A stretch of DNA of 64,000 nt from Oligoflexia bacterium (GTDB lineage Bacteria; Bdellovibrionota; UBA1018; CAIMNF01), in NCBI GenBank assembly GCA_903845155.1, contig CAIMWN010000250.1, positions 2,550 to 66,549 on the forward strand, written 5' to 3'. The first letter of the stretch is position 1. Each line of letters starts with the position of its first letter. The notes beneath the pieces were generated by a model. It was not told the origin of the DNA. It saw nothing but the letters and a program-made list of their open reading frames with translations, and did no database searches. The position numbers and the translations under genes were made by a program. This document shows positions 1-64,000 of this stretch, one piece after another.

Positions 1-63
1 TACCCCTATGAATGTGACAACCATGCCCACCGGTATTTCTCCGGGTAACCTCGTGGAGCCGCC

Positions 64-654
64 ATGAAAGGTTTGATGTTAGCTTTTATTTTATTGGGAT
101 CTCACTCGGTAAATGCACAGAGTGTTCCTTGTGCTAGTGGATTTACCTGGAGCCCATCTCTAAACTGTTGTGCGGGGGGTGGCGTTTGTACAGGTGCAGG
201 TATGTGCTATAACGGCGCAACGTGGAATGGCGTTCTTTGCATTTGCCCTAATGGAAATATTGGAAGCGCTGCTTGCTCGCTTCCTGGTGCCGGTGTTGGT
301 AGCGCTGCCGGAGCTACCAATCATACCAGTTGTGTTCCAAACTGTGCAGTGATTGCACCATCGGGCACCTTGCAGTTGGATTCGGCTACCGGAAAATGCC
401 AATGTATTAGCGGAGTGTGGAATGCTAGCAACAGTAATTGTGGCACCGTTCCGCCTACCTATACTTGCATCTGTCAAGACAGCCTTGGCACAGTAAGCCC
501 AGCCGCCGGTTGTTATAATGTCAAAGTCAGTATTGCTGATCCGTCCGATCTGCCAAGTGTTCAACATGGTCCAATTACTGCGACCTGCAGCAGAGATATG
601 ACCGGTAGTGTTTGTCTCAACGGAACTTATAATTGGTCTTGCACGAAGAATTAA
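64..654 (+). CDS. Secreted cysteine-rich protein, function unknown
   Basis: 196-aa ORF with GGAG about 6 nt upstream of the ATG. N-terminal signal peptide MKGLMLAFILLGSHSVNA/QS. 19 Cys in the mature part by my count, including three C-x-C modules (LCICPNG, KCQCISG, TCICQDS). No family recognised. Confidence 0.6.
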   Translation: MKGLMLAFILLGSHSVNAQSVPCASGFTWSPSLNCCAGGGVCTGAGMCYNGATWNGVLCICPNGNIGSAACSLPGAGVGSAAGATNHTSCVPNCAVIAPSGTLQLDSATGKCQCISGVWNASNSNCGTVPPTYTCICQDSLGTVSPAAGCYNVKVSIADPSDLPSVQHGPITATCSRDMTGSVCLNGTYNWSCTKN

Positions 655-742
655 AATGGCTTCGTAGATCATAGTGATTTTAATGTGTGAGGACTGCTCT
701 CCTATTATGCTTGATTACCAATAGCGCCCAAAGCAGGAGAGC

Positions 743-1891
743 TTAGCGGCCTTGCGCCCACAGCGACGGCCCCACATGATTGATCACTCCGCCACCCAAA
801 CAAACTTCACCTTGATACATCACCACATATTGCCCAGGAGTGAGAGCGCGCTGCGGTTCTTTAAAATCTACTCTGATTTTTGTTCCCGGTGTTTCATCAG
901 CTAAATGAGTAAGCGTTACAGTACATGCTTGATCTTCCTGGCGGTATCTCGACTTTGCTGTGCATTCAAAACTTCCGTTTAATACGGGTGGAACTCCTGC
1001 AAACCAATTTAGATCTACTGCATCTAAGTAAGGTGAATAAAGGGCGGGATGTTCCACTCCACGTGCGACTACGACTTCATTTTTTTCGATATTCTTTGCA
1101 ACTACAAACCAAGGTTCACCTTCGCCACCCAAACCCAGCCCTTTTCTTTGACCTAAGGTAAAGAAGGCAATTCCATCGTGAGTGCCTTCTTTGTTGCCGT
1201 CTATATCAATAATGTTTCCCGGTTTGGTGTGCACGTATTGATTTAAAAATGCTTTGAATTTTCGCTCGCCTATAAAACAAATTCCGGTGCTGTCCTTTTT
1301 TGCATGGGTTGCAAGGTTGAGCCTTTTTGCAATTTCTCTTACTTCGGGTTTCGGAAGGTGCCCAATCGGAAATAAGACTCGGTTAAAAACTTCGCCTTTC
1401 ACTGCAGTCAGAAAGTAAGTTTGATCCTTGTTATGGTCAATGGCTCGAACGAGGTCGTGGGTGGCACCATTGGGCGCGACGGAGGTTCGTGCGCGAACTT
1501 GGGCATAGTGACCGGTAGCGAGGTAGTCACAACCGAACTCGATCGCCTTTTTTAAAAATAAATCGAATTTAATTTCTCGATTACAGAGCACATCTGGGTT
1601 TGGGGTATGGCCGGCTTCGTATTGTTTCAAAAATTCGTTGAAAACATGGTCGCGGTATTCTTCAATAAACTCAATTGAGTAGTAGGGAATATCGAGCTGG
1701 GCGCAAACCCTCTGGACATCTTCGAAGTCTTTTGAAGCAGGGCAATCGCCATTCTCGTCTGTTTCATCCCAATTCTTCATGAAAAGGCCAAGAACATCAT
1801 AGCCTTGCTCTTTAAGGATGTAGGCAGCCACAGAAGAATCGACTCCTCCTGACATTCCTAAGACAACACGTTTTCCTTTATTTTGAGACAT
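743..1891 (-). CDS. mnmA: tRNA-specific 2-thiouridylase MnmA
   Basis: 382 aa. PP-loop SGGVDSS near the N-terminus, LGLFMKNWDE, GICFIGER. Colinear with MnmA over the full length. Confidence 0.93.
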   Translation of the reverse strand: MSQNKGKRVVLGMSGGVDSSVAAYILKEQGYDVLGLFMKNWDETDENGDCPASKDFEDVQRVCAQLDIPYYSIEFIEEYRDHVFNEFLKQYEAGHTPNPDVLCNREIKFDLFLKKAIEFGCDYLATGHYAQVRARTSVAPNGATHDLVRAIDHNKDQTYFLTAVKGEVFNRVLFPIGHLPKPEVREIAKRLNLATHAKKDSTGICFIGERKFKAFLNQYVHTKPGNIIDIDGNKEGTHDGIAFFTLGQRKGLGLGGEGEPWFVVAKNIEKNEVVVARGVEHPALYSPYLDAVDLNWFAGVPPVLNGSFECTAKSRYRQEDQACTVTLTHLADETPGTKIRVDFKEPQRALTPGQYVVMYQGEVCLGGGVINHVGPSLWAQGR

Positions 1892-1939
1892 GGGCCCCGA
1901 TTTTAGCAGAAAATGGGCAAATAGTCTATTTGGGAGAAT

Positions 1940-3064
1940 TTACGAGGCGACCTTACTCTTATCGAGCACAATGGCGCTGTTTTCAATGCCATCACAAAGC
2001 ATCAAACAGTGTTCGAGCATCATGTTCATTTGAACGCGATCGCCTGCTTTTAGCTTTTGACTCTGTTCATATTGGTGCTGAATTTCTCTGAGTAAAGTAG
2101 ACATACGGTACTCGAGATTGGCTTCGTTTTTTATTCTTGGATCAGAATAGAGAGAAAGTGCATGTTGAGTGATTTTTCCGGAATTGATTGAAATGTCCTC
2201 GATTCTACGCTCGTGGGTGAGTTGAGATGATTTTAATCTGCTTAAAATCTCCTCAAACTCCTTTAACCAACGAGCGTAGTCGAGTGTAGATGCCCCTGCA
2301 GGATGTGTGGTCGCAGTTGGAGCGGCTGTTGAATCAACTTGTTCAAGAATTTTTTGAAAAAAATCGGGATTGAAACGGTATCCAGCAATCCCCATGAAGA
2401 ATCCGAAAATGGCGACGATCGCGTACCAGATGAATTGGTTGCCATTGGCAAAAACATCTTTCTTTTGTATGTCTTTGGATTGAACACGTACTTGTTCTTT
2501 TAATGTTTGAAAGAGGGTTCCAATTTGAGCGATATCGGTTCCATTCGTTTGAGTGGTTGTACTCACGGAGTGAGTAGAGAGTTTCTTCAGAAGGGAATCG
2601 TATTTTTCATCTAAAGTTCCGCGTTTCGCAATACCTCGTGATTGTGGAAATTGTCTGGCGTGACGAAAGTTAAGGATACCTTCCACCACTTTCGCATATT
2701 GATCGAATTCGAATTGGACTCGGTCATCTTTTAAGTGGTTACTTGTTTTTAAAGCTGCAAACTGTTGATCAAGTGCCTGTGTGATTTCAGCCGCAAATAA
2801 TTCTTTTGGCACTTCGCTCACTGGTACAATGTTATACGGAGTAGGATCGAGAGCCATCGCGCGCCACAAGGCCTCCTGAAAGTTTTTTAATTCTTCCCAG
2901 GGTGTATTTCCATGGGAATCAGATGAAGATGCTTTCAAAAGTTTTACCGATTGTTCAAGCTGGTCAACGTTGTCGATTACTGGAGTTTGCTCTGCACACA
3001 AAGCGCGTGAAGAAACTGCCAATAAAACGAGGAAACTGTAAATGATCCATCCTTTGATCTTCAT
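1940..3064 (-). CDS. Hypothetical membrane-anchored protein
   Basis: 374-aa ORF. N-terminal signal or anchor (WIIYSFLVLLAVSSRALCA) and one central TM segment (FIWYAIVAIFGFFMGIAGY). No recognised domain. Same strand as, and 64 nt downstream of, the M48 peptidase gene. Confidence 0.55.
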   Translation of the reverse strand: MKIKGWIIYSFLVLLAVSSRALCAEQTPVIDNVDQLEQSVKLLKASSSDSHGNTPWEELKNFQEALWRAMALDPTPYNIVPVSEVPKELFAAEITQALDQQFAALKTSNHLKDDRVQFEFDQYAKVVEGILNFRHARQFPQSRGIAKRGTLDEKYDSLLKKLSTHSVSTTTQTNGTDIAQIGTLFQTLKEQVRVQSKDIQKKDVFANGNQFIWYAIVAIFGFFMGIAGYRFNPDFFQKILEQVDSTAAPTATTHPAGASTLDYARWLKEFEEILSRLKSSQLTHERRIEDISINSGKITQHALSLYSDPRIKNEANLEYRMSTLLREIQHQYEQSQKLKAGDRVQMNMMLEHCLMLCDGIENSAIVLDKSKVAS

Positions 3065-3128
3065 AAGAAACTCCTTCTCCTGAATACTTTTCGGCGCCGG
3101 CCCGTTTTTCTAAACGGGAAATGATTGC

Positions 3129-4385
3129 CTACTTTGATTGTTTTTCGCTCGCCACTTCTCGGGTCCCTAAAAAGGTCTGGTTATGGGCACTGACATAAAA
3201 CCCTGTATAGGCAGAAATTGCAGCGAGAACCGAAAAATAGCCGTAAATGAGCTTTTTAGGGATAAATCCATTCGTTGATTTAGGCATTTCCGTATGAAGA
3301 ATCGCTTGTTCCCGCTCATGAAAAGTGGGGTGGGTATTGCCGAACCAAGAACCGCCTTCTGAGCGGTAGAGTGCTTGTCCATTGTGGATGGTGAGTTTTT
3401 TAATTGCTGAAATCACGTCTTCTTTCGCGCATCCAAAATAGGTGACAGCCCAAAGGTCAGCTTCATGCTCGTGTTTACGCTTCAATCGAAAGAGTAGGCT
3501 AAAATTGAAACACATACACACCACTGCAATGAGGGGGGCCAGCTTGGGGAATTGCGAATATTCGTGAAAAGAAATCGAGAGGAGCGATAACAGTATTGCT
3601 GCTGCCAGTATGCCCAAGGAGCCCGTAACGATGGCGAAAATCATGTTTTTAGATAAGTGTTTCTGTTTAATATGAGCCGCTTCGTGTGCAATCACAGCAT
3701 TTAGTTCATTCTCAGTAAGAAGTGTGAAGATGTTTTCACTTAAAAATAGGGATCTTTTGAATGGCCCTCTGCCAAAGCGAGTGCCAGATAAAAATGCATT
3801 TACTGGCGAATGTGGGGCATTTTCGGTTAAATAAATTGAGTCAACAGTTTCGCCCGAATGGGAAAACGTTTTCATCATTCTAAATTTGAGGTGTGATTCA
3901 TTCATGGGAAGCGCACGAAGGATGAATCGACTAAAAAAAGGCGCACCATAAATGAGAGCAACGAAGACAAATAGTGCAACAGGCAGAATACCTAATTGTG
4001 TTGAAAATAACTGCATGGACCCGTAGGCAAAAACAGCCAAAGCGATGACGACCAGGTATCGCCTGAAGGATTGCGAAAGCTGTTGTGAATGAGTCTCTGC
4101 AGTACCTTGGTAAGTAGCCTTGAATCGGTAAAGAAAACCAATGGAGAAGATAAATACAGCAATGCTGGGAGGAAATGATGAATTCGTTTTGCTGGCAGGA
4201 TGGAGAGAGAAAGATACATAGAGGATGACCGAAAGAGCGAATGTGGCTTTAGAAACAAATTTCTCCACCCACTCAGGTCCGATCGCAGTATCCTTTTTTA
4301 GCCGGTATTGAAAATAAAAGGGAATCGCGACTGAAAAGATCATCAGAAAAAATTCAAACGCGTGGTTCAGTGTTTCATTTGGCAT
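3129..4385 (-). CDS. M48-family zinc metallopeptidase, polytopic membrane protein
   Basis: 418 aa. HExxH in the typical M48 context AVIAHEAAHIKQKH. Several hydrophobic segments lie before and after the motif. Confidence 0.7.
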   Translation of the reverse strand: MPNETLNHAFEFFLMIFSVAIPFYFQYRLKKDTAIGPEWVEKFVSKATFALSVILYVSFSLHPASKTNSSFPPSIAVFIFSIGFLYRFKATYQGTAETHSQQLSQSFRRYLVVIALAVFAYGSMQLFSTQLGILPVALFVFVALIYGAPFFSRFILRALPMNESHLKFRMMKTFSHSGETVDSIYLTENAPHSPVNAFLSGTRFGRGPFKRSLFLSENIFTLLTENELNAVIAHEAAHIKQKHLSKNMIFAIVTGSLGILAAAILLSLLSISFHEYSQFPKLAPLIAVVCMCFNFSLLFRLKRKHEHEADLWAVTYFGCAKEDVISAIKKLTIHNGQALYRSEGGSWFGNTHPTFHEREQAILHTEMPKSTNGFIPKKLIYGYFSVLAAISAYTGFYVSAHNQTFLGTREVASEKQSK

Positions 4386-4425
4386 CCGTGCCTCCTGCCC
4401 CTCCTATCGGACGGCAGGCGCTATC

Positions 4426-4454
4426 ATTAAATGGGTAAAATTTACCCATTTAAT
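4426..4454. promoter_or_regulatory. Perfect 29-bp palindrome (candidate operator) between divergent genes
   Basis: ATTAAATGGGTAAA-A-TTTACCCATTTAAT: 14-bp arms around a single central base, with no mismatch. It lies in the 171-bp gap between the divergently transcribed M48 peptidase gene (start 4385) and the secreted-protein gene (ATG 4557). Confidence 0.35.
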
Positions 4455-4556
4455 TCAATAGTTGCCTCAGGTTAAAAATAAATGTTTTGCATTATATTAA
4501 GTTATTGACACGGTGCCCATGATTAAATAGAAGTGTGCGCGAGAGGGAAATATTCA

Positions 4557-5306
4557 ATGAATCAAAAATTTATCCGCGCATTAGTGGTATTGAGCTTAAC
4601 TACTTCTTCAGTGATGGCAGCCGCGCCATCTTCATTTGCAGAAGGCACGCTTGCGAAGTCAAATGAGGGATTAGATGAACTCCTTGACCTCAGTAGCTTT
4701 AATCCCTTCCCCAGCAACGATGTTGCAGCGATTGACCCTATTACCAAGAAAAAGATGGATCAAGTGTTGGTAGGTCCGGCTTACAAATCAACCAATGGCC
4801 GTGCCAATTTTGATTATTATCGCTACGTTACTTTTTTCGATATTGAGTCTAGAAAAGAACGCATCTATGCGCTTCCGATTCAACATGAAGAATGTCATGA
4901 CCTTTCTGAATTGTTTGCTAGCTATAGTTACAATTATACCTTCACTTCGGCGGTCACTGCGAGTATCAGTCTTGAAGGGTTGGGACTCAGTGCTGCATTT
5001 ACGAAATCTCGCGCATTTACAGCCGGCAGAAATCTTCGCGCCACTGGAAAAATCACTGCAAACCATGTCCCATATTTTGTGAAGCAGGATTGGTCTGGCC
5101 AAACTTATATTCAAACTTATAATTCAAAAACGAAGAAAGTTGCCTTTATCGTGAAGGAAAATCCAGAGACCACTAATTGGTTTGTGAAGTATTTATTTCC
5201 GGCGCTTGCTCAACAGCAATATCCAATGCCGTTCGAGGCAAAAGATGCTGAGTGGACTTTCTTGATTGAGCGGACGATTCTCAGCAAGTGTACTGACGAT
5301 AAGTAA
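4557..5306 (+). CDS. Secreted hypothetical protein
   Basis: The ORF-track start (GTG 4533) is trimmed to ATG 4557, giving MNQKFIRALVVLSLTTSSVMAAAPSSFA, a good signal peptide. About 249 aa. Contains a Ser/Thr-rich alternating stretch, YNYTFTSAVTASISLEGLGLSAAFTKSRAFTAG. Confidence 0.55.
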   Translation: MNQKFIRALVVLSLTTSSVMAAAPSSFAEGTLAKSNEGLDELLDLSSFNPFPSNDVAAIDPITKKKMDQVLVGPAYKSTNGRANFDYYRYVTFFDIESRKERIYALPIQHEECHDLSELFASYSYNYTFTSAVTASISLEGLGLSAAFTKSRAFTAGRNLRATGKITANHVPYFVKQDWSGQTYIQTYNSKTKKVAFIVKENPETTNWFVKYLFPALAQQQYPMPFEAKDAEWTFLIERTILSKCTDDK

Positions 5307-5374
5307 ACAGTACGCACTCGCACCTCAAACTTCGCATCTTTACGCTTTTGAACGCTCTATGGAAATTATTGCTC

Positions 5375-6451
5375 TTACGGTTTCTTAGACATGAGCGGCT
5401 TGGGTGGCGGAGTGGTGATAATAATTTCAAGCCGTGAGGTAACAGTGTCCACTACATGCTGAAATGGTGTACTGAGGGCAAGTCCAGCAGCGTATTCATG
5501 GCCACCGCCGCCTAAATCCATAGCGACTTTGTTGATAATTACCGCGCCCTTTGACTTAATGGATACACGTGTCATCTCGCCGTCATCTTCCTCACGGAAA
5601 ATGCACACGACTTCTGCATCCTTTAACACCAGCAAAATATTGAGAAATGACATCGTATCGTCAGCAGTGGCTTTGAATTTTTTCCTGAGATCTAAGCGTA
5701 ATTCCATCCACGCAAGTTTTCCGCTCTTCGATAGCTTGGTGTTTTGAAGCAGAAGTCCGAGAAGTTGAATGTGCGAGAGATCTTTAGTCGAATAAATAGC
5801 CTGATACACCTCTTCTGGGTTCACCCCGAGTGCAATCATTTCAGAAGCAATTTCGTGCGACTGCGGAGTAGTACGGGAGTAGCGAAAACTATTGGTGTCG
5901 GTCATGACGGATACATAGAGACCGAGCGCCATGTCTTCATTGATTTTTGTAAGATTCAATTCCGTGAATAGTTCATAGAGGAGTTCCCCTATCGAGCTCG
6001 AATGCATATCTGAAACCACCATTGCATTGAGTGGGTAGTGCAGTTGCTCTTGCGGCATAATGTCGGGATGATGATCGAGAAAAACAATTTTCTTCGCCCG
6101 AAGTGGGAGCTCATTCCAAAGTTTTCCGAGGCGTCTTGGGTCGTTCGTGTCGACAATAATCCATAAGTCGCAATGATCCCATAATTCCACTTCTCCAGGC
6201 CCGAGAAGGATTTCACCTTTTGGGTCTAAAAATTTATATCGACGAGGGAGATGGTCAGGATTATAAATCCGGACTGATTTTCTCGCCCGTTTTAGATAAT
6301 GGTAAAGCGCAATTTCAGCGCCAAGGCCATCTCCGTCTGGGAGCATATGTGTAGAGATGAGAATTCGTTTTGCATCACCGATGAGGGTCTTGAATTGAAT
6401 GAATTCTTTGCTTTGGGAGAGCGAAATGCTTTTAGTTTTTTTCTGAGTCAT
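5375..6451 (-). CDS. DHH/DHHA1 phosphoesterase (NrnA-type oligoribonuclease / pAp phosphatase-like)
   Basis: Motifs DGDGLGAEIAL, IVDTND, LDHHP (DHH) and GGGHEYAAG (DHHA1 GGGH). Start placed at the internal ATG (MTQKKTKS...); the ORF-track start at 6496 is an equally open alternative. Confidence 0.8.
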   Translation of the reverse strand: MTQKKTKSISLSQSKEFIQFKTLIGDAKRILISTHMLPDGDGLGAEIALYHYLKRARKSVRIYNPDHLPRRYKFLDPKGEILLGPGEVELWDHCDLWIIVDTNDPRRLGKLWNELPLRAKKIVFLDHHPDIMPQEQLHYPLNAMVVSDMHSSSIGELLYELFTELNLTKINEDMALGLYVSVMTDTNSFRYSRTTPQSHEIASEMIALGVNPEEVYQAIYSTKDLSHIQLLGLLLQNTKLSKSGKLAWMELRLDLRKKFKATADDTMSFLNILLVLKDAEVVCIFREEDDGEMTRVSIKSKGAVIINKVAMDLGGGGHEYAAGLALSTPFQHVVDTVTSRLEIIITTPPPKPLMSKKP

Positions 6452-6499
6452 TTCTCTACAGTTTCCTACAAAACCTGCCGAAAGTCTAAGTAGCAACTT

Positions 6500-6850
6500 A
6501 TGAGCACATTAAAAAAAATAGATCCTTTGTATACCATCTTCGAACAACACCTCTTTAACTTTGAGGATTCCAATGCGGATCGGAAGACTTTTACTGACGA
6601 GATCGTCAAAGATTACATCACTCAGATGCGAAAAATGGCCCTATCCGTCCCAGCTGAGCTTGAAGAGCATATTTTTGAAGAATTAAGCTTTCAAGTGAAC
6701 ACAATGCTGGTTAAAAAGATATACGGATGCCTGACGATCAACGAATACACCGCCAAAATACAACCGCTTCAGAAAAAGAAGGCGCGCAAGCGTTATCAGC
6801 AGCTGACGGAAACCGCCGACCAGATCTACACCCGCAAGAAAGTGGCTTGA
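6500..6850 (+). CDS. Hypothetical protein (116 aa)
   Basis: Open frame with plausible protein composition. Its TGA stop overlaps the TTG start of the downstream glycosyltransferase (TTGA). No domain recognised. Confidence 0.45.
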   Translation: MSTLKKIDPLYTIFEQHLFNFEDSNADRKTFTDEIVKDYITQMRKMALSVPAELEEHIFEELSFQVNTMLVKKIYGCLTINEYTAKIQPLQKKKARKRYQQLTETADQIYTRKKVA

Positions 6851-7995
6851 GCCAAAAGCCTTTTCAAAAAGTCGCCATTGTTCATGATTGGTTGAATGGA
6901 ATGCGTGGCGGGGAAATTGTCTTTGAAGCGCTCCTCGATCTTTATCCTCAGGCAGAGGTTTTCACGCTCATTTATGAACCTGAAAAGCTTTCTCCTAGAC
7001 TTCAACAAAAACTTTCTAAAACTCAGGTCCATGTTTCGTGGCTCAATTCATTCTCGTTTACGCGAAAAAAATATCGACAACTGTTACCTCTGCTTCCGTT
7101 TGCCATTCGACGTTTCGATGTCTTTTCTTATGATTTGATTCTATCTTCCTCACATTGTGTGGCGAAAGGGGTAAAGAAACATCCAAGCTCCTTTCATTTG
7201 AGTTATATTCATGCGCCCATGCGCTATATGTGGGACCGGTTTGATGATTATTTCGGTAAGGGCCGGATTAACTTTTTCGTGAGATGGGCCGCAACCATCC
7301 TGAGGCCGCTATTGCAAAGATGGGATTATGGTACTGCTCAAAATGACAGAATAGATGTTTTGGTTGCGAATAGTGAGTTCATCGCAAGGGAAATTAAGAA
7401 ATGTTACGGGCGTGATGCAAAGGTAATTTATCCCTTTGCCAGACTAGAGCGATTTTCGCATGAACGAAAACCAGGTGGTTTTTATTTGATGGTCGGAGCA
7501 TTCGCTCCCTATAAACGAACCGATCTCGCCATTGAAGCATTTGCGCGCTTAGGGTTGCCACTCAAGATTGTGGGGCATGGGCAGGATCGAGACTACTTGA
7601 TGGGCCTGAAGGAGAAGCTCGGTGCCCACATGATTGAGTTTCTAAAAAATCCATCGAATGAAATGATTGAGTCTCTTTATTCTGAATGCAAAGCCTTTGT
7701 TTTCCCCGGAAAAGAGGACTTTGGAATTACTCCATTGGAAGCAATGGCTTCTGGTGCGCCCGTGATCGCATTCGACGAAGGTGGAGCTTGCGAAACGGTG
7801 ACTGGCAAGACGGGAATTCTCTTTAAGCCTCAAACCGTCGATGCACTCTGTGAAGCGATCATGGATATTGAGAGCGGTCGGAAAAAAATAACTCCGGAAG
7901 ACTGCAGAGCGCGCGCTCAATTTTTCACAGAGGCGCGGTTTCATCGTGAAATTCTTGAGGCAATTGCAAAAGGCTTGGACCGCCATGTAGTGTAG
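6847..7995 (+). CDS. Glycosyltransferase family 4 (GT-B, group 1)
   Basis: C-terminal EDFGITPLEAMASGAPVIAFDEGGACETV (E-x7-E region). The N-terminus KVAIVHDWLNGMRGGE is typical of this family. The ORF-track start 6727 overlaps the upstream ORF by 124 nt, so the start is trimmed to the in-frame TTG at 6847. Confidence 0.8.
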   Translation: MSQKPFQKVAIVHDWLNGMRGGEIVFEALLDLYPQAEVFTLIYEPEKLSPRLQQKLSKTQVHVSWLNSFSFTRKKYRQLLPLLPFAIRRFDVFSYDLILSSSHCVAKGVKKHPSSFHLSYIHAPMRYMWDRFDDYFGKGRINFFVRWAATILRPLLQRWDYGTAQNDRIDVLVANSEFIAREIKKCYGRDAKVIYPFARLERFSHERKPGGFYLMVGAFAPYKRTDLAIEAFARLGLPLKIVGHGQDRDYLMGLKEKLGAHMIEFLKNPSNEMIESLYSECKAFVFPGKEDFGITPLEAMASGAPVIAFDEGGACETVTGKTGILFKPQTVDALCEAIMDIESGRKKITPEDCRARAQFFTEARFHREILEAIAKGLDRHVV

Positions 7996-8202
7996 TTTTG
8001 TGTGAGTGAGTCAGACACCGCGATCAGCGTTATTCTAAACTTCCACCCGACTAGTTCATTTTGATCCATGAAAATAATGGATTTGGCGTCATATTGATGC
8101 GAGCCGCAAATGCGTCGTGTAAGTTGACGGTTCCCCAAAAAGCCAAAGTAAAAGCCCCCATGCAATTTTAACGTGATGGGAAAAAAATGCCCATTTTGTC
8201 GA

Positions 8203-8227
8203 CGAAAATATATAAAATATATTTTCG
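8203..8227. promoter_or_regulatory. AT-rich perfect palindrome upstream of the OMP gene
   Basis: CGAAAATATAT-AAA-ATATATTTTCG: 11-bp arms with a 3-nt centre. It lies 214 nt upstream of the OMP start, inside a 440-bp non-coding region. Confidence 0.2.
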
Positions 8228-8440
8228 CTTCACTGTAATATCTGGTGCTTAAGGTATTGCTGAAGTGCATGCACCAAATGCTGCGTGGGTTTGGAATGCT
8301 ACGAAAATTGACAAAGCAAAAGAGTGCCCTAATCATTAAGTCATATAGAAAAAAATTTGACCGAGTGGTCAAAGAAACAACCGAGGAAAAGTTCAATAAT
8401 GAACTTCTCCAACCACAACTAGGAAAAGGAGTGTCTGGAA

Positions 8441-9604
8441 ATGAAAAATTACCTAACACTAGTATTAGCAGTATTGATGGTATCAACCACAGCAAACGCA
8501 TCACGTGCACGTCTTGAGTCACTGGGCGAAGGCAAAAACGGATCCTATTACATTCAAGATTCAAGAAACATTTTCTTAAATCCAGCTCAAATCGTACATT
8601 ATAAGAAAAAATTAAGCCTTGAGTTCGGTAACGAGCCAGGCGCAACACAAGACACTTCATTAGCTCCACGTGGCCAAGGCGGCTTCACTAACACTTTCGG
8701 TGATTTCACTTATGGTGTTTACATGAATCAAACTTCAGAGCGCGAATTATATGCAATTTCAAGTGCTAATGCTTTGGGTGGTGCTTTTATCGCTCCTGAG
8801 AGCCAACTTGAGTTCACTTTCGCTGGCGAAGGCGCGATGAACTGGGGTTTTAGTCTTCTTTATGCTGGTAATAATACCAAAGGTGTTGCGGGAGCAGCTG
8901 AAAAAACAGCATCTCTCTTCGGCGTTCGCCTCGGAGTAGAGTCTGGTAACCTTCAAGCATTTTCTTCAATCGGTATTGCGAGTGATTCAAAAGTGAAAAA
9001 TGCAAGCACTGACGAAGTCAAAGGGAAAGTATCAGTAGATGTAGCAGTTACTTACAAAATGGACGAAATGACTGATTACGCTCACTTCTCTTCTTATGGA
9101 ACAGATGTCACATTAAGCACTTTAAACAGTGGTAATGTAGTTCAAAACAGAAACACTGCTTTCGGCCTCGGTGCTGGTTGGAAACATGACATGAGCAAAT
9201 CAACTACTATGTTTTGCCGTGTAAGCGGTGACTACTTGAAAACAACAACTACAAGTTTCTCAGACATCACTACTTGGAACGTTCCAATCGTAGTAGGTGC
9301 TGAAGCCGTTGCTCTTAGCTGGTTGACCATCCGTGGTTCAATTGCAGAAAGCATCCTTGGACAAACTAATGGTTCAATCGCAAGCGGATCAGCTTACCGT
9401 ACCAGCCTTTCAGGCTTAACTACAGTAGCTGCAGGCGTTGGCATGACTTTCGGTGACGTAGTCATCGACGGTTTAGTATCATCTAACGGTGCTACTAATT
9501 CTGCAAACGGTATTCCAGGCTTCGGAACTGGCCAAACTACTGGTGGAACTTTCGGCTTCGGCGACAACATGCTTAGCCGTGTAGCGATGACTTACAATTT
9601 CTAA
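8441..9604 (+). CDS. Outer-membrane beta-barrel protein (porin-like), probably abundant
   Basis: AGGAG 8 nt upstream of the ATG. Signal peptide MKNYLTLVLAVLMVSTTANA. Gly/Ser/Thr/Ala-rich alternating strands. C-terminal ...VAMTYNF, the terminal aromatic signature of OMPs. Followed by a strong intrinsic terminator. Confidence 0.65.
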   Translation: MKNYLTLVLAVLMVSTTANASRARLESLGEGKNGSYYIQDSRNIFLNPAQIVHYKKKLSLEFGNEPGATQDTSLAPRGQGGFTNTFGDFTYGVYMNQTSERELYAISSANALGGAFIAPESQLEFTFAGEGAMNWGFSLLYAGNNTKGVAGAAEKTASLFGVRLGVESGNLQAFSSIGIASDSKVKNASTDEVKGKVSVDVAVTYKMDEMTDYAHFSSYGTDVTLSTLNSGNVVQNRNTAFGLGAGWKHDMSKSTTMFCRVSGDYLKTTTTSFSDITTWNVPIVVGAEAVALSWLTIRGSIAESILGQTNGSIASGSAYRTSLSGLTTVAAGVGMTFGDVVIDGLVSSNGATNSANGIPGFGTGQTTGGTFGFGDNMLSRVAMTYNF

Positions 9605-9628
9605 TCAAATCGTAAGCAAATAAAAATT

Positions 9629-9664
9629 AAGGCCTCCATGGACATCCATGGGGGCCTTTTTTTT
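9629..9664 (+). terminator. Rho-independent terminator of the OMP gene
   Basis: AAGGCCTCCATGG-ACAT-CCATGGGGGCCTT forms a 13-bp stem with one G-U pair, followed by a run of 8 T (9657-9664). Confidence 0.75.
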
Positions 9665-9667
9665 GTC

Positions 9668-9797
9668 AGTTACGCACAGGTGCTTCGCATGATGAACGGG
9701 CTTTAAAATAAAATGCTTTTGCTCCTGGGGACTCTTTAAGTCGCAAAACCATTTTATTTTAAAGTCCGTTCATCGTACAAAAAACTGCGCGTAACTC
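9668..9797. repeat. Long hairpin 1 with conserved 24-nt loop core
   Basis: - Inner arms 9691-9715 / 9750-9774: 25 bp, 1 mismatch.
- Outer arms GTTACGCACAG 9669-9679 / CTGCGCGTAAC 9785-9795: 1 mismatch.
- The loop contains the core GCTCCTGGGGACTCTTTAAGTCGC (9721-9744). Confidence 0.8.
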
Positions 9798-9909
9798 ATA
9801 AAAAGTTTAGGTCCAAGGAGTGATGATCTTCCCCCTCCGGTCCCTCAGATGGACGCAGTAAACGTCTTTTCCTTTATTGCTCATTGGGCACAGATGTTTT
9901 TTAAGTATC

Positions 9910-9979
9910 GGGCTATATAATAGAGAGGCATTGCGACTTTAAGAGTCCCCAGGAGCAATGCCTCTCTATTATATAGCCC
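9910..9979. repeat. Long hairpin 2 carrying the same loop core in inverted orientation
   Basis: - Arms GGGCTATATAATAGAGAGGCATT 9910-9932 / AATGCCTCTCTATTATATAGCCC 9957-9979: 23 bp, perfect.
- Loop 9933-9956 is GCGACTTTAAGAGTCCCCAGGAGC. This is the reverse complement of the hairpin-1 core at 23 of 24 positions. Confidence 0.8.
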
Positions 9980-10040
9980 CAAACTTGAAGAATACGGCCG
10001 CAACAAAGTACAATAAAAGCAAATACTTAACTGCAAACCC

Positions 10041-10070
10041 TTGACTTTGTACCCACAAAATCGCTAGATT
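10041..10070 (+). promoter_or_regulatory. Candidate sigma70-type promoter for mraY (would give a leaderless mRNA)
   Basis: TTGACT (10041-10046), an 18-nt spacer, then TAGATT (10065-10070). The mraY ATG is at 10077, 7 nt after the -10 element. No Shine-Dalgarno sequence is present, and a TAA stop sits immediately upstream in frame. Confidence 0.3.
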
Positions 10071-10076
10071 ACTTAA

Positions 10077-11153
10077 ATGCTCTATTACTTGCTCTATCCG
10101 CTCCACGAATCGATCGGTGTTTTTAACGTTTTTAAATACATTACCTTCAGGACATTTGGGGCAACCATCACTGCAATTATGATGTGTTTATTGCTCGGTG
10201 GCCGTTACATTCGTTGGCTAAAAGAAAAACAAATCGGCCAAAGCATACGTGAGCTTGGTCCCCAATCTCATCTTTCTAAAAAAGGAACACCGACCATGGG
10301 TGGGGGCCTGATCTTGGGGTGTATTTCAATATCAACACTTCTTTGGGCAGATTTGCGCAATCATTATGTATGGGTTGCCCTCTTTGTCATGCTTGGAACG
10401 GGCCTGGTAGGATGGGTCGATGATTATCGAAAAGTGGTTCAGAAAAACTCAAAGGGTTTGAGTGCTAAGCAAAAACTGATTGCGCAGACTTTGGTTGCAG
10501 TAATTGCGGCGACATTCTTGTACATCATGCGCGATACTCCGCCCGTACTTAAGTTTCCATTTTTTAAAGATTGGTCTATTGATCTTGGTGTCTTCTTTAT
10601 TCCGTTTGCAACACTCGTGATTGTAGGGACTTCAAATGCAGTGAATCTTACGGATGGCTTAGATGGTCTCGCCGTGGGGCCTACTATTACCACTTCACTC
10701 ACCTTTGCGATGCTCGCCTATTGCGCAGGTCACTTCATCATTGCAGAATATCTTCAAATTCCATTTATCTCAGGTGCGGGTGAGTTGTCTATTTTCTTAG
10801 CCAGCACTGCAGCCGCTTGTTTGGGGTTTCTTTGGTACAATTCTTATCCTGCAGAAGTTTTCATGGGGGACGTCGGAGCGCTTGCGCTCGGTGGAGCGCT
10901 TGGTGTTTCCGCTGTGATTACCAAAAACGAATTGTTACTCGTTATTTGCGGTGGAATTTTTGTAGTGGAGGCAGTGAGTGTGATGATGCAAGTGGCATCC
11001 TTCAAACTTACCGGAAAAAGAATTTTTAAAATGGCGCCCATTCATCATCATTTTGAATTGAAGGGTTGGCCTGAGCCGAAAGTGATCGTCCGTTTTTGGA
11101 TTATTTCAATCCTTTTAGCCTTGGCGTCGCTGTCGACATTAAAGTTACGTTGA
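10077..11153 (+). CDS. mraY: Phospho-N-acetylmuramoyl-pentapeptide transferase MraY
   Basis: 358 aa, polytopic. The N-terminus ...[13 protein letters not shown] parallels E. coli MraY. Signature motifs [13 protein letters not shown] and [12 protein letters not shown]. Confidence 0.94.
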
Positions 11154-11196
11154 TTTTATTTTTGTTAAACAAATTGAATAGAGGAGTAGTAAAGCA

Positions 11197-12582
11197 ATGA
11201 GTAAGTTTAAAGGTAAGAAAGTTCTGATCGTTGGATGTGGAACTTCAGGAGTGGCGGCCGCAAAGTTTTTGGTAAAACAAGGTGCTCGAGTCATGATTTC
11301 AGATACAAAGCAACGTACTGAACTTCCTGAGCCCCTCAAAGAACTGGGTGATCTGAAAGTTGAATTGGAATTTGGTGGTCACACTGAGCGTTCCTTTATG
11401 GGTGCAGAGCTCATTATTGTGAGCCCTGGTATCAACATTAATAATCTTCAGTTGCTTCAAGCAGCGAAAGCAAAGGGAACGCCCGTTACCAGTGAGATTG
11501 AACTTGCAGTCGGCGAGCTCGAGCAACCCCTGATTGCGATCACGGGCACCAATGGTAAATCTACTGTCACCACATTGGTTGGCGAGATGTTTAAATCAGA
11601 CCAAAAGGGAGCCTTTATCGGTGGAAATCTAGGAACACCTCTCATCGACTACGTGACCCAGGGGCAACCTGGTCAAGTAGCAGTTTGTGAGCTTTCTAGT
11701 TATCAGCTTGAACTCACCGAAAAGATGGTTCCGGCTGTCGCGATCTTCACGAACATTGATCAAGACCATCTCGATCGTTATGGAAGCATGGAAAACTATA
11801 CTGCAGCGAAAAAACGTTTGCTGAAAGTTTGTGATCGTAACTCGTGGGTAGTGCTGAATTACGACGACTCAGTGGTTCAGGGCTTTGCCCAAGAGAACGT
11901 AGGAAAACTGATTTGGTTCACCATGAAAAATCCACTCGAAGTGGGCGGAGATTTTGCTGAAAAGTTTTTCGGAGCCTACTATGATGCAACGAAAAATGTC
12001 ATTGTGACTAAGGTAACCGGAAAAGAAGAAATTTATACTTTAGAGCTCTTTAAGCTTTTCGGTGATCACAATAAACAAAACTTGATGGCTGCAATTTGTG
12101 CCGCTCGCGTAATGGGCGTGAGTCAACAAGGAATTCAAGCTTGTATTAATTCCTTTAAGGGTCTGGCCCATCGACTTGAGTTCGTTCGGAAAAAGGACGG
12201 TGTTTATTTTTTCAATGATTCCAAAGCCACTAATATTCAAAGCGTTCAAGCCGCATTGACTGCATTCAAGCGTTCACCAGTAATTCTAATTGCGGGTGGA
12301 AAAGATAAGAACATGGAGTTCACTCCTCTGGTGCCATTGGTTCAGAAAAAAGTAAAACTCATGATTTTAGTTGGGGAAGCAAAAGAGAAAATCAACCGCG
12401 CACTGGGTGATTTCGCTGAGACCTACCTCGTGGGTACCTTTGAAGAGGCTGTTCTCATGTCTTTCCAAAAATCCAGGAATGGCGACATTGTACTTTTATC
12501 ACCCGGCTGTTCAAGCCAAGATATGTTCCGAGACTTTGAAGAGCGAGGCGATTATTTCAAAAAACTGGTTAACCAACTCTAA
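11197..12582 (+). CDS. murD: UDP-N-acetylmuramoylalanine--D-glutamate ligase MurD
   Basis: GAGGAG RBS. VLIVGCGTSGVAAAKFL N-terminal Rossmann motif, GTNGKST P-loop, Mur ligase C-terminal domain. Located directly after mraY. Confidence 0.93.
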   Translation: MSKFKGKKVLIVGCGTSGVAAAKFLVKQGARVMISDTKQRTELPEPLKELGDLKVELEFGGHTERSFMGAELIIVSPGININNLQLLQAAKAKGTPVTSEIELAVGELEQPLIAITGTNGKSTVTTLVGEMFKSDQKGAFIGGNLGTPLIDYVTQGQPGQVAVCELSSYQLELTEKMVPAVAIFTNIDQDHLDRYGSMENYTAAKKRLLKVCDRNSWVVLNYDDSVVQGFAQENVGKLIWFTMKNPLEVGGDFAEKFFGAYYDATKNVIVTKVTGKEEIYTLELFKLFGDHNKQNLMAAICAARVMGVSQQGIQACINSFKGLAHRLEFVRKKDGVYFFNDSKATNIQSVQAALTAFKRSPVILIAGGKDKNMEFTPLVPLVQKKVKLMILVGEAKEKINRALGDFAETYLVGTFEEAVLMSFQKSRNGDIVLLSPGCSSQDMFRDFEERGDYFKKLVNQL

Positions 12583-12649
12583 GAATTTTTGGTCCCATTT
12601 CATAAAGGAAATTTCCCGACCGTTTAGCGCTAAGCAAAGCCGAGGCGAT

Positions 12650-13753
12650 GTGTTTTTAATCGTATTGGTTTTGACCATGGTGCTGTTCGGCCTCCTCATG
12701 GTGTACAGTGCTTCTTTTATTTTTGCTGAAGAACGCACTGGTGATGGTTTTGCTTTTATTAGAAAGCAATTCGTCTATGCCCTTCTTGGCTTTGGTGCTT
12801 TTTTCATTTCATCACGTGTTCCTCATCAAAAATGGTACGAATGGGCTCCGGTCGCACTTTTTACCATTATCGGAATGCTTATTTTTGTAATGATTCCCGG
12901 AGTAGGGGTCCGCGTGGGTGGAGCTCAGCGTTGGATGAATCTTGGCTTTGTTCGATTCCAGCCTGCAGAGCTAGCCAAGCTAGTTGGTGTGATGTTTGTC
13001 GCAAGGCAGTTGGTTCGTCATCAGCGGGAGCTTCATGACTTTAGAAAAGGCGTGATTGGACCTGTTGCGCTTTTATTACCCATGATGGGACTGCTGTTGC
13101 TTCAGCCCGACTTTGGCTCGACTGCACTTTTGGCCGGCACCACATTTATCCTTATGTTTATTGCGGGTGTAAGGCCCCTATTCTTATTTGGGGGCCTTTT
13201 TGCTGCAATTTCAGCGGCGACGGCACTTATTATGACTTCCCCCTACCGTCTTGCTCGAGTCATGACTTTTATCGATCCCTGGAGGGATCCATCGGGAAAA
13301 GGGTTTCAAGTCATTCAATCGATGCTCGGACTTCACAACGGAAGTTTGTTTGGTCAGGGCTTAGGGAACGGGAAAGAAAAATTATTTTTCCTCCCTGAAG
13401 CGCATAATGATTTTATCTTTGCAGTGATCGGCGAGGAGCTTGGCTTTATTGGGGTAGCCGGGGTGATTTTGGCGTATATTCTTTTTATTTATCGCGGTCT
13501 TAAAATATCGTGGCTCTCCCTTCATCAACGCAATGATCGTTTTGGATTCTATTTTGGTTGCGGGATTTCCCTGATTCTCGGACTTCAAGCTTTTATTAAT
13601 ATGGCCGTGGTCATGGGACTCCTTCCGACAAAGGGGTTAACATTACCTTTTATTAGCTATGGGGGTTCTGCACTCGTGCTCAATTTATTTTCTATCGGAA
13701 TTCTCTATAGTATTTCAAAAGCCAATCAGGGATCTTTTTATGAAAGCGACTAA
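12650..13753 (+). CDS. ftsW: SEDS-family peptidoglycan polymerase / cell-division protein FtsW
   Basis: SEDS motifs QPAELAKL, LPEAHNDFIF and LPFISYGGSAL. The ORF-track start 12371 overlaps murD by 212 nt. I trimmed it to the first in-frame start after the murD stop (GTG 12650; ATG 12677 is an alternative). The true start is uncertain. Confidence 0.85.
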   Translation: MFLIVLVLTMVLFGLLMVYSASFIFAEERTGDGFAFIRKQFVYALLGFGAFFISSRVPHQKWYEWAPVALFTIIGMLIFVMIPGVGVRVGGAQRWMNLGFVRFQPAELAKLVGVMFVARQLVRHQRELHDFRKGVIGPVALLLPMMGLLLLQPDFGSTALLAGTTFILMFIAGVRPLFLFGGLFAAISAATALIMTSPYRLARVMTFIDPWRDPSGKGFQVIQSMLGLHNGSLFGQGLGNGKEKLFFLPEAHNDFIFAVIGEELGFIGVAGVILAYILFIYRGLKISWLSLHQRNDRFGFYFGCGISLILGLQAFINMAVVMGLLPTKGLTLPFISYGGSALVLNLFSIGILYSISKANQGSFYESD

Positions 13754-14843
13754 TGAGTTTCAAGGTACCAATAGACGGTTGTTGATTGCAGGTGGAGGAA
13801 CTGGCGGACATATCTTAGCCGGGATTGCAATCGCAGATGAATGGTGTAAGGCCCTCCAAGCAGAGAAGTCGTCTGTATTGTTTGTGGGAGCAGAGCAAGG
13901 ATTAGAAGCGAAATTAGTTCCAAAATATAAGTATCCTCTCGAGCTATTGAGAATTGGCGCCTTAAATCAGGTGAGTAAAAAAACAAGAATCGCAACCTTG
14001 ATTAAACTGCCCTTCAATTTTTTTAAAGCATTTTTTATTTTGCTGAGATTTCGTCCGCACGCGGTAATCGGAGTCGGTGGATATGCTTCCGGTCCTGTCG
14101 TTTTACTAGCGAGAGTCATTTCAATCTTTACTGGTACGAGGACTGCCATCATTGAGCAAAATTCAGTGGCAGGATTCACGAATCGGCTCCTTGGTCAATT
14201 TGTGCAACGCGTGTTTTGCGCCTTCGAGGCCGGCACTCGTTCTTTTGATTCGGCTAAAGTAATGGTAACAGGAAATCCCATTCGCTCATCGCTTCAAAAA
14301 CTACCGCCTTCTCCGGTTGAACCCTTCACCTTATTTATTTTTGGCGGAAGCCAAGGTTCTTACGCAATCAATTCAATGATCATTGAGGCGCTTCCTTTTT
14401 TAAAAAACCAGGGTATTCAGTTTATTCACCAAACTGGTGTGAAGGACCATGAGCGCGTAAGTGTAGGTTACGCTCGTGAGGGGATGGCGGCACGCATAGA
14501 AAAGTTTATCGATGATATGGGCTCTTGTTACGAGCAAGCGAGTTTGGTGGTGTGCAGAGCTGGTGCGTCCACCATGGCCGAACTTGCATCAGTGGGAAGA
14601 GCCGCGATCTTTGTGCCGCTACCGACTGCTGCCGACAATCATCAGGAAAAAAATGCACAAATTTTTGAAATGGCTGAGGCGGCACAGGTCATCTCTCAAG
14701 GTTCATTAACAGGGCTTCAGTTTGCTGAAAGAATTATTTATCTAAAGAATAATCATGGCGTTATCCGCTCTATTGAAACTAAGGTTCAGAGTTTCTATCA
14801 AAGCAATTCTGCCCAAATGATTGTGAAGGATTTGCAGCAATGA
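13740..14843 (+). CDS. murG: UDP-GlcNAc:lipid I GlcNAc transferase MurG
   Basis: LLIAGGGTGGHILAG N-terminal motif and a GT28 C-terminal domain. ATG 13740 (MKATNEF...) overlaps the ftsW stop by 14 nt. Confidence 0.9.
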   Translation: MKATNEFQGTNRRLLIAGGGTGGHILAGIAIADEWCKALQAEKSSVLFVGAEQGLEAKLVPKYKYPLELLRIGALNQVSKKTRIATLIKLPFNFFKAFFILLRFRPHAVIGVGGYASGPVVLLARVISIFTGTRTAIIEQNSVAGFTNRLLGQFVQRVFCAFEAGTRSFDSAKVMVTGNPIRSSLQKLPPSPVEPFTLFIFGGSQGSYAINSMIIEALPFLKNQGIQFIHQTGVKDHERVSVGYAREGMAARIEKFIDDMGSCYEQASLVVCRAGASTMAELASVGRAAIFVPLPTAADNHQEKNAQIFEMAEAAQVISQGSLTGLQFAERIIYLKNNHGVIRSIETKVQSFYQSNSAQMIVKDLQQ

Positions 14844-16261
14844 TTCCTCACCGAAAATTCAAACTTCATTTTGTAGGCATCGGTGGAATTGGAATGAGTG
14901 GCATTGCCGAGGTATTTCTGGCCCAAGGCCATCAGGTCAGTGGTTCGGATTTATTGTCCAATGAAACTACGGAGCGCTTAGTGAGAATGGGTGCTGTGTA
15001 TTACAGTGGGCATGCTAGCGAACATGTTCATGATGTGGATGTGGTGGTCATTAGTTCAGCAGTAAAACCCCATAATCCGGAGGTTTTAGAGGCGAAAAAG
15101 CAGGGGATACCCATTATCCCAAGGGCCGAAATGCTGGCTGAAATCATGCGGGGTAAAACGGGTATTGCCATTGCTGGCACTCACGGAAAAACGACAACGA
15201 CCTCCATGACAGCACAGATTTTATTAAAGGCGGGCCTCGACCCAACAGTGGTGGTCGGTGGAAAAGTAGAAGCGATTGGTAGTAATGCAAAAATTGGTGC
15301 GGGTAGTACCGTAGTAGTAGAAGCAGATGAAAGTGATGGTTCTTTTCACTTACTCCCGGCCACTTACGGTGTGGTGACGAATATCGATCTTGATCACATG
15401 GAGTTTTATAAAACCCGTGACAACCTAAATAATGCTTTCATTCAATTTGTTAAGAACATGCCTTTTTATGGGTGTACATGGCTTTGTGGTGATGACGAGG
15501 GCGTTAAAGCGATCCTTTCGGAACTCACTAAACCTCATTTTACTTACGGTTTTGAATCACAGAATGATTTGATTGCTAAGAACTGGCGGGTAACTTCGAG
15601 CAGCTCCCAGGTATTTGAAGTGTGGCAGCGAGCACAGAAAAACAGACATCCCGAACTTTTGGGGGAGATTCAATTAGCGGTATTAGGAAAACACAATGTT
15701 TTGAATTCGCTTGCAGCATTCGGCATTGCGCTCAGCCTGGGAATTTCATTTTATGCGATTAAAGAGGCCCTTTCCGAATTTAAGCACGTGAGGCGTCGAT
15801 TTGATGAGCGATATTGGTCGGCTGAGAGAAACATTCGCATCATTGATGACTATGGTCACCACCCCACTGAGATCAAAGCAGTGCTTGCCACGGCTAAGCA
15901 GACTGGTAACACTCGTTTGGTGACCATATTTCAACCCCATCGTTATACTCGGACTCAGTTTTGCTGGACAGAGTTTTTAAGTTGTTTTGATGATAGCGAC
16001 GTGTTGCTGATGTTGCCTATCTACGCAGCTAATGAAGATCCTATAGAAGGTATTACGAGTGCACGCTTGTGTAGTGAAATTAGCGCCAAAGCTCAGCAAA
16101 AAACAAAGCCACTGTTGGTCGTGAATGTGCAAAGTCTATCTGAAGCCGAAAGCTGGGTGGTGAAGAACCTTAAGGATGGCGACATCGTTCTTACTCTCGG
16201 AGCGGGATCGATTACGAAACTCGCTGAGCAGCTTGCAAAAAGTCTGACACGGTCAAGCTAG
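14840..16261 (+). CDS. murC: UDP-N-acetylmuramate--L-alanine ligase MurC
   Basis: HFVGIGGIGMSGIAEV and the GTHGKTTTTS P-loop. ATGA overlap with the murG stop. Confidence 0.93.
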   Translation: MIPHRKFKLHFVGIGGIGMSGIAEVFLAQGHQVSGSDLLSNETTERLVRMGAVYYSGHASEHVHDVDVVVISSAVKPHNPEVLEAKKQGIPIIPRAEMLAEIMRGKTGIAIAGTHGKTTTTSMTAQILLKAGLDPTVVVGGKVEAIGSNAKIGAGSTVVVEADESDGSFHLLPATYGVVTNIDLDHMEFYKTRDNLNNAFIQFVKNMPFYGCTWLCGDDEGVKAILSELTKPHFTYGFESQNDLIAKNWRVTSSSSQVFEVWQRAQKNRHPELLGEIQLAVLGKHNVLNSLAAFGIALSLGISFYAIKEALSEFKHVRRRFDERYWSAERNIRIIDDYGHHPTEIKAVLATAKQTGNTRLVTIFQPHRYTRTQFCWTEFLSCFDDSDVLLMLPIYAANEDPIEGITSARLCSEISAKAQQKTKPLLVVNVQSLSEAESWVVKNLKDGDIVLTLGAGSITKLAEQLAKSLTRSS

Positions 16262-16262
16262 G

Positions 16263-16688
16263 TTATTCGCGGCGAAGCATTTTTTTTACTTCGTCAATAT
16301 GATCAGTCTCTTGCTGGACAAAATTCCGAGCAAGCTCTTCAAGGGCGATATCATCGCCCGCTAGTTTTACCAATTTCTTATAAAGCGCGAGAGTTGCTTC
16401 TTCAAACTGAAGACTTTCCTTAAGGATCTGATCAACGTTATGAACATTACTTTCTACAATTTTAGAAGAAATCATAGGCGGGTGGCCGCCGAGAGAAGTG
16501 ATTTTTTCCCCAATGATAATGGTGTGTGCAGTAGACTCACTCGCTTGGTCGCGAAACCATTTTTGAATGGGAATTCTGTTATGACCCATAATCATAAAAG
16601 AATAGTGAAGATAACGAACGATACCCGCCATTTCGGCTTGAAAAATTTCATTCAGACACTCAAGGGCTTTTTTTTCAGTTTTGCTCAT
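16263..16688 (-). CDS. Bacterioferritin-family (ferritin-like di-iron) protein
   Basis: Colinear with Bfr: LNEIFQAEMAGIVRYLHYS..., ...ASESTAH..., ...QQETDHIDEVKKML. Start placed at the internal ATG (MSKTEKK). The stop lies 1 nt from the murC stop, with the two genes convergent. Confidence 0.65.
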   Translation of the reverse strand: MSKTEKKALECLNEIFQAEMAGIVRYLHYSFMIMGHNRIPIQKWFRDQASESTAHTIIIGEKITSLGGHPPMISSKIVESNVHNVDQILKESLQFEEATLALYKKLVKLAGDDIALEELARNFVQQETDHIDEVKKMLRRE

Positions 16689-16854
16689 GGCTAATGTTAG
16701 CATGGCTATAAAAAAGTGAAGTAATTTTAAGACACGTTTCCTCAATTTTGAAAAAATATCAGTCAAATAAATGTCAGGCCAGCATAGCGCAGAGATTGTT
16801 GACGGGCTGTCCTTCTTCGTATCAATTTACACAAATTAAATTTAAAATAGTTGG

Positions 16855-18285
16855 ATGGGCTCCCATGCCAAACACACCATCATATTAAGTGACCTTCATC
16901 TCACCGATGCCGAAATAGGGCGTCCAGGGCGCTCACTGTGGAAGCGATATAAGCGGCCCAAGTATTTTATTGATCAAAGTTTTAGACGGCTACTTGAGTT
17001 TGCAGTTGAAAATGTGAAAGATCAAAAAATTGAGCTAGTCTTAAATGGAGATATCTTTGATTTTGATTCGGTGATGAAGCTTCCTCTTCATACGCGTTCC
17101 AAGATTTCGTGGTTGGAGAAGAAGCGGGGGCTCTTTCCTGAGGAGGAAAAGTCGCGTTTTAAAATGGAAACTATTTTAAGCGATCATCCCATTTGGGTTC
17201 GGGCAATTCGTGATTTTGTAAGAGCCGGTAATGATGTCATTTTTGTGATCGGAAATCACGATATTGAGCTTCATTGGCCTTTGGCACAAAAAGAGGTTTT
17301 AAATTTTTTAGCTTTGAACGAAGAAGAAGAGTTGCGGGTGAAATTTTGTGAATGGTTTTATATCTCAAACGAAGACACCACCATTGAACATGGCAATCAA
17401 TACGACGATTATTGTGTAGCATCAAATCCCATACATCCATTAATAAGGAAGGGGAGGAGAGTTCAAGTGCGACTCCCGTTCGGAAATATAACCAGTCGAT
17501 ACATGGTGAATGGCATGGGATTATTTAATCCGCATGTGGAAAGCTCCTTTCTGATGTCACTTCCTGACTATTTTAGATTTTTCTATCGCTACGCCTTAAG
17601 AGTGCAACCTTGGTTACCGATCACATGGCTTTGGAGTGCGACCACTTCATTCTGGATTGCGCTTTCAGATGGAGTCCTTCCTGCGATGAGGGATCCACTT
17701 TATGTTGAACGGCGAGTGGAGGAGATATCTAAAAAAGCGAACGCGTCGCCAATGATGGTGAGAACGCTTCGCGAGCTTCATTCGCATCCGGCTATCTTTA
17801 ATCCCATTAAAATTGCCCGCGAGCTTTGGCTGGATCGTTTCCTTTTGTTGTCTTTAATCGCGTTTGTGAGTTTTGAGATTTTCGTCGTGACTAACGTCAT
17901 TATTCCTATTTCTTGGATTTGGTTTGTGCTTTTCTTTTTTCTTTTCATTCCATTTCTTATTTTTTACTCACGTGACATTAAGAGTGAAATCATTAAATCG
18001 ATGGAAGAAGCGCTCATCAAGGCGCCTTTAATTGCGCAAATTACCGGCACCAATAGAGTGGTGTTTGGGCACACTCATCGAGAAATTCACACGATGGTGG
18101 ATCAAACTGAAGTTCTAAACACAGGTACCTGGTCTCCGGCGTTTAAAGATCCGGAGTGTCGTGAAAGTTTCGGAAAAAAATGCGTGGTTTGGATTAAATA
18201 TGATGATATTCCAGAAAAGAAGCGTGAAGCAAAATTGTATCTTTGGAATGATCCAGGCCTAGAGGAGATCCCGTGGAAAAAGTAA
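16855..18285 (+). CDS. Membrane-associated calcineurin-like metallophosphoesterase
   Basis: Motifs LSDLHLTD, NGDIFDF, GNHD and GHTH in order. Hydrophobic TM segments lie between the GNHD and GHTH blocks (for example LLLSLIAFVSFEIFVVTNVIIPISWIWFVLFFFLFIPFLIF). Confidence 0.65.
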   Translation: MGSHAKHTIILSDLHLTDAEIGRPGRSLWKRYKRPKYFIDQSFRRLLEFAVENVKDQKIELVLNGDIFDFDSVMKLPLHTRSKISWLEKKRGLFPEEEKSRFKMETILSDHPIWVRAIRDFVRAGNDVIFVIGNHDIELHWPLAQKEVLNFLALNEEEELRVKFCEWFYISNEDTTIEHGNQYDDYCVASNPIHPLIRKGRRVQVRLPFGNITSRYMVNGMGLFNPHVESSFLMSLPDYFRFFYRYALRVQPWLPITWLWSATTSFWIALSDGVLPAMRDPLYVERRVEEISKKANASPMMVRTLRELHSHPAIFNPIKIARELWLDRFLLLSLIAFVSFEIFVVTNVIIPISWIWFVLFFFLFIPFLIFYSRDIKSEIIKSMEEALIKAPLIAQITGTNRVVFGHTHREIHTMVDQTEVLNTGTWSPAFKDPECRESFGKKCVVWIKYDDIPEKKREAKLYLWNDPGLEEIPWKK

Positions 18286-19487
18286 CCTTGGCATCAGTAA
18301 AGCGAGCACAGGATGTCTTAAAGCACATTTTACCTTTTAGTCCCTTGGTAAGAAATGAATGGTTATCAAAAACCTATCATTGCGATGTGTTTTTAAAATT
18401 GGAAACCGCTCAGCCCATTGGGTCGTTTAAGATTAGAGGGGCGACTTATAAAATTTCGCAATTGACTGAGGCTGAGCGCAAGAAAGGTGTGATTGCAGCG
18501 AGCGCCGGAAATCATGCCCAGGGGGTTGCATGGGGTTCGCAGTACTACAAAACCAATGCCCTGATTGTGATGCCGGAGACGGCGCCTTTGATGAAAATTC
18601 ATAACACTCAAGTCTTAGGTGCGACCGTGCATCTGGAAGGCGAGAATTATGAACAGAGTTATCAAGCGGCTTTGAGAATTGCGACTGAAACTGGGCGAAT
18701 TTATGTTCACGCATTTCATGATCCTTTGGTGATTTCGGGACAAGGGACTGCGGCTCTGGAAGTGTTAGAGCAATGTCCTGATGTCGACTACGTGGTGTGT
18801 TCGATTGGTGGCGGAGGATGGATTGGTGGGGCGGGCGTAGTCTTTCGCGAATTGAAACCATCAGTCAGAGTAATTGGATGTCAGGCATCAAATGCAGATT
18901 CGATGGTAAAGTCTTATCAATCAAAACAGATTGTGGAAGCTAAGTACAAAGGTACCTTCGCCGATGGAATCGCCGTTCAAAAAGCCAATCCGGATATGCT
19001 CAATTTATTGAATGAAGTCGTAGATGAGGTTTTTGAAGCAGATGAAGATGAAATCGCAATGAGTGTTCTTCGTTTGATGGAACAAGCAAAAATTGTAGTA
19101 GAGGGAAGTGGTGCCATTGTTTTGGGTGCACTGGATCGCTATCAAAAGGAATTCCAAGGTAAAAAAGTGGTGTTGATGGTGAGCGGCGGAAATATTGATA
19201 TGAATTTACTGTCTAGAATCATTGATCGTGGACTGATGAAGTCGGGGCGAAAAATTCATTTGAAAGTTCAAATTTCAGATCGGCCTGGTTCACTCTCAAA
19301 ACTTACTGCGCTGATAGGGTCTCTTAAGGCCAATATTTTGCAAGCCACTCATGATCGTTCCGAGATGAGTATTAAATTTGATGAAACTGAGGTTGAATTG
19401 ATGCTAGAGACACGTGGACCAGAGCATTCCACAGAGGTGATTACTGCACTCGAAAAACACTGTATTCGCGTGCAATTAATGAAATAG
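18273..19487 (+). CDS. ilvA: Threonine ammonia-lyase (threonine dehydratase), short form with C-terminal ACT-like domain
   Basis: PLP-lysine motif GSFKIRGA, Gly loop CSIGGGGWIGG, C-terminal regulatory domain of about 80 aa. Overlaps the upstream gene by 13 nt. Confidence 0.85.
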   Translation: MEKVTLASVKRAQDVLKHILPFSPLVRNEWLSKTYHCDVFLKLETAQPIGSFKIRGATYKISQLTEAERKKGVIAASAGNHAQGVAWGSQYYKTNALIVMPETAPLMKIHNTQVLGATVHLEGENYEQSYQAALRIATETGRIYVHAFHDPLVISGQGTAALEVLEQCPDVDYVVCSIGGGGWIGGAGVVFRELKPSVRVIGCQASNADSMVKSYQSKQIVEAKYKGTFADGIAVQKANPDMLNLLNEVVDEVFEADEDEIAMSVLRLMEQAKIVVEGSGAIVLGALDRYQKEFQGKKVVLMVSGGNIDMNLLSRIIDRGLMKSGRKIHLKVQISDRPGSLSKLTALIGSLKANILQATHDRSEMSIKFDETEVELMLETRGPEHSTEVITALEKHCIRVQLMK

Positions 19488-19496
19488 AATCGCCCT

Positions 19497-20945
19497 TTAT
19501 TTCTTGAGGAGTGCCTTTTGTACTTCTTCCCGATCATCGAAGTGTACCTTTTCTAGGCCATGAGGAGTCGCTACTATCTGATAGGTTTCATGGCCTTTTC
19601 CCGCAATCATCACAATATCTCCTCGATTTGCAAGTCGGATAGCGGTTTCAATAGCGAGCCCTCGATCGGGAATGACCTGGTAGTTCTTGGTTTGAATGCC
19701 GCCTTCAATCTCTTTTAAAATTTCATTTGGATTTTCGCTACGTGGATTGTCATTCGTTAAAATCACTAGGTCAGACAGTCGGGTGGCGATGTCTCCCATT
19801 ACTGGGCGCTTGGTTTTGTCGCGGTCTCCACCACAGCCGAAAACGGTAATCAGTTTTTGCCCCTCCCTGAATCTCTCCAAGGTTGGTTTTACAGAAAGGA
19901 GAACTTTCTCAAGTGCTTCAGGTTTATGTGCGTAATCGACAAAAGTGAAAATCCCTTCCTCGTTTGGAATGTATTCCATTCGACCGGGCACTCCTGAAAA
20001 ATGGGGGAGGGTCGCGCAAGCTTCCTCCACATCGATCCCCAGCCCGGCGACAATGGAAAGCGCTGCAAGTATGTTTTCAATTTGGAAGGTTCCAAAGAGC
20101 GGACAGGATACGGGGACCCATTTGCGGTTCAACTTCATTTCCGCTTCGATTCCAGTTGCGGTATTCCTTAAGTTTCGGACTTGCTCTCTTATGGAATAGG
20201 GATGAATGTTTTTGTTTTCCTTAATTAAGCGCGCGCCATAGCTACGGTCTTGATTGCTTACCGCATAGAAGTTCTTCCCGATGTTCTTTGAGTACTCTGC
20301 ATGCTCAGTAAAGAGCAGGGCCTTTGCTTTAAAATAATGTTCGAGGGTCGGATGATAATCCATGTGCTCAGGGCTCAAATTGAGAAATACAGCGCCATCC
20401 CAAGCGATTCCCCAAGTGCGCTCCTGATCGAGTGCGTGTGAAGAAACTTCCATCACCACGTGTGTGGCTCCTTGCTCTTGAACGGTCTTGAACCATTTTT
20501 GCAGCGTTACTGGGTCTGGAGTAGTGTTTGACGTTTCCGTTTCGTAGCCCTTGAAATAACCGCCGTTGGTACCGAGGCGCGCACACGAATATCCGCAGGC
20601 ATTCAAGAGGTGATGAATGAGATAAGTGGTAGTGGTCTTTCCGCTCGTACCGGTGACTCCGATCATCTTTAAAGTATGAGTGGGGTTTCCTGCCATTTGG
20701 CTAGCTAGCTCACCCAGTTTTTTTCGGGTCTCTTTACCCAGAATAGTAATTTTGCAATGCGCGCTCTGTGTGGGTGTCAGTTTTATTTTTGGATCTTCCT
20801 CACAATAAATTTGAGATGCTCCCGCGAGGACAGCATCTTTTACAAAAAGATGCCCGTCGAATTTTGCTCCTTTGAGAGCAAAAAAAATGGACCCCTTTTT
20901 AACTTCCTTCGAGTTTGCGGTGACATGGATCAAGGACTCGGTCAT
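19497..20945 (-). CDS. murE: UDP-MurNAc-L-Ala-D-Glu--meso-2,6-diaminopimelate ligase MurE
   Basis: GVTGTSGKTTT P-loop. DNPRSE, the DNPR motif associated with meso-DAP specificity. The ATG lies 2 nt after the ftsI stop. Confidence 0.92.
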   Translation of the reverse strand: MTESLIHVTANSKEVKKGSIFFALKGAKFDGHLFVKDAVLAGASQIYCEEDPKIKLTPTQSAHCKITILGKETRKKLGELASQMAGNPTHTLKMIGVTGTSGKTTTTYLIHHLLNACGYSCARLGTNGGYFKGYETETSNTTPDPVTLQKWFKTVQEQGATHVVMEVSSHALDQERTWGIAWDGAVFLNLSPEHMDYHPTLEHYFKAKALLFTEHAEYSKNIGKNFYAVSNQDRSYGARLIKENKNIHPYSIREQVRNLRNTATGIEAEMKLNRKWVPVSCPLFGTFQIENILAALSIVAGLGIDVEEACATLPHFSGVPGRMEYIPNEEGIFTFVDYAHKPEALEKVLLSVKPTLERFREGQKLITVFGCGGDRDKTKRPVMGDIATRLSDLVILTNDNPRSENPNEILKEIEGGIQTKNYQVIPDRGLAIETAIRLANRGDIVMIAGKGHETYQIVATPHGLEKVHFDDREEVQKALLKK

Positions 20946-20947
20946 GA

Positions 20948-22969
20948 CTACTCCTCAAGGAAAAAAGTAACACGGAGATGAGGAGAAAGAACAGAGCCGC
21001 TTTCTGGAGATTGATGTTTAATGAGTCCAAAACCATGAATTTGGACTTGAGGCAGAAATGGTTTTAATGAACGAATTGCCTCTTGCGGCGTGAGTCCAAT
21101 GAGAGAAGGCATGACGGGGTGGTCAAGATTCACTTCCTTTGAGCTTTCAACCGATTGCGCACTTACTTCGGCACTGGATTGCGCAATTTGAATACTTTCA
21201 TTTGCAATGAGTGCTTCTTTTTTACTCGGTGCTGGGGTGCCCTGCACTAAAGGAATTTCCATTTTTTCTGTAGTAGGAATACTGAAGCGACTGACTGTTT
21301 GTTTTAACACTTGGGAGAAAAGTGGTGCGGCAGTTTCGCCACCGTAATAAATTCCTTTTGGATGATCTAAGAGTGCAAGAATGGTGATCGGTTGTTTTAC
21401 GCCAACCGGATAACCAATAAAAGAAGCAATGTATCTTGAAGTGGAGTAGCGCTTCGTGTGTGGGTCAACTGTTTGGGCAGTTCCTGTTTTACCAGCGATC
21501 AGATACCCTTCGAGTCTCGCCTTTTTACCTGTTCCCTTTTCGTCTTCAGTAACGTTGACGAGCGCTTCAGTCGCATCTCTCACCGCGCCCTGTTTGAAAA
21601 GAGGGACTTCATTTATCTTTTCATTTTCTTTTCGTTTGAGAAGGGTAGGCTCAACTAAAAAGCCACCGTTTGAAAGTGCAGCATATGCACGAATCATCTG
21701 CATGGGAGTGACCATGATGCTTTGACCAAATCCCATGGTAGCGAGGGTGAGGGGCTTAATATTTTTAGCGGTACCAGGCATCCAGCCAGAAATCTCACCT
21801 GGGAGTTGACTCCCTGTTTTGGCGCCGAATCCCATTTCTTTTAAGGAGGCGAGGTAGCGTTCAGCGCCAAACTTGAGTGCAAGTTCTGCTGCAACCACAT
21901 TGCTTGATACGGTGACCATTTTTTTAAGTGTGATGTATCCAAATTTTTCGTGAGCCTCAGCTTCGCTGATGGTTCTCTTTTGAATGACGAATTTTCCGTA
22001 GTGACCAAAAAGTTGGTCACTGAGCTTAACTACACCCTTGTTGATTGCTGATGCAAGCATGAGGGGTTTCATGGTTGAACCAGGTTCATAGCCATCCGTA
22101 ACAGCCATTACTTTTTTAACTCCGCGGCCTGTTCCTGCGCTTGATGCTTGTGCAAGCGCGAGGATTTCACCAGTCTTGGAATCCATGACCATTACGGTTC
22201 CGCTCTGAGCCCGAGTTTTAATCATGGCGTCTTGCAGTGATTCCTCAACCGAATACTGAAGTGAAGCATCAATGCTGAGATCAATGTTTTCTCCATCTTG
22301 TGTTTTGGTTTGTGCATTCATTTGGTAAAGAGCGGGTCTGCCGAGTGCGTCTTTAAATGCATCAAAGGAAGCACCTTTCCCGGCCAATTTCTTATTAAGC
22401 CAGAGTTCTACGCCTTCGAGTCCTTCTGTATCAACATTTACGGAACCAATGAGAGATTGAGCCATCTCACCATGGGGATAAACCCGTTTCATCTCTTTAA
22501 CAATCCAAAGGCCCTCGGGCATGTCACCGTTTGCTTGAAGGATTCCGGCTTTTCTAAAGCGATTAATACGATCTTCACTGACGTGACGTTCGAACCAAAT
22601 GAATGCTCTCTTCGCATCTAGTTTTTTCTTCAACACTTGCGGTGAGGTGCCTAGTGCATGGGCTAATAAATGAAGAGTCGATCTTGATTTTAAAATTTTA
22701 GAAGGATTGCCTGCGAGGCTTGAAGTTTCAAGGTTGATGGCGAGTGCTTCGCCTGTACGATCTACGATCAGTCCGCGCCTTGGTTTGATCATGATTTTAG
22801 ACTGAAATTGTTTCTTACCCAAGTTTTCGAGTTTCGTTTCTCCGATGATTTGCAACTTGAGTGATCGGCATAACATTCCAACTGAAATTAAAGCAAACAA
22901 GCCAATCACGAGGCTTAAGCGGATGCGGATAGAAGGCGTTTGATGAAATGCGGCCGAGCGCGAACTCAA
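20948..22969 (-). CDS. ftsI: Class B penicillin-binding protein FtsI (PBP3-like) with C-terminal PASTA-like domain
   Basis: TTG start. N-terminal TM anchor. Transpeptidase motifs STMK (SxxK), SSN (SxN) and KTGTA (KTG). The last 55 aa, VMPSLIGLTPQEAIRSLK...GLIKHQSPESGSVL..., look like a PASTA domain. Confidence 0.9.
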   Translation of the reverse strand: MSSRSAAFHQTPSIRIRLSLVIGLFALISVGMLCRSLKLQIIGETKLENLGKKQFQSKIMIKPRRGLIVDRTGEALAINLETSSLAGNPSKILKSRSTLHLLAHALGTSPQVLKKKLDAKRAFIWFERHVSEDRINRFRKAGILQANGDMPEGLWIVKEMKRVYPHGEMAQSLIGSVNVDTEGLEGVELWLNKKLAGKGASFDAFKDALGRPALYQMNAQTKTQDGENIDLSIDASLQYSVEESLQDAMIKTRAQSGTVMVMDSKTGEILALAQASSAGTGRGVKKVMAVTDGYEPGSTMKPLMLASAINKGVVKLSDQLFGHYGKFVIQKRTISEAEAHEKFGYITLKKMVTVSSNVVAAELALKFGAERYLASLKEMGFGAKTGSQLPGEISGWMPGTAKNIKPLTLATMGFGQSIMVTPMQMIRAYAALSNGGFLVEPTLLKRKENEKINEVPLFKQGAVRDATEALVNVTEDEKGTGKKARLEGYLIAGKTGTAQTVDPHTKRYSTSRYIASFIGYPVGVKQPITILALLDHPKGIYYGGETAAPLFSQVLKQTVSRFSIPTTEKMEIPLVQGTPAPSKKEALIANESIQIAQSSAEVSAQSVESSKEVNLDHPVMPSLIGLTPQEAIRSLKPFLPQVQIHGFGLIKHQSPESGSVLSPHLRVTFFLEE

Positions 22970-22973
22970 ATAT

Positions 22974-23249
22974 TCATTCTTTCAATTGGATCATGCGATC
23001 CGGAGTAGGGGGGGTTAATTTAAATTTTGATTTTGCAAGTGCCTCTAGTCTTCTGGGTGAGCGTGCTTGAGCAACTTTAAGTTCGAGGCGTTCGCTTTCA
23101 AGTTTAAGATTGTTGAGTGTTTTGTTTGCTTGATTAAGTTCGTAAGTAGTTTGAACAACGGTAAGTCTGAGCCATACCGTGGCAAAAGCAAAAAGGATCA
23201 ACACTGGAATGGTCCACATTGGGAAAAATCTTTTCATGACTAAGCTCAA
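22974..23249 (-). CDS. ftsL: Cell-division protein FtsL-like
   Basis: 91 aa. One TM segment (WTIPVLILFAFATVWLRLTVV) followed by a coiled-coil-like region. Sits in the canonical position between rsmH and ftsI. Confidence 0.65.
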   Translation of the reverse strand: MSLVMKRFFPMWTIPVLILFAFATVWLRLTVVQTTYELNQANKTLNNLKLESERLELKVAQARSPRRLEALAKSKFKLTPPTPDRMIQLKE

Positions 23250-23401
23250 GTGTAACTTGGTTTTTATTGCGAGGCAATAAAAGTTGGCCCGTTGGTCTAC
23301 GCTGAGTTCTCCGGCCTGCTTCGCAACTCACGCTTCAGCTCCTGCCGCAGCGTTTTACTTTAATTGAGTGTCATAAAAATGGCGCAGGAGAATGAGCTAA
23401 A

Positions 23402-24328
23402 TTATTTTTTGATGGCGAGTCGAAGCTTCGCACTTCGAGAGCGAGAGTTGGCCTCAACTTCTTCATCAGAGGCTTGGATCGCTTTTTTGAAGGGGAGTTC
23501 GTAATTTTCTCTTACTCTAAATGTTTCCTTCACTTGTCGGTCTTCTAGTGAATGAAAGGAAAGGATCGCCAAACGACCACCGGGCGCTACTTTAGGAAAT
23601 ACATCGCGAATTAAAAGTTCGAGTTCATTCAATTCCTGGTTGATAAAAATTCTGAGCGCTTGGAAAGTACGGGTCGCTGGATGAATGCCCTTGTGTCTCA
23701 TGGCAGGAGGGAAAGATGCGGCAACCGCGTCGCCTAACTCGAGCGTGTTTTTGGGTAAAATCCCACGCGATCGGAGGTCGATCAGTCGGCGGGCGATTTT
23801 TCTCGAAAGACGTTCTTCCCCATATTTCCAGATTACGTCTGAAAGCTCACTTTCGCTCACGTCTCCCAGGTAGTCCTGAAGTGAAATACCCGCTTTGGTA
23901 TTCATGCGCATGTCGAGGGGGGCCGGATATCGAAAGCTAAACCCGCGGGTTTGGGAGTCGATCTGGTCACTCGAGATTCCCAAATCAGCGAGAAGTCCAT
24001 AAATTGGCCGATCTCCCACTGCTTCGAGCGCTTGGCTAAAAGACGCATGAACGACTTCAATCAAGCCCAGGCTGATCTCTTCGGCAAATCGAACTTGGTC
24101 CCTCACGATGGCGTCAGGATCGCGGTCGATACCAATAATTCGATGCTTTGCGCGGCGCCCCAATTTGCTGAGAATGTTTGCGGAATGACCTCCGCCGCCC
24201 AGAGTACAATCTAAAATTACCCCGCTTGGCGCGGATTCTGGTAAATTTTGGATTCCCTCGACTAAGAAGTGAGAAATGGGTTCCAGTAAAATGGGGATGT
24301 GATGGGTCTGTGATTCCAACATAATCAA
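23402..24328 (-). CDS. rsmH: 16S rRNA (cytosine1402-N4)-methyltransferase RsmH
   Basis: 308 aa. HIPILLEP near the N-terminus, DCTLGGGGHS SAM motif, colinear with RsmH/MraW. Confidence 0.92.
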   Translation of the reverse strand: MIMLESQTHHIPILLEPISHFLVEGIQNLPESAPSGVILDCTLGGGGHSANILSKLGRRAKHRIIGIDRDPDAIVRDQVRFAEEISLGLIEVVHASFSQALEAVGDRPIYGLLADLGISSDQIDSQTRGFSFRYPAPLDMRMNTKAGISLQDYLGDVSESELSDVIWKYGEERLSRKIARRLIDLRSRGILPKNTLELGDAVAASFPPAMRHKGIHPATRTFQALRIFINQELNELELLIRDVFPKVAPGGRLAILSFHSLEDRQVKETFRVRENYELPFKKAIQASDEEVEANSRSRSAKLRLAIKK

Positions 24329-24372
24329 TAATTTCGCTTGTTTCGGCGTTCTCCACTGAGTAACCTGTTAAC

Positions 24373-26233
<1,861 letters not shown>

Positions 26234-26259
26234 TTCCTTGCAGTTTGAGGCTGACATCG

Positions 26260-27762
26260 CTATTTCTGAGTATCTCGACTCATTTTTACTAAATCATTCA
26301 CAACAATAGACAGTGCCTGGGGTTTAAGCTCTTGATATAAAACTCCAGCATTGTGTCCCTGTGCATCGTACCTGTAGATGGTGTAACGATTCTTCACTGC
26401 CTTTTGGTGGAGTGTGATCAGTGCACTTCGATCGAGCTTGTGGATATCAGTGCCAATCGGTGGATCCACAATTGAAAATGCAATGGGTTCATCGTATTTA
26501 AATCTCCAAATAAACCCAGGAAAGCTTGGGGTGTTAACTAAAGTGTTGCCGTGATTTGCTTCACCTTCATTTGGATCTTCTTCCGGCGTTTCTTCCTTTT
26601 GACTGATCCATTCGCCTCCCAGTACCTCTCCTTGTTCACTCAGCTCTAAATCATAAGTAAAATCCAATGTCCTGATTTTGTCGTTTCGTTCGGAGTCTTC
26701 CACGCTATGGCTAGGGTGGGAACCGTGAATATAACTGATGGTCATATTTACACCCACGAGTGATTTTGTTTTAGCATTCCTGAATCTGGCAAAGGGGTCA
26801 TGTGGAAGAGCGGAGAGAGGAACGATTGAACTTTGTAAATCCCCATCATTCAGTGTTTTTGGATTAAAATAAGTGAACGAGTACCCTGATATGGGTTGAT
26901 TCCAAACTTCGGTGCTTTGATTGCGATTCACGATAAACGAAGTTTTTTGAACACCAATCAGTTGGAGAATTCCAAGATGGAAAACACCTGGGTTTACCCC
27001 TCTGCAGTTTTCGTCGATGACGTGTCCGCTGGGCCTATCAATTTCGGGTTTACCTGAGTAACAGCGACTTCCCGCGAACACGGTCGCATCCTGAATATAG
27101 GAGTTTGCCCAAACTAGAGTCTCGAGTGCTTTTAGGTCGTCTGGATAAAATGGAATGAGGTATTTACCATCGAGTGACATCACCGTAATGAGTTTTTCAG
27201 GACGAGGACTAAAAATAGAGGCGCTCGACCAACCCTGACAACTTCCTTCCCAATTTTCAATCTTTCCAAAGCGGTTGAAGCTTTCGCGCGCACTTTGCCA
27301 AATTGCATGGGTAAGCGAAAAAGATGCGTCCCCCAGATACAAATCGTACTTTTCGGAAGGACCGAAGTCTTCGATTTCATTCGGGCTCAGCTGATCAATT
27401 TCCTCGCTGATCTTTTGCATGCGATTTTGAAAACGGCGCTCAAATTTTTGAAACTTTCCCATCATGCCTAAAAAATTTTTCCAATCTTGTTTTGGGCTGG
27501 CGACAGATCCTTTCAAGAGTGGCCAATAGTATCCTGACCAGGGCTGCGTTTTAACCGTTCCCTCTTGTCCCGCTTTTTGATTGAGCGGAAACAGCTGCGT
27601 TGAAGCGTTCGTCGCATTGAGAAACGCGGAATAAGTCTGAGCGACTCTCTGATCGTTGGGATCTTCCACGCTTTTCGCATGGGAAAGAGCTGCGTTTAAT
27701 AGAAAGAAAATGGACCAAACAGATACGGAGATTAGTCCTAATGGATTGTGTTTTTTTTGCAT
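26260..27762 (-). CDS. Secreted protein resembling the GP42 transglutaminase-elicitor family
   Basis: Signal peptide (...LLNAALSHA/K). EVWNQPISGYSFTY (aa 285-298) closely resembles the Pep-13 segment VWNQPVRGFKVYE of Phytophthora GP42 transglutaminase. Candidate nucleophile in GSCQGWSSA (Cys175). Confidence 0.55.
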   Translation of the reverse strand: MQKKHNPLGLISVSVWSIFFLLNAALSHAKSVEDPNDQRVAQTYSAFLNATNASTQLFPLNQKAGQEGTVKTQPWSGYYWPLLKGSVASPKQDWKNFLGMMGKFQKFERRFQNRMQKISEEIDQLSPNEIEDFGPSEKYDLYLGDASFSLTHAIWQSARESFNRFGKIENWEGSCQGWSSASIFSPRPEKLITVMSLDGKYLIPFYPDDLKALETLVWANSYIQDATVFAGSRCYSGKPEIDRPSGHVIDENCRGVNPGVFHLGILQLIGVQKTSFIVNRNQSTEVWNQPISGYSFTYFNPKTLNDGDLQSSIVPLSALPHDPFARFRNAKTKSLVGVNMTISYIHGSHPSHSVEDSERNDKIRTLDFTYDLELSEQGEVLGGEWISQKEETPEEDPNEGEANHGNTLVNTPSFPGFIWRFKYDEPIAFSIVDPPIGTDIHKLDRSALITLHQKAVKNRYTIYRYDAQGHNAGVLYQELKPQALSIVVNDLVKMSRDTQK

Positions 27763-27880
27763 GTGACCCTCGTGCCCTAGTTGTGTGTGAAAAGGGGCGG
27801 TTAGGCCAATTAAGTTACCTTAATAGTGAATACATCTGTAATTCCGGGCTCCTTTACGAAACCTATAAATTGAGGTAAGT

Positions 27881-28492
27881 ATGATGGAATCAATGGCTTA
27901 CAACAAAAAAGATCACTATTACTATAAGGCAAAGGAAGAGAATTTTGCCGCTCGTTCTATCTATAAGCTTGAAGAAATTGATCAAAAGTACCGGATCATT
28001 AAGGCGGGAATGAAGGTGCTAGATTTGGGTGCTGCTCCGGGTTCATGGTCGCAGTATCTCTCTCAAAAAGTGGGTGAAAAAGGCAGGGTACTTGGGGTCG
28101 ATCTAATTAAAGTCGAGCTCACATTGGCAAATGCAGTGTTCATACACGCTGACCTTCGTGATTTGAACCTGGACAAAATTTTTATTGAGAATGGTTTTGA
28201 GCCCATTTTTGATGGTGTTTTCTCAGATATGGCCCCCAAGACCACCGGAATACGCATTACCGATCAAGCGCGCTCAATGGAGTTATGCGAACTAGCGCTC
28301 CATGTTTCAGATCGTTTCTTAAAGCCGGGCGGTAATTTTGTATGTAAGTTCTTCCATTCGGATGACTTTACGGAACTCCGGAAAATGATGATTGAACGCT
28401 TTGGTAAGGTGGAAGTATTGCGCCCTCAAAGCACTCGAAAAGAGAGCAAGGAAATTTTTCTCATTGGGGTATCGAAGAAAAAAGCCACGTAA
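27881..28492 (+). CDS. rlmE: 23S rRNA (uridine2552-2'-O)-methyltransferase RlmE/FtsJ
   Basis: ARSIYKLEEID, SAM motif LDLGAAPGSWSQ, SDMAPKTTG, FVCKFF. Confidence 0.88.
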   Translation: MMESMAYNKKDHYYYKAKEENFAARSIYKLEEIDQKYRIIKAGMKVLDLGAAPGSWSQYLSQKVGEKGRVLGVDLIKVELTLANAVFIHADLRDLNLDKIFIENGFEPIFDGVFSDMAPKTTGIRITDQARSMELCELALHVSDRFLKPGGNFVCKFFHSDDFTELRKMMIERFGKVEVLRPQSTRKESKEIFLIGVSKKKAT

Positions 28493-28590
28493 TTTCAGCT
28501 GTTTGCAATTAAACTAAATTAATGTAATATAAAATTGACCTCCTTCAGAACGCGTGATATTTCCACTGCGCTTAACGAAGAGAGAGAGTC

Positions 28591-29103
28591 ATGAAGTATT
28601 GTTTATTCAGAAGAAAAATTGTAATCGCAATGCTCCTGTTGCTGTATTTAACGCCGGTATTTTCTCAGGCAGCATTGGTCCCCGCTATTCGTGTAACTTC
28701 AGATTATTTTCCAACGCATGAATACGAGCTTGGGTTTGATCTGAATCAGCAGAATTTAATTGAGCAAATTTATTTTCAAAACTCCGACCACGAGCAATTT
28801 CTCTATACGTTGAAAGACCTTCAGAGATTCGTGACCATTTTTAGAGTCTCTTTCATAAAGTTGGTTAAGCTCAGAATTGTATCTATGGATTCTCGCGAGT
28901 CCGCATTGATTGAGATGCAATATGTTCATAGCTACGTGAGCGGGAAAAAGATGAGCCTTTTTTTCTCCGTAAAGTTAAATCCCTTTACGCATCAATATGA
29001 CGTGATTGACCAAAGGACCGGACAAGTGATTCATGAAGTGATCGCCAAGACCAACTTCAGTGGTGCAATTCCAATTGGGATTGCAGAAATTCAGACGGAG
29101 TGA
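28591..29103 (+). CDS. Secreted hypothetical protein, tandem paralogue 1
   Basis: 170 aa. Signal peptide ...LYLTPVFSQA/A. Colinear similarity to the next ORF (for example LNPFTHQYDVIDQRTGQVIHE / FNPRTANFEAIDHDTSRVITQ, and the endings GIAEIQTE / GIDEIRTQ). Confidence 0.5.
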   Translation: MKYCLFRRKIVIAMLLLLYLTPVFSQAALVPAIRVTSDYFPTHEYELGFDLNQQNLIEQIYFQNSDHEQFLYTLKDLQRFVTIFRVSFIKLVKLRIVSMDSRESALIEMQYVHSYVSGKKMSLFFSVKLNPFTHQYDVIDQRTGQVIHEVIAKTNFSGAIPIGIAEIQTE

Positions 29104-29107
29104 AGGA

Positions 29108-29602
29108 ATGAATAAACTATTATTTTTGCTAGGTGCTTTTATATACTCTAGTGCTGCATTTGCCAGTGATATTTATATGGTGAAGCTCAGCGCGCAGGAG
29201 ACCGGAAAACAGGTTTGGGATTTGGGAATACAGACCGATAAGCATGATTCGATCGCGGGCATAGTGTATCGTGAACCTAACGGTGAAGTGTTGAGTTTTC
29301 CACTTGAAACGACTAATAGAAAAGCCAAGGTCGTTTTAAGAATTGCGGTGTACGATATTGTCTCTTTAAAAACTAAGGTGCTTGGATCACAGAAAATAGA
29401 AATGATCTTTAAGTATGTGTATCATTTCAATTTGATTAACCCTGTACGTCATGAAAAGAGAATTACTCTAGAGTTTAATCCAAGGACCGCGAATTTTGAA
29501 GCAATCGATCACGATACTAGTCGGGTGATTACTCAGGCCTATGCTTCAAGCCATTATGAAGATGGACGCTTGAAGGGAATCGACGAAATTAGAACTCAAT
29601 GA
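29108..29602 (+). CDS. Secreted hypothetical protein, tandem paralogue 2
   Basis: ORF trimmed to ATG 29108 (MNKLLFLLGAFIYSSAAFA/S), preceded by GAAGGA. Paralogous to 28591-29103. Confidence 0.5.
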   Translation: MNKLLFLLGAFIYSSAAFASDIYMVKLSAQETGKQVWDLGIQTDKHDSIAGIVYREPNGEVLSFPLETTNRKAKVVLRIAVYDIVSLKTKVLGSQKIEMIFKYVYHFNLINPVRHEKRITLEFNPRTANFEAIDHDTSRVITQAYASSHYEDGRLKGIDEIRTQ

Positions 29603-29614
29603 TATGTTCTTTCT

Positions 29615-31342
29615 ATGAATCAAACAGGTCATTCTTCGAGTCTTTCCTCACAAAAACATACGCCCATTCATGCTGCTCGTGGCACTACTTTATCCTGTAA
29701 AGGCTGGGTGCAAGAAGCTGCACTCCGCATGCTCATGAACAATCTCGATCCGGCCGTTGCGGAAAACCCAGATGAGCTCGTTGTTTACGGCGGCATCGGA
29801 AAGGCTGCACGCAATTGGGATTCTTATCATGCCATCGTGAGCACTCTTCAAAGTCTAAAATCGGATGAAACCTTACTGATTCAAAGCGGAAAACCCGTAG
29901 CGGTCTTTCGATCGCACGAAAACGCACCAAGAGTGTTGCTCTCGAATAGCATGCTCGTGCCGAATTGGGCGACCTGGGAGCATTTTCATGAACTCGATCA
30001 AAAGGGCCTAATGATGTATGGGCAAATGACTGCAGGTTCTTGGATCTACATTGGTACGCAGGGAATTGTTCAAGGAACTTATGAAACGTTTGCAGAAGCA
30101 GGACGCCAGCATTTTGGTGGAAGTCTGGCTGGTAAAGTAATTCTTACAGCGGGTTTGGGTGGGATGGGTGGCGCTCAGCCACTTGCGGCTTCTATTGCGG
30201 GAGCAGTTTCATTGACGATCGAAGTGGATCCCGTTCGTGCTCAGAGAAGAATTGAAACGCGTTACCTCGACGAACTGTTTGAGAATCTCGATGATGCGCT
30301 GAAGGCAGTTGAGAGTGCAAAGGCTAAGAAAGAAGCACGTTCTATTGGTGTGATCGGAAATGCGGTGGATGTGTTGGCCGAATTGCTCAAGCGAAATTTT
30401 TTACCCGAACTCCTGACTGATCAAACGAGCGCACACGACGAGTTGAATGGGTATATTCCCCAAGGTTTCTCGCTCGAGGGGGCGGCAAACTTAAGAAAAA
30501 ATAATCCTGAAAGCTATAAGCAAAAAGCAATTGCGAGTATGGGGTTACACGTGAGCTCCATGCTAGAATTTCAGAAACGGGGCACTATTGTTTTTGATTA
30601 TGGGAATAATATTCGCGCTCAAGCCGTAAAGGCCGGAGTGAAGAACGCCTTTAATTTTCCAGGTTTCGTGCCCGCTTACATTCGCCCACAATTTTGTGAA
30701 GGTCGCGGCCCATTTCGTTGGGTTGCACTCTCCGGCGACCCAGAAGATATAGCCGTGACCGATCGAGAGCTAAAAAAGCTATTTCCAAAGCACGAAGGTC
30801 TTCATCGTTGGATCGATGTAGCGAGCGAACGAATTGCATTTCAAGGGCTCCCTGCGCGCATTTGTTGGCTTGGTTTTGGTGAACGACTTAAGGCAGGACT
30901 CATGTTCAATGAGCTCGTAAGAACCGGAAAAGTAAAAGCACCAATTGTGATCGGACGCGATCATTTGGATTGCGGATCCGTAGCTTCGCCTAACCGCGAA
31001 ACAGAAGCGATGAAAGATGGTTCAGATGCGGTTGCGGATTGGCCAATTTTAAATGCCATGATCAATGCAGTAAACGGAGCTTCTTGGGTGAGTGTGCATC
31101 ATGGCGGTGGGGTGGGCATGGGGTATTCCATTCACTCTGGAATGGTGATTGTTGCTGATGGAACCGAAGAAGCGAAACTTAGAATCGAACGAGTGTTGAC
31201 GAGTGATCCAGGTATGGGAGTGGTTCGCCATGCGGACGCAGGCTATGAAATTGCGATAAAAAATGCGCAAGAAAAACTACCTGAATATGGAGCTCGAATG
31301 CCTATGTTAAACTCAACCAATCTCGAGAACAAAAAATCATGA
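29615..31342 (+). CDS. hutU: Urocanate hydratase HutU
   Basis: 575 aa, colinear with urocanase over the full length. [15 protein letters not shown]-binding loop, ...[12 protein letters not shown]. Confidence 0.95.
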
Positions 31343-32532
31343 AAGCATTCATCCACGCAGCAAAAATTTATACCGGCGAAGCGATCATTAATAAAGAGGG
31401 GCGAATGTTAAAGCCCGCCGATGTAAGCGCCATAGCAGATGGTGCAATTGTATTTGATGAAAAGAAAATACATTGGGTGGGAACGACAAAGGAACTTCCT
31501 AAGAAATTTCAAAAGCTAAAAGCCACTCACTTAAAAAACAAGAACGCAATTATTCCAGGATTGATTGATTCACACACGCACTTGGTATTTGCTGGATCTC
31601 GAGCGCAGGAATTCGCCAGAAGATGTGCGGGCGCCACCTATCAAGAAATTGCCAATGAGGGTGGGGGAATACTGACCACGGTAAATGCAACCCGCGCAGC
31701 AAAGTTTGAAGAGTTGTTTGAGTCGGCCCTGAAGCGGGCGCTCATTGCTTACCGTCATGGCGTTCGCACGATTGAATGTAAATCGGGCTATGGTCTTGAT
31801 CATGAAACTGAAATAAAGTGTCTCAAAGTAGTCGCAGCCCTGAAGCAAGCGCTTCCACAAATGACCTTCATCTCTACTTACTTGGGTGCTCACGCTATTC
31901 CCATTGATCAAAAACGCAGCCAATACATTGATGAAATGCTTCATAAAACTTTACCTGCGGTAAAGAAGGCTCGCCTTGCCGACATTTGCGACGTCTTCAT
32001 TGATGAAGGGTATTATAGTCTTGCCGAGGGCGAGCGTATTTTGCGTACTGCTAAAAAGTTGGGTCTTCACACAAAAATTCATGCCGATGAATTGACTAAT
32101 TCCGAATCAGCCAGGCTCGCAGCAAAGCTTCACTCGCTTTCTGCCGATCATTTGTTAAAGATCTCTGAAAAAGGAATTGCAGCCCTCGCAAAATCAGATA
32201 CTGTCGCGACTCTTTTGCCCGGTACCGCTTTCTATTTGAAGGAAAAATATGCGCCGGCTCGCGCGTTGCTGGATGCGGGTGCTTGTGTTGCGGTTGCCAC
32301 CGATTTTAATCCTGGCTCTTGTTATTCGCTCAATCTTCCGCTCATGATGAACCTCAGTGCACTTTATATGCACATGAATTCGGCCGAGATTTTTGCCAGC
32401 GTCACCTATAGTGCGGCGAAATCGCTCGGCCTTCAGGAAACTAAAGGCGCACTTCTGCCGGGCTACGACTCTGATTTTATAGTGCTGCCTTACGATCACT
32501 TCGAAGAGATGTACTACAGAATGGGTTGGTAG
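31339..32532 (+). CDS. hutI: Imidazolonepropionase HutI
   Basis: Amidohydrolase motifs [17 protein letters not shown] and [13 protein letters not shown] overlap with hutU. Confidence 0.9.
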
Positions 32533-32709
32533 GTTATTTTCCGATCTTTCTTCCAATCATCGGCTTTGATTTTAAAGCTGACCATTTGCGTCAATAATTG
32601 CATTGTCCTTGTGTGTTAAATGAGACTTGAGAGTGCGCTAAGTCAATTGTAAGTCCGCAATTAAAGGATCTTCCTTTAAAATCCGAACTATACTGTTGAA
32701 GGAGTCTGA

Positions 32710-33270
32710 GTGAGTCTATTTAGAATTGCCCTCATCATCGTTATCGTTCTACCGGTACAGAGTTTCGCGCAGACCACACCGGGTGGGGGAGTTATCTTTC
32801 CTGGAAGTATTGATGCCAAGCCAGCTCCCTTAATTTTGAATGCTCATGTGGGTGATGGTGGAGTACTGACTCCCGTTGATTTAGCAAAAAGGTATCCTCA
32901 GCTCAGCAAGCTAGAGTCCGAAGTGAATATAATCGTAGCTCGTCAATTTGCACTTTGTTATCCACAGCTGAAGTTTTCAAATTTGGCGGAGTTCGCCACT
33001 GCATATAATTTAATCATAATCGAGATGATGGGGTCTTTTTTAAGTGCTCATCATGCTCCAGAGTTTCAATGTCCAGACACAGCAGCGACGACGAAGGCAC
33101 CTCAGTCAAATATAGAGCATTGTTTAACGATAAAAAACTCCTCAGAAGCTGCAAAAGTGAAGCTGTTTGTTTCTGACTCCTTAGTCCGAAATTATCTGGG
33201 CGAAAAGTATCCTAAAGCGGGCAAAGGTGTCGAAGAAATCATCTTCTTTTTGAGAACACTCGGTGGCTAA
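32710..33270 (+). CDS. Secreted hypothetical protein
   Basis: GTG start preceded by GAAGGAG. Signal peptide MSLFRIALIIVIVLPVQSFA/Q. 186 aa. No domain recognised. Confidence 0.5.
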   Translation: MSLFRIALIIVIVLPVQSFAQTTPGGGVIFPGSIDAKPAPLILNAHVGDGGVLTPVDLAKRYPQLSKLESEVNIIVARQFALCYPQLKFSNLAEFATAYNLIIIEMMGSFLSAHHAPEFQCPDTAATTKAPQSNIEHCLTIKNSSEAAKVKLFVSDSLVRNYLGEKYPKAGKGVEEIIFFLRTLGG

Positions 33271-33273
33271 TCT

Positions 33274-34440
33274 GTGAATCATAGGTCGAAGGCCTTTACA
33301 GAAGCGTTGCAATGCCTGAGCTCAGACCCCGCAAAGGCAAAGCGTTACCTTCAAGACAAGCGCCCGACCCTGCCTGAAAAACGAATAATTAAAGCAGGGC
33401 TTCAGTTACGTGATAATGACTTCGAAATTATTATTGAGAGCCTGACTTCCTTTACTGCAGCCGATGCATACATTGAGTCTCAACGACTTTTAATATTGGG
33501 AATTACTTATAATAATAAGTCCGAATTTAAAAAGGCGACCGAGCTTCTTGAGGAGTCCTATCGTGTTGGCAAGGGAACTCGTGGTCATCAACGGGAATTC
33601 GTAACTTTGTATAATTTATTCAATGCCTATTCCAATCGTCATGATGAAAAACGGATGCAGATTTATTTTGAGAAGCTGAACACGCTCGGATCGAAAAGTG
33701 TCTATGAAGCTATTGCACTCGGGCTATGTCAACTTGAATACCATCTTATCAAGAATGACCTCGTAAAGGCGAAAGCACTGAGTGAGGACTTGAATCCTTC
33801 CATGCCAATGATGATTGAACATCAAAAGATTTTTTTTATCTTGAAGAAGTTTTCTATATTTCTTCAGCTCAATGAATTGCCTGCGGCTTACTCCTGTATT
33901 GCCGAACTCAAATCTCATCGTAAATATCAGACGAGTAGCAATTATAAGTTTATAAAAAGCTTAACTCAGTACTTAGAAAAGGATGCACCCTTTTATATTT
34001 ACGAAAGTGATTTTGCCGAGGCACAAGAATTGTTTCATCAAATGAATGTCATCAAGGCCATCTCTGAAGGAGACCATAAAACTGCAAGTCTTCATTGGCA
34101 CGAGCTTCAGGAGACCAATCCCGAAGTTTATAGAGCAGACTTTGTCTTTAAGGGCATTAGAGGACTCTTCATGATCGCACTTAATAAAGCGCTCTCCGAA
34201 ACAACATTTAATACAAATGTGGTCGTAGCGTCAGGAGGCACGAAGGAAGAAAAATTTCTCGAAGTTCTGAAACAAAACAAAGGACCGCTCTCCAAGGTGA
34301 TTATTTACGAAATTCTCTATGGCAAAAAGCCCACTCTTAAGTCTGATTTTTTAAAACTGGCAGCGCTCGCATCTAATGTCCGAAAAAAGTTCGGAGTTTC
34401 CATTCAAACCCGTAAGGGGTGTTACTACCTCGCGTCTTAG
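33274..34440 (+). CDS. Putative transcriptional regulator: helical-repeat (TPR-like) N-terminal region plus C-terminal OmpR/PhoB-type winged helix
   Basis: 388 aa with a GTG start 3 nt after the upstream stop. The C-terminal ...LSKVIIYEILYGKKP...LAALASNVRKKFGVSIQTRKGCYYLAS resembles the trans_reg_C recognition helix and wing (xxRLRKKLxxxIxTVRGxGYxL). The upstream about 300 aa is helix-rich and repeat-like. Confidence 0.45.
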   Translation: MNHRSKAFTEALQCLSSDPAKAKRYLQDKRPTLPEKRIIKAGLQLRDNDFEIIIESLTSFTAADAYIESQRLLILGITYNNKSEFKKATELLEESYRVGKGTRGHQREFVTLYNLFNAYSNRHDEKRMQIYFEKLNTLGSKSVYEAIALGLCQLEYHLIKNDLVKAKALSEDLNPSMPMMIEHQKIFFILKKFSIFLQLNELPAAYSCIAELKSHRKYQTSSNYKFIKSLTQYLEKDAPFYIYESDFAEAQELFHQMNVIKAISEGDHKTASLHWHELQETNPEVYRADFVFKGIRGLFMIALNKALSETTFNTNVVVASGGTKEEKFLEVLKQNKGPLSKVIIYEILYGKKPTLKSDFLKLAALASNVRKKFGVSIQTRKGCYYLAS

Positions 34441-34459
34441 GGGTAATGTTTCTCTTTGA

Positions 34460-35305
34460 TTAATAATGCTTTTTTTGACGATGCATCTGTTTAGCATCTT
34501 TCCTAAGTTTTAGCAGAACTTCTGAACTAATGGATTTGGTGAAATAATCCATCATCAGCGGGTAATCTTGTTTAATGGCGTCGGCGAGTGCGTCAGGTTT
34601 CCCGTCGTACTCAACGGTTCCCTTAGTGTTAATTTCACGCCCTCCAGATACTACTTCTTCTAGGTCGAACTTTTTAACCCATAGGCTTTCTTCGCTTGAA
34701 ATATTCTTGATGATAAAGGTGATGGTGCCGTTCACTTTAAGCATAAATTGTCGGCCATTTTTAACTGAACTATTGGCCGAACTCGTTGTATTCCTTTTAC
34801 CGTGACGTCCACTTCGCGAATTGACTACATCGTTTGTGGAGTAATTTCCTCTGTTCCCGTAGTGATCAATGTTTCCGTTTGCATCTAAATAGATCACTTG
34901 AGTAGTGATCAATATTTTGGGGGCAAGAATGAGTGAAATGTCTTTTTTGTCAGCGAGTGTGATTTCATCATGGGAAGCATAGGGACCCATGGTGGTGACA
35001 CCCTTCGAAATCAGGATTTTATTCAGGTCGCTTGCCATTGAGGTTGCAAAACCTCTGCCTACTTTTGCGTAAGTTTGATCACTGAATGCACTGCCATCTT
35101 CTTTGTAACTAGGTGTGAGAATTGCCAAGTTAATTTTTACTGGAGTCACCTCTTTTTGCTCAGCAGGTGTGTAGCTAAAAGTATAACTCCCGCCCCAAGG
35201 GGAAACGGGAATGGGGTTTTCTTGCACTGGTTTGTCAGCGCAGGCGCTCATGAAGAGAAGGAATAAAACGGAGCTACTCAGCTTTATCGTTGTAGGTGCT
35301 TTCAT
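34460..35305 (-). CDS. Lipoprotein, function unknown
   Basis: Signal peptide with a lipobox-like LFMSA-C (MKAPTTIKLSSSVLFLLFMSAC). 281 aa. No domain recognised. Confidence 0.55.
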   Translation of the reverse strand: MKAPTTIKLSSSVLFLLFMSACADKPVQENPIPVSPWGGSYTFSYTPAEQKEVTPVKINLAILTPSYKEDGSAFSDQTYAKVGRGFATSMASDLNKILISKGVTTMGPYASHDEITLADKKDISLILAPKILITTQVIYLDANGNIDHYGNRGNYSTNDVVNSRSGRHGKRNTTSSANSSVKNGRQFMLKVNGTITFIIKNISSEESLWVKKFDLEEVVSGGREINTKGTVEYDGKPDALADAIKQDYPLMMDYFTKSISSEVLLKLRKDAKQMHRQKKHY

Positions 35306-35600
35306 TGTTTACGATTAAATCGCCGTTTCAGTAAAAAGTCTATGAATTCGGCCTTAGAATTAAAACGAATTCATTTAATTTGATCTTATAAAATTTCCGC
35401 CCATTTTAGTCAACTAAGGTTTATAACTGCTCTATCAGAAGTTGAACTCATGATTTAGTGCCCTAGTACTCCTGGTACGAAGGCGATGACGAGAGGATGC
35501 CGGGTGCTGATGAGGGTACCCGGCATTTATATGAAGAAAAATGCAGCGAAAAGTGCAACTTGAAAATGTGACTTTTTGAGAAATAGAAGGAAATAAATAA

Positions 35601-36878
35601 ATGTTGTTACACCGTTTTTTATTTTTAATATTGCTGGTGATTGGAGGGCACGCGCACGCGCAGGTGAATCGCAGGACTTCTGAGACTCTATATAATTTTT
35701 TTGATCAAACTCCAATGCCAAAAGCTGACCGCTTAAGAATTGAGGCATGGCTTCACGCTTTATACCCGAAGTCTCAACTTGAAAATTTAAAATGTAATTT
35801 TCATAGTGCGTCTAGAACTGATTTAATTCCGGTAGGCGAGAGCAGCATGGTTTTTGCGCAGGGCTTACAAACGCCAAATAGGACTTACTATTCAGTGAAG
35901 ACTGAAGCAAAAAAGTCCGTTTCCGCTCCGGTGACTACTCCAAATATCAATGTCAATACGCTCAGCGCGATCGTAGATTCAATGCAGGAAAACGATAAAA
36001 ATGCACATCTGCATGGATTGGAAATTTCAGTCGTTCATCTGAATCCGAACGGACTGGCAAAAATTGGCGTAAGTGTTGACGTTGCAGAGGCCGCATTGAG
36101 GAAGGTGATTCACAGTGAAAAAGAATTGAGATTTCTGAGCGAGGATCCGATTATTGATGATGGAGTGGTTGAAGCTCGTACGGTGAGCACCGTGGCGGAG
36201 GTGCGACCCATTCAAAAACATCAAGAGCGTTACTCTTACATTTCCCTGACTGCGAAATGTGAGTTGACTAAAATAAGTGCGAATCCTGTCTGCGGTAAAA
36301 AGCCTGCATTTGAAATAACCCCTGCGCAGATATTAACTTTCGCACCCCCTTCTCAGTTAAAAACTCCCATAGTGCGTAAGTTTGCGTGTCGTTCTCAAAC
36401 GGATGCGCCGACTTTGCCTGGTAAAAGCCTAGAAGCGGCTTACTCAGCAGACGCACTGATGAGCGGAATGATCCAAAGCGGATCACGTTTGGTACAGCAT
36501 TATGGGGAAATGCCTTTTAAGAGGATGCGCCTCCCTTCTGAAAATGAAAAATCGATTATATTACAAGGCGTCGATCAGCGAGCTCTGGTATACGCTCTCG
36601 AACAGAACAAATATATTGAGGCAAACTTAAACTATAATATGATTGCGTGTGAAGATTGGAACAAGCGTGCGAACGCACAGGTGAAATATGAGATCAATCA
36701 CGGAGATATTCAAAATGGTTATCTTAAAATAAGTTACGACGCCACTTTTCGACAAGTTTGTGGAAGCGATGTTTCTCCGTCTCTGCTTCCTGTAATTGAG
36801 CAAACCGAAGAGAATAATCTCATTAATTCTGAAAACTGGCTCATCGAAACTTGTGCTGAAGCATATTGGGTTGAGTAA
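35601..36878 (+). CDS. Secreted hypothetical protein
   Basis: 425 aa. Signal peptide MLLHRFLFLILLVIGGHAHA/Q. No domain recognised. Confidence 0.55.
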   Translation: MLLHRFLFLILLVIGGHAHAQVNRRTSETLYNFFDQTPMPKADRLRIEAWLHALYPKSQLENLKCNFHSASRTDLIPVGESSMVFAQGLQTPNRTYYSVKTEAKKSVSAPVTTPNINVNTLSAIVDSMQENDKNAHLHGLEISVVHLNPNGLAKIGVSVDVAEAALRKVIHSEKELRFLSEDPIIDDGVVEARTVSTVAEVRPIQKHQERYSYISLTAKCELTKISANPVCGKKPAFEITPAQILTFAPPSQLKTPIVRKFACRSQTDAPTLPGKSLEAAYSADALMSGMIQSGSRLVQHYGEMPFKRMRLPSENEKSIILQGVDQRALVYALEQNKYIEANLNYNMIACEDWNKRANAQVKYEINHGDIQNGYLKISYDATFRQVCGSDVSPSLLPVIEQTEENNLINSENWLIETCAEAYWVE

Positions 36879-36948
36879 GCTTGGTTCAAGACCAGGTTTA
36901 AATAATTCTTCCTGGACTCATCGTTTGAAAAATGAGAACGTCCCCCCC

Positions 36949-37758
36949 ATGAAGAGGCTATTCCTTCTTTTTTTACTTTTTCTTTTTTCCACCAATGCTC
37001 ACGCGTGCCAGGAAATGGAAGAGGTATTTCACGCGCAGTGGACTGAGCATTACAAAGTAATATTACCAAAAGGCTATTCACCGACCCATCGTTACGGTGC
37101 TGTTTATTTTCTTCACGGAAAAGGCGGTGATCGGCATCTGGTGGATGCATTAGGCATGTGTGCCGAACTAGATCGAATGGTAGACACAGGCGCGACTCCA
37201 TTTGTGGTGATTGCACCTGATGGTGGTAATGGATATTGGATGAATGGAGCACTCACTCAAGAACGTTGGGGAGATTTAGTCACTCATGATCTCATCCGAG
37301 ATGCAGAGAAAAAATATTCACTCATTTCGAATCAGGCAGGGCGAATCATTGCCGGCATTTCTATGGGGGGGCACGGTGCGATTCAGTTAACCCTCAATAA
37401 TCCGGGAATCTACGGAGCCGTCGCGGCCCATAGCCCCGTCTTTCGGACTCAGGCTCAGGCTTCGCAAGATTTTTATTATCAATTCGGTACGGGTATTGAG
37501 TACATGAAGCGTGACCCATTTTCAATGATGCAGGTTTTTGGAAAACGCTTCAATGTGCCTATTTATATGGATATGGGTGGCAGTGATCCGTGGATTACAA
37601 ATACGAGAAATTTTTTATCTTTACTTCAAGCATATGGATATACGCGCGAATTTCATGTGGGTGAGGATGCAGGTGGTGGTCACGAAATGGGCTACTGGCA
37701 ATATCATTTAAGCTCATATATGAGATGGTATTCAGCACATTTGCCTAGAGTGAATTAA
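36949..37758 (+). CDS. Secreted esterase (esterase D / putative-esterase family, alpha/beta fold)
   Basis: Trimmed to ATG 36949, giving the signal peptide MKRLFLLFLLFLFSTNAHA/C. Nucleophile elbow IAGISMGGHGA (GxSxG). FLHGKGGD oxyanion region. Confidence 0.65.
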   Translation: MKRLFLLFLLFLFSTNAHACQEMEEVFHAQWTEHYKVILPKGYSPTHRYGAVYFLHGKGGDRHLVDALGMCAELDRMVDTGATPFVVIAPDGGNGYWMNGALTQERWGDLVTHDLIRDAEKKYSLISNQAGRIIAGISMGGHGAIQLTLNNPGIYGAVAAHSPVFRTQAQASQDFYYQFGTGIEYMKRDPFSMMQVFGKRFNVPIYMDMGGSDPWITNTRNFLSLLQAYGYTREFHVGEDAGGGHEMGYWQYHLSSYMRWYSAHLPRVN

Positions 37759-37801
37759 CAGGGCGTTGAAATATAATACCGTTTTTCATTAAGCTGTTAA
37801 A

Positions 37802-38422
37802 TTATTCGTTCAGCCACTTGTCGAGCATTTGGTGAAGATCTTCGCCATTCCAATCGCGTTCACCTGATTCAATTAGTAGAATTTTTCTATTTTTATTAAT
37901 CAGTACGGTCAGCGGAATGGCGTGCACGTCAAACATTTCCGCGAGCGCATTGCTTTTGTCAGTGAAGATTGGAAATTTAATAATCATTTTCTTTTGCACA
38001 TCGGGAACCACTTGGCTTGGATTCTCGTCAACATTTACGCCCAATACTTCAAATCCTTTTGGTGCGTATTGATCTCGGAGTGCAACGATGGAGGGCATCT
38101 CAGACATACACGCTTCGCACCAGGTGGCCCAAAAGTTAATCATCGTGACTTTGGTCGAAACTTTTCCGAGCTCAGTTTGGGTGCCATCAAGGCGGGTCAT
38201 TTCTAAATTAGGTATTTCAGCACCTTCTGCAAGTTCGATCGGCTGAGTATTGAGTTTCACTTCTTTATGAACGGATGCCTTAACCGCCATGAGCGCACCA
38301 ATCACAATCGCTAAAATAATGGCGATCGGGAGAAATACTTTTCTCTTGCCTTGATTGCCAAGATCAGAGGTTTCTAAAGGTGGGTTGGATAAGTTCGGAT
38401 CATTTTGTGGTGAATCTTCCAT
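37802..38422 (-). CDS. TlpA/ResA-like thiol-disulfide oxidoreductase (thioredoxin fold), membrane-anchored
   Basis: N-terminal TM anchor (FLPIAIILAIVIGALMAV). Thioredoxin-like FWATWCEAC (CxxC) active site. Confidence 0.75.
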   Translation of the reverse strand: MEDSPQNDPNLSNPPLETSDLGNQGKRKVFLPIAIILAIVIGALMAVKASVHKEVKLNTQPIELAEGAEIPNLEMTRLDGTQTELGKVSTKVTMINFWATWCEACMSEMPSIVALRDQYAPKGFEVLGVNVDENPSQVVPDVQKKMIIKFPIFTDKSNALAEMFDVHAIPLTVLINKNRKILLIESGERDWNGEDLHQMLDKWLNE

Positions 38423-38458
38423 ATTGCTAGAGTTTAGCCTAGAATAGAAGATGTGGAA

Positions 38459-46182: not shown

Positions 46183-48077
46183 ACGTGGAACTTAAAGTAC
46201 GTGACGTGCATATTGACGTAGCAATTTTAGCGGGACCAAGAATCCAAACCTGGCCTACCCACGGCGTTCGTGTGCTTTCTCGATTGTGTGCCGATGCGGG
46301 ATTAAAAGTAGGTTGGTATGGTGGCGCAGGAATGCGGGTTCGCGGAGTCCTTCCTCTCGAAGGCAGTGGTGCATTGGTCATCGTCGAAGATGCCCAAAAA
46401 AGGCTTCATCGCATTCATGCAAAATCAGCGATTAAGGTTACGCCTCATTTGGATTTCCCTCTTCCTTTTTCTGGTTGGTATTCGCCAGGTTTGATTCCAG
46501 AGTCAACAGCAAGAAAACTGATGAAACAGGGAAGTTTGAATTGGCAGCCGGTGGTGGTCATTCTTGGTTCGGGTAATCAGGCTTTTCGTTTGGGATCTGA
46601 ACTCATTCAAACAAAGTCGGTCAATCGTGTGGTCTGTGTTGAATCCGTTTATGAACAAGTTCAAGCTTGGGAAGTGGAAAAACGTCGCTTCGAAGTGCTG
46701 GGTGGAAAAGTGATCTTTGGAAAGCTAAACTCACTCGTTCAGAAATCTCCTTTTTTATGGGAAATAAAAATTCAAGACAAGCAAGGGACGCGCATCATTG
46801 ATGCCGCGCGGGTAATTTCGGTGGGGCCCTTTCATGGTGATGAAGGGTTTCGTGAATACCCATCCGGTTCATTCTTGGTTGAATGGGAAAATACAGAAGT
46901 TCAACAAATTGCTGATGACGTTGAGCCTTTTTTGCTCGATGAACACCGCGCTGTTCTTTTGGCCGCAAGGCTCATTAAGGGATTGGCTCATCAATCACAA
47001 CTCGATAAAAGCGTGTGGGTAAGTAAGCAGAAATTAAAAGAATTAGAAACGATTCATGACAAACGTTTTTCTTGGACTTACGAAGGTAAGTGGTTAAGTG
47101 CGGACAGTAAAAAATTGCTTGGTGAATTTGCAGGCACACCTAAAACTCTCGTTCCTGAAAAAATGAAGGCCTCCATTGAATGTGTAGAAGCCATTGGGTG
47201 TCGAGTTTGCCAGAAGGCTTGCCCAGTCGATGCAATCAAGATTGAGCGAACCCAACAAGGCGGAACTTCTTCGTTTTTAATCGAAGATGCCTGCACTGGT
47301 TGCGGTTTTTGTTTGCAAGCGTGCCCCAGTCAAGTGCCCATCATGATCGAAGGTGACTCAACACAAAGTTTTACGCCGCTTGTTTTCCCCTATCGAGAGA
47401 GAGCGCCTCTTAAAAAGGGTGTTCGCGTGGGTCTCTTAAGCCGTAAAGGCGAAATGCTTGCCAATGCTAAAGTGCTCGATCAGTTTTTAAATGGCGATGT
47501 GCCTCTCTTTAAAGTGGAAGTTCCATCGCATTTAATTTGGGAAGCTCGCGGTTTGATTTCGATGACTCCTAAGGCGGAAGTGGAGCACGCGGATGATTTT
47601 TACCATGAAAAGGGTGAGCGGGTAGAAGTGCAAATTCAAGGCGATGTCAGACGCGTGCGCGAGGGGCAACTCATCTCGGTTGCACTCTTCGAAATTGGCA
47701 TGAGTAGACCCAATGATATTTTAATTTGTGAAGATGGAAGTTGTGGCCTTTGTCAGATTGAAACGGATGGCGTGAAAAAATTTGCCTGCCAATCAACAAT
47801 CCATCATGGAATGTCGATTCGCTTTACCCGCGACCATGAGCAATCATCTGAAATTTGTCCGTGTAGTTCCATCACCACCGATCAATTGCGCGCTACCTGT
47901 ATGTCGACTAAACCTGACAGTATTGAAGCGCTCGCACAAGTTTGTGAAGTGGGGCAAGGGCGTTGCCACGGGTTGCTCTGCAAAAAATCGTTCATCGAAG
48001 TGGCGGGTGAAGCTGGGATTGAGAGTGCGCGGTATGCAGATTGGGCGTTTCCGTGGACTGATTGGATGTTGAGCTAA
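46179..48077 (+). CDS. Multi-cluster iron-sulfur / NAD(P)-binding oxidoreductase-like protein
   Basis: 632 aa. GTGA overlap with the upstream gene.
- VVVILGSGNQAFRLG (GxGxxA).
- Two ferredoxin-type 4Fe-4S motifs: CVEAIGCRVCQKACP and CTGCGFCLQACP (aa 335-383).
- CEDGSCGLCQ...C, like the N-terminal 2Fe-2S of sarcosine-oxidase-alpha/HcnA.
- BFD-like CPC...CHGLLC (aa 560-601). Confidence 0.6.
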   Translation: MNVELKVRDVHIDVAILAGPRIQTWPTHGVRVLSRLCADAGLKVGWYGGAGMRVRGVLPLEGSGALVIVEDAQKRLHRIHAKSAIKVTPHLDFPLPFSGWYSPGLIPESTARKLMKQGSLNWQPVVVILGSGNQAFRLGSELIQTKSVNRVVCVESVYEQVQAWEVEKRRFEVLGGKVIFGKLNSLVQKSPFLWEIKIQDKQGTRIIDAARVISVGPFHGDEGFREYPSGSFLVEWENTEVQQIADDVEPFLLDEHRAVLLAARLIKGLAHQSQLDKSVWVSKQKLKELETIHDKRFSWTYEGKWLSADSKKLLGEFAGTPKTLVPEKMKASIECVEAIGCRVCQKACPVDAIKIERTQQGGTSSFLIEDACTGCGFCLQACPSQVPIMIEGDSTQSFTPLVFPYRERAPLKKGVRVGLLSRKGEMLANAKVLDQFLNGDVPLFKVEVPSHLIWEARGLISMTPKAEVEHADDFYHEKGERVEVQIQGDVRRVREGQLISVALFEIGMSRPNDILICEDGSCGLCQIETDGVKKFACQSTIHHGMSIRFTRDHEQSSEICPCSSITTDQLRATCMSTKPDSIEALAQVCEVGQGRCHGLLCKKSFIEVAGEAGIESARYADWAFPWTDWMLS

Positions 48078-48078
48078 G

Positions 48079-48205
48079 TTGATTGGAGTGGGGTTTTAAT
48101 CAATAGTTTGTTTGCTCCACGCGCATCCATGCGCTTATCGCTTTCGCCCTCCAGGCTCGCTCAAGTCGCAAATAAACTATTGATTAAAACCCCACTCCAT
48201 TCAAC
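48079..48205. repeat. Long hairpin 3 (38-bp arms, 51-nt loop) between convergent genes
   Basis: Arms GTTGATTGGAGTGGGGTTTTAATCAATAGTTTGTTTGC 48079-48116 / GCAAATAAACTATTGATTAAAACCCCACTCCATTCAAC 48168-48205, with 2 mismatches in 38. It starts 2 nt after the upstream stop. There is no flanking T-run. The loop-arm junction AAGTCGCAAA is identical to that of hairpin 1. Confidence 0.8.
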
Positions 48206-48254
48206 ATACGCTGATCGTCTGGATCGCTCGAAAGGTCCAGTAAACCCATAGCTT

Positions 48255-49100
48255 TTACCGAATATCAAATTTCTGACCGAAGTATTTAAATTTGATTGGC
48301 GCAGTCAGTTCGTAATTTTTTGCTTTCAATATTTCAATAAAAGCCTCTGCGCGGGGGGCGCTGACATATAAGGGAACTTCATAGCGGGTTCCATCTGCCC
48401 GAAGCGGATGCCTCAAAGTATCGAGACGGGAAGCCATGTAAGCTGCCATCCAATCCACTTCATTGGTGGGTTGTGTGTTCATTCTAGAAATAATTCCTTC
48501 CATGCCCATGCCGCCACCATAACCGGTTTGGATGCCGGTATCGTAAATCATCGCAATGCCGAGTGCAGTATGGAGATTGAGTTTGGTTGCCACTTGCAGT
48601 GCGGGTTGAAAAATATAGTTTTCGACATTATCATCCTGCACTTTCCTAAAAATAGGATCATTCGCAGCTGCAACAAAAGCTTTACCAAAATCGAAATGGA
48701 CAAGGTCTCGTGTTCTAAATCGCTTTTTTGCCGCGACATTTGCTGCAACATGAGGGAAAAGGCAAGCGTAGTCTGGACGGTTTTTTATAGCCGAAAGACA
48801 GGAGAGGTAGGGCGCAAGCTGATTATCTGGCTTTAGATCTGTGTAGTCCTTCACTATATCCAGAAGTGACCCGCAGTTTGAATTGAATCCAACACGACCA
48901 GCAGTAATTCCAGCCCCATCATCGATATCTTCAATGTAAGCATACTGAAACTCTGGATCACTGTTTTCAAAAACTGACGTAATTTGTTCGATACGCTGGT
49001 GTTGAAGTTCAGTCAGTGCTGCAAAGCAGTTTGTGCTTAAGCAAAAAATAAGACTCAGTTTGAATGAATCAACGAATTTCATTGCAGCTATATATGGCAA
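48255..49100 (-). CDS. Secreted glycoside hydrolase family 46 chitosanase
   Basis: Colinear with Streptomyces N174 CsnA as I recall it: SVFENS...QYAYIEDIDDGAGITAGRVGFNSNCGSLLDIVKDYTDLKPDN against SSAENS...QYKYIEDIGDGRGYTGGIIGFCSGTGDMLELVQHYTDLEPGN. Both catalytic positions (E of xENS and D of DG-x-G) are conserved. Confidence 0.85.
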   Translation of the reverse strand: MPYIAAMKFVDSFKLSLIFCLSTNCFAALTELQHQRIEQITSVFENSDPEFQYAYIEDIDDGAGITAGRVGFNSNCGSLLDIVKDYTDLKPDNQLAPYLSCLSAIKNRPDYACLFPHVAANVAAKKRFRTRDLVHFDFGKAFVAAANDPIFRKVQDDNVENYIFQPALQVATKLNLHTALGIAMIYDTGIQTGYGGGMGMEGIISRMNTQPTNEVDWMAAYMASRLDTLRHPLRADGTRYEVPLYVSAPRAEAFIEILKAKNYELTAPIKFKYFGQKFDIR

Positions 49101-49295
49101 TCTCTGGCACTCAGCAATGATTATTAAACTAAATAAGTGTAATTGCGCTTCGCTTGAGTTTGGGGTCGTAACGTGCTGGATTTACGAATGTCTTAACGTG
49201 AGCCTAGCTTTTAAGCCATCGCTTGCTTTGAATCAAAAAATACCAATTTCCATCACAATACTGGGTTTGTGTACTCAAGTAATCATGAAGCGCAT

Positions 49296-49682
49296 TCACT
49301 CATGGCAGATTTGTGCAGGAGTCCCACCACCCCTGCAGCTTGGAAAGCTGACTGTATCAATAAACCCAATTTGCGTTTTGGCTGTAATGGCGGCTCTGCG
49401 AATGCAGCCATAGTCATTTGAATAGCTAAAACGAAGACCAGGCGCTGCAATGTGTATTTGATTGGCGTGCCCATCGGTTACATTTTGAGCCCTAAATTCT
49501 TGGAGAAGGATTCTTCTTCCTTCGTTGGTTCTCACTTCAATGAGAACATCCACTGCTTTGTTGATGCCGTCAGAAATGGTAGCAGTGAGTTTCCCCAAAT
49601 TGGATTGCCCCTTGCAAACCACGGCCGAGTGAGCGGTTTCGGTAAACAGACTCAGTAAAATCATCATCATTTGAACTTTCAT
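49296..49682 (-). CDS. Small secreted hypothetical protein
   Basis: Trimmed to ATG 49682 (MKVQMMMILLSLFTETAHSA/V), preceded by GGGGAG. 128 aa. Divergent from the LysR gene. Confidence 0.5.
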   Translation of the reverse strand: MKVQMMMILLSLFTETAHSAVVCKGQSNLGKLTATISDGINKAVDVLIEVRTNEGRRILLQEFRAQNVTDGHANQIHIAAPGLRFSYSNDYGCIRRAAITAKTQIGFIDTVSFPSCRGGGTPAQICHE

Positions 49683-49792
49683 TTTCTCCCCTTTTTCTAG
49701 ACCCGTTATGAATGCGAGTCTGCTGGAGGTTTTTTTAAGCGAGATATTCATCATTTGCAATGTAGAATAGGTGATGATATCCATTCGAATTA

Positions 49793-50635
49793 ATGATGGA
49801 CCTAAATTTAGTCGATTTTAAATATTTTCTTGAAGCCGCTCAAACCTTGAACTTAAGTCGTGCCGCTGAGCGGTTGGGAGTGGGGCAGCCAACTGTGAGT
49901 CAGGCGATTAAACGCTTAGAGACAGATTTTGGAACGCAGTTGTTTGATCGTTATAAAACTGGGGTGCAATTAACGACGGCAGGGAAAAGACTATATTCTC
50001 AAGGCCGTACCGTGATTGAAAATCTTTCGAGACTCAAAGAGGATGTTCTTTCGTCCGAGACCGACATCAAAGGAAACTATTCTATCGGTTGCCATGTTTC
50101 AGTGGGGCTCTATTCTCTTCCCGGTTTTTTAAAGTCACTTTTAGCAGAGAATCCTCTCCTTGAAATTCGACTTTCTCACGGGCTTTCGCGGGAGATTACA
50201 GAAGAGGTGATCAGCTTCAGAACCGATTTTGGAATTGTGGTTAATCCCGCCAAACATCCCGATTTGGTGATTCGAGAACTCCGTCGAGATGAAGTGGGGC
50301 ATTGGGCGGCCTCGGGTGCCGATACGAATACGTTAATCTACGATCCGAGTTTGAGTCAGAGTCAGGAAATTATTTCGAATACTAATGCTAAGGTATGGAT
50401 GTTTAAGCGTAGGCTTGAATCCTCTAGCTTAGAAATGATTGCTCTTCTTGCGGAACAAGGCTGTGGTGTAGCGCTCCTGCCAGGACTAGTGGCGCGTAGG
50501 TACCCAAAACTGAAACCATTCAAAACTGGATTGCCGAAGCATGAAGATAAGATTTGTTTGATCTATCGTGCCGATCGCAAGGCCTCTGCGTCTGCTCGGT
50601 TAATTGCGAGTAAGATTTTGGGTGCTGCTACCTAA
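49793..50635 (+). CDS. LysR-family transcriptional regulator
   Basis: N-terminal wHTH FKYFLEAAQTLNLSRAAERLGVGQPTVSQAIKRLE and a LysR substrate-binding domain. 280 aa. Confidence 0.85.
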   Translation: MMDLNLVDFKYFLEAAQTLNLSRAAERLGVGQPTVSQAIKRLETDFGTQLFDRYKTGVQLTTAGKRLYSQGRTVIENLSRLKEDVLSSETDIKGNYSIGCHVSVGLYSLPGFLKSLLAENPLLEIRLSHGLSREITEEVISFRTDFGIVVNPAKHPDLVIRELRRDEVGHWAASGADTNTLIYDPSLSQSQEIISNTNAKVWMFKRRLESSSLEMIALLAEQGCGVALLPGLVARRYPKLKPFKTGLPKHEDKICLIYRADRKASASARLIASKILGAAT

Positions 50636-50638
50636 CTT

Positions 50639-51193
50639 TCAGTAAATCTCGGTCGGTGATGGTTTCCAAACGCACGAAATTCCGAAATTACTATATTCGC
50701 CTTGGTGGCATTCGACTAAAGTGGAAATCGGATTGTAAACGCACGAAACTCCATAGTCTCTGAAATCGCCTTGATGACACTCCATCAAGGTAGTGTTCTG
50801 ATTAAAAGCGCACGAAATGCCGTAATCTCTCGAGTTGCTTTGATGGCACTCTATTGCTGCGGAAATCGGATTGTAAACGCACGAAATCGCGTAATGGATG
50901 AACCCACCTTGATGGCATTCAACCGATTTAGAGTTGGGATTGTAAACACACGAAACACCGTAGTCTCTGGCGTTGCTTTGATGACATTCCGCTAAGCTAG
51001 TATTTGGATTATAGGCGCACGAAACTCCGTAGTTGCTAGAATCACTTTGGCGACACTCGGCCGATTTAGAATTTGGATTATAGACGCATGAAAACCCGTA
51101 ATCTCTAGAATCGCCTTGATGGCATTCGACTTCAGCCCAAGCGCATGGAGTGAGGAGGAGTGTAATGGTTGTTAATATTATTTTCTTCATCAT
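50639..51193 (-). CDS. Secreted repeat protein: seven tandem 23-aa two-cysteine repeats
   Basis: Signal peptide MMKKIILTTITLLLTPCAWA/E, then 7 copies of E-C-[HR]-Q-x5-[YF]-[GA]-x-S-C-x-[YFW]-[NK]-[PQ]-x5. No family recognised. Confidence 0.7.
   Translation of the reverse strand: MMKKIILTTITLLLTPCAWAEVECHQGDSRDYGFSCVYNPNSKSAECRQSDSSNYGVSCAYNPNTSLAECHQSNARDYGVSCVYNPNSKSVECHQGGFIHYAISCVYNPISAAIECHQSNSRDYGISCAFNQNTTLMECHQGDFRDYGVSCVYNPISTLVECHQGEYSNFGISCVWKPSPTEIY
50642..51127 (-). repeat. Coding tandem repeat, 7 units of 69 bp (last unit 72 bp)
   Basis: The DNA periodicity corresponds to the 23-aa repeats of the CDS. The units have diverged, so it is not a CRISPR or satellite repeat. Confidence 0.8.
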
Positions 51194-51211
51194 AGTCTTA
51201 CGAGTGCCCTG

Positions 51212-51631
51212 TCAGTTTTGTTTCTTGTATTTAAATAATGAAACCATCGTGTTTCTGAACCTGCCAAAACCCCGAGCAATTTGAATAAAGTCTTTATCTG
51301 AGCTCACTGAAATCGCTCCGAGTTCCTTGTCCATTCTTCCTTCGATGGAAAAATCGGCTTCAATTAAATTCTGTGAACTAAATAAACTTTGAGTGGAAAC
51401 CATACTTCCTAAAAGGTAAGTCCCCTTTTCAGTTTCATTTTTCCCCTGTGAGTTTTGACAAAAAGAATCGGTGAACCATTCTCTTGAAAATGTGATGTCG
51501 TGAGGGGCGCCTTGGTAGCCAAACGCCACAGTATCGATCACGTAGCCTTGGAGTTGGCTGGATTGGGTTTGGATGCAATCGGTTTTAAAGACAGAGCCTA
51601 AGAGAAATGCCGCAATCATTACTGTGTTCAT
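51212..51631 (-). CDS. Secreted hypothetical protein
   Basis: 139 aa with a hydrophobic N-terminus (MNTVMIAAFLLGSVF). Same strand as the repeat protein, with an 18-nt gap. No domain recognised. Confidence 0.5.
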   Translation of the reverse strand: MNTVMIAAFLLGSVFKTDCIQTQSSQLQGYVIDTVAFGYQGAPHDITFSREWFTDSFCQNSQGKNETEKGTYLLGSMVSTQSLFSSQNLIEADFSIEGRMDKELGAISVSSDKDFIQIARGFGRFRNTMVSLFKYKKQN

Positions 51632-51830
51632 GGGGGAGGCTTATCGATTTAGGTGCAGCATGTCAAATTCATCCCCAAGGCCCGCCTCATTAGCTCTATC
51701 CAGCCCTGTCGTGTTTGAAGCCAATATCAAGATCATTAGTTAATATATTGAAATCATTAATAAAATAAAAATAATTGAATAACATACCTTTTTAGTTGTG
51801 TATTAGGCTGCACTGTGTTACACTAGTTGT

Positions 51831-52286
51831 ATGGAAAATATAAGTAAAAAAAGTTTAGCTAGATCCCCAAACTGGGTGGGTGCTTTCATCCGCCAGAAAC
51901 GTGAAGACAAGGGTTTTTCCCAAAAGGAGCTCGGACAAAAGTTTGAGCCCGCGGTCACGACACAATTTGTGTCGAATTTAGAACGCGGGATCACACCGAT
52001 CCCCGCAGTTCATATTCACGCTTTAGTGAAGTCGCTCGATATTCGAGAGCAAGAGCTCATGCTCCTGATGGAGAAAGAATATGCAGCGAAGCTCACGCAT
52101 AAAATTGCAGGACAATCGATGGAGCCAGGTTCTGAGCATGCTCCAGCAGTGATTGTCGTACCACGTGTTGATGAGGAATTCTTCAACTGGATGGTGCAAA
52201 GTTACAATAACTTAAGTGAGGTGGATCGCCACCAGTTTAAGGGGCAGTTAAAGAGCTGGTTCGAACTCAGCTTAAAACGAGCTTAA
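51831..52286 (+). CDS. XRE-family helix-turn-helix transcriptional regulator
   Basis: IRQKREDKGFSQKELGQKF...TQFVSNLERG is typical of an HTH_3/Cro-C1 domain. 151 aa. No SD before the ATG. Confidence 0.65.
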   Translation: MENISKKSLARSPNWVGAFIRQKREDKGFSQKELGQKFEPAVTTQFVSNLERGITPIPAVHIHALVKSLDIREQELMLLMEKEYAAKLTHKIAGQSMEPGSEHAPAVIVVPRVDEEFFNWMVQSYNNLSEVDRHQFKGQLKSWFELSLKRA

Positions 52287-52303
52287 GAGAAAATTGATTC
52301 ATC

Positions 52304-53245
52304 ATGTTTGGTGAAAAAAGTAAGAGCGGGCATCCTCGTACCAGGGGTGCCCGTTCTTCATTTGAAACGGAACCTGGTATTGGCACTTACCCCATGCGCT
52401 TTGGATCGATTCCAAGCTTCGACGGTGCCAGCATCTTCTACTGCGTAGAAGGTGAGGGTGAGCCCTTAGTGTTTTGTTATGGCATTGCCTGCTCTACACT
52501 TCACTGGACTTACCAAATCGATTATTTTAGAAAAAACTACCAATGCATTTGGTTCGATTATCGGGGGCATAGAAATACGCCTATTCCTGATAAAATGGAA
52601 AACATGACGGTCGAAGCGTGCGCCCGGGATCTCAAGGCAGTGCTTGATTTCCTGGACGTGAAAGAAGCCACCTTGCTCGGTCATAGTATGGGCGTGAGTG
52701 TGGTTCTGGAATTCGCACATTTGTATCCTGAAATCGCTAAACAGCTGGTGCTCACCAACGGTACTCCGCAGCGCCCCTTGGAAACGCTCTTTGGCGGTAA
52801 TTTGCTCGTGCCGGCATTCAAGTTCTTTTCAAAATACGAAAAGGAACAGCCGGTGATTGTGGAGACCCTCTGGAAACTGCAACAAAAGACGCAAATGGTA
52901 GGAAATTGGTTGGGTGCCTTGGGGTTCAATCGAAGCCTTACTCACCCAGATGACATTCGCACCTATGCGAGACAAATTGCTGAACTGCCACCCGCGGTTT
53001 TGGCGAGAATGATGGATCACTATGAAAATTTTGATGCCACTCCATGGTTGCACGAAATTAAAACCAAAACACTGATCCTCTCAGGCTCCGAGGATAAAAT
53101 CACACCGCCCAGAACTCAAGATCTCATTCATCAATTGATGCCCAATTCCGAGCTGTTTCGGATTCAGCATGGAAGTCATTGCTCGACGCTCGATTTGCCG
53201 GAGCTGGTGAACCTTCGCATCGAGAAGTTTCTCTGTTCATTGTAA
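52304..53245 (+). CDS. Alpha/beta-fold hydrolase
   Basis: Nucleophile elbow LLGHSMGVSV (GxSxG), HG-type oxyanion region (FCYGIACS), C-terminal His (HGSHCS). Confidence 0.75.
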   Translation: MFGEKSKSGHPRTRGARSSFETEPGIGTYPMRFGSIPSFDGASIFYCVEGEGEPLVFCYGIACSTLHWTYQIDYFRKNYQCIWFDYRGHRNTPIPDKMENMTVEACARDLKAVLDFLDVKEATLLGHSMGVSVVLEFAHLYPEIAKQLVLTNGTPQRPLETLFGGNLLVPAFKFFSKYEKEQPVIVETLWKLQQKTQMVGNWLGALGFNRSLTHPDDIRTYARQIAELPPAVLARMMDHYENFDATPWLHEIKTKTLILSGSEDKITPPRTQDLIHQLMPNSELFRIQHGSHCSTLDLPELVNLRIEKFLCSL

Positions 53246-56200
53246 AAAAGTCTGTGAGAAAATAACCGTACTGCCGGGAGTACTCACTTGTGATTGCAAA
53301 CACGTAGGCGACGAAATGGTATTTCCTGTAATCGTAGAGCCGCTCGGGATTTCAAGCGTAGTGGCGCTCGCGCTATGAAGGTCGCACTTCATCAGCATGA
53401 GATCTGCCCCCGGAAAAACTACTTGTGAATAGCCCGCGACATCCAAATGATCAATGAGTGTTAAAAAACGATATTGATAGTTTTGACTGATGCTGGGGAA
53501 TGAGCCTGTTTGAATTTGTAAGTCGTTGCTATCATTCCCGCTCAAAGTATAAATCGAACTTGCTCCGTTGTTTGGGTCCGCGCTGGCTCCGTTTGGATAA
53601 ATATGGATCCATGAGCCAATAAAGTAATCCAAGAATTCTGAGTAAGGTGTATCTGAAGGAGTGATCTGAACTTTTTGCGCGCTGATTCGTGAGTAAAGTG
53701 TGGACGAGTTCGCCACGCTCGCCAGGAATTCGGTGTTTCCGTCGTTCGGATCAATGGCACTGGCCCCATTATCAATGATGAGATCACCATAATTCAAACC
53801 GGAATTTTTGAGATAGAGGGTGCCTGCACCACCGGCGGTGAAATCACTTCCAAGTCCAGCACCCCCCCGTGTTTGGATGACACTCTTGATGCTAGTAAGG
53901 GAAGCAGCGTCGATAGGGTAAGTGAATTGATCTGAAAAAGTGGTTTGATCTCCGGTAGAAATGAGCGCGATTCTACCTCCACCACCTCCACTGACCACCC
54001 AGCTCACAGCGTCTCCACCATTTGCGGTGATAGAGGTAGCACCGGCATTTCCTGCAAAGCCCGAGCAGTTTAAATAAATGGAACCACCGGCGCAACCGTA
54101 AGTAGGGGAAGCATCGGCGCTGATACTAGCGCCCGAGTTGATCGTACACATTCCTGTGGCAGTCACTCGGATCACGCCACCACCTGCGTAGGCCGCGCTC
54201 ACTCCAAAAGCACCGCCGCCTGGATAGCTTGGATTTTTAAAATCTCCATATGGTTCGCCTCGATCGGTGATTGCGCCATAGCTTGAAACTCCGCCTGTAC
54301 CTCCATGCGATGCTCCAGCGAGCGCGAGTGAGGAGAGTACTTCTGATGGGACAGAGTATCCACCGTAACTGTCACCCTGGAGGCCACTTGCGCCACCCAA
54401 ATATCCGAGTGCGTCCGCAGAAATATTTCCACCTGAAAGAAGCGTTAACGAAGCAACATTGATGTCCAACCTGCGAACTGCGTTTGAAAGCGTGGCTGAA
54501 TGTGTGAGGGTGGCGTTACGAACAAAAATAGTTCCAAAAGTTTGTCCAGAAGTGGAAGAGTCAAAAGTGCTGGTGCCACCTGTGAAGTAAAAACTGTGTC
54601 CGGCTGAAGTGCTGGTGATGGTAGTAGATGACGCGATGGTGGTGAATTGACTCGAATCAAAAATAACAGATGAGGCATTGGCAAATGTAACGCTTGGAGT
54701 TTCTGCTCTCGATACCGCGGTAAAAGTAGCTGGATTGACTACGGCGCTTGATGTGGCGATCACCGAATACACTCCGGGGGTCACTTCGTTTGCTAATTTG
54801 CAGGTGGCACTCGGCGTGATACATGCACCCGCGCCTGAAAGCGTTACCGAGCTTGATGAAACTGAAATTTCGATAGTCCTACCCGAACCCATTAGCACTC
54901 CTGAACTATTCTTTGGTATTGCAAATACTCGAACACTGGCGACTCCATCATGAGGTGCCAATGCTGCTGAAACGCGCATGCTGGATTGAGTCGGGTCGGT
55001 TGCTTCAAGATAAGTAAGACTTGAATTGCTTCCTTGTTGTGTATCTGTATTGGTGACTACCACGGTTTTTGTGCCGATCGTACCTGTTGGTGTGACACAA
55101 GTAAGAATGGTGGAGCTGACAAGAGTGGGAGAGGTGCAAGTCAAGCCTGCAACCGTTATCGTGGCGCCACTTAAGAATCCAGTTCCGGTAAGAGTGATCG
55201 TTACACCTCCCGCTTTAGTGACTTGGGCTGGAGAAATTGAAGTGATTGTTGGAAGCGCATCATAGGTGTAAGCCGAAGTTTTTGTCGCTGATTGAGTATC
55301 TGCGTTGGTGACAACCACAGAATTCACTCCTGCAGATCCCGTTGGTATTATGCAGGTGATTGATGTTGCACTCACTACGGTAGGCGAGGTGCAGGTATTG
55401 CCGCCGACGGTTACCGTGGCTCCCATTACAAATCCCGTTCCCGTTAAGGTCATGGTCGCTCCACCTGCGAGTGCACCAAAAGTGGGTGAGATAGAAGTAA
55501 GTGTGGGAACTGGATTATAGGTATAGGAATTACTAAGAGTTGCGGTAGCGCCATCCCCATTGGTGATTGCAATGCTCGCTAGTCCGGCCGCGTGAGCAGG
55601 TGCAAGGCATGTGATCGTTGTTGCATTCACTACGCTTGGAGAAGTGCACGCAAGTGTGGCGATGGTGACGCTTGCTCCCGTTACAAAACCTGAACCCGTG
55701 ATGCTAACAAGATTTCCCCCAGTTAATCGGCCTGAAGTGGGACTGACGCTGGTGATTGGAAAAGTAGTGTAGGTAAATGCATTTGATAATGTTCCGGTTT
55801 GAGTGTCTGGATTCGTCACCACAACTGCATTTACTCCCGCCGCGCGAGCTGGTGTGACGCAAGTGATGGACGTTCCGCTGACCACCGTTGGCGAAGTACA
55901 GGTTGTTCCACCGATGGTGGCAGTTGCGCCGGTGATAAAACCAGTACCAGTAATGGTTACCGTAGTGCCGCCTGCGGAATATCCGCTTGCAGGCGAAATG
56001 CTGGTTACCGTTGGCGCAGCATTATAGGTAAAACCGTTGGTGAGTGTTGCAGTTTGAGTATCTGCAAGTGTGAGGATGACATTTACTGAACCCGCAGCAT
56101 GAGCGCCAATCACACAAGTAAAGGTAGTGGAGTTGACTACGGTTGGTGAAGAACAGGTCACTCCTCCTGCAGTCGCAGTTGTGCCCGTGAGAAAGCCCGT

Positions 56201-59200
56201 GCCAGTGAGGGTGATGGTGTTTCCCCCCGTTGCTTTTCCGTTATTTGGACTCACGGATGTGAGTGTGGGTGCCGCATCGTAAGTGAAGCTACTGGTTTTC
56301 ACTCCAGTCTGAGCGTCCGTATTCGTCACTCTTACGTCTACCGTTCCCAAAGATCCTACTGGGGTAACACAGGTCATGGATGTCGCACTCACGTATGTCG
56401 AAGTGGTGCAATTTACACCGCCAACACTTGCAACGATTCCAGAAAGAAAACCTGTGCCGGTGATCGTGAGTGTTGAGCCTCCAGAAACACGGGCTGAGCT
56501 TGGACTCACAGCGGTCACGGTTGGAGTTGGGCTATAAGAGAATCCGCCTACCGAACTGGCGAAGCTGGAGTCAAGCAAAGTAATGGCCACGGTTTGTGCG
56601 CCAGTGGTTCCTGCTGGTGTTACACAAGTAATGCTCGTTGAGCTCACCACATTCACTGAAGTACAATTATTTCCCCCAACCGTAATGCTCGCACCTGTTG
56701 TAAATTGTGTGCCAGTGATCGTAATTGTTGTGCTGCCCGCTTGCGGTCCGAAGGCAGGTGCAATGTTGGTGATCGTAAATGGATTGTATGAAAATCCGTT
56801 GCTGAGGGTTCCCGATTGGGTATCGGCATTAGTTACGATCATAGAGTACACGCCTTGTGTATTTGCGGGGGTGACACAAGTGATGCTTGTCGTACTCACC
56901 ACTACTACACTGCTGCAAGCAACACCTCCGATCGTGAGGGTTGCTCCCGAAATAAAACCTGTTCCCGCGATCGTTACTGAAGTGCCCCCGGTGATTAATC
57001 CGTTATTGGGGGAAATCGAGGTAATTGTTGGAAACGCATTGTAAGTATAGCCGTTAGTTTTTGTAACAGATTGAGTATCTAAACTGGTCACGATCACGGA
57101 ATATGCACCCGCTGTTTTGGCAGGAGCGATACACGTAAGGGTGGTACTGCTCACTACAGTGGGTGAAGTACAAACAGTGGTACCTAATTTAACCGTTGCG
57201 CCAGTTAAGAAACCGGTTCCAGTGATGGTGATGGTGTTTCCGCCAGCGAGCAAACCATTCGTGGGACTTACTGCGGAGATTGTAGGAATAGCATTATAGG
57301 TATACGCATTGGTTTGCGTAACCGCTTGAGTGTCCACGTTGGTGACCACGACAGAAACTGCGCCCGCAGTTTTGGTAGGAACCACACAGGTTAAACTCGT
57401 TGAGCTCACCATTGCAAAAGTCGTACACGCAGTTCCGCCAATGGTCATGGCCACGCCACTCATGAATCCTGTTCCAGTGATGGTGATCGTGGCGCCACCG
57501 GTAAGTGGACCGTTCGTGGGCGAGACAGTAGTGATGGTCGGCAATGGGTTGTAAGTGTAAGCGGTGGCGAGTGTGCCCGATTGGTTGTCGGGATCGGTAG
57601 TTGAAATGGAATAAACACCAGTTGTATTGGCAGGGGTAAGACAAGTCATCGAAGTTGCGCTGATCACATTCACCGAAGTACACGCGGAGGCACCCACGGT
57701 GACGCTCATGCCCGTTCTAAATCCGGTACCGGTTAAAGTAATGCTGGTGCCGCCAGCCAGTTTTCCATTCGTCGGACTGACTGAAGTCAATGTAGGAAAT
57801 GGAAAGTAAGTATAGGCGCTAGAGAGCGAGCCAATTTGCGTATCCGGATTGGTGATGCTCAGTGGGTAAATGCCCGCAGCTTTTGCAGGAGCTATGCAAG
57901 TGAAAGATGTGGCACTGATTACCGTGGGCGAAGTACAAGTGATTCCACCAAGTGTTGCCGTTGCCCCAGTGATGAATCCGGTACCGCTCGCGGTAATTAA
58001 ATTTCCACCTGCGAGTTTTCCTCCCACCGGACTGACCGCCGTAATGGATGGAATTGCATTGTATGTGTATCCCTGAGTGAGTGTTGAACTGAGTCCGTCA
58101 TAATTGGTAATGATCACATCGGCAGGACCCGCTGCATTGGCGGGAGCAAAACAAGTAAGTGTAGTTCCGCTAATGATATTGGGAGATGAACAAGTGGCGC
58201 CACCGATAGTGATCGATGCACCACTTAGAAAGCCATTTCCCGCGAGGGTGACGAGTGTTCCAGACGTCAGTTTCCCGTTTGTTGGACTGATCGACGTTAA
58301 TCCGGGTGAGGGATTGTACGTGTACCCATATGACCCACTTAAGGTGATCACTGAGCCGTCCGGCCCAGTGAGGACAATGTCGACTGTGCCGAGCGCGCTT
58401 CCTGCGGGAACAATACAAGTCATTTTTGTGGGACTCACTACAATGGGGGAGGCGCATGTTACTCCATTCAGATTAATGGTCGTCCCTGAAATGAATCCTG
58501 TTCCAAGGAGTGTAAGTAAATCTCCGCCCGCCAACTTTCCTCCTGAAGGTGTTCTTGCGGTGACACCCAGAGGTAGGTTGTAAGTGAATGCATTTGTTTC
58601 AGTGATGTATTGCGTATCAGGATTGGTAATGGTGATGGAATAAGTGGCTGCAGCTTGGGGTGTTGAAACGCAGGTAATTTCTGTAGGCGAGACTACGGTA
58701 ATATTCGAACAATCCAATGTTCCAATTTTTACAGTAGCGCCAGCTTGATATCCCGAGCCTTGGAAAGTCATGAGTGTGACCCCATTGGTTCTGCCAGTTT
58801 GAGGGAGAATTCCGCTAATCGTTGGAAAGGGATTATAAGTGTATGCCTGAGTTGCCACTCCTGCTTGTTGGTCAATATTGTTAGTGACCGTGGCATCCAC
58901 TAGTCCGGCACTTCTCGCACCTGTTATACAAGTGGCAAGAGTTGAGCTTACCCATGTGCTAGTGGTGCAAGGGGCACCACCCAGTGAAATGGTGAGCGGT
59001 GATAAAAAATTTGTTCCCTGAATAGAGAGAGTATCTCCTCCTGCTTGTTTTCCATTGGAGATACTGAGTGTTGAAACAGTGGGAGGTGAAAGGTACTGAA
59101 CACGTTGAGGAAGCACATTATATTTGCTGTCTGGGTTGGTAACGCCAACATCATAAATTCCAACCGGGAGTGCTGGAAAAGAACACACCGCTTCGGTTCC

Positions 59201-59503
59201 ACTCAGTTGAACGGCCGAAGTGCAATCCGCACCACCTACGCTGATGGTCAGACCAGTTCTAAAATATTGGCCCTGAAGAGTGAGAACACCTCCGCCAGCG
59301 ACTCGACCATATCCGGGAGAAACGCTCGTGATCACAGGTGCAGGAAAATCCACGCCATCAGCGACCACAGAAACGCCAACTTGATGAGAGCTTTGGCAAG
59401 CACTGAGCGCGGCTAAACCAAAAAGAAAATAAATTCCCTGATTTAGAATGTTTTTGCACCAATTGCGCGTCAAAATCGATCCCTCCCTTATTCGTAACGG
59501 CAT
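53237..59503 (-). CDS. Giant surface lipoprotein with 17 tandem IPT/TIG-like Ig-fold repeats and a Gly-rich C-terminal region
   Basis: The ORF is open to 59557. The start is placed at ATG 59503 (MPLRIRE...), giving the lipobox FGLAALSA-C. It has 17 repeats of about 85 aa with the pattern P-T-[IL]-T-S-[IV]-S-P-x-x-G-x-x-x-G-G-x-x-[IL]-T-[IL]-T-G-T-G-F-x-x-G-x-x-[IV]-x-[IV]-G-G-x-x-C-T-S...T-C-x-x-P. The C-terminal part of about 590 aa has an Ig-like segment followed by G-rich repeats. Confidence 0.85.
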   Translation of the reverse strand: MPLRIREGSILTRNWCKNILNQGIYFLFGLAALSACQSSHQVGVSVVADGVDFPAPVITSVSPGYGRVAGGGVLTLQGQYFRTGLTISVGGADCTSAVQLSGTEAVCSFPALPVGIYDVGVTNPDSKYNVLPQRVQYLSPPTVSTLSISNGKQAGGDTLSIQGTNFLSPLTISLGGAPCTTSTWVSSTLATCITGARSAGLVDATVTNNIDQQAGVATQAYTYNPFPTISGILPQTGRTNGVTLMTFQGSGYQAGATVKIGTLDCSNITVVSPTEITCVSTPQAAATYSITITNPDTQYITETNAFTYNLPLGVTARTPSGGKLAGGDLLTLLGTGFISGTTINLNGVTCASPIVVSPTKMTCIVPAGSALGTVDIVLTGPDGSVITLSGSYGYTYNPSPGLTSISPTNGKLTSGTLVTLAGNGFLSGASITIGGATCSSPNIISGTTLTCFAPANAAGPADVIITNYDGLSSTLTQGYTYNAIPSITAVSPVGGKLAGGNLITASGTGFITGATATLGGITCTSPTVISATSFTCIAPAKAAGIYPLSITNPDTQIGSLSSAYTYFPFPTLTSVSPTNGKLAGGTSITLTGTGFRTGMSVTVGASACTSVNVISATSMTCLTPANTTGVYSISTTDPDNQSGTLATAYTYNPLPTITTVSPTNGPLTGGATITITGTGFMSGVAMTIGGTACTTFAMVSSTSLTCVVPTKTAGAVSVVVTNVDTQAVTQTNAYTYNAIPTISAVSPTNGLLAGGNTITITGTGFLTGATVKLGTTVCTSPTVVSSTTLTCIAPAKTAGAYSVIVTSLDTQSVTKTNGYTYNAFPTITSISPNNGLITGGTSVTIAGTGFISGATLTIGGVACSSVVVVSTTSITCVTPANTQGVYSMIVTNADTQSGTLSNGFSYNPFTITNIAPAFGPQAGSTTITITGTQFTTGASITVGGNNCTSVNVVSSTSITCVTPAGTTGAQTVAITLLDSSFASSVGGFSYSPTPTVTAVSPSSARVSGGSTLTITGTGFLSGIVASVGGVNCTTSTYVSATSMTCVTPVGSLGTVDVRVTNTDAQTGVKTSSFTYDAAPTLTSVSPNNGKATGGNTITLTGTGFLTGTTATAGGVTCSSPTVVNSTTFTCVIGAHAAGSVNVILTLADTQTATLTNGFTYNAAPTVTSISPASGYSAGGTTVTITGTGFITGATATIGGTTCTSPTVVSGTSITCVTPARAAGVNAVVVTNPDTQTGTLSNAFTYTTFPITSVSPTSGRLTGGNLVSITGSGFVTGASVTIATLACTSPSVVNATTITCLAPAHAAGLASIAITNGDGATATLSNSYTYNPVPTLTSISPTFGALAGGATMTLTGTGFVMGATVTVGGNTCTSPTVVSATSITCIIPTGSAGVNSVVVTNADTQSATKTSAYTYDALPTITSISPAQVTKAGGVTITLTGTGFLSGATITVAGLTCTSPTLVSSTILTCVTPTGTIGTKTVVVTNTDTQQGSNSSLTYLEATDPTQSSMRVSAALAPHDGVASVRVFAIPKNSSGVLMGSGRTIEISVSSSSVTLSGAGACITPSATCKLANEVTPGVYSVIATSSAVVNPATFTAVSRAETPSVTFANASSVIFDSSQFTTIASSTTITSTSAGHSFYFTGGTSTFDSSTSGQTFGTIFVRNATLTHSATLSNAVRRLDINVASLTLLSGGNISADALGYLGGASGLQGDSYGGYSVPSEVLSSLALAGASHGGTGGVSSYGAITDRGEPYGDFKNPSYPGGGAFGVSAAYAGGGVIRVTATGMCTINSGASISADASPTYGCAGGSIYLNCSGFAGNAGATSITANGGDAVSWVVSGGGGGRIALISTGDQTTFSDQFTYPIDAASLTSIKSVIQTRGGAGLGSDFTAGGAGTLYLKNSGLNYGDLIIDNGASAIDPNDGNTEFLASVANSSTLYSRISAQKVQITPSDTPYSEFLDYFIGSWIHIYPNGASADPNNGASSIYTLSGNDSNDLQIQTGSFPSISQNYQYRFLTLIDHLDVAGYSQVVFPGADLMLMKCDLHSASATTLEIPSGSTITGNTISSPTCLQSQVSTPGSTVIFSQTFLQ
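55000..59344 (-). repeat. Coding tandem repeat array (17 units of about 255 bp, IPT/TIG-like)
   Basis: Counted from the translated sequence (units of 84-88 aa). Boundaries are approximate. The units have diverged at both amino-acid and nucleotide level. Confidence 0.8.
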
Positions 59504-59627
59504 TTTTCGATGAAAAATAAACGAAAAAACTAAGTTATTTCGATAAGATAGGCCCACTTACAGTGTATCATACCGGCGGTTTATTGACAAAATTAGTCAA
59601 GTTTCAAGTGGTTGATATTATTAATGA

Positions 59628-60446
59628 TTACCAGCGTGTCTGGAGTGAGAGAACGGGGGCGAAAATAAAGACCTTGTCGCGTTGTTCTAAGTTGTTCGAC
59701 GTCGTGTAATTAAGTCGATCAAATGCGAGGAGGCCGCCGAGTCCCACGCTGAATTTCTTACTGAATTGATGTTCCCAAAGCGCACTACCGCCAAAACTTA
59801 GACTGTTTCGATATTCGGTAGAGTGCGAGGGAGTTCCCAAAACTACTACTGGAAAAACAGACCATCCAGATATGGCGATGCAGTCGGTGTCAGTGAGTGG
59901 AAGACAAGATCTAAATCCCAGCTGAATCCCAAGCAACAAAGGATGAACGACATCAATGATTTGTTGGGTGAGTACATCTGATCGGAGTTCTGTAAATTGC
60001 TGAGCCACAACACCCGCGTAAGTCACGATTTCTGTTTTACGAGTGGCCACATAATTTGAATAGCGGGGAATGAGACGGGGGTTCATTCCGAATGGCCACC
60101 AGGTTACCCCCAAAAAACCCTTCATTTGATTGAGTTTTATAGAACCCGCACTACCGAAACTCAGGTATTCAAATTCAAATAGATAACTTAAATCATGAAG
60201 GTCGCCATCGTATCTTCCTTTTTGTCCTGGGATTTTCTCAAACTCAATGCGCGTTCCTTGTGCCCAATTATTGAATTCAGCGTTTCCTGTTGTAGCGTTA
60301 CTCACTGCTGAGTAATCGGTATTTCCAAAATAATTCCACATTTGCAATTTATAAGAATCCCCTGGGTCAACGAAGGGACCAGCTGCATGCGCAATCCCAC
60401 CTGTGAGTAAAAACAAAATTGCGACTAAATGAACTAGATTTATCAA
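59628..60446 (-). CDS. Putative small outer-membrane beta-barrel protein
   Basis: Signal peptide MINLVHLVAILFLLTGGIAHA/A. Alternating aromatic/Gly-rich strands. C-terminal ...LSLQTRW with a terminal aromatic. Lies immediately upstream of the giant lipoprotein gene on the same strand. Confidence 0.5.
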   Translation of the reverse strand: MINLVHLVAILFLLTGGIAHAAGPFVDPGDSYKLQMWNYFGNTDYSAVSNATTGNAEFNNWAQGTRIEFEKIPGQKGRYDGDLHDLSYLFEFEYLSFGSAGSIKLNQMKGFLGVTWWPFGMNPRLIPRYSNYVATRKTEIVTYAGVVAQQFTELRSDVLTQQIIDVVHPLLLGIQLGFRSCLPLTDTDCIAISGWSVFPVVVLGTPSHSTEYRNSLSFGGSALWEHQFSKKFSVGLGGLLAFDRLNYTTSNNLEQRDKVFIFAPVLSLQTRW

Positions 60447-60652
60447 ACCAAACTCAGCTTATCTAATTGACTGTGTCTTTGAAACCTCATTTCGCATTAC
60501 CCCACATTTAATGCTTCATTTTGCAACATCACAAAATTGACCCTTCAGCTTAGCTCTTGAATTGATACCAATTTTGGGTTGGCATTAAGGTTGCTTTATC
60601 TAAGGTTAAGAAGATAAAATCTTCTAAACACAACAAAAAGAAGGAATAAGAT

Positions 60653-61078
60653 ATGAAAACTTTAATTGGAACAATGATGTTAGCAATCGGATTAGTGGTA
60701 GTCGCTCAACCCTCTATGGCTGAAGACAAAAAATTCGCAAAAAAACACCCACGCCGCGCTGAAGTGTTGAAGCGTGCCAATAATGAAGAAAATAAAAATA
60801 ATGCAGCAGCAGTGAATGGTAAAATCACTGATGCTCAAGCTAAAAAATTAGACAGACAAGATCAAAGAATCAAAGCGCAAGAGCAAGCTGATGCAAGAGC
60901 AAATGGTGGAACGATCACTAAAAAAGAACAACGCCAATTGAATCGCGAAGAAAATAATGTGAATCGCGAGCGCGGGCAAATGGAAAAAGCGGATGCTGCA
61001 AAAGCGGCTGGTGGAACACCTCCAACTACTCCGCCTACCACAGGTTCAGCTCCTACTGCTCCAAGCACATCCAACTAA
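60653..61078 (+). CDS. Secreted low-complexity charged protein with Pro/Thr-rich tail
   Basis: GAAGGA RBS. Signal peptide ...VVAQPSMA/E. Two similar Q/K/E/R/N-rich segments (AQAKKLDRQDQRIKAQE / KKEQRQLNREENNVNRE). C-terminal GGTPPTTPPTTGSAPTAPSTSN. Confidence 0.6.
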   Translation: MKTLIGTMMLAIGLVVVAQPSMAEDKKFAKKHPRRAEVLKRANNEENKNNAAAVNGKITDAQAKKLDRQDQRIKAQEQADARANGGTITKKEQRQLNREENNVNRERGQMEKADAAKAAGGTPPTTPPTTGSAPTAPSTSN

Positions 61079-61130
61079 ATTTAAACTTTCAGAGCTCTAA
61101 CGAGCACTGGCATATTCAATCGTCTAAAAA

Positions 61131-61162
61131 GGGGAGGCTGTTCTGCAGCTTCCCCTTTTTTT
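61131..61162. terminator. Bidirectional intrinsic terminator between convergent genes
   Basis: AAAAA-GGGGAGGC-TGTTCTGCA-GCTTCCCC-TTTTTTT: an 8-bp stem with one G-U pair, an A-run upstream and a T-run downstream. The T-run abuts the recG stop. Confidence 0.6.
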
Positions 61163-63326
61163 ATGAAGTTTTCAAACGGCCTGACTCTGTTTTCCCCTGA
61201 TTCTGAACATAGCGAAGAAAGGGCGCGTTTTCGGACTTTTTCAGATCTGGATCTTCCTTGAGAAGGTCAATAACGTCATCACGCGCTTTCATGAGCCAGT
61301 CTTGGTCTCTTACTAATGAAGCAATCTTAAATGGAAGTGATCCCGATTGCTTGGTTCCCAAAAATTCGCCCGGACCACGCAATTCCAAATCCGCTTCCGC
61401 AATCCTAAATCCGTCTTCGGTGTCACACATTACTTCTAAACGTTCGGGAGTGGGAATGTGGACGGGCCGATTAGTCTTTAAAAAGCAGGAAGACGCATGT
61501 TGTCCCCGCCCAATTCGTCCACGAAGTTGGTGAAGTTGCGATAGACCAAAACGCTCAGCATGTTCAACGACCATCACGGTTGCATTGGGAACATCGACGC
61601 CCACTTCCACGACAGTAGTCGAAACCAATATTTGAACTTCGTTCTTACGGAATCGATCCATCATGGCGGCTTTCTCATTGGATGAAAGCTGTCCATGCAA
61701 TAAACCGACTTTAAATTCTGAATACACACCATTTGCAAGCGTTTCCGCCGCAGATACTGCGCTGGTGAGATGCTTAAATCCCTCGTCTTCAGAATCATTC
61801 ACCAGTGGGAAAATGAAATAGGCCTGACGACCTTCATTCAGTTGTTTTTTAATAAATTCGTGCATCTTTGCAGTATCACTGCTTCGTACGAGATGGGTCT
61901 TAATCGGCGAGCGTCCGGGCGGGCGTTCGCGAATAATTGACACTGAAAGGTCACCGTAAGCAGTGAGCGCGAGCGTCCGTGGTATGGGTGTTGCCGTCAT
62001 GATGAGCGTGTGAGGCTCGATGATAGATTTCTCGCGCAGCTTTTTTCTCTGTTCCACACCAAAACGATGTTGCTCATCAATAATGATTAATCCGAGTTTT
62101 TTAAATTGAACGGGGTCTTCGATGAGTGCATGTGTTCCGATGAGGAGGCAAGGTTCGCCTGTGTCTAAAAATGCTTGCAGGACTTTTCGTTCACCAGCGG
62201 TAGTTTTTCCGACCAAAAACTTCACCGGAATTTTTGAACCAAAAAGTTTTAAGGTATTTTGAAAGTGTTGTTCGGCAAGAATTTCAGTAGGCGCCATCAG
62301 CGCCACTTGATAGCCTTGGTCCATCATCGCAATAGACGAGAGAAGAGCCACCGCCGTTTTGCCCGCACCCACATCCCCTTGTAAAAGTCGATTCATTGGA
62401 TGCGGTTTTTCAAAATCTTGGAATATCTCTTTCATCGCGAGTTGTTGGCCCGCAGTAAGTTCGAACGGAAGTTTAGTCTTCGCTTCTGAAAAGCTCAGGA
62501 CCAGCTTTTTGCCATCGAGTTCATGCCCCCGTGCTTTTTCGTGATTTATTTTCTGAGATACAACTTGGTATTCAAACTTGAAAAACTCTTCGTAAATGAG
62601 TCGCTGATGCGCAGGGGATTGAAAGTTAGCAAATTTCCCGGTTTCATCTTTTGAATAGTTGGATGCAGGAAAGTGTACCTCATGGATCGCTTGAGAAATT
62701 TCAGGGAAGCGGTGTTTGCTCAGAATGGAAGTTGGAAGTTCTTCCCTGAGCGCATTCACGCCCATTTGAAGTGCGACGTCCAAAATCTTTCTCAGTGTCT
62801 TGGTAGGGATTCCATCAATTTCCGTATAAACAGGAACTATTCTGCCTACGTGAAGATCATCCTCTAAATCGAACTGCACATCAGGGTGAACCATCTCGCG
62901 GGTAGAACCGAATATTTTCACCGTACCGGTGGCGATGAATTTGGCACCTGGTTCAAATTTCTTTTCAAAACCTTTAAATATTCTAAACCATTTCAGCGAT
63001 AGCCATTGTTTTTCTTGGTCATAAGCCTTCACTTCAAAAAGTTTTGAGAATTTCCCCCGGAGTGGACGCGTGAAGTGTTGGTGCGCAGTCAGTTCTACAG
63101 AAGCGGTGGAGCCTTCCTGTAAATTTTTTACCAGTACCATTTGTGAGCGGTCTTCATATTTACGTGGAAAAAAATAGAGTAAGTCCCGCACAGTGCTGAG
63201 ATCTCGGGAGGAAAACACCTGCGCCAGTTTGGGCCCAACTCCTTTAATAAATTGCACCGGAGTCGATAAGGGATCGGTATTCCGAGCGGGCGTTTTTGGT
63301 TTTGGGGTGCCGGTTTGAGTCGCCAT
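61161..63326 (-). CDS. recG: ATP-dependent DNA helicase RecG
   Basis: 721 aa. Wedge/OB N-terminal region, Walker A GDVGAGKT, DEQHRFG (motif II), helicase C motifs (QLRGRIGRG). Confidence 0.93.
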   Translation of the reverse strand: MATQTGTPKPKTPARNTDPLSTPVQFIKGVGPKLAQVFSSRDLSTVRDLLYFFPRKYEDRSQMVLVKNLQEGSTASVELTAHQHFTRPLRGKFSKLFEVKAYDQEKQWLSLKWFRIFKGFEKKFEPGAKFIATGTVKIFGSTREMVHPDVQFDLEDDLHVGRIVPVYTEIDGIPTKTLRKILDVALQMGVNALREELPTSILSKHRFPEISQAIHEVHFPASNYSKDETGKFANFQSPAHQRLIYEEFFKFEYQVVSQKINHEKARGHELDGKKLVLSFSEAKTKLPFELTAGQQLAMKEIFQDFEKPHPMNRLLQGDVGAGKTAVALLSSIAMMDQGYQVALMAPTEILAEQHFQNTLKLFGSKIPVKFLVGKTTAGERKVLQAFLDTGEPCLLIGTHALIEDPVQFKKLGLIIIDEQHRFGVEQRKKLREKSIIEPHTLIMTATPIPRTLALTAYGDLSVSIIRERPPGRSPIKTHLVRSSDTAKMHEFIKKQLNEGRQAYFIFPLVNDSEDEGFKHLTSAVSAAETLANGVYSEFKVGLLHGQLSSNEKAAMMDRFRKNEVQILVSTTVVEVGVDVPNATVMVVEHAERFGLSQLHQLRGRIGRGQHASSCFLKTNRPVHIPTPERLEVMCDTEDGFRIAEADLELRGPGEFLGTKQSGSLPFKIASLVRDQDWLMKARDDVIDLLKEDPDLKKSENAPFLRYVQNQGKTESGRLKTS

Positions 63327-63344
63327 GATAGTTAATTCAAAGAG

Positions 63345-63821
63345 CTAGACGTACTTGATTGCAACCACAGTGTAGCTAATTTGCCCTTTGGGAGCGTTGA
63401 CTTCAACTTCATCGCCTTCCTTTTTACCGATGAGAGAGCGTGCTACGGGAGAAGTGATGCTAATTTTATTTTTCTTGATGTTGGCTTCATCCACTCCCAC
63501 AATTTGATAGGTGATGGCCTGGCCATTTTCGTCTTCGAGATCTACAGTAGCTCCGAATACAACTTTATCAGATTGAATAGCAGTTTGGTCGATCACTTGA
63601 GCGAGTGCAAATTTCGCATTAATTTCTTGAATGCGCCCTTCAATGAATCCTTGGCGTTCCTTGGCAGCAGAATAATCTGCATTCTCGGATAAATCGCCCA
63701 GCGAGCGAGCAAATTCAATTGCCGCGATTACTTTGGGACGCTCCACTTGGGTGAGGTATTTTACTTCCTCTTCAAGTAGGCGTTTGCCTTCTACAGTCAT
63801 GGGGATTTTGTCGTCTGCCAT
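63345..63821 (-). CDS. greA: Transcription elongation factor GreA
   Basis: 158 aa. Coiled-coil N-terminal domain with GDLSENADYSAAKERQ. C-terminal FKBP-like domain (ISITSPVARSLIGKKEGDEVEV). Confidence 0.95.
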   Translation of the reverse strand: MADDKIPMTVEGKRLLEEEVKYLTQVERPKVIAAIEFARSLGDLSENADYSAAKERQGFIEGRIQEINAKFALAQVIDQTAIQSDKVVFGATVDLEDENGQAITYQIVGVDEANIKKNKISITSPVARSLIGKKEGDEVEVNAPKGQISYTVVAIKYV

Positions 63822-63855
63822 AATCCTTAGAATCTAGCATGGGAAGGGGCTAAAT

Positions 63856-64000
63856 TCAAAGTGAGAAGTCTGGAAACACGGTTCTAGCCGTATTTTGAAG
63901 CTTTTCTCGCGCTTTTTCATCAAGGATTCTGACCCCAAGATCTTTTAGATCAGCTTCGAGATTCTGCGTGTTCAAATTCTGCTTCATTAGGTCTATCAAG
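63856..64000 (-). CDS. 3' end of an unidentified CDS truncated by the window edge
   Basis: The minus-strand frame is open from the window edge for 47 codons (...LIDLMKQNLNTQNLEADLKDLGVRILDEKAREKLQNTARTVFPDFSL) and ends at a TGA (63856-63858), 34 nt upstream of greA. It is too short to identify. Confidence 0.3.
   Translation of the reverse strand, partial: LIDLMKQNLNTQNLEADLKDLGVRILDEKAREKLQNTARTVFPDFSL

What the first reader, a model, noticed from the sequence alone, without database searches (positions are those of the whole stretch)
9668..9979. Twin long hairpins with unrelated stems but the same 24-nt loop core in opposite orientation, upstream of mraY
The 472-bp non-coding gap between the OMP terminator and mraY holds two long hairpins.
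- Hairpin 1 has arms 9691-9715 / 9750-9774 (25 bp, 1 mismatch) plus an outer 11-bp extension.
- Hairpin 2 has arms 9910-9932 / 9957-9979 (23 bp, perfect).
- The stem sequences are unrelated.
- The loops carry GCTCCTGGGGACTCTTTAAGTCGC (9721-9744) and GCGACTTTAAGAGTCCCCAGGAGC (9933-9956). These are reverse complements of each other at 23 of 24 positions.

So the two cores also form a 24-bp inverted repeat bracketing a 188-bp segment (9745-9932). I see three readings:
- A structured repeat-element family (REP/BIME-like or MITE-like) defined by a conserved loop presented on variable stems. This is unusual, because such families normally conserve the stem.
- An inverton-like switch whose inverted repeats flank a segment just upstream of the first gene of a dcw half-cluster.
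- Loop-displayed binding sites for a protein acting on RNA or single-stranded DNA.

No recombinase or transposase is present in this window. The site also coincides with the apparent rearrangement breakpoint of the dcw cluster.
Basis: seen in the sequence. Interest (0 to 1): 0.65.

Follow-up and report, generated by a model that had tools for sequence, protein, structure and literature searches.

The report
Hairpin repeat family with conserved tip
The two hairpins upstream of mraY are copies of a repeat family in freshwater Bdellovibrio-like bacteria: long DNA hairpins whose stems differ from place to place but whose tip is nearly constant; this is most likely small mobile DNA, not a gene switch.

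Summary
In detail: two very stable hairpins carry the same 20-nt loop (24 nt with the closing GC pairs) in opposite orientation.

Three points need correcting.
- The two stems are related: 17 of 25 positions match in register, and every change is compensated on the other arm.
- A third family member lies at 48075-48208. Its 52-nt loop has the same ends (TCC...AAGTC).
- OMP-mraY adjacency is conserved in five relatives, so this is not a fresh breakpoint. About 330 bp of extra DNA sits here in this species only.

The same 19-20-nt loop caps long hairpins with unrelated stems in two other genomes. One is at the site orthologous to hairpin 3. Two look like bidirectional terminators between convergent genes. 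At least six more copies occur in lake metagenomes that hold this organism.

No Rfam family, phage or plasmid matches. The window encodes no transposase or site-specific recombinase.

The inverton reading is not supported: the conserved mraY promoter lies outside the segment, no orientation variants were seen, and solitary copies exist elsewhere.

Best reading: a REPIN/ERIC-like, non-autonomous hairpin element recognised through its tip. The main rival is a functional 3'-end or terminator loop motif. Transcription and mobility remain untested.

The parts
9623..9664 (+). Intrinsic terminator of the OMP gene (8441-9604). Its T-run overlaps the start of the outer palindrome of hairpin 1.
   Evidence: (I4)
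9660..9679 (.). Hairpin 1, outer left arm. It pairs with 9785-9804 (20 nt, 85%).
   Evidence: (I5)
9691..9722 (.). Hairpin 1, inner left arm. It pairs with 9743-9774.
9723..9742 (+). Hairpin 1 loop, TCCTGGGGACTCTTTAAGTC: a 7-nt bulge TCCTGGG, then the mini-hairpin GACT-CTTTA-AGTC.
9743..9774 (.). Hairpin 1, inner right arm.
9785..9804 (.). Hairpin 1, outer right arm.
   Evidence: I5
9805..9902 (.). Spacer between the two hairpins. It has no counterpart in relatives. It holds a core-like fragment, TTGCTCATTGGGCAC, at 9877-9891.
   Evidence: (I7)
9903..9934 (.). Hairpin 2, left arm (perfect over 9910-9934).
9935..9954 (-). Hairpin 2 loop. It is the same 20-mer on the minus strand, matching at 19/20.
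9955..9986 (.). Hairpin 2, right arm.
10041..10070 (+). mraY promoter-like site, TTGACT-18-TAGATT. It is conserved in relatives and lies downstream of both hairpins. It is context, not part of the element.
48075..48115 (.). Hairpin 3, left arm (41 nt, 93% complementary to 48168-48208). It starts at the stop codon of the Fe-S protein gene.
48116..48167 (+). Hairpin 3 loop, the 52-nt long form. It starts with TCC and ends with AAGTC, and contains the mini-hairpin GCGCAT-CC-ATGCGC.
48168..48208 (.). Hairpin 3, right arm.

Best explanation
The two hairpins are members of a dispersed family of hairpin-forming intergenic repeats in uncultured freshwater Bdellovibrionales.

What defines the family (shown): the tip, not the stem. 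The tip is a 7-nt single-stranded bulge TCCTGGG, then a 3-4-bp clamp GAC(T)/(A)GTC closing a short A/T-rich loop. Long forms of 52-60 nt share the same ends. This tip sits on a 25-45-bp near-perfect stem whose sequence is locus-specific.

What they are (inferred): non-autonomous mobile DNA.
- The hairpin tip, with a variable length of stem, is copied or moved as a snap-back hairpin.
- It is placed at the dyad of other hairpin-forming DNA, often terminators at gene 3' ends. This leaves nested stems, no target duplication and either loop orientation.
- A trans-acting, structure-specific enzyme, not encoded in this window, would recognise the conserved tip.

The pair upstream of mraY is two such insertions, or one composite, in a permissive spacer. 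It is not a regulatory switch of mraY.

Shown: the family, its anatomy, its distribution and its presence/absence between species.
Inferred: mobility, the intermediate and the enzyme.
For: - Multi-copy. There are three members in 64 kb. At least six other loci appear in Logan contigs of runs X1 and X2. They share 9702-9763 at 84-97% identity and have their own palindromic outer arms. Core depth is 19-23 against 2.5-2.8 for the flanks.
- The same loop on unrelated stems in other genomes:
  - L015:11883-11984, loop 18/20 identical.
  - L027:6423-6502 (= L057:5665-5744), loop 20/20.
  - L057:1573-1647, loop 17/20.
  - Stem identity in these comparisons is 6-9 of 25, which is chance level.
  - Of 39 JGI hits to the degenerate loop pattern, only L027 has palindromic flanks (28/30); the rest have 14/30 or fewer.
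- Pairing. 210 of 224 stem cells in eight hairpins are Watson-Crick, with about 3.2 pair types per position. Pairing starts immediately next to the loop in all of them, and there is no direct repeat.
- Presence/absence. The OMP-mraY spacer is 125-195 bp in L004, L008, L010 and L011, against 472 bp here. L055 and L056 have no such hairpin in 36 kb.
- Both orientations relative to neighbouring genes occur.
- Loop-length variants share their termini.
- Inner stems are shared and outer stems are unique among H1-type copies.
- Precedent for structure-directed insertion into hairpins without sequence specificity or duplication: IS1272/TnSha1 (PMC4923244).
- Precedent for hairpin-shaped non-autonomous elements: REPINs (PMC3337134).
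Against: - No transposase, RAYT or recombinase was found in the window. The rest of the genome could not be searched.
- No clean empty/filled pair was found at nucleotide resolution. The closest relative (L004) is too diverged in the spacer.
- The loop evolves more slowly than the stem between paralogues: 1/20 against 8/25 differences (Fisher p = 0.027). This is what selection on a functional motif predicts.
- In the L057 genome both copies sit exactly where bidirectional terminators are expected, with A- and T-tracts. They could be ordinary functional hairpins.
- A 20-nt unit with no terminal inverted repeats is too small for any known transposase substrate.
- The sample is only eight sequenced copies, plus partial Logan flanks of 30 nt.
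Confidence: 0.5

Rival explanations
1. A functional structured motif at gene 3' ends. The hairpin acts as a terminator or mRNA 3'-end stabiliser. The conserved tip (bulge UCCUGGG plus clamp) is a binding site for a protein or an RNA. On one strand it reads CUCCU (anti-Shine-Dalgarno-like). On the other strand it reads A(N)GGA, the CsrA/Shine-Dalgarno-like motif. The stems need only pair, so they drift by compensatory change.
For: - The loop is far more conserved than the stems: 16-20 of 20 against chance-level stems between genomes, and 1/20 against 8/25 differences within the genome.
- Five of the seven hairpins whose upstream neighbour is known have the TCC strand in the sense of the upstream gene, directly after its stop codon or terminator.
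- H3 and both L057 copies are the only hairpin between convergent genes. The L057 copies have A-tract/T-tract flanks like the canonical terminators of that genome.
- The mini-hairpin in the long loops shows compensatory changes: GCGCAT/ATGCGC, GGGCAT/ATGCCC, AGGCA/TGCCU.
- G-T mismatches outnumber A-C mismatches 4 to 1 on the TCC strand.
Against: - Both orientations occur. H2, L015b and L057b are antisense to the gene immediately upstream.
- H1, H2 and H3 lack T-tracts on either strand, and H1 follows a complete terminator.
- The hairpins are absent from the orthologous spacers of most relatives.
- No RNA data cover them.
- No Rfam family matches.
Confidence: 0.28
2. The conserved tip is the joined ends, or the attachment site, of a larger element (an IS or an integrative element) that inserts at hairpin tips. 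On this view the 20-mers are excision scars, minimal deletion derivatives or empty target sites.
For: - Contigs assembled independently in runs X1 and X2 (402 and 400 nt) carry an H1-like left arm and the loop up to GACTCT. They then run into at least 255 nt of unrelated sequence, CATTAAGGAGAGTAATCC....
- The loops come in 19, 20, 52, 57 and 60 nt forms with shared ends.
- H3 and L015a sit at the left edge of different lineage-specific gene islands after the same gene.
- IS1272 and IS1397-type elements target hairpins or loops (PMC4923244; IS1397 from general knowledge).
Against: - Logan contigs are demonstrably chimeric across this repeat. X1 record 5 joins the left flank of one copy to the right flank of another.
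- The 30-nt continuation matches nothing in the window, the loci or the viral contigs.
- Identical scars in three genomes would need a very precise excision.
- Complete hairpins, not half-sites, flank the islands.
Confidence: 0.15
3. An inverton: the two 24-nt cores are the inverted repeats of an invertible 188-bp segment that controls mraY and the half dcw cluster.
For: The cores are a 23/24 inverted repeat 188 bp apart, upstream of mraY.
Against: - The conserved promoter lies downstream of, and outside, the segment. No promoter-like site lies within it.
- Only one orientation appears in three ENA assemblies and in Logan contigs of three runs, with no joints.
- The window encodes no invertase.
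- The same core occurs singly elsewhere.
- Relatives lack the whole region.
Confidence: 0.03

Closest known systems
REP / REPIN elements mobilised by RAYT transposases
   Same: They are short, non-coding and dispersed in intergenic regions at gene 3' ends. They form long hairpins as single strands, are non-autonomous, occur in either orientation, and differ in sequence family between lineages (PMC3337134, PMC3116915).
   Different: In REPINs the conserved parts are the two inverted REPs, which form the stem, and the spacer or loop is the less conserved part. Here the tip is conserved and the stem varies. No GTAG-type 5' tetranucleotide is visible, and no RAYT gene was seen in about 240 kb.
ERIC/IRU and other long imperfect-palindrome MITE-like repeats (Correia, RUP, RPE)
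   Same: They are 70-150-nt imperfect palindromes in transcribed intergenic regions. They occur in both orientations and have length variants caused by internal insertions (general knowledge).
   Different: Those families are conserved along their whole length or at their ends (terminal inverted repeats with target duplications). Here there is no terminal conservation and no direct duplication, and the stems are unrelated between genomes.
Hairpin- or loop-targeting insertion sequences (IS1272/TnSha1 of the IS1182 family; IS1397/ISKpn1 in REP loops; IS110-family elements in REPs)
   Same: The target is a DNA secondary structure, often a terminator, without primary-sequence specificity. The inserted DNA ends up flanked by the two halves of a stem. 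TnSha1 makes no duplication and removes the apex (PMC4923244).
   Different: Those are 1-2-kb elements that encode a transposase. Here only 19-60 nt lie between the arms, with no terminal inverted repeats and no identified enzyme.
Integron attC sites
   Same: They are imperfect palindromes recognised as folded single strands, variable in sequence and length, and they lie at the borders of gene cassettes.
   Different: attC sites conserve the base of the stem (5'-RYYYAAC ... GTTRRRY-3') and vary at the tip. Here it is the opposite. Where GTT/AAC-like motifs occur (H3, L015a), their order is reversed. No intI gene and no array is present.
Invertons (invertible promoter switches)
   Same: Inverted repeats of about 24 nt flank a short intergenic segment next to an operon.
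   Different: There is no promoter inside, no invertase and no orientation heterogeneity. The 'repeats' are the tips of two independent hairpin elements.

Membership tests
REP/REPIN-RAYT | The conserved 20-40-nt REP palindrome forms the stem, and the spacer is less conserved. | tested here: not met
   Stems are at chance identity between genomes (6-9 of 25), while the loop is 16-20 of 20 identical.
REP/REPIN-RAYT | A conserved 5' tetranucleotide (GTAG or similar) at the foot of each REP. | tested here: not met
   Read directly from the eight hairpins: they share no tetranucleotide at the stem base.
REP/REPIN-RAYT | A single-copy RAYT (Y1/HUH) gene in the genome, usually flanked by REPs. | not testable with these tools
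   None was found in the window.
REP/REPIN-RAYT | Many dispersed extragenic copies, often at gene 3' ends. | tested here: met
   Three copies lie in 64 kb, and at least six other loci appear in runs X1 and X2. All are intergenic.
Classical MITE | Terminal inverted repeats conserved between copies. | tested here: not met
   The outer arms are copy-specific.
Classical MITE | A direct target-site duplication. | tested here: not met
   The flanks next to the loop are inverted, not direct (TC/GA, CT/AG, CC/GG). No direct repeats lie at the hairpin feet.
Inverton | Both orientations are present in a population. | tested here: inconclusive
   Only one orientation appears in three assemblies and in Logan contigs. 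Raw reads were not available.
Inverton | A promoter lies inside the invertible segment, and an invertase gene is nearby. | tested here: not met
   The conserved promoter lies outside the segment.
Integron attC | 5'-RYYYAAC ... GTTRRRY-3' at the stem base, with a variable tip. | tested here: not met
   Read from the sequence: the motif order is reversed where present, and the tip is the conserved part.
Intrinsic terminator | A G+C-rich stem followed by a T-run. | tested here: inconclusive
   Met by L057:5665-5744, L057:1573-1647 and L015a (A/T tracts). Not met by H1, H2 and H3.
Any Rfam family | A score at or above the family's gathering threshold. | tested here: not met
   No match at gathering score in the window, L015 or L057. 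There were only sub-threshold miRNA-precursor matches, which are generic for long hairpins.
IS1272-like hairpin-targeted insertion | The element is flanked by the two halves of a pre-existing hairpin, with no duplication and the apex removed. | tested here: inconclusive
   The geometry fits: pairing starts right at the loop and there is no duplication. No pre-insertion site could be recovered.

The most novel reading that the evidence does not exclude
A 'hairpin-hopping' element, which would be a new mode of DNA mobility.
- The mobile unit is the tip of a hairpin: the conserved bulge and clamp plus a variable length of stem.
- It would be cut across the stem and re-inserted at the dyad of other hairpins or cruciforms by a structure-specific enzyme.
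- This would build nested palindromes with unrelated outer arms, leave no target duplication and allow free loop orientation.
- It would preferentially colonise transcription terminators.
Probability: 0.15. Interest if true: 0.8.

Novelty: new variant of a known kind. Interest (0 to 1): 0.5.

Why it matters
Bacterial palindromic repeats (REP, REPIN, ERIC, MITEs) are defined by conserved stems or ends. A family whose only conserved part is a 20-nt asymmetric tip on otherwise arbitrary long stems points to recognition of a folded single strand through its apex. That apex would be read either by an unknown mobilising enzyme or by an RNA/DNA-binding protein.

The family is shared by at least three genomes whose neighbouring DNA shows no nucleotide similarity. 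It gives a concrete sequence handle (TCCTGGG bulge plus GAC/GTC clamp) for three searches:
- the enzyme or protein partner in Bdellovibrionota genomes;
- structure-directed insertion into terminators;
- how long palindromes stay perfectly paired while their sequence turns over.

For annotation, it shows that the enlarged OMP-mraY spacer is repeat insertion. It is neither a regulatory switch nor a breakpoint.

Tried and rejected
- Exact and degenerate core scans. The genome-contig scan gave one chance hit inside a glycosyltransferase gene. The first JGI pattern gave nothing. The second gave 38 chance hits and one real hit. Viral contigs, phages and plasmids gave nothing.
- Rfam gave only generic miRNA-precursor hits below threshold.
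- The covariance model R1, run over 236 kb of Bdellovibrionales DNA, recovered only the six members already known.
- MAFFT could not align the unrelated stems, so the pair statistics were computed with a loop-anchored script.
- I tried to show that the left arms of H3 and L015a derive from the ancestral 3' spacer (an 'inverted duplication of the flank' model). The A/T-rich alignment is ambiguous, so I dropped it.
- Stems as acquired 'spacers' (shRNA-like guides): rejected without a scan, because the stems within this genome are homologous to each other.
- Integron attC: rejected on motif order.
- A tRNA-like anticodon arm in the loop: rejected, because position 33 would not be U.
- A walk beyond the window ends gave about 1.4 kb on one side, and no record for the other end protein.
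- The RNA run X8 covers only part of the OMP gene.
- Taxon names for the L027 genome: none on record.
- Literature searches found no description of this family.

Full report
**1. What is in the sequence**

The region between the stop of a 387-aa outer-membrane-protein-like ORF (8441-9604) and mraY (10077-11153) contains the following features.
- A canonical intrinsic terminator at 9623-9664.
- Hairpin 1, with inner arms 9691-9722 / 9743-9774 and outer arms 9660-9679 / 9785-9804.
- A spacer of about 100 nt.
- Hairpin 2, with arms 9903-9934 / 9955-9986, perfect over 25 bp.

Both hairpins have a 20-nt loop. It reads TCCTGGGGACTCTTTAAGTC on the plus strand in H1. In H2 the same sequence, with one change, lies on the minus strand. 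No shuffle of the window gave two matches.

As RNA or as DNA, the hairpins fold 10-12 standard deviations better than shuffles. The predicted tip is the same in every short-loop copy:
- a 7-nt unpaired 5' segment, TCCTGGG;
- a 3-4-bp mini-stem, GAC(T)/(A)GTC, stacked on the main stem and closing a 5-7-nt A/T-rich loop.

Three independent ENA assemblies are identical over the whole spacer.

**2.

*The stems are not unrelated.* H1 and the reverse complement of H2 are 76% identical over 71 ungapped nt (I1). In register from the loop, 17 of 25 stem positions match, against 6.7 expected; none of 20000 permutations reached this. All eight differences are compensated on the other arm.

*There is a third member at 48075-48208.* It has 41-nt arms that are 93% complementary. 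Its stem matches H1 at 16/25 (p = 0.0006) and H2 at 13/25 (p = 0.004). Its 52-nt G+C-rich loop starts with TCC, ends with AAGTC and is closed by TTGC/GCAA like the other two.

*The site is not a fresh rearrangement breakpoint.*
- The organism is an uncultured freshwater member of the Bdellovibrionales (source names among the MraY homologues; lake-water runs).
- In five related species the same OMP gene directly precedes mraY. In one of them (L005) a two-gene module with a RES domain lies between the two genes.
- The spacer is only about 125-195 bp in those relatives.
- The -35/-10 pair TTGACT-18-TAGATT (10041-10070) is conserved in the relatives. It lies downstream of both hairpins.
- So about 330 bp (9665-9992) is extra DNA specific to this species.

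**3. The family outside the window**

*Other copies in the same lakes.* Logan contigs of two lake metagenomes that hold this organism contain at least six other loci.
- They match 9702-9763 (or a symmetric sub-range) at 84-97% identity and then diverge on both sides.
- The diverging flanks are inverted repeats of each other. Examples are GGTGAGAGGGGTTTAG...CTAAACCCCTCTCACC, GAGCGAGCTGG...CCAGCTCGTTC and AAAGAAGAGG...CCTCCTCTTT.
- Summed depth over the core is 19-23, against 2.5-2.8 for the unique flanks.

*A relative at the same site as H3.* L015 is from the same sample as L004, the closest relative (MraY 92% identical). It carries a hairpin right after the stop codon of the orthologue of the Fe-S protein gene that precedes H3. 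It has 41-nt arms and the loop TCCTGGGGACGTTTTAAGTC. Its stem is unrelated to that of H3 (8/25).

*A third genome.* A degenerate scan of JGI metagenomes returned 39 loci.
- In 38 of them the flanks are not palindromic (14/30 or fewer); these are chance hits.
- In one (L027; 47% G+C, against 45% in the window) the flanks pair at 28/30, and the loop is 20/20 identical to that of H1.
- That genome has a second copy (L057:1573-1647; loop TCCTGGGGACCCTTAAGTC on the minus strand) with yet another stem.
- Both copies lie between convergent genes. Both have an upstream A-tract and a downstream T-tract, like the ordinary tetraloop terminators nearby.

*Long-loop forms* (57 and 60 nt) occur at L015:13002-13136 and L005:96-203. 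With H3 they share two features.
- A mini-hairpin built around GCATCC(A)TGC, with compensated changes.
- A 3' module resembling the short loop, TCC(A/T)(T)GG...A(A/C)GT(C).

*Pairing statistics.* Across the eight sequenced hairpins, 210 of 224 cells in the 28 loop-proximal positions are Watson-Crick pairs, with on average 3.2 pair types per position. Between genomes the stems are at chance identity (6-9 of 25), while the loops are 16-20 of 20 identical.

*Searches that added nothing.*
- A covariance model built from H1 and H2 finds exactly these members and nothing else in 236 kb of related DNA.
- Two species with about 70% identical Fe-S proteins (L055, L056) have none in 36 kb.
- Rfam has no matching family.
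- Phage, plasmid and viral-contig collections have no match.

**4. The three readings of the first stage**

*Repeat family.* The idea of a repeat family defined by a conserved loop on variable stems is right, and is better supported by other genomes than by the pair itself.

*Inverton.* This reading is not supported.
- The promoter lies outside the segment, and no promoter-like site lies inside it.
- No orientation variant or joint is seen in any assembly or contig set.
- The window encodes no invertase or transposase. Pfam scans of the ORFs found only RecA and RecG among DNA-transaction proteins.
- The same core occurs singly elsewhere.
- Only contigs were available, not raw reads. Rare inversion therefore cannot be excluded.

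*Binding site.* This reading fits the anatomy (an invariant bulge and clamp with a variable apical loop) but is untested.

**5. Mechanism**

Any explanation has to account for the following facts.
- The tip is identical or nearly so in genomes that share no other nucleotide similarity.
- The stems are long, nearly perfect and locus-specific.
- Pairing begins immediately beside the loop, with no leftover loop bases and no direct duplication.
- Both orientations occur.
- Among H1-type copies, the inner stem is shared and the outer stem is unique.
- Presence and absence vary between related species.
- The copies prefer gene 3' ends, terminator positions and the edges of variable gene islands.

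On the last point, H3 and L015a both sit at the left edge of different lineage-specific islands, between the Fe-S gene and an HTH gene that are adjacent in L055 and L056.

I consider non-autonomous mobile DNA the most likely explanation (0.5). A snap-back hairpin, consisting of the tip plus some stem, would be placed at the dyad of other hairpin-forming DNA by a structure-specific activity. This gives nested stems and either orientation. A palindromic fragment with an asymmetric centre can go in both ways round and still produce the same stem.

IS1272/TnSha1 is a documented precedent. It targets hairpins, often terminators, without sequence specificity, and replaces part of the hairpin without a duplication (PMC4923244). 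REPINs are a precedent for hairpin-shaped passengers of a single-copy transposase (PMC3337134). The steps 'mobile', 'hairpin intermediate' and 'enzyme' are inferences. No enzyme and no nucleotide-resolution empty site were found.

*Main rival (0.28): a selected 3'-end or terminator motif.* The tip would bind a protein or an RNA.
- The loop changes less than the stem between paralogues: 1/20 against 8/25 (Fisher p = 0.027).
- The L057 copies look like working bidirectional terminators.
- The long-loop mini-hairpin covaries.
- On one strand the loops display CUCCU/UCC. On the other they display A(N)GGA motifs, for example CAUGGAUG. This resembles the CsrA/RsmA consensus known from the literature. 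That is a resemblance only, not a test.
- Against this rival: both orientations occur, H1-H3 lack T-tracts, and the distribution is patchy.

*Second rival (0.15): the tip is the joined ends, or the target site, of a larger element.*
- Contigs assembled independently in two runs (402 and 400 nt) carry the loop up to GACTCT and then continue into at least 255 nt of unrelated DNA.
- However, Logan contigs are demonstrably chimeric across this repeat.
- The continuation matches nothing available.

**6. Comparison with known kinds, and verdict**

The family works most like REPIN or ERIC-type hairpin repeats, and sits in DNA like the product of a hairpin-targeting insertion. It fails the defining tests of each known kind.
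- REP/REPIN: the conserved part should be the stem, and there should be a 5' tetranucleotide.
- Classical MITEs: there should be terminal inverted repeats and a target duplication.
- attC sites: the foot should be conserved and the tip variable.
- Invertons: see section 4.

I therefore rate it a new variant of a known kind. It is real, multi-copy and shared by at least three genomes, but of unknown activity. Interest is moderate (0.5).

It would rise sharply if structure-directed 'hairpin hopping' were shown (probability about 0.15). It would fall if a census shows an ordinary MITE with an identifiable transposase.

Noticed in passing
L008:2439-2523, L008:9869-9929 (= L009:9333-9393), L010:5099-5157: A different palindromic repeat family in related species. 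It has a conserved stem, (A)AAAGGTATCCGATTAC, and variable G+C-rich loops. One copy sits in the same OMP-mraY spacer, right after the OMP terminator, so this spacer is a recurrent landing place for hairpin repeats.
   Followed up: partly
L005:7461-8655 (also L006, L007): In another relative, the OMP-mraY spacer holds a two-gene insert: a 127-aa ORF plus a 265-aa protein with a weak RES-domain hit. This looks like a toxin-antitoxin module. It is another sign that the spacer is an insertion hotspot.
   Followed up: no
window 48078-51830; L015:11867-19431; L055:11924-12025; L056:8797-8940: The Fe-S protein gene and the HTH gene are adjacent in two relatives. They are separated by different gene islands in the window (3.7 kb: GH46, a LysR regulator and others) and in L015 (7.5 kb). 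A family hairpin lies at the left edge of each island. In L015 a short-loop hairpin (+) and a long-loop hairpin (-) bracket a two-gene module that starts with a nucleotidyltransferase-like gene (12162-12968).
   Followed up: partly
Logan contigs of runs X1/X2 laid on window 9681-9735: Contigs assembled in both runs (402 and 400 nt) carry an H1-like left arm and the loop as far as GACTCT. They then continue as CATTAAGGAGAGTAATCCATCACTCGCATA for at least 255 nt. This may be a copy interrupted at its very tip by other DNA. Another contig (X1 record 5) is clearly chimeric between two copies, so caution is needed.
   Followed up: partly
window 9877-9891: TTGCTCATTGGGCAC resembles the start of the core with its closing pairs (TTGCTCCTGGGGAC), but it has no hairpin around it. 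It may be a decayed third copy between H1 and H2.
   Followed up: no
L010:16116-16200: Another long hairpin (32-nt arms, 21-nt loop CTTTGTATTTCAGTCAATCAA) lies after murC in a relative. It is unrelated in sequence to the family studied here.
   Followed up: no
window 10077-16261 and 19497-24328: The dcw genes are split. mraY-murD-ftsW-murG-murC lie on the plus strand. murE, a PBP (ftsI-like) gene and mraW lie on the minus strand about 3 kb further on. The same layout is seen in L008 and L010, so it is old in this clade.
   Followed up: partly
window 53237-59557 (-): A 2106-aa ORF made of at least 17 IPT/TIG domain repeats (Pfam E = 7e-215). It is probably a giant surface protein.
   Followed up: no
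window 9273-9453: A 181-nt contig from a peat metatranscriptome (run X8) is 100% identical to part of the OMP gene. This is the only RNA evidence found for this organism, and it does not reach the hairpins.
   Followed up: no
window 48100-48112: The left arm of hairpin 3 contains AATCAATAGTTTG, which fits the IHF consensus WATCAANNNNTTR as I recall it from the literature. The other copies do not have it.
   Followed up: no
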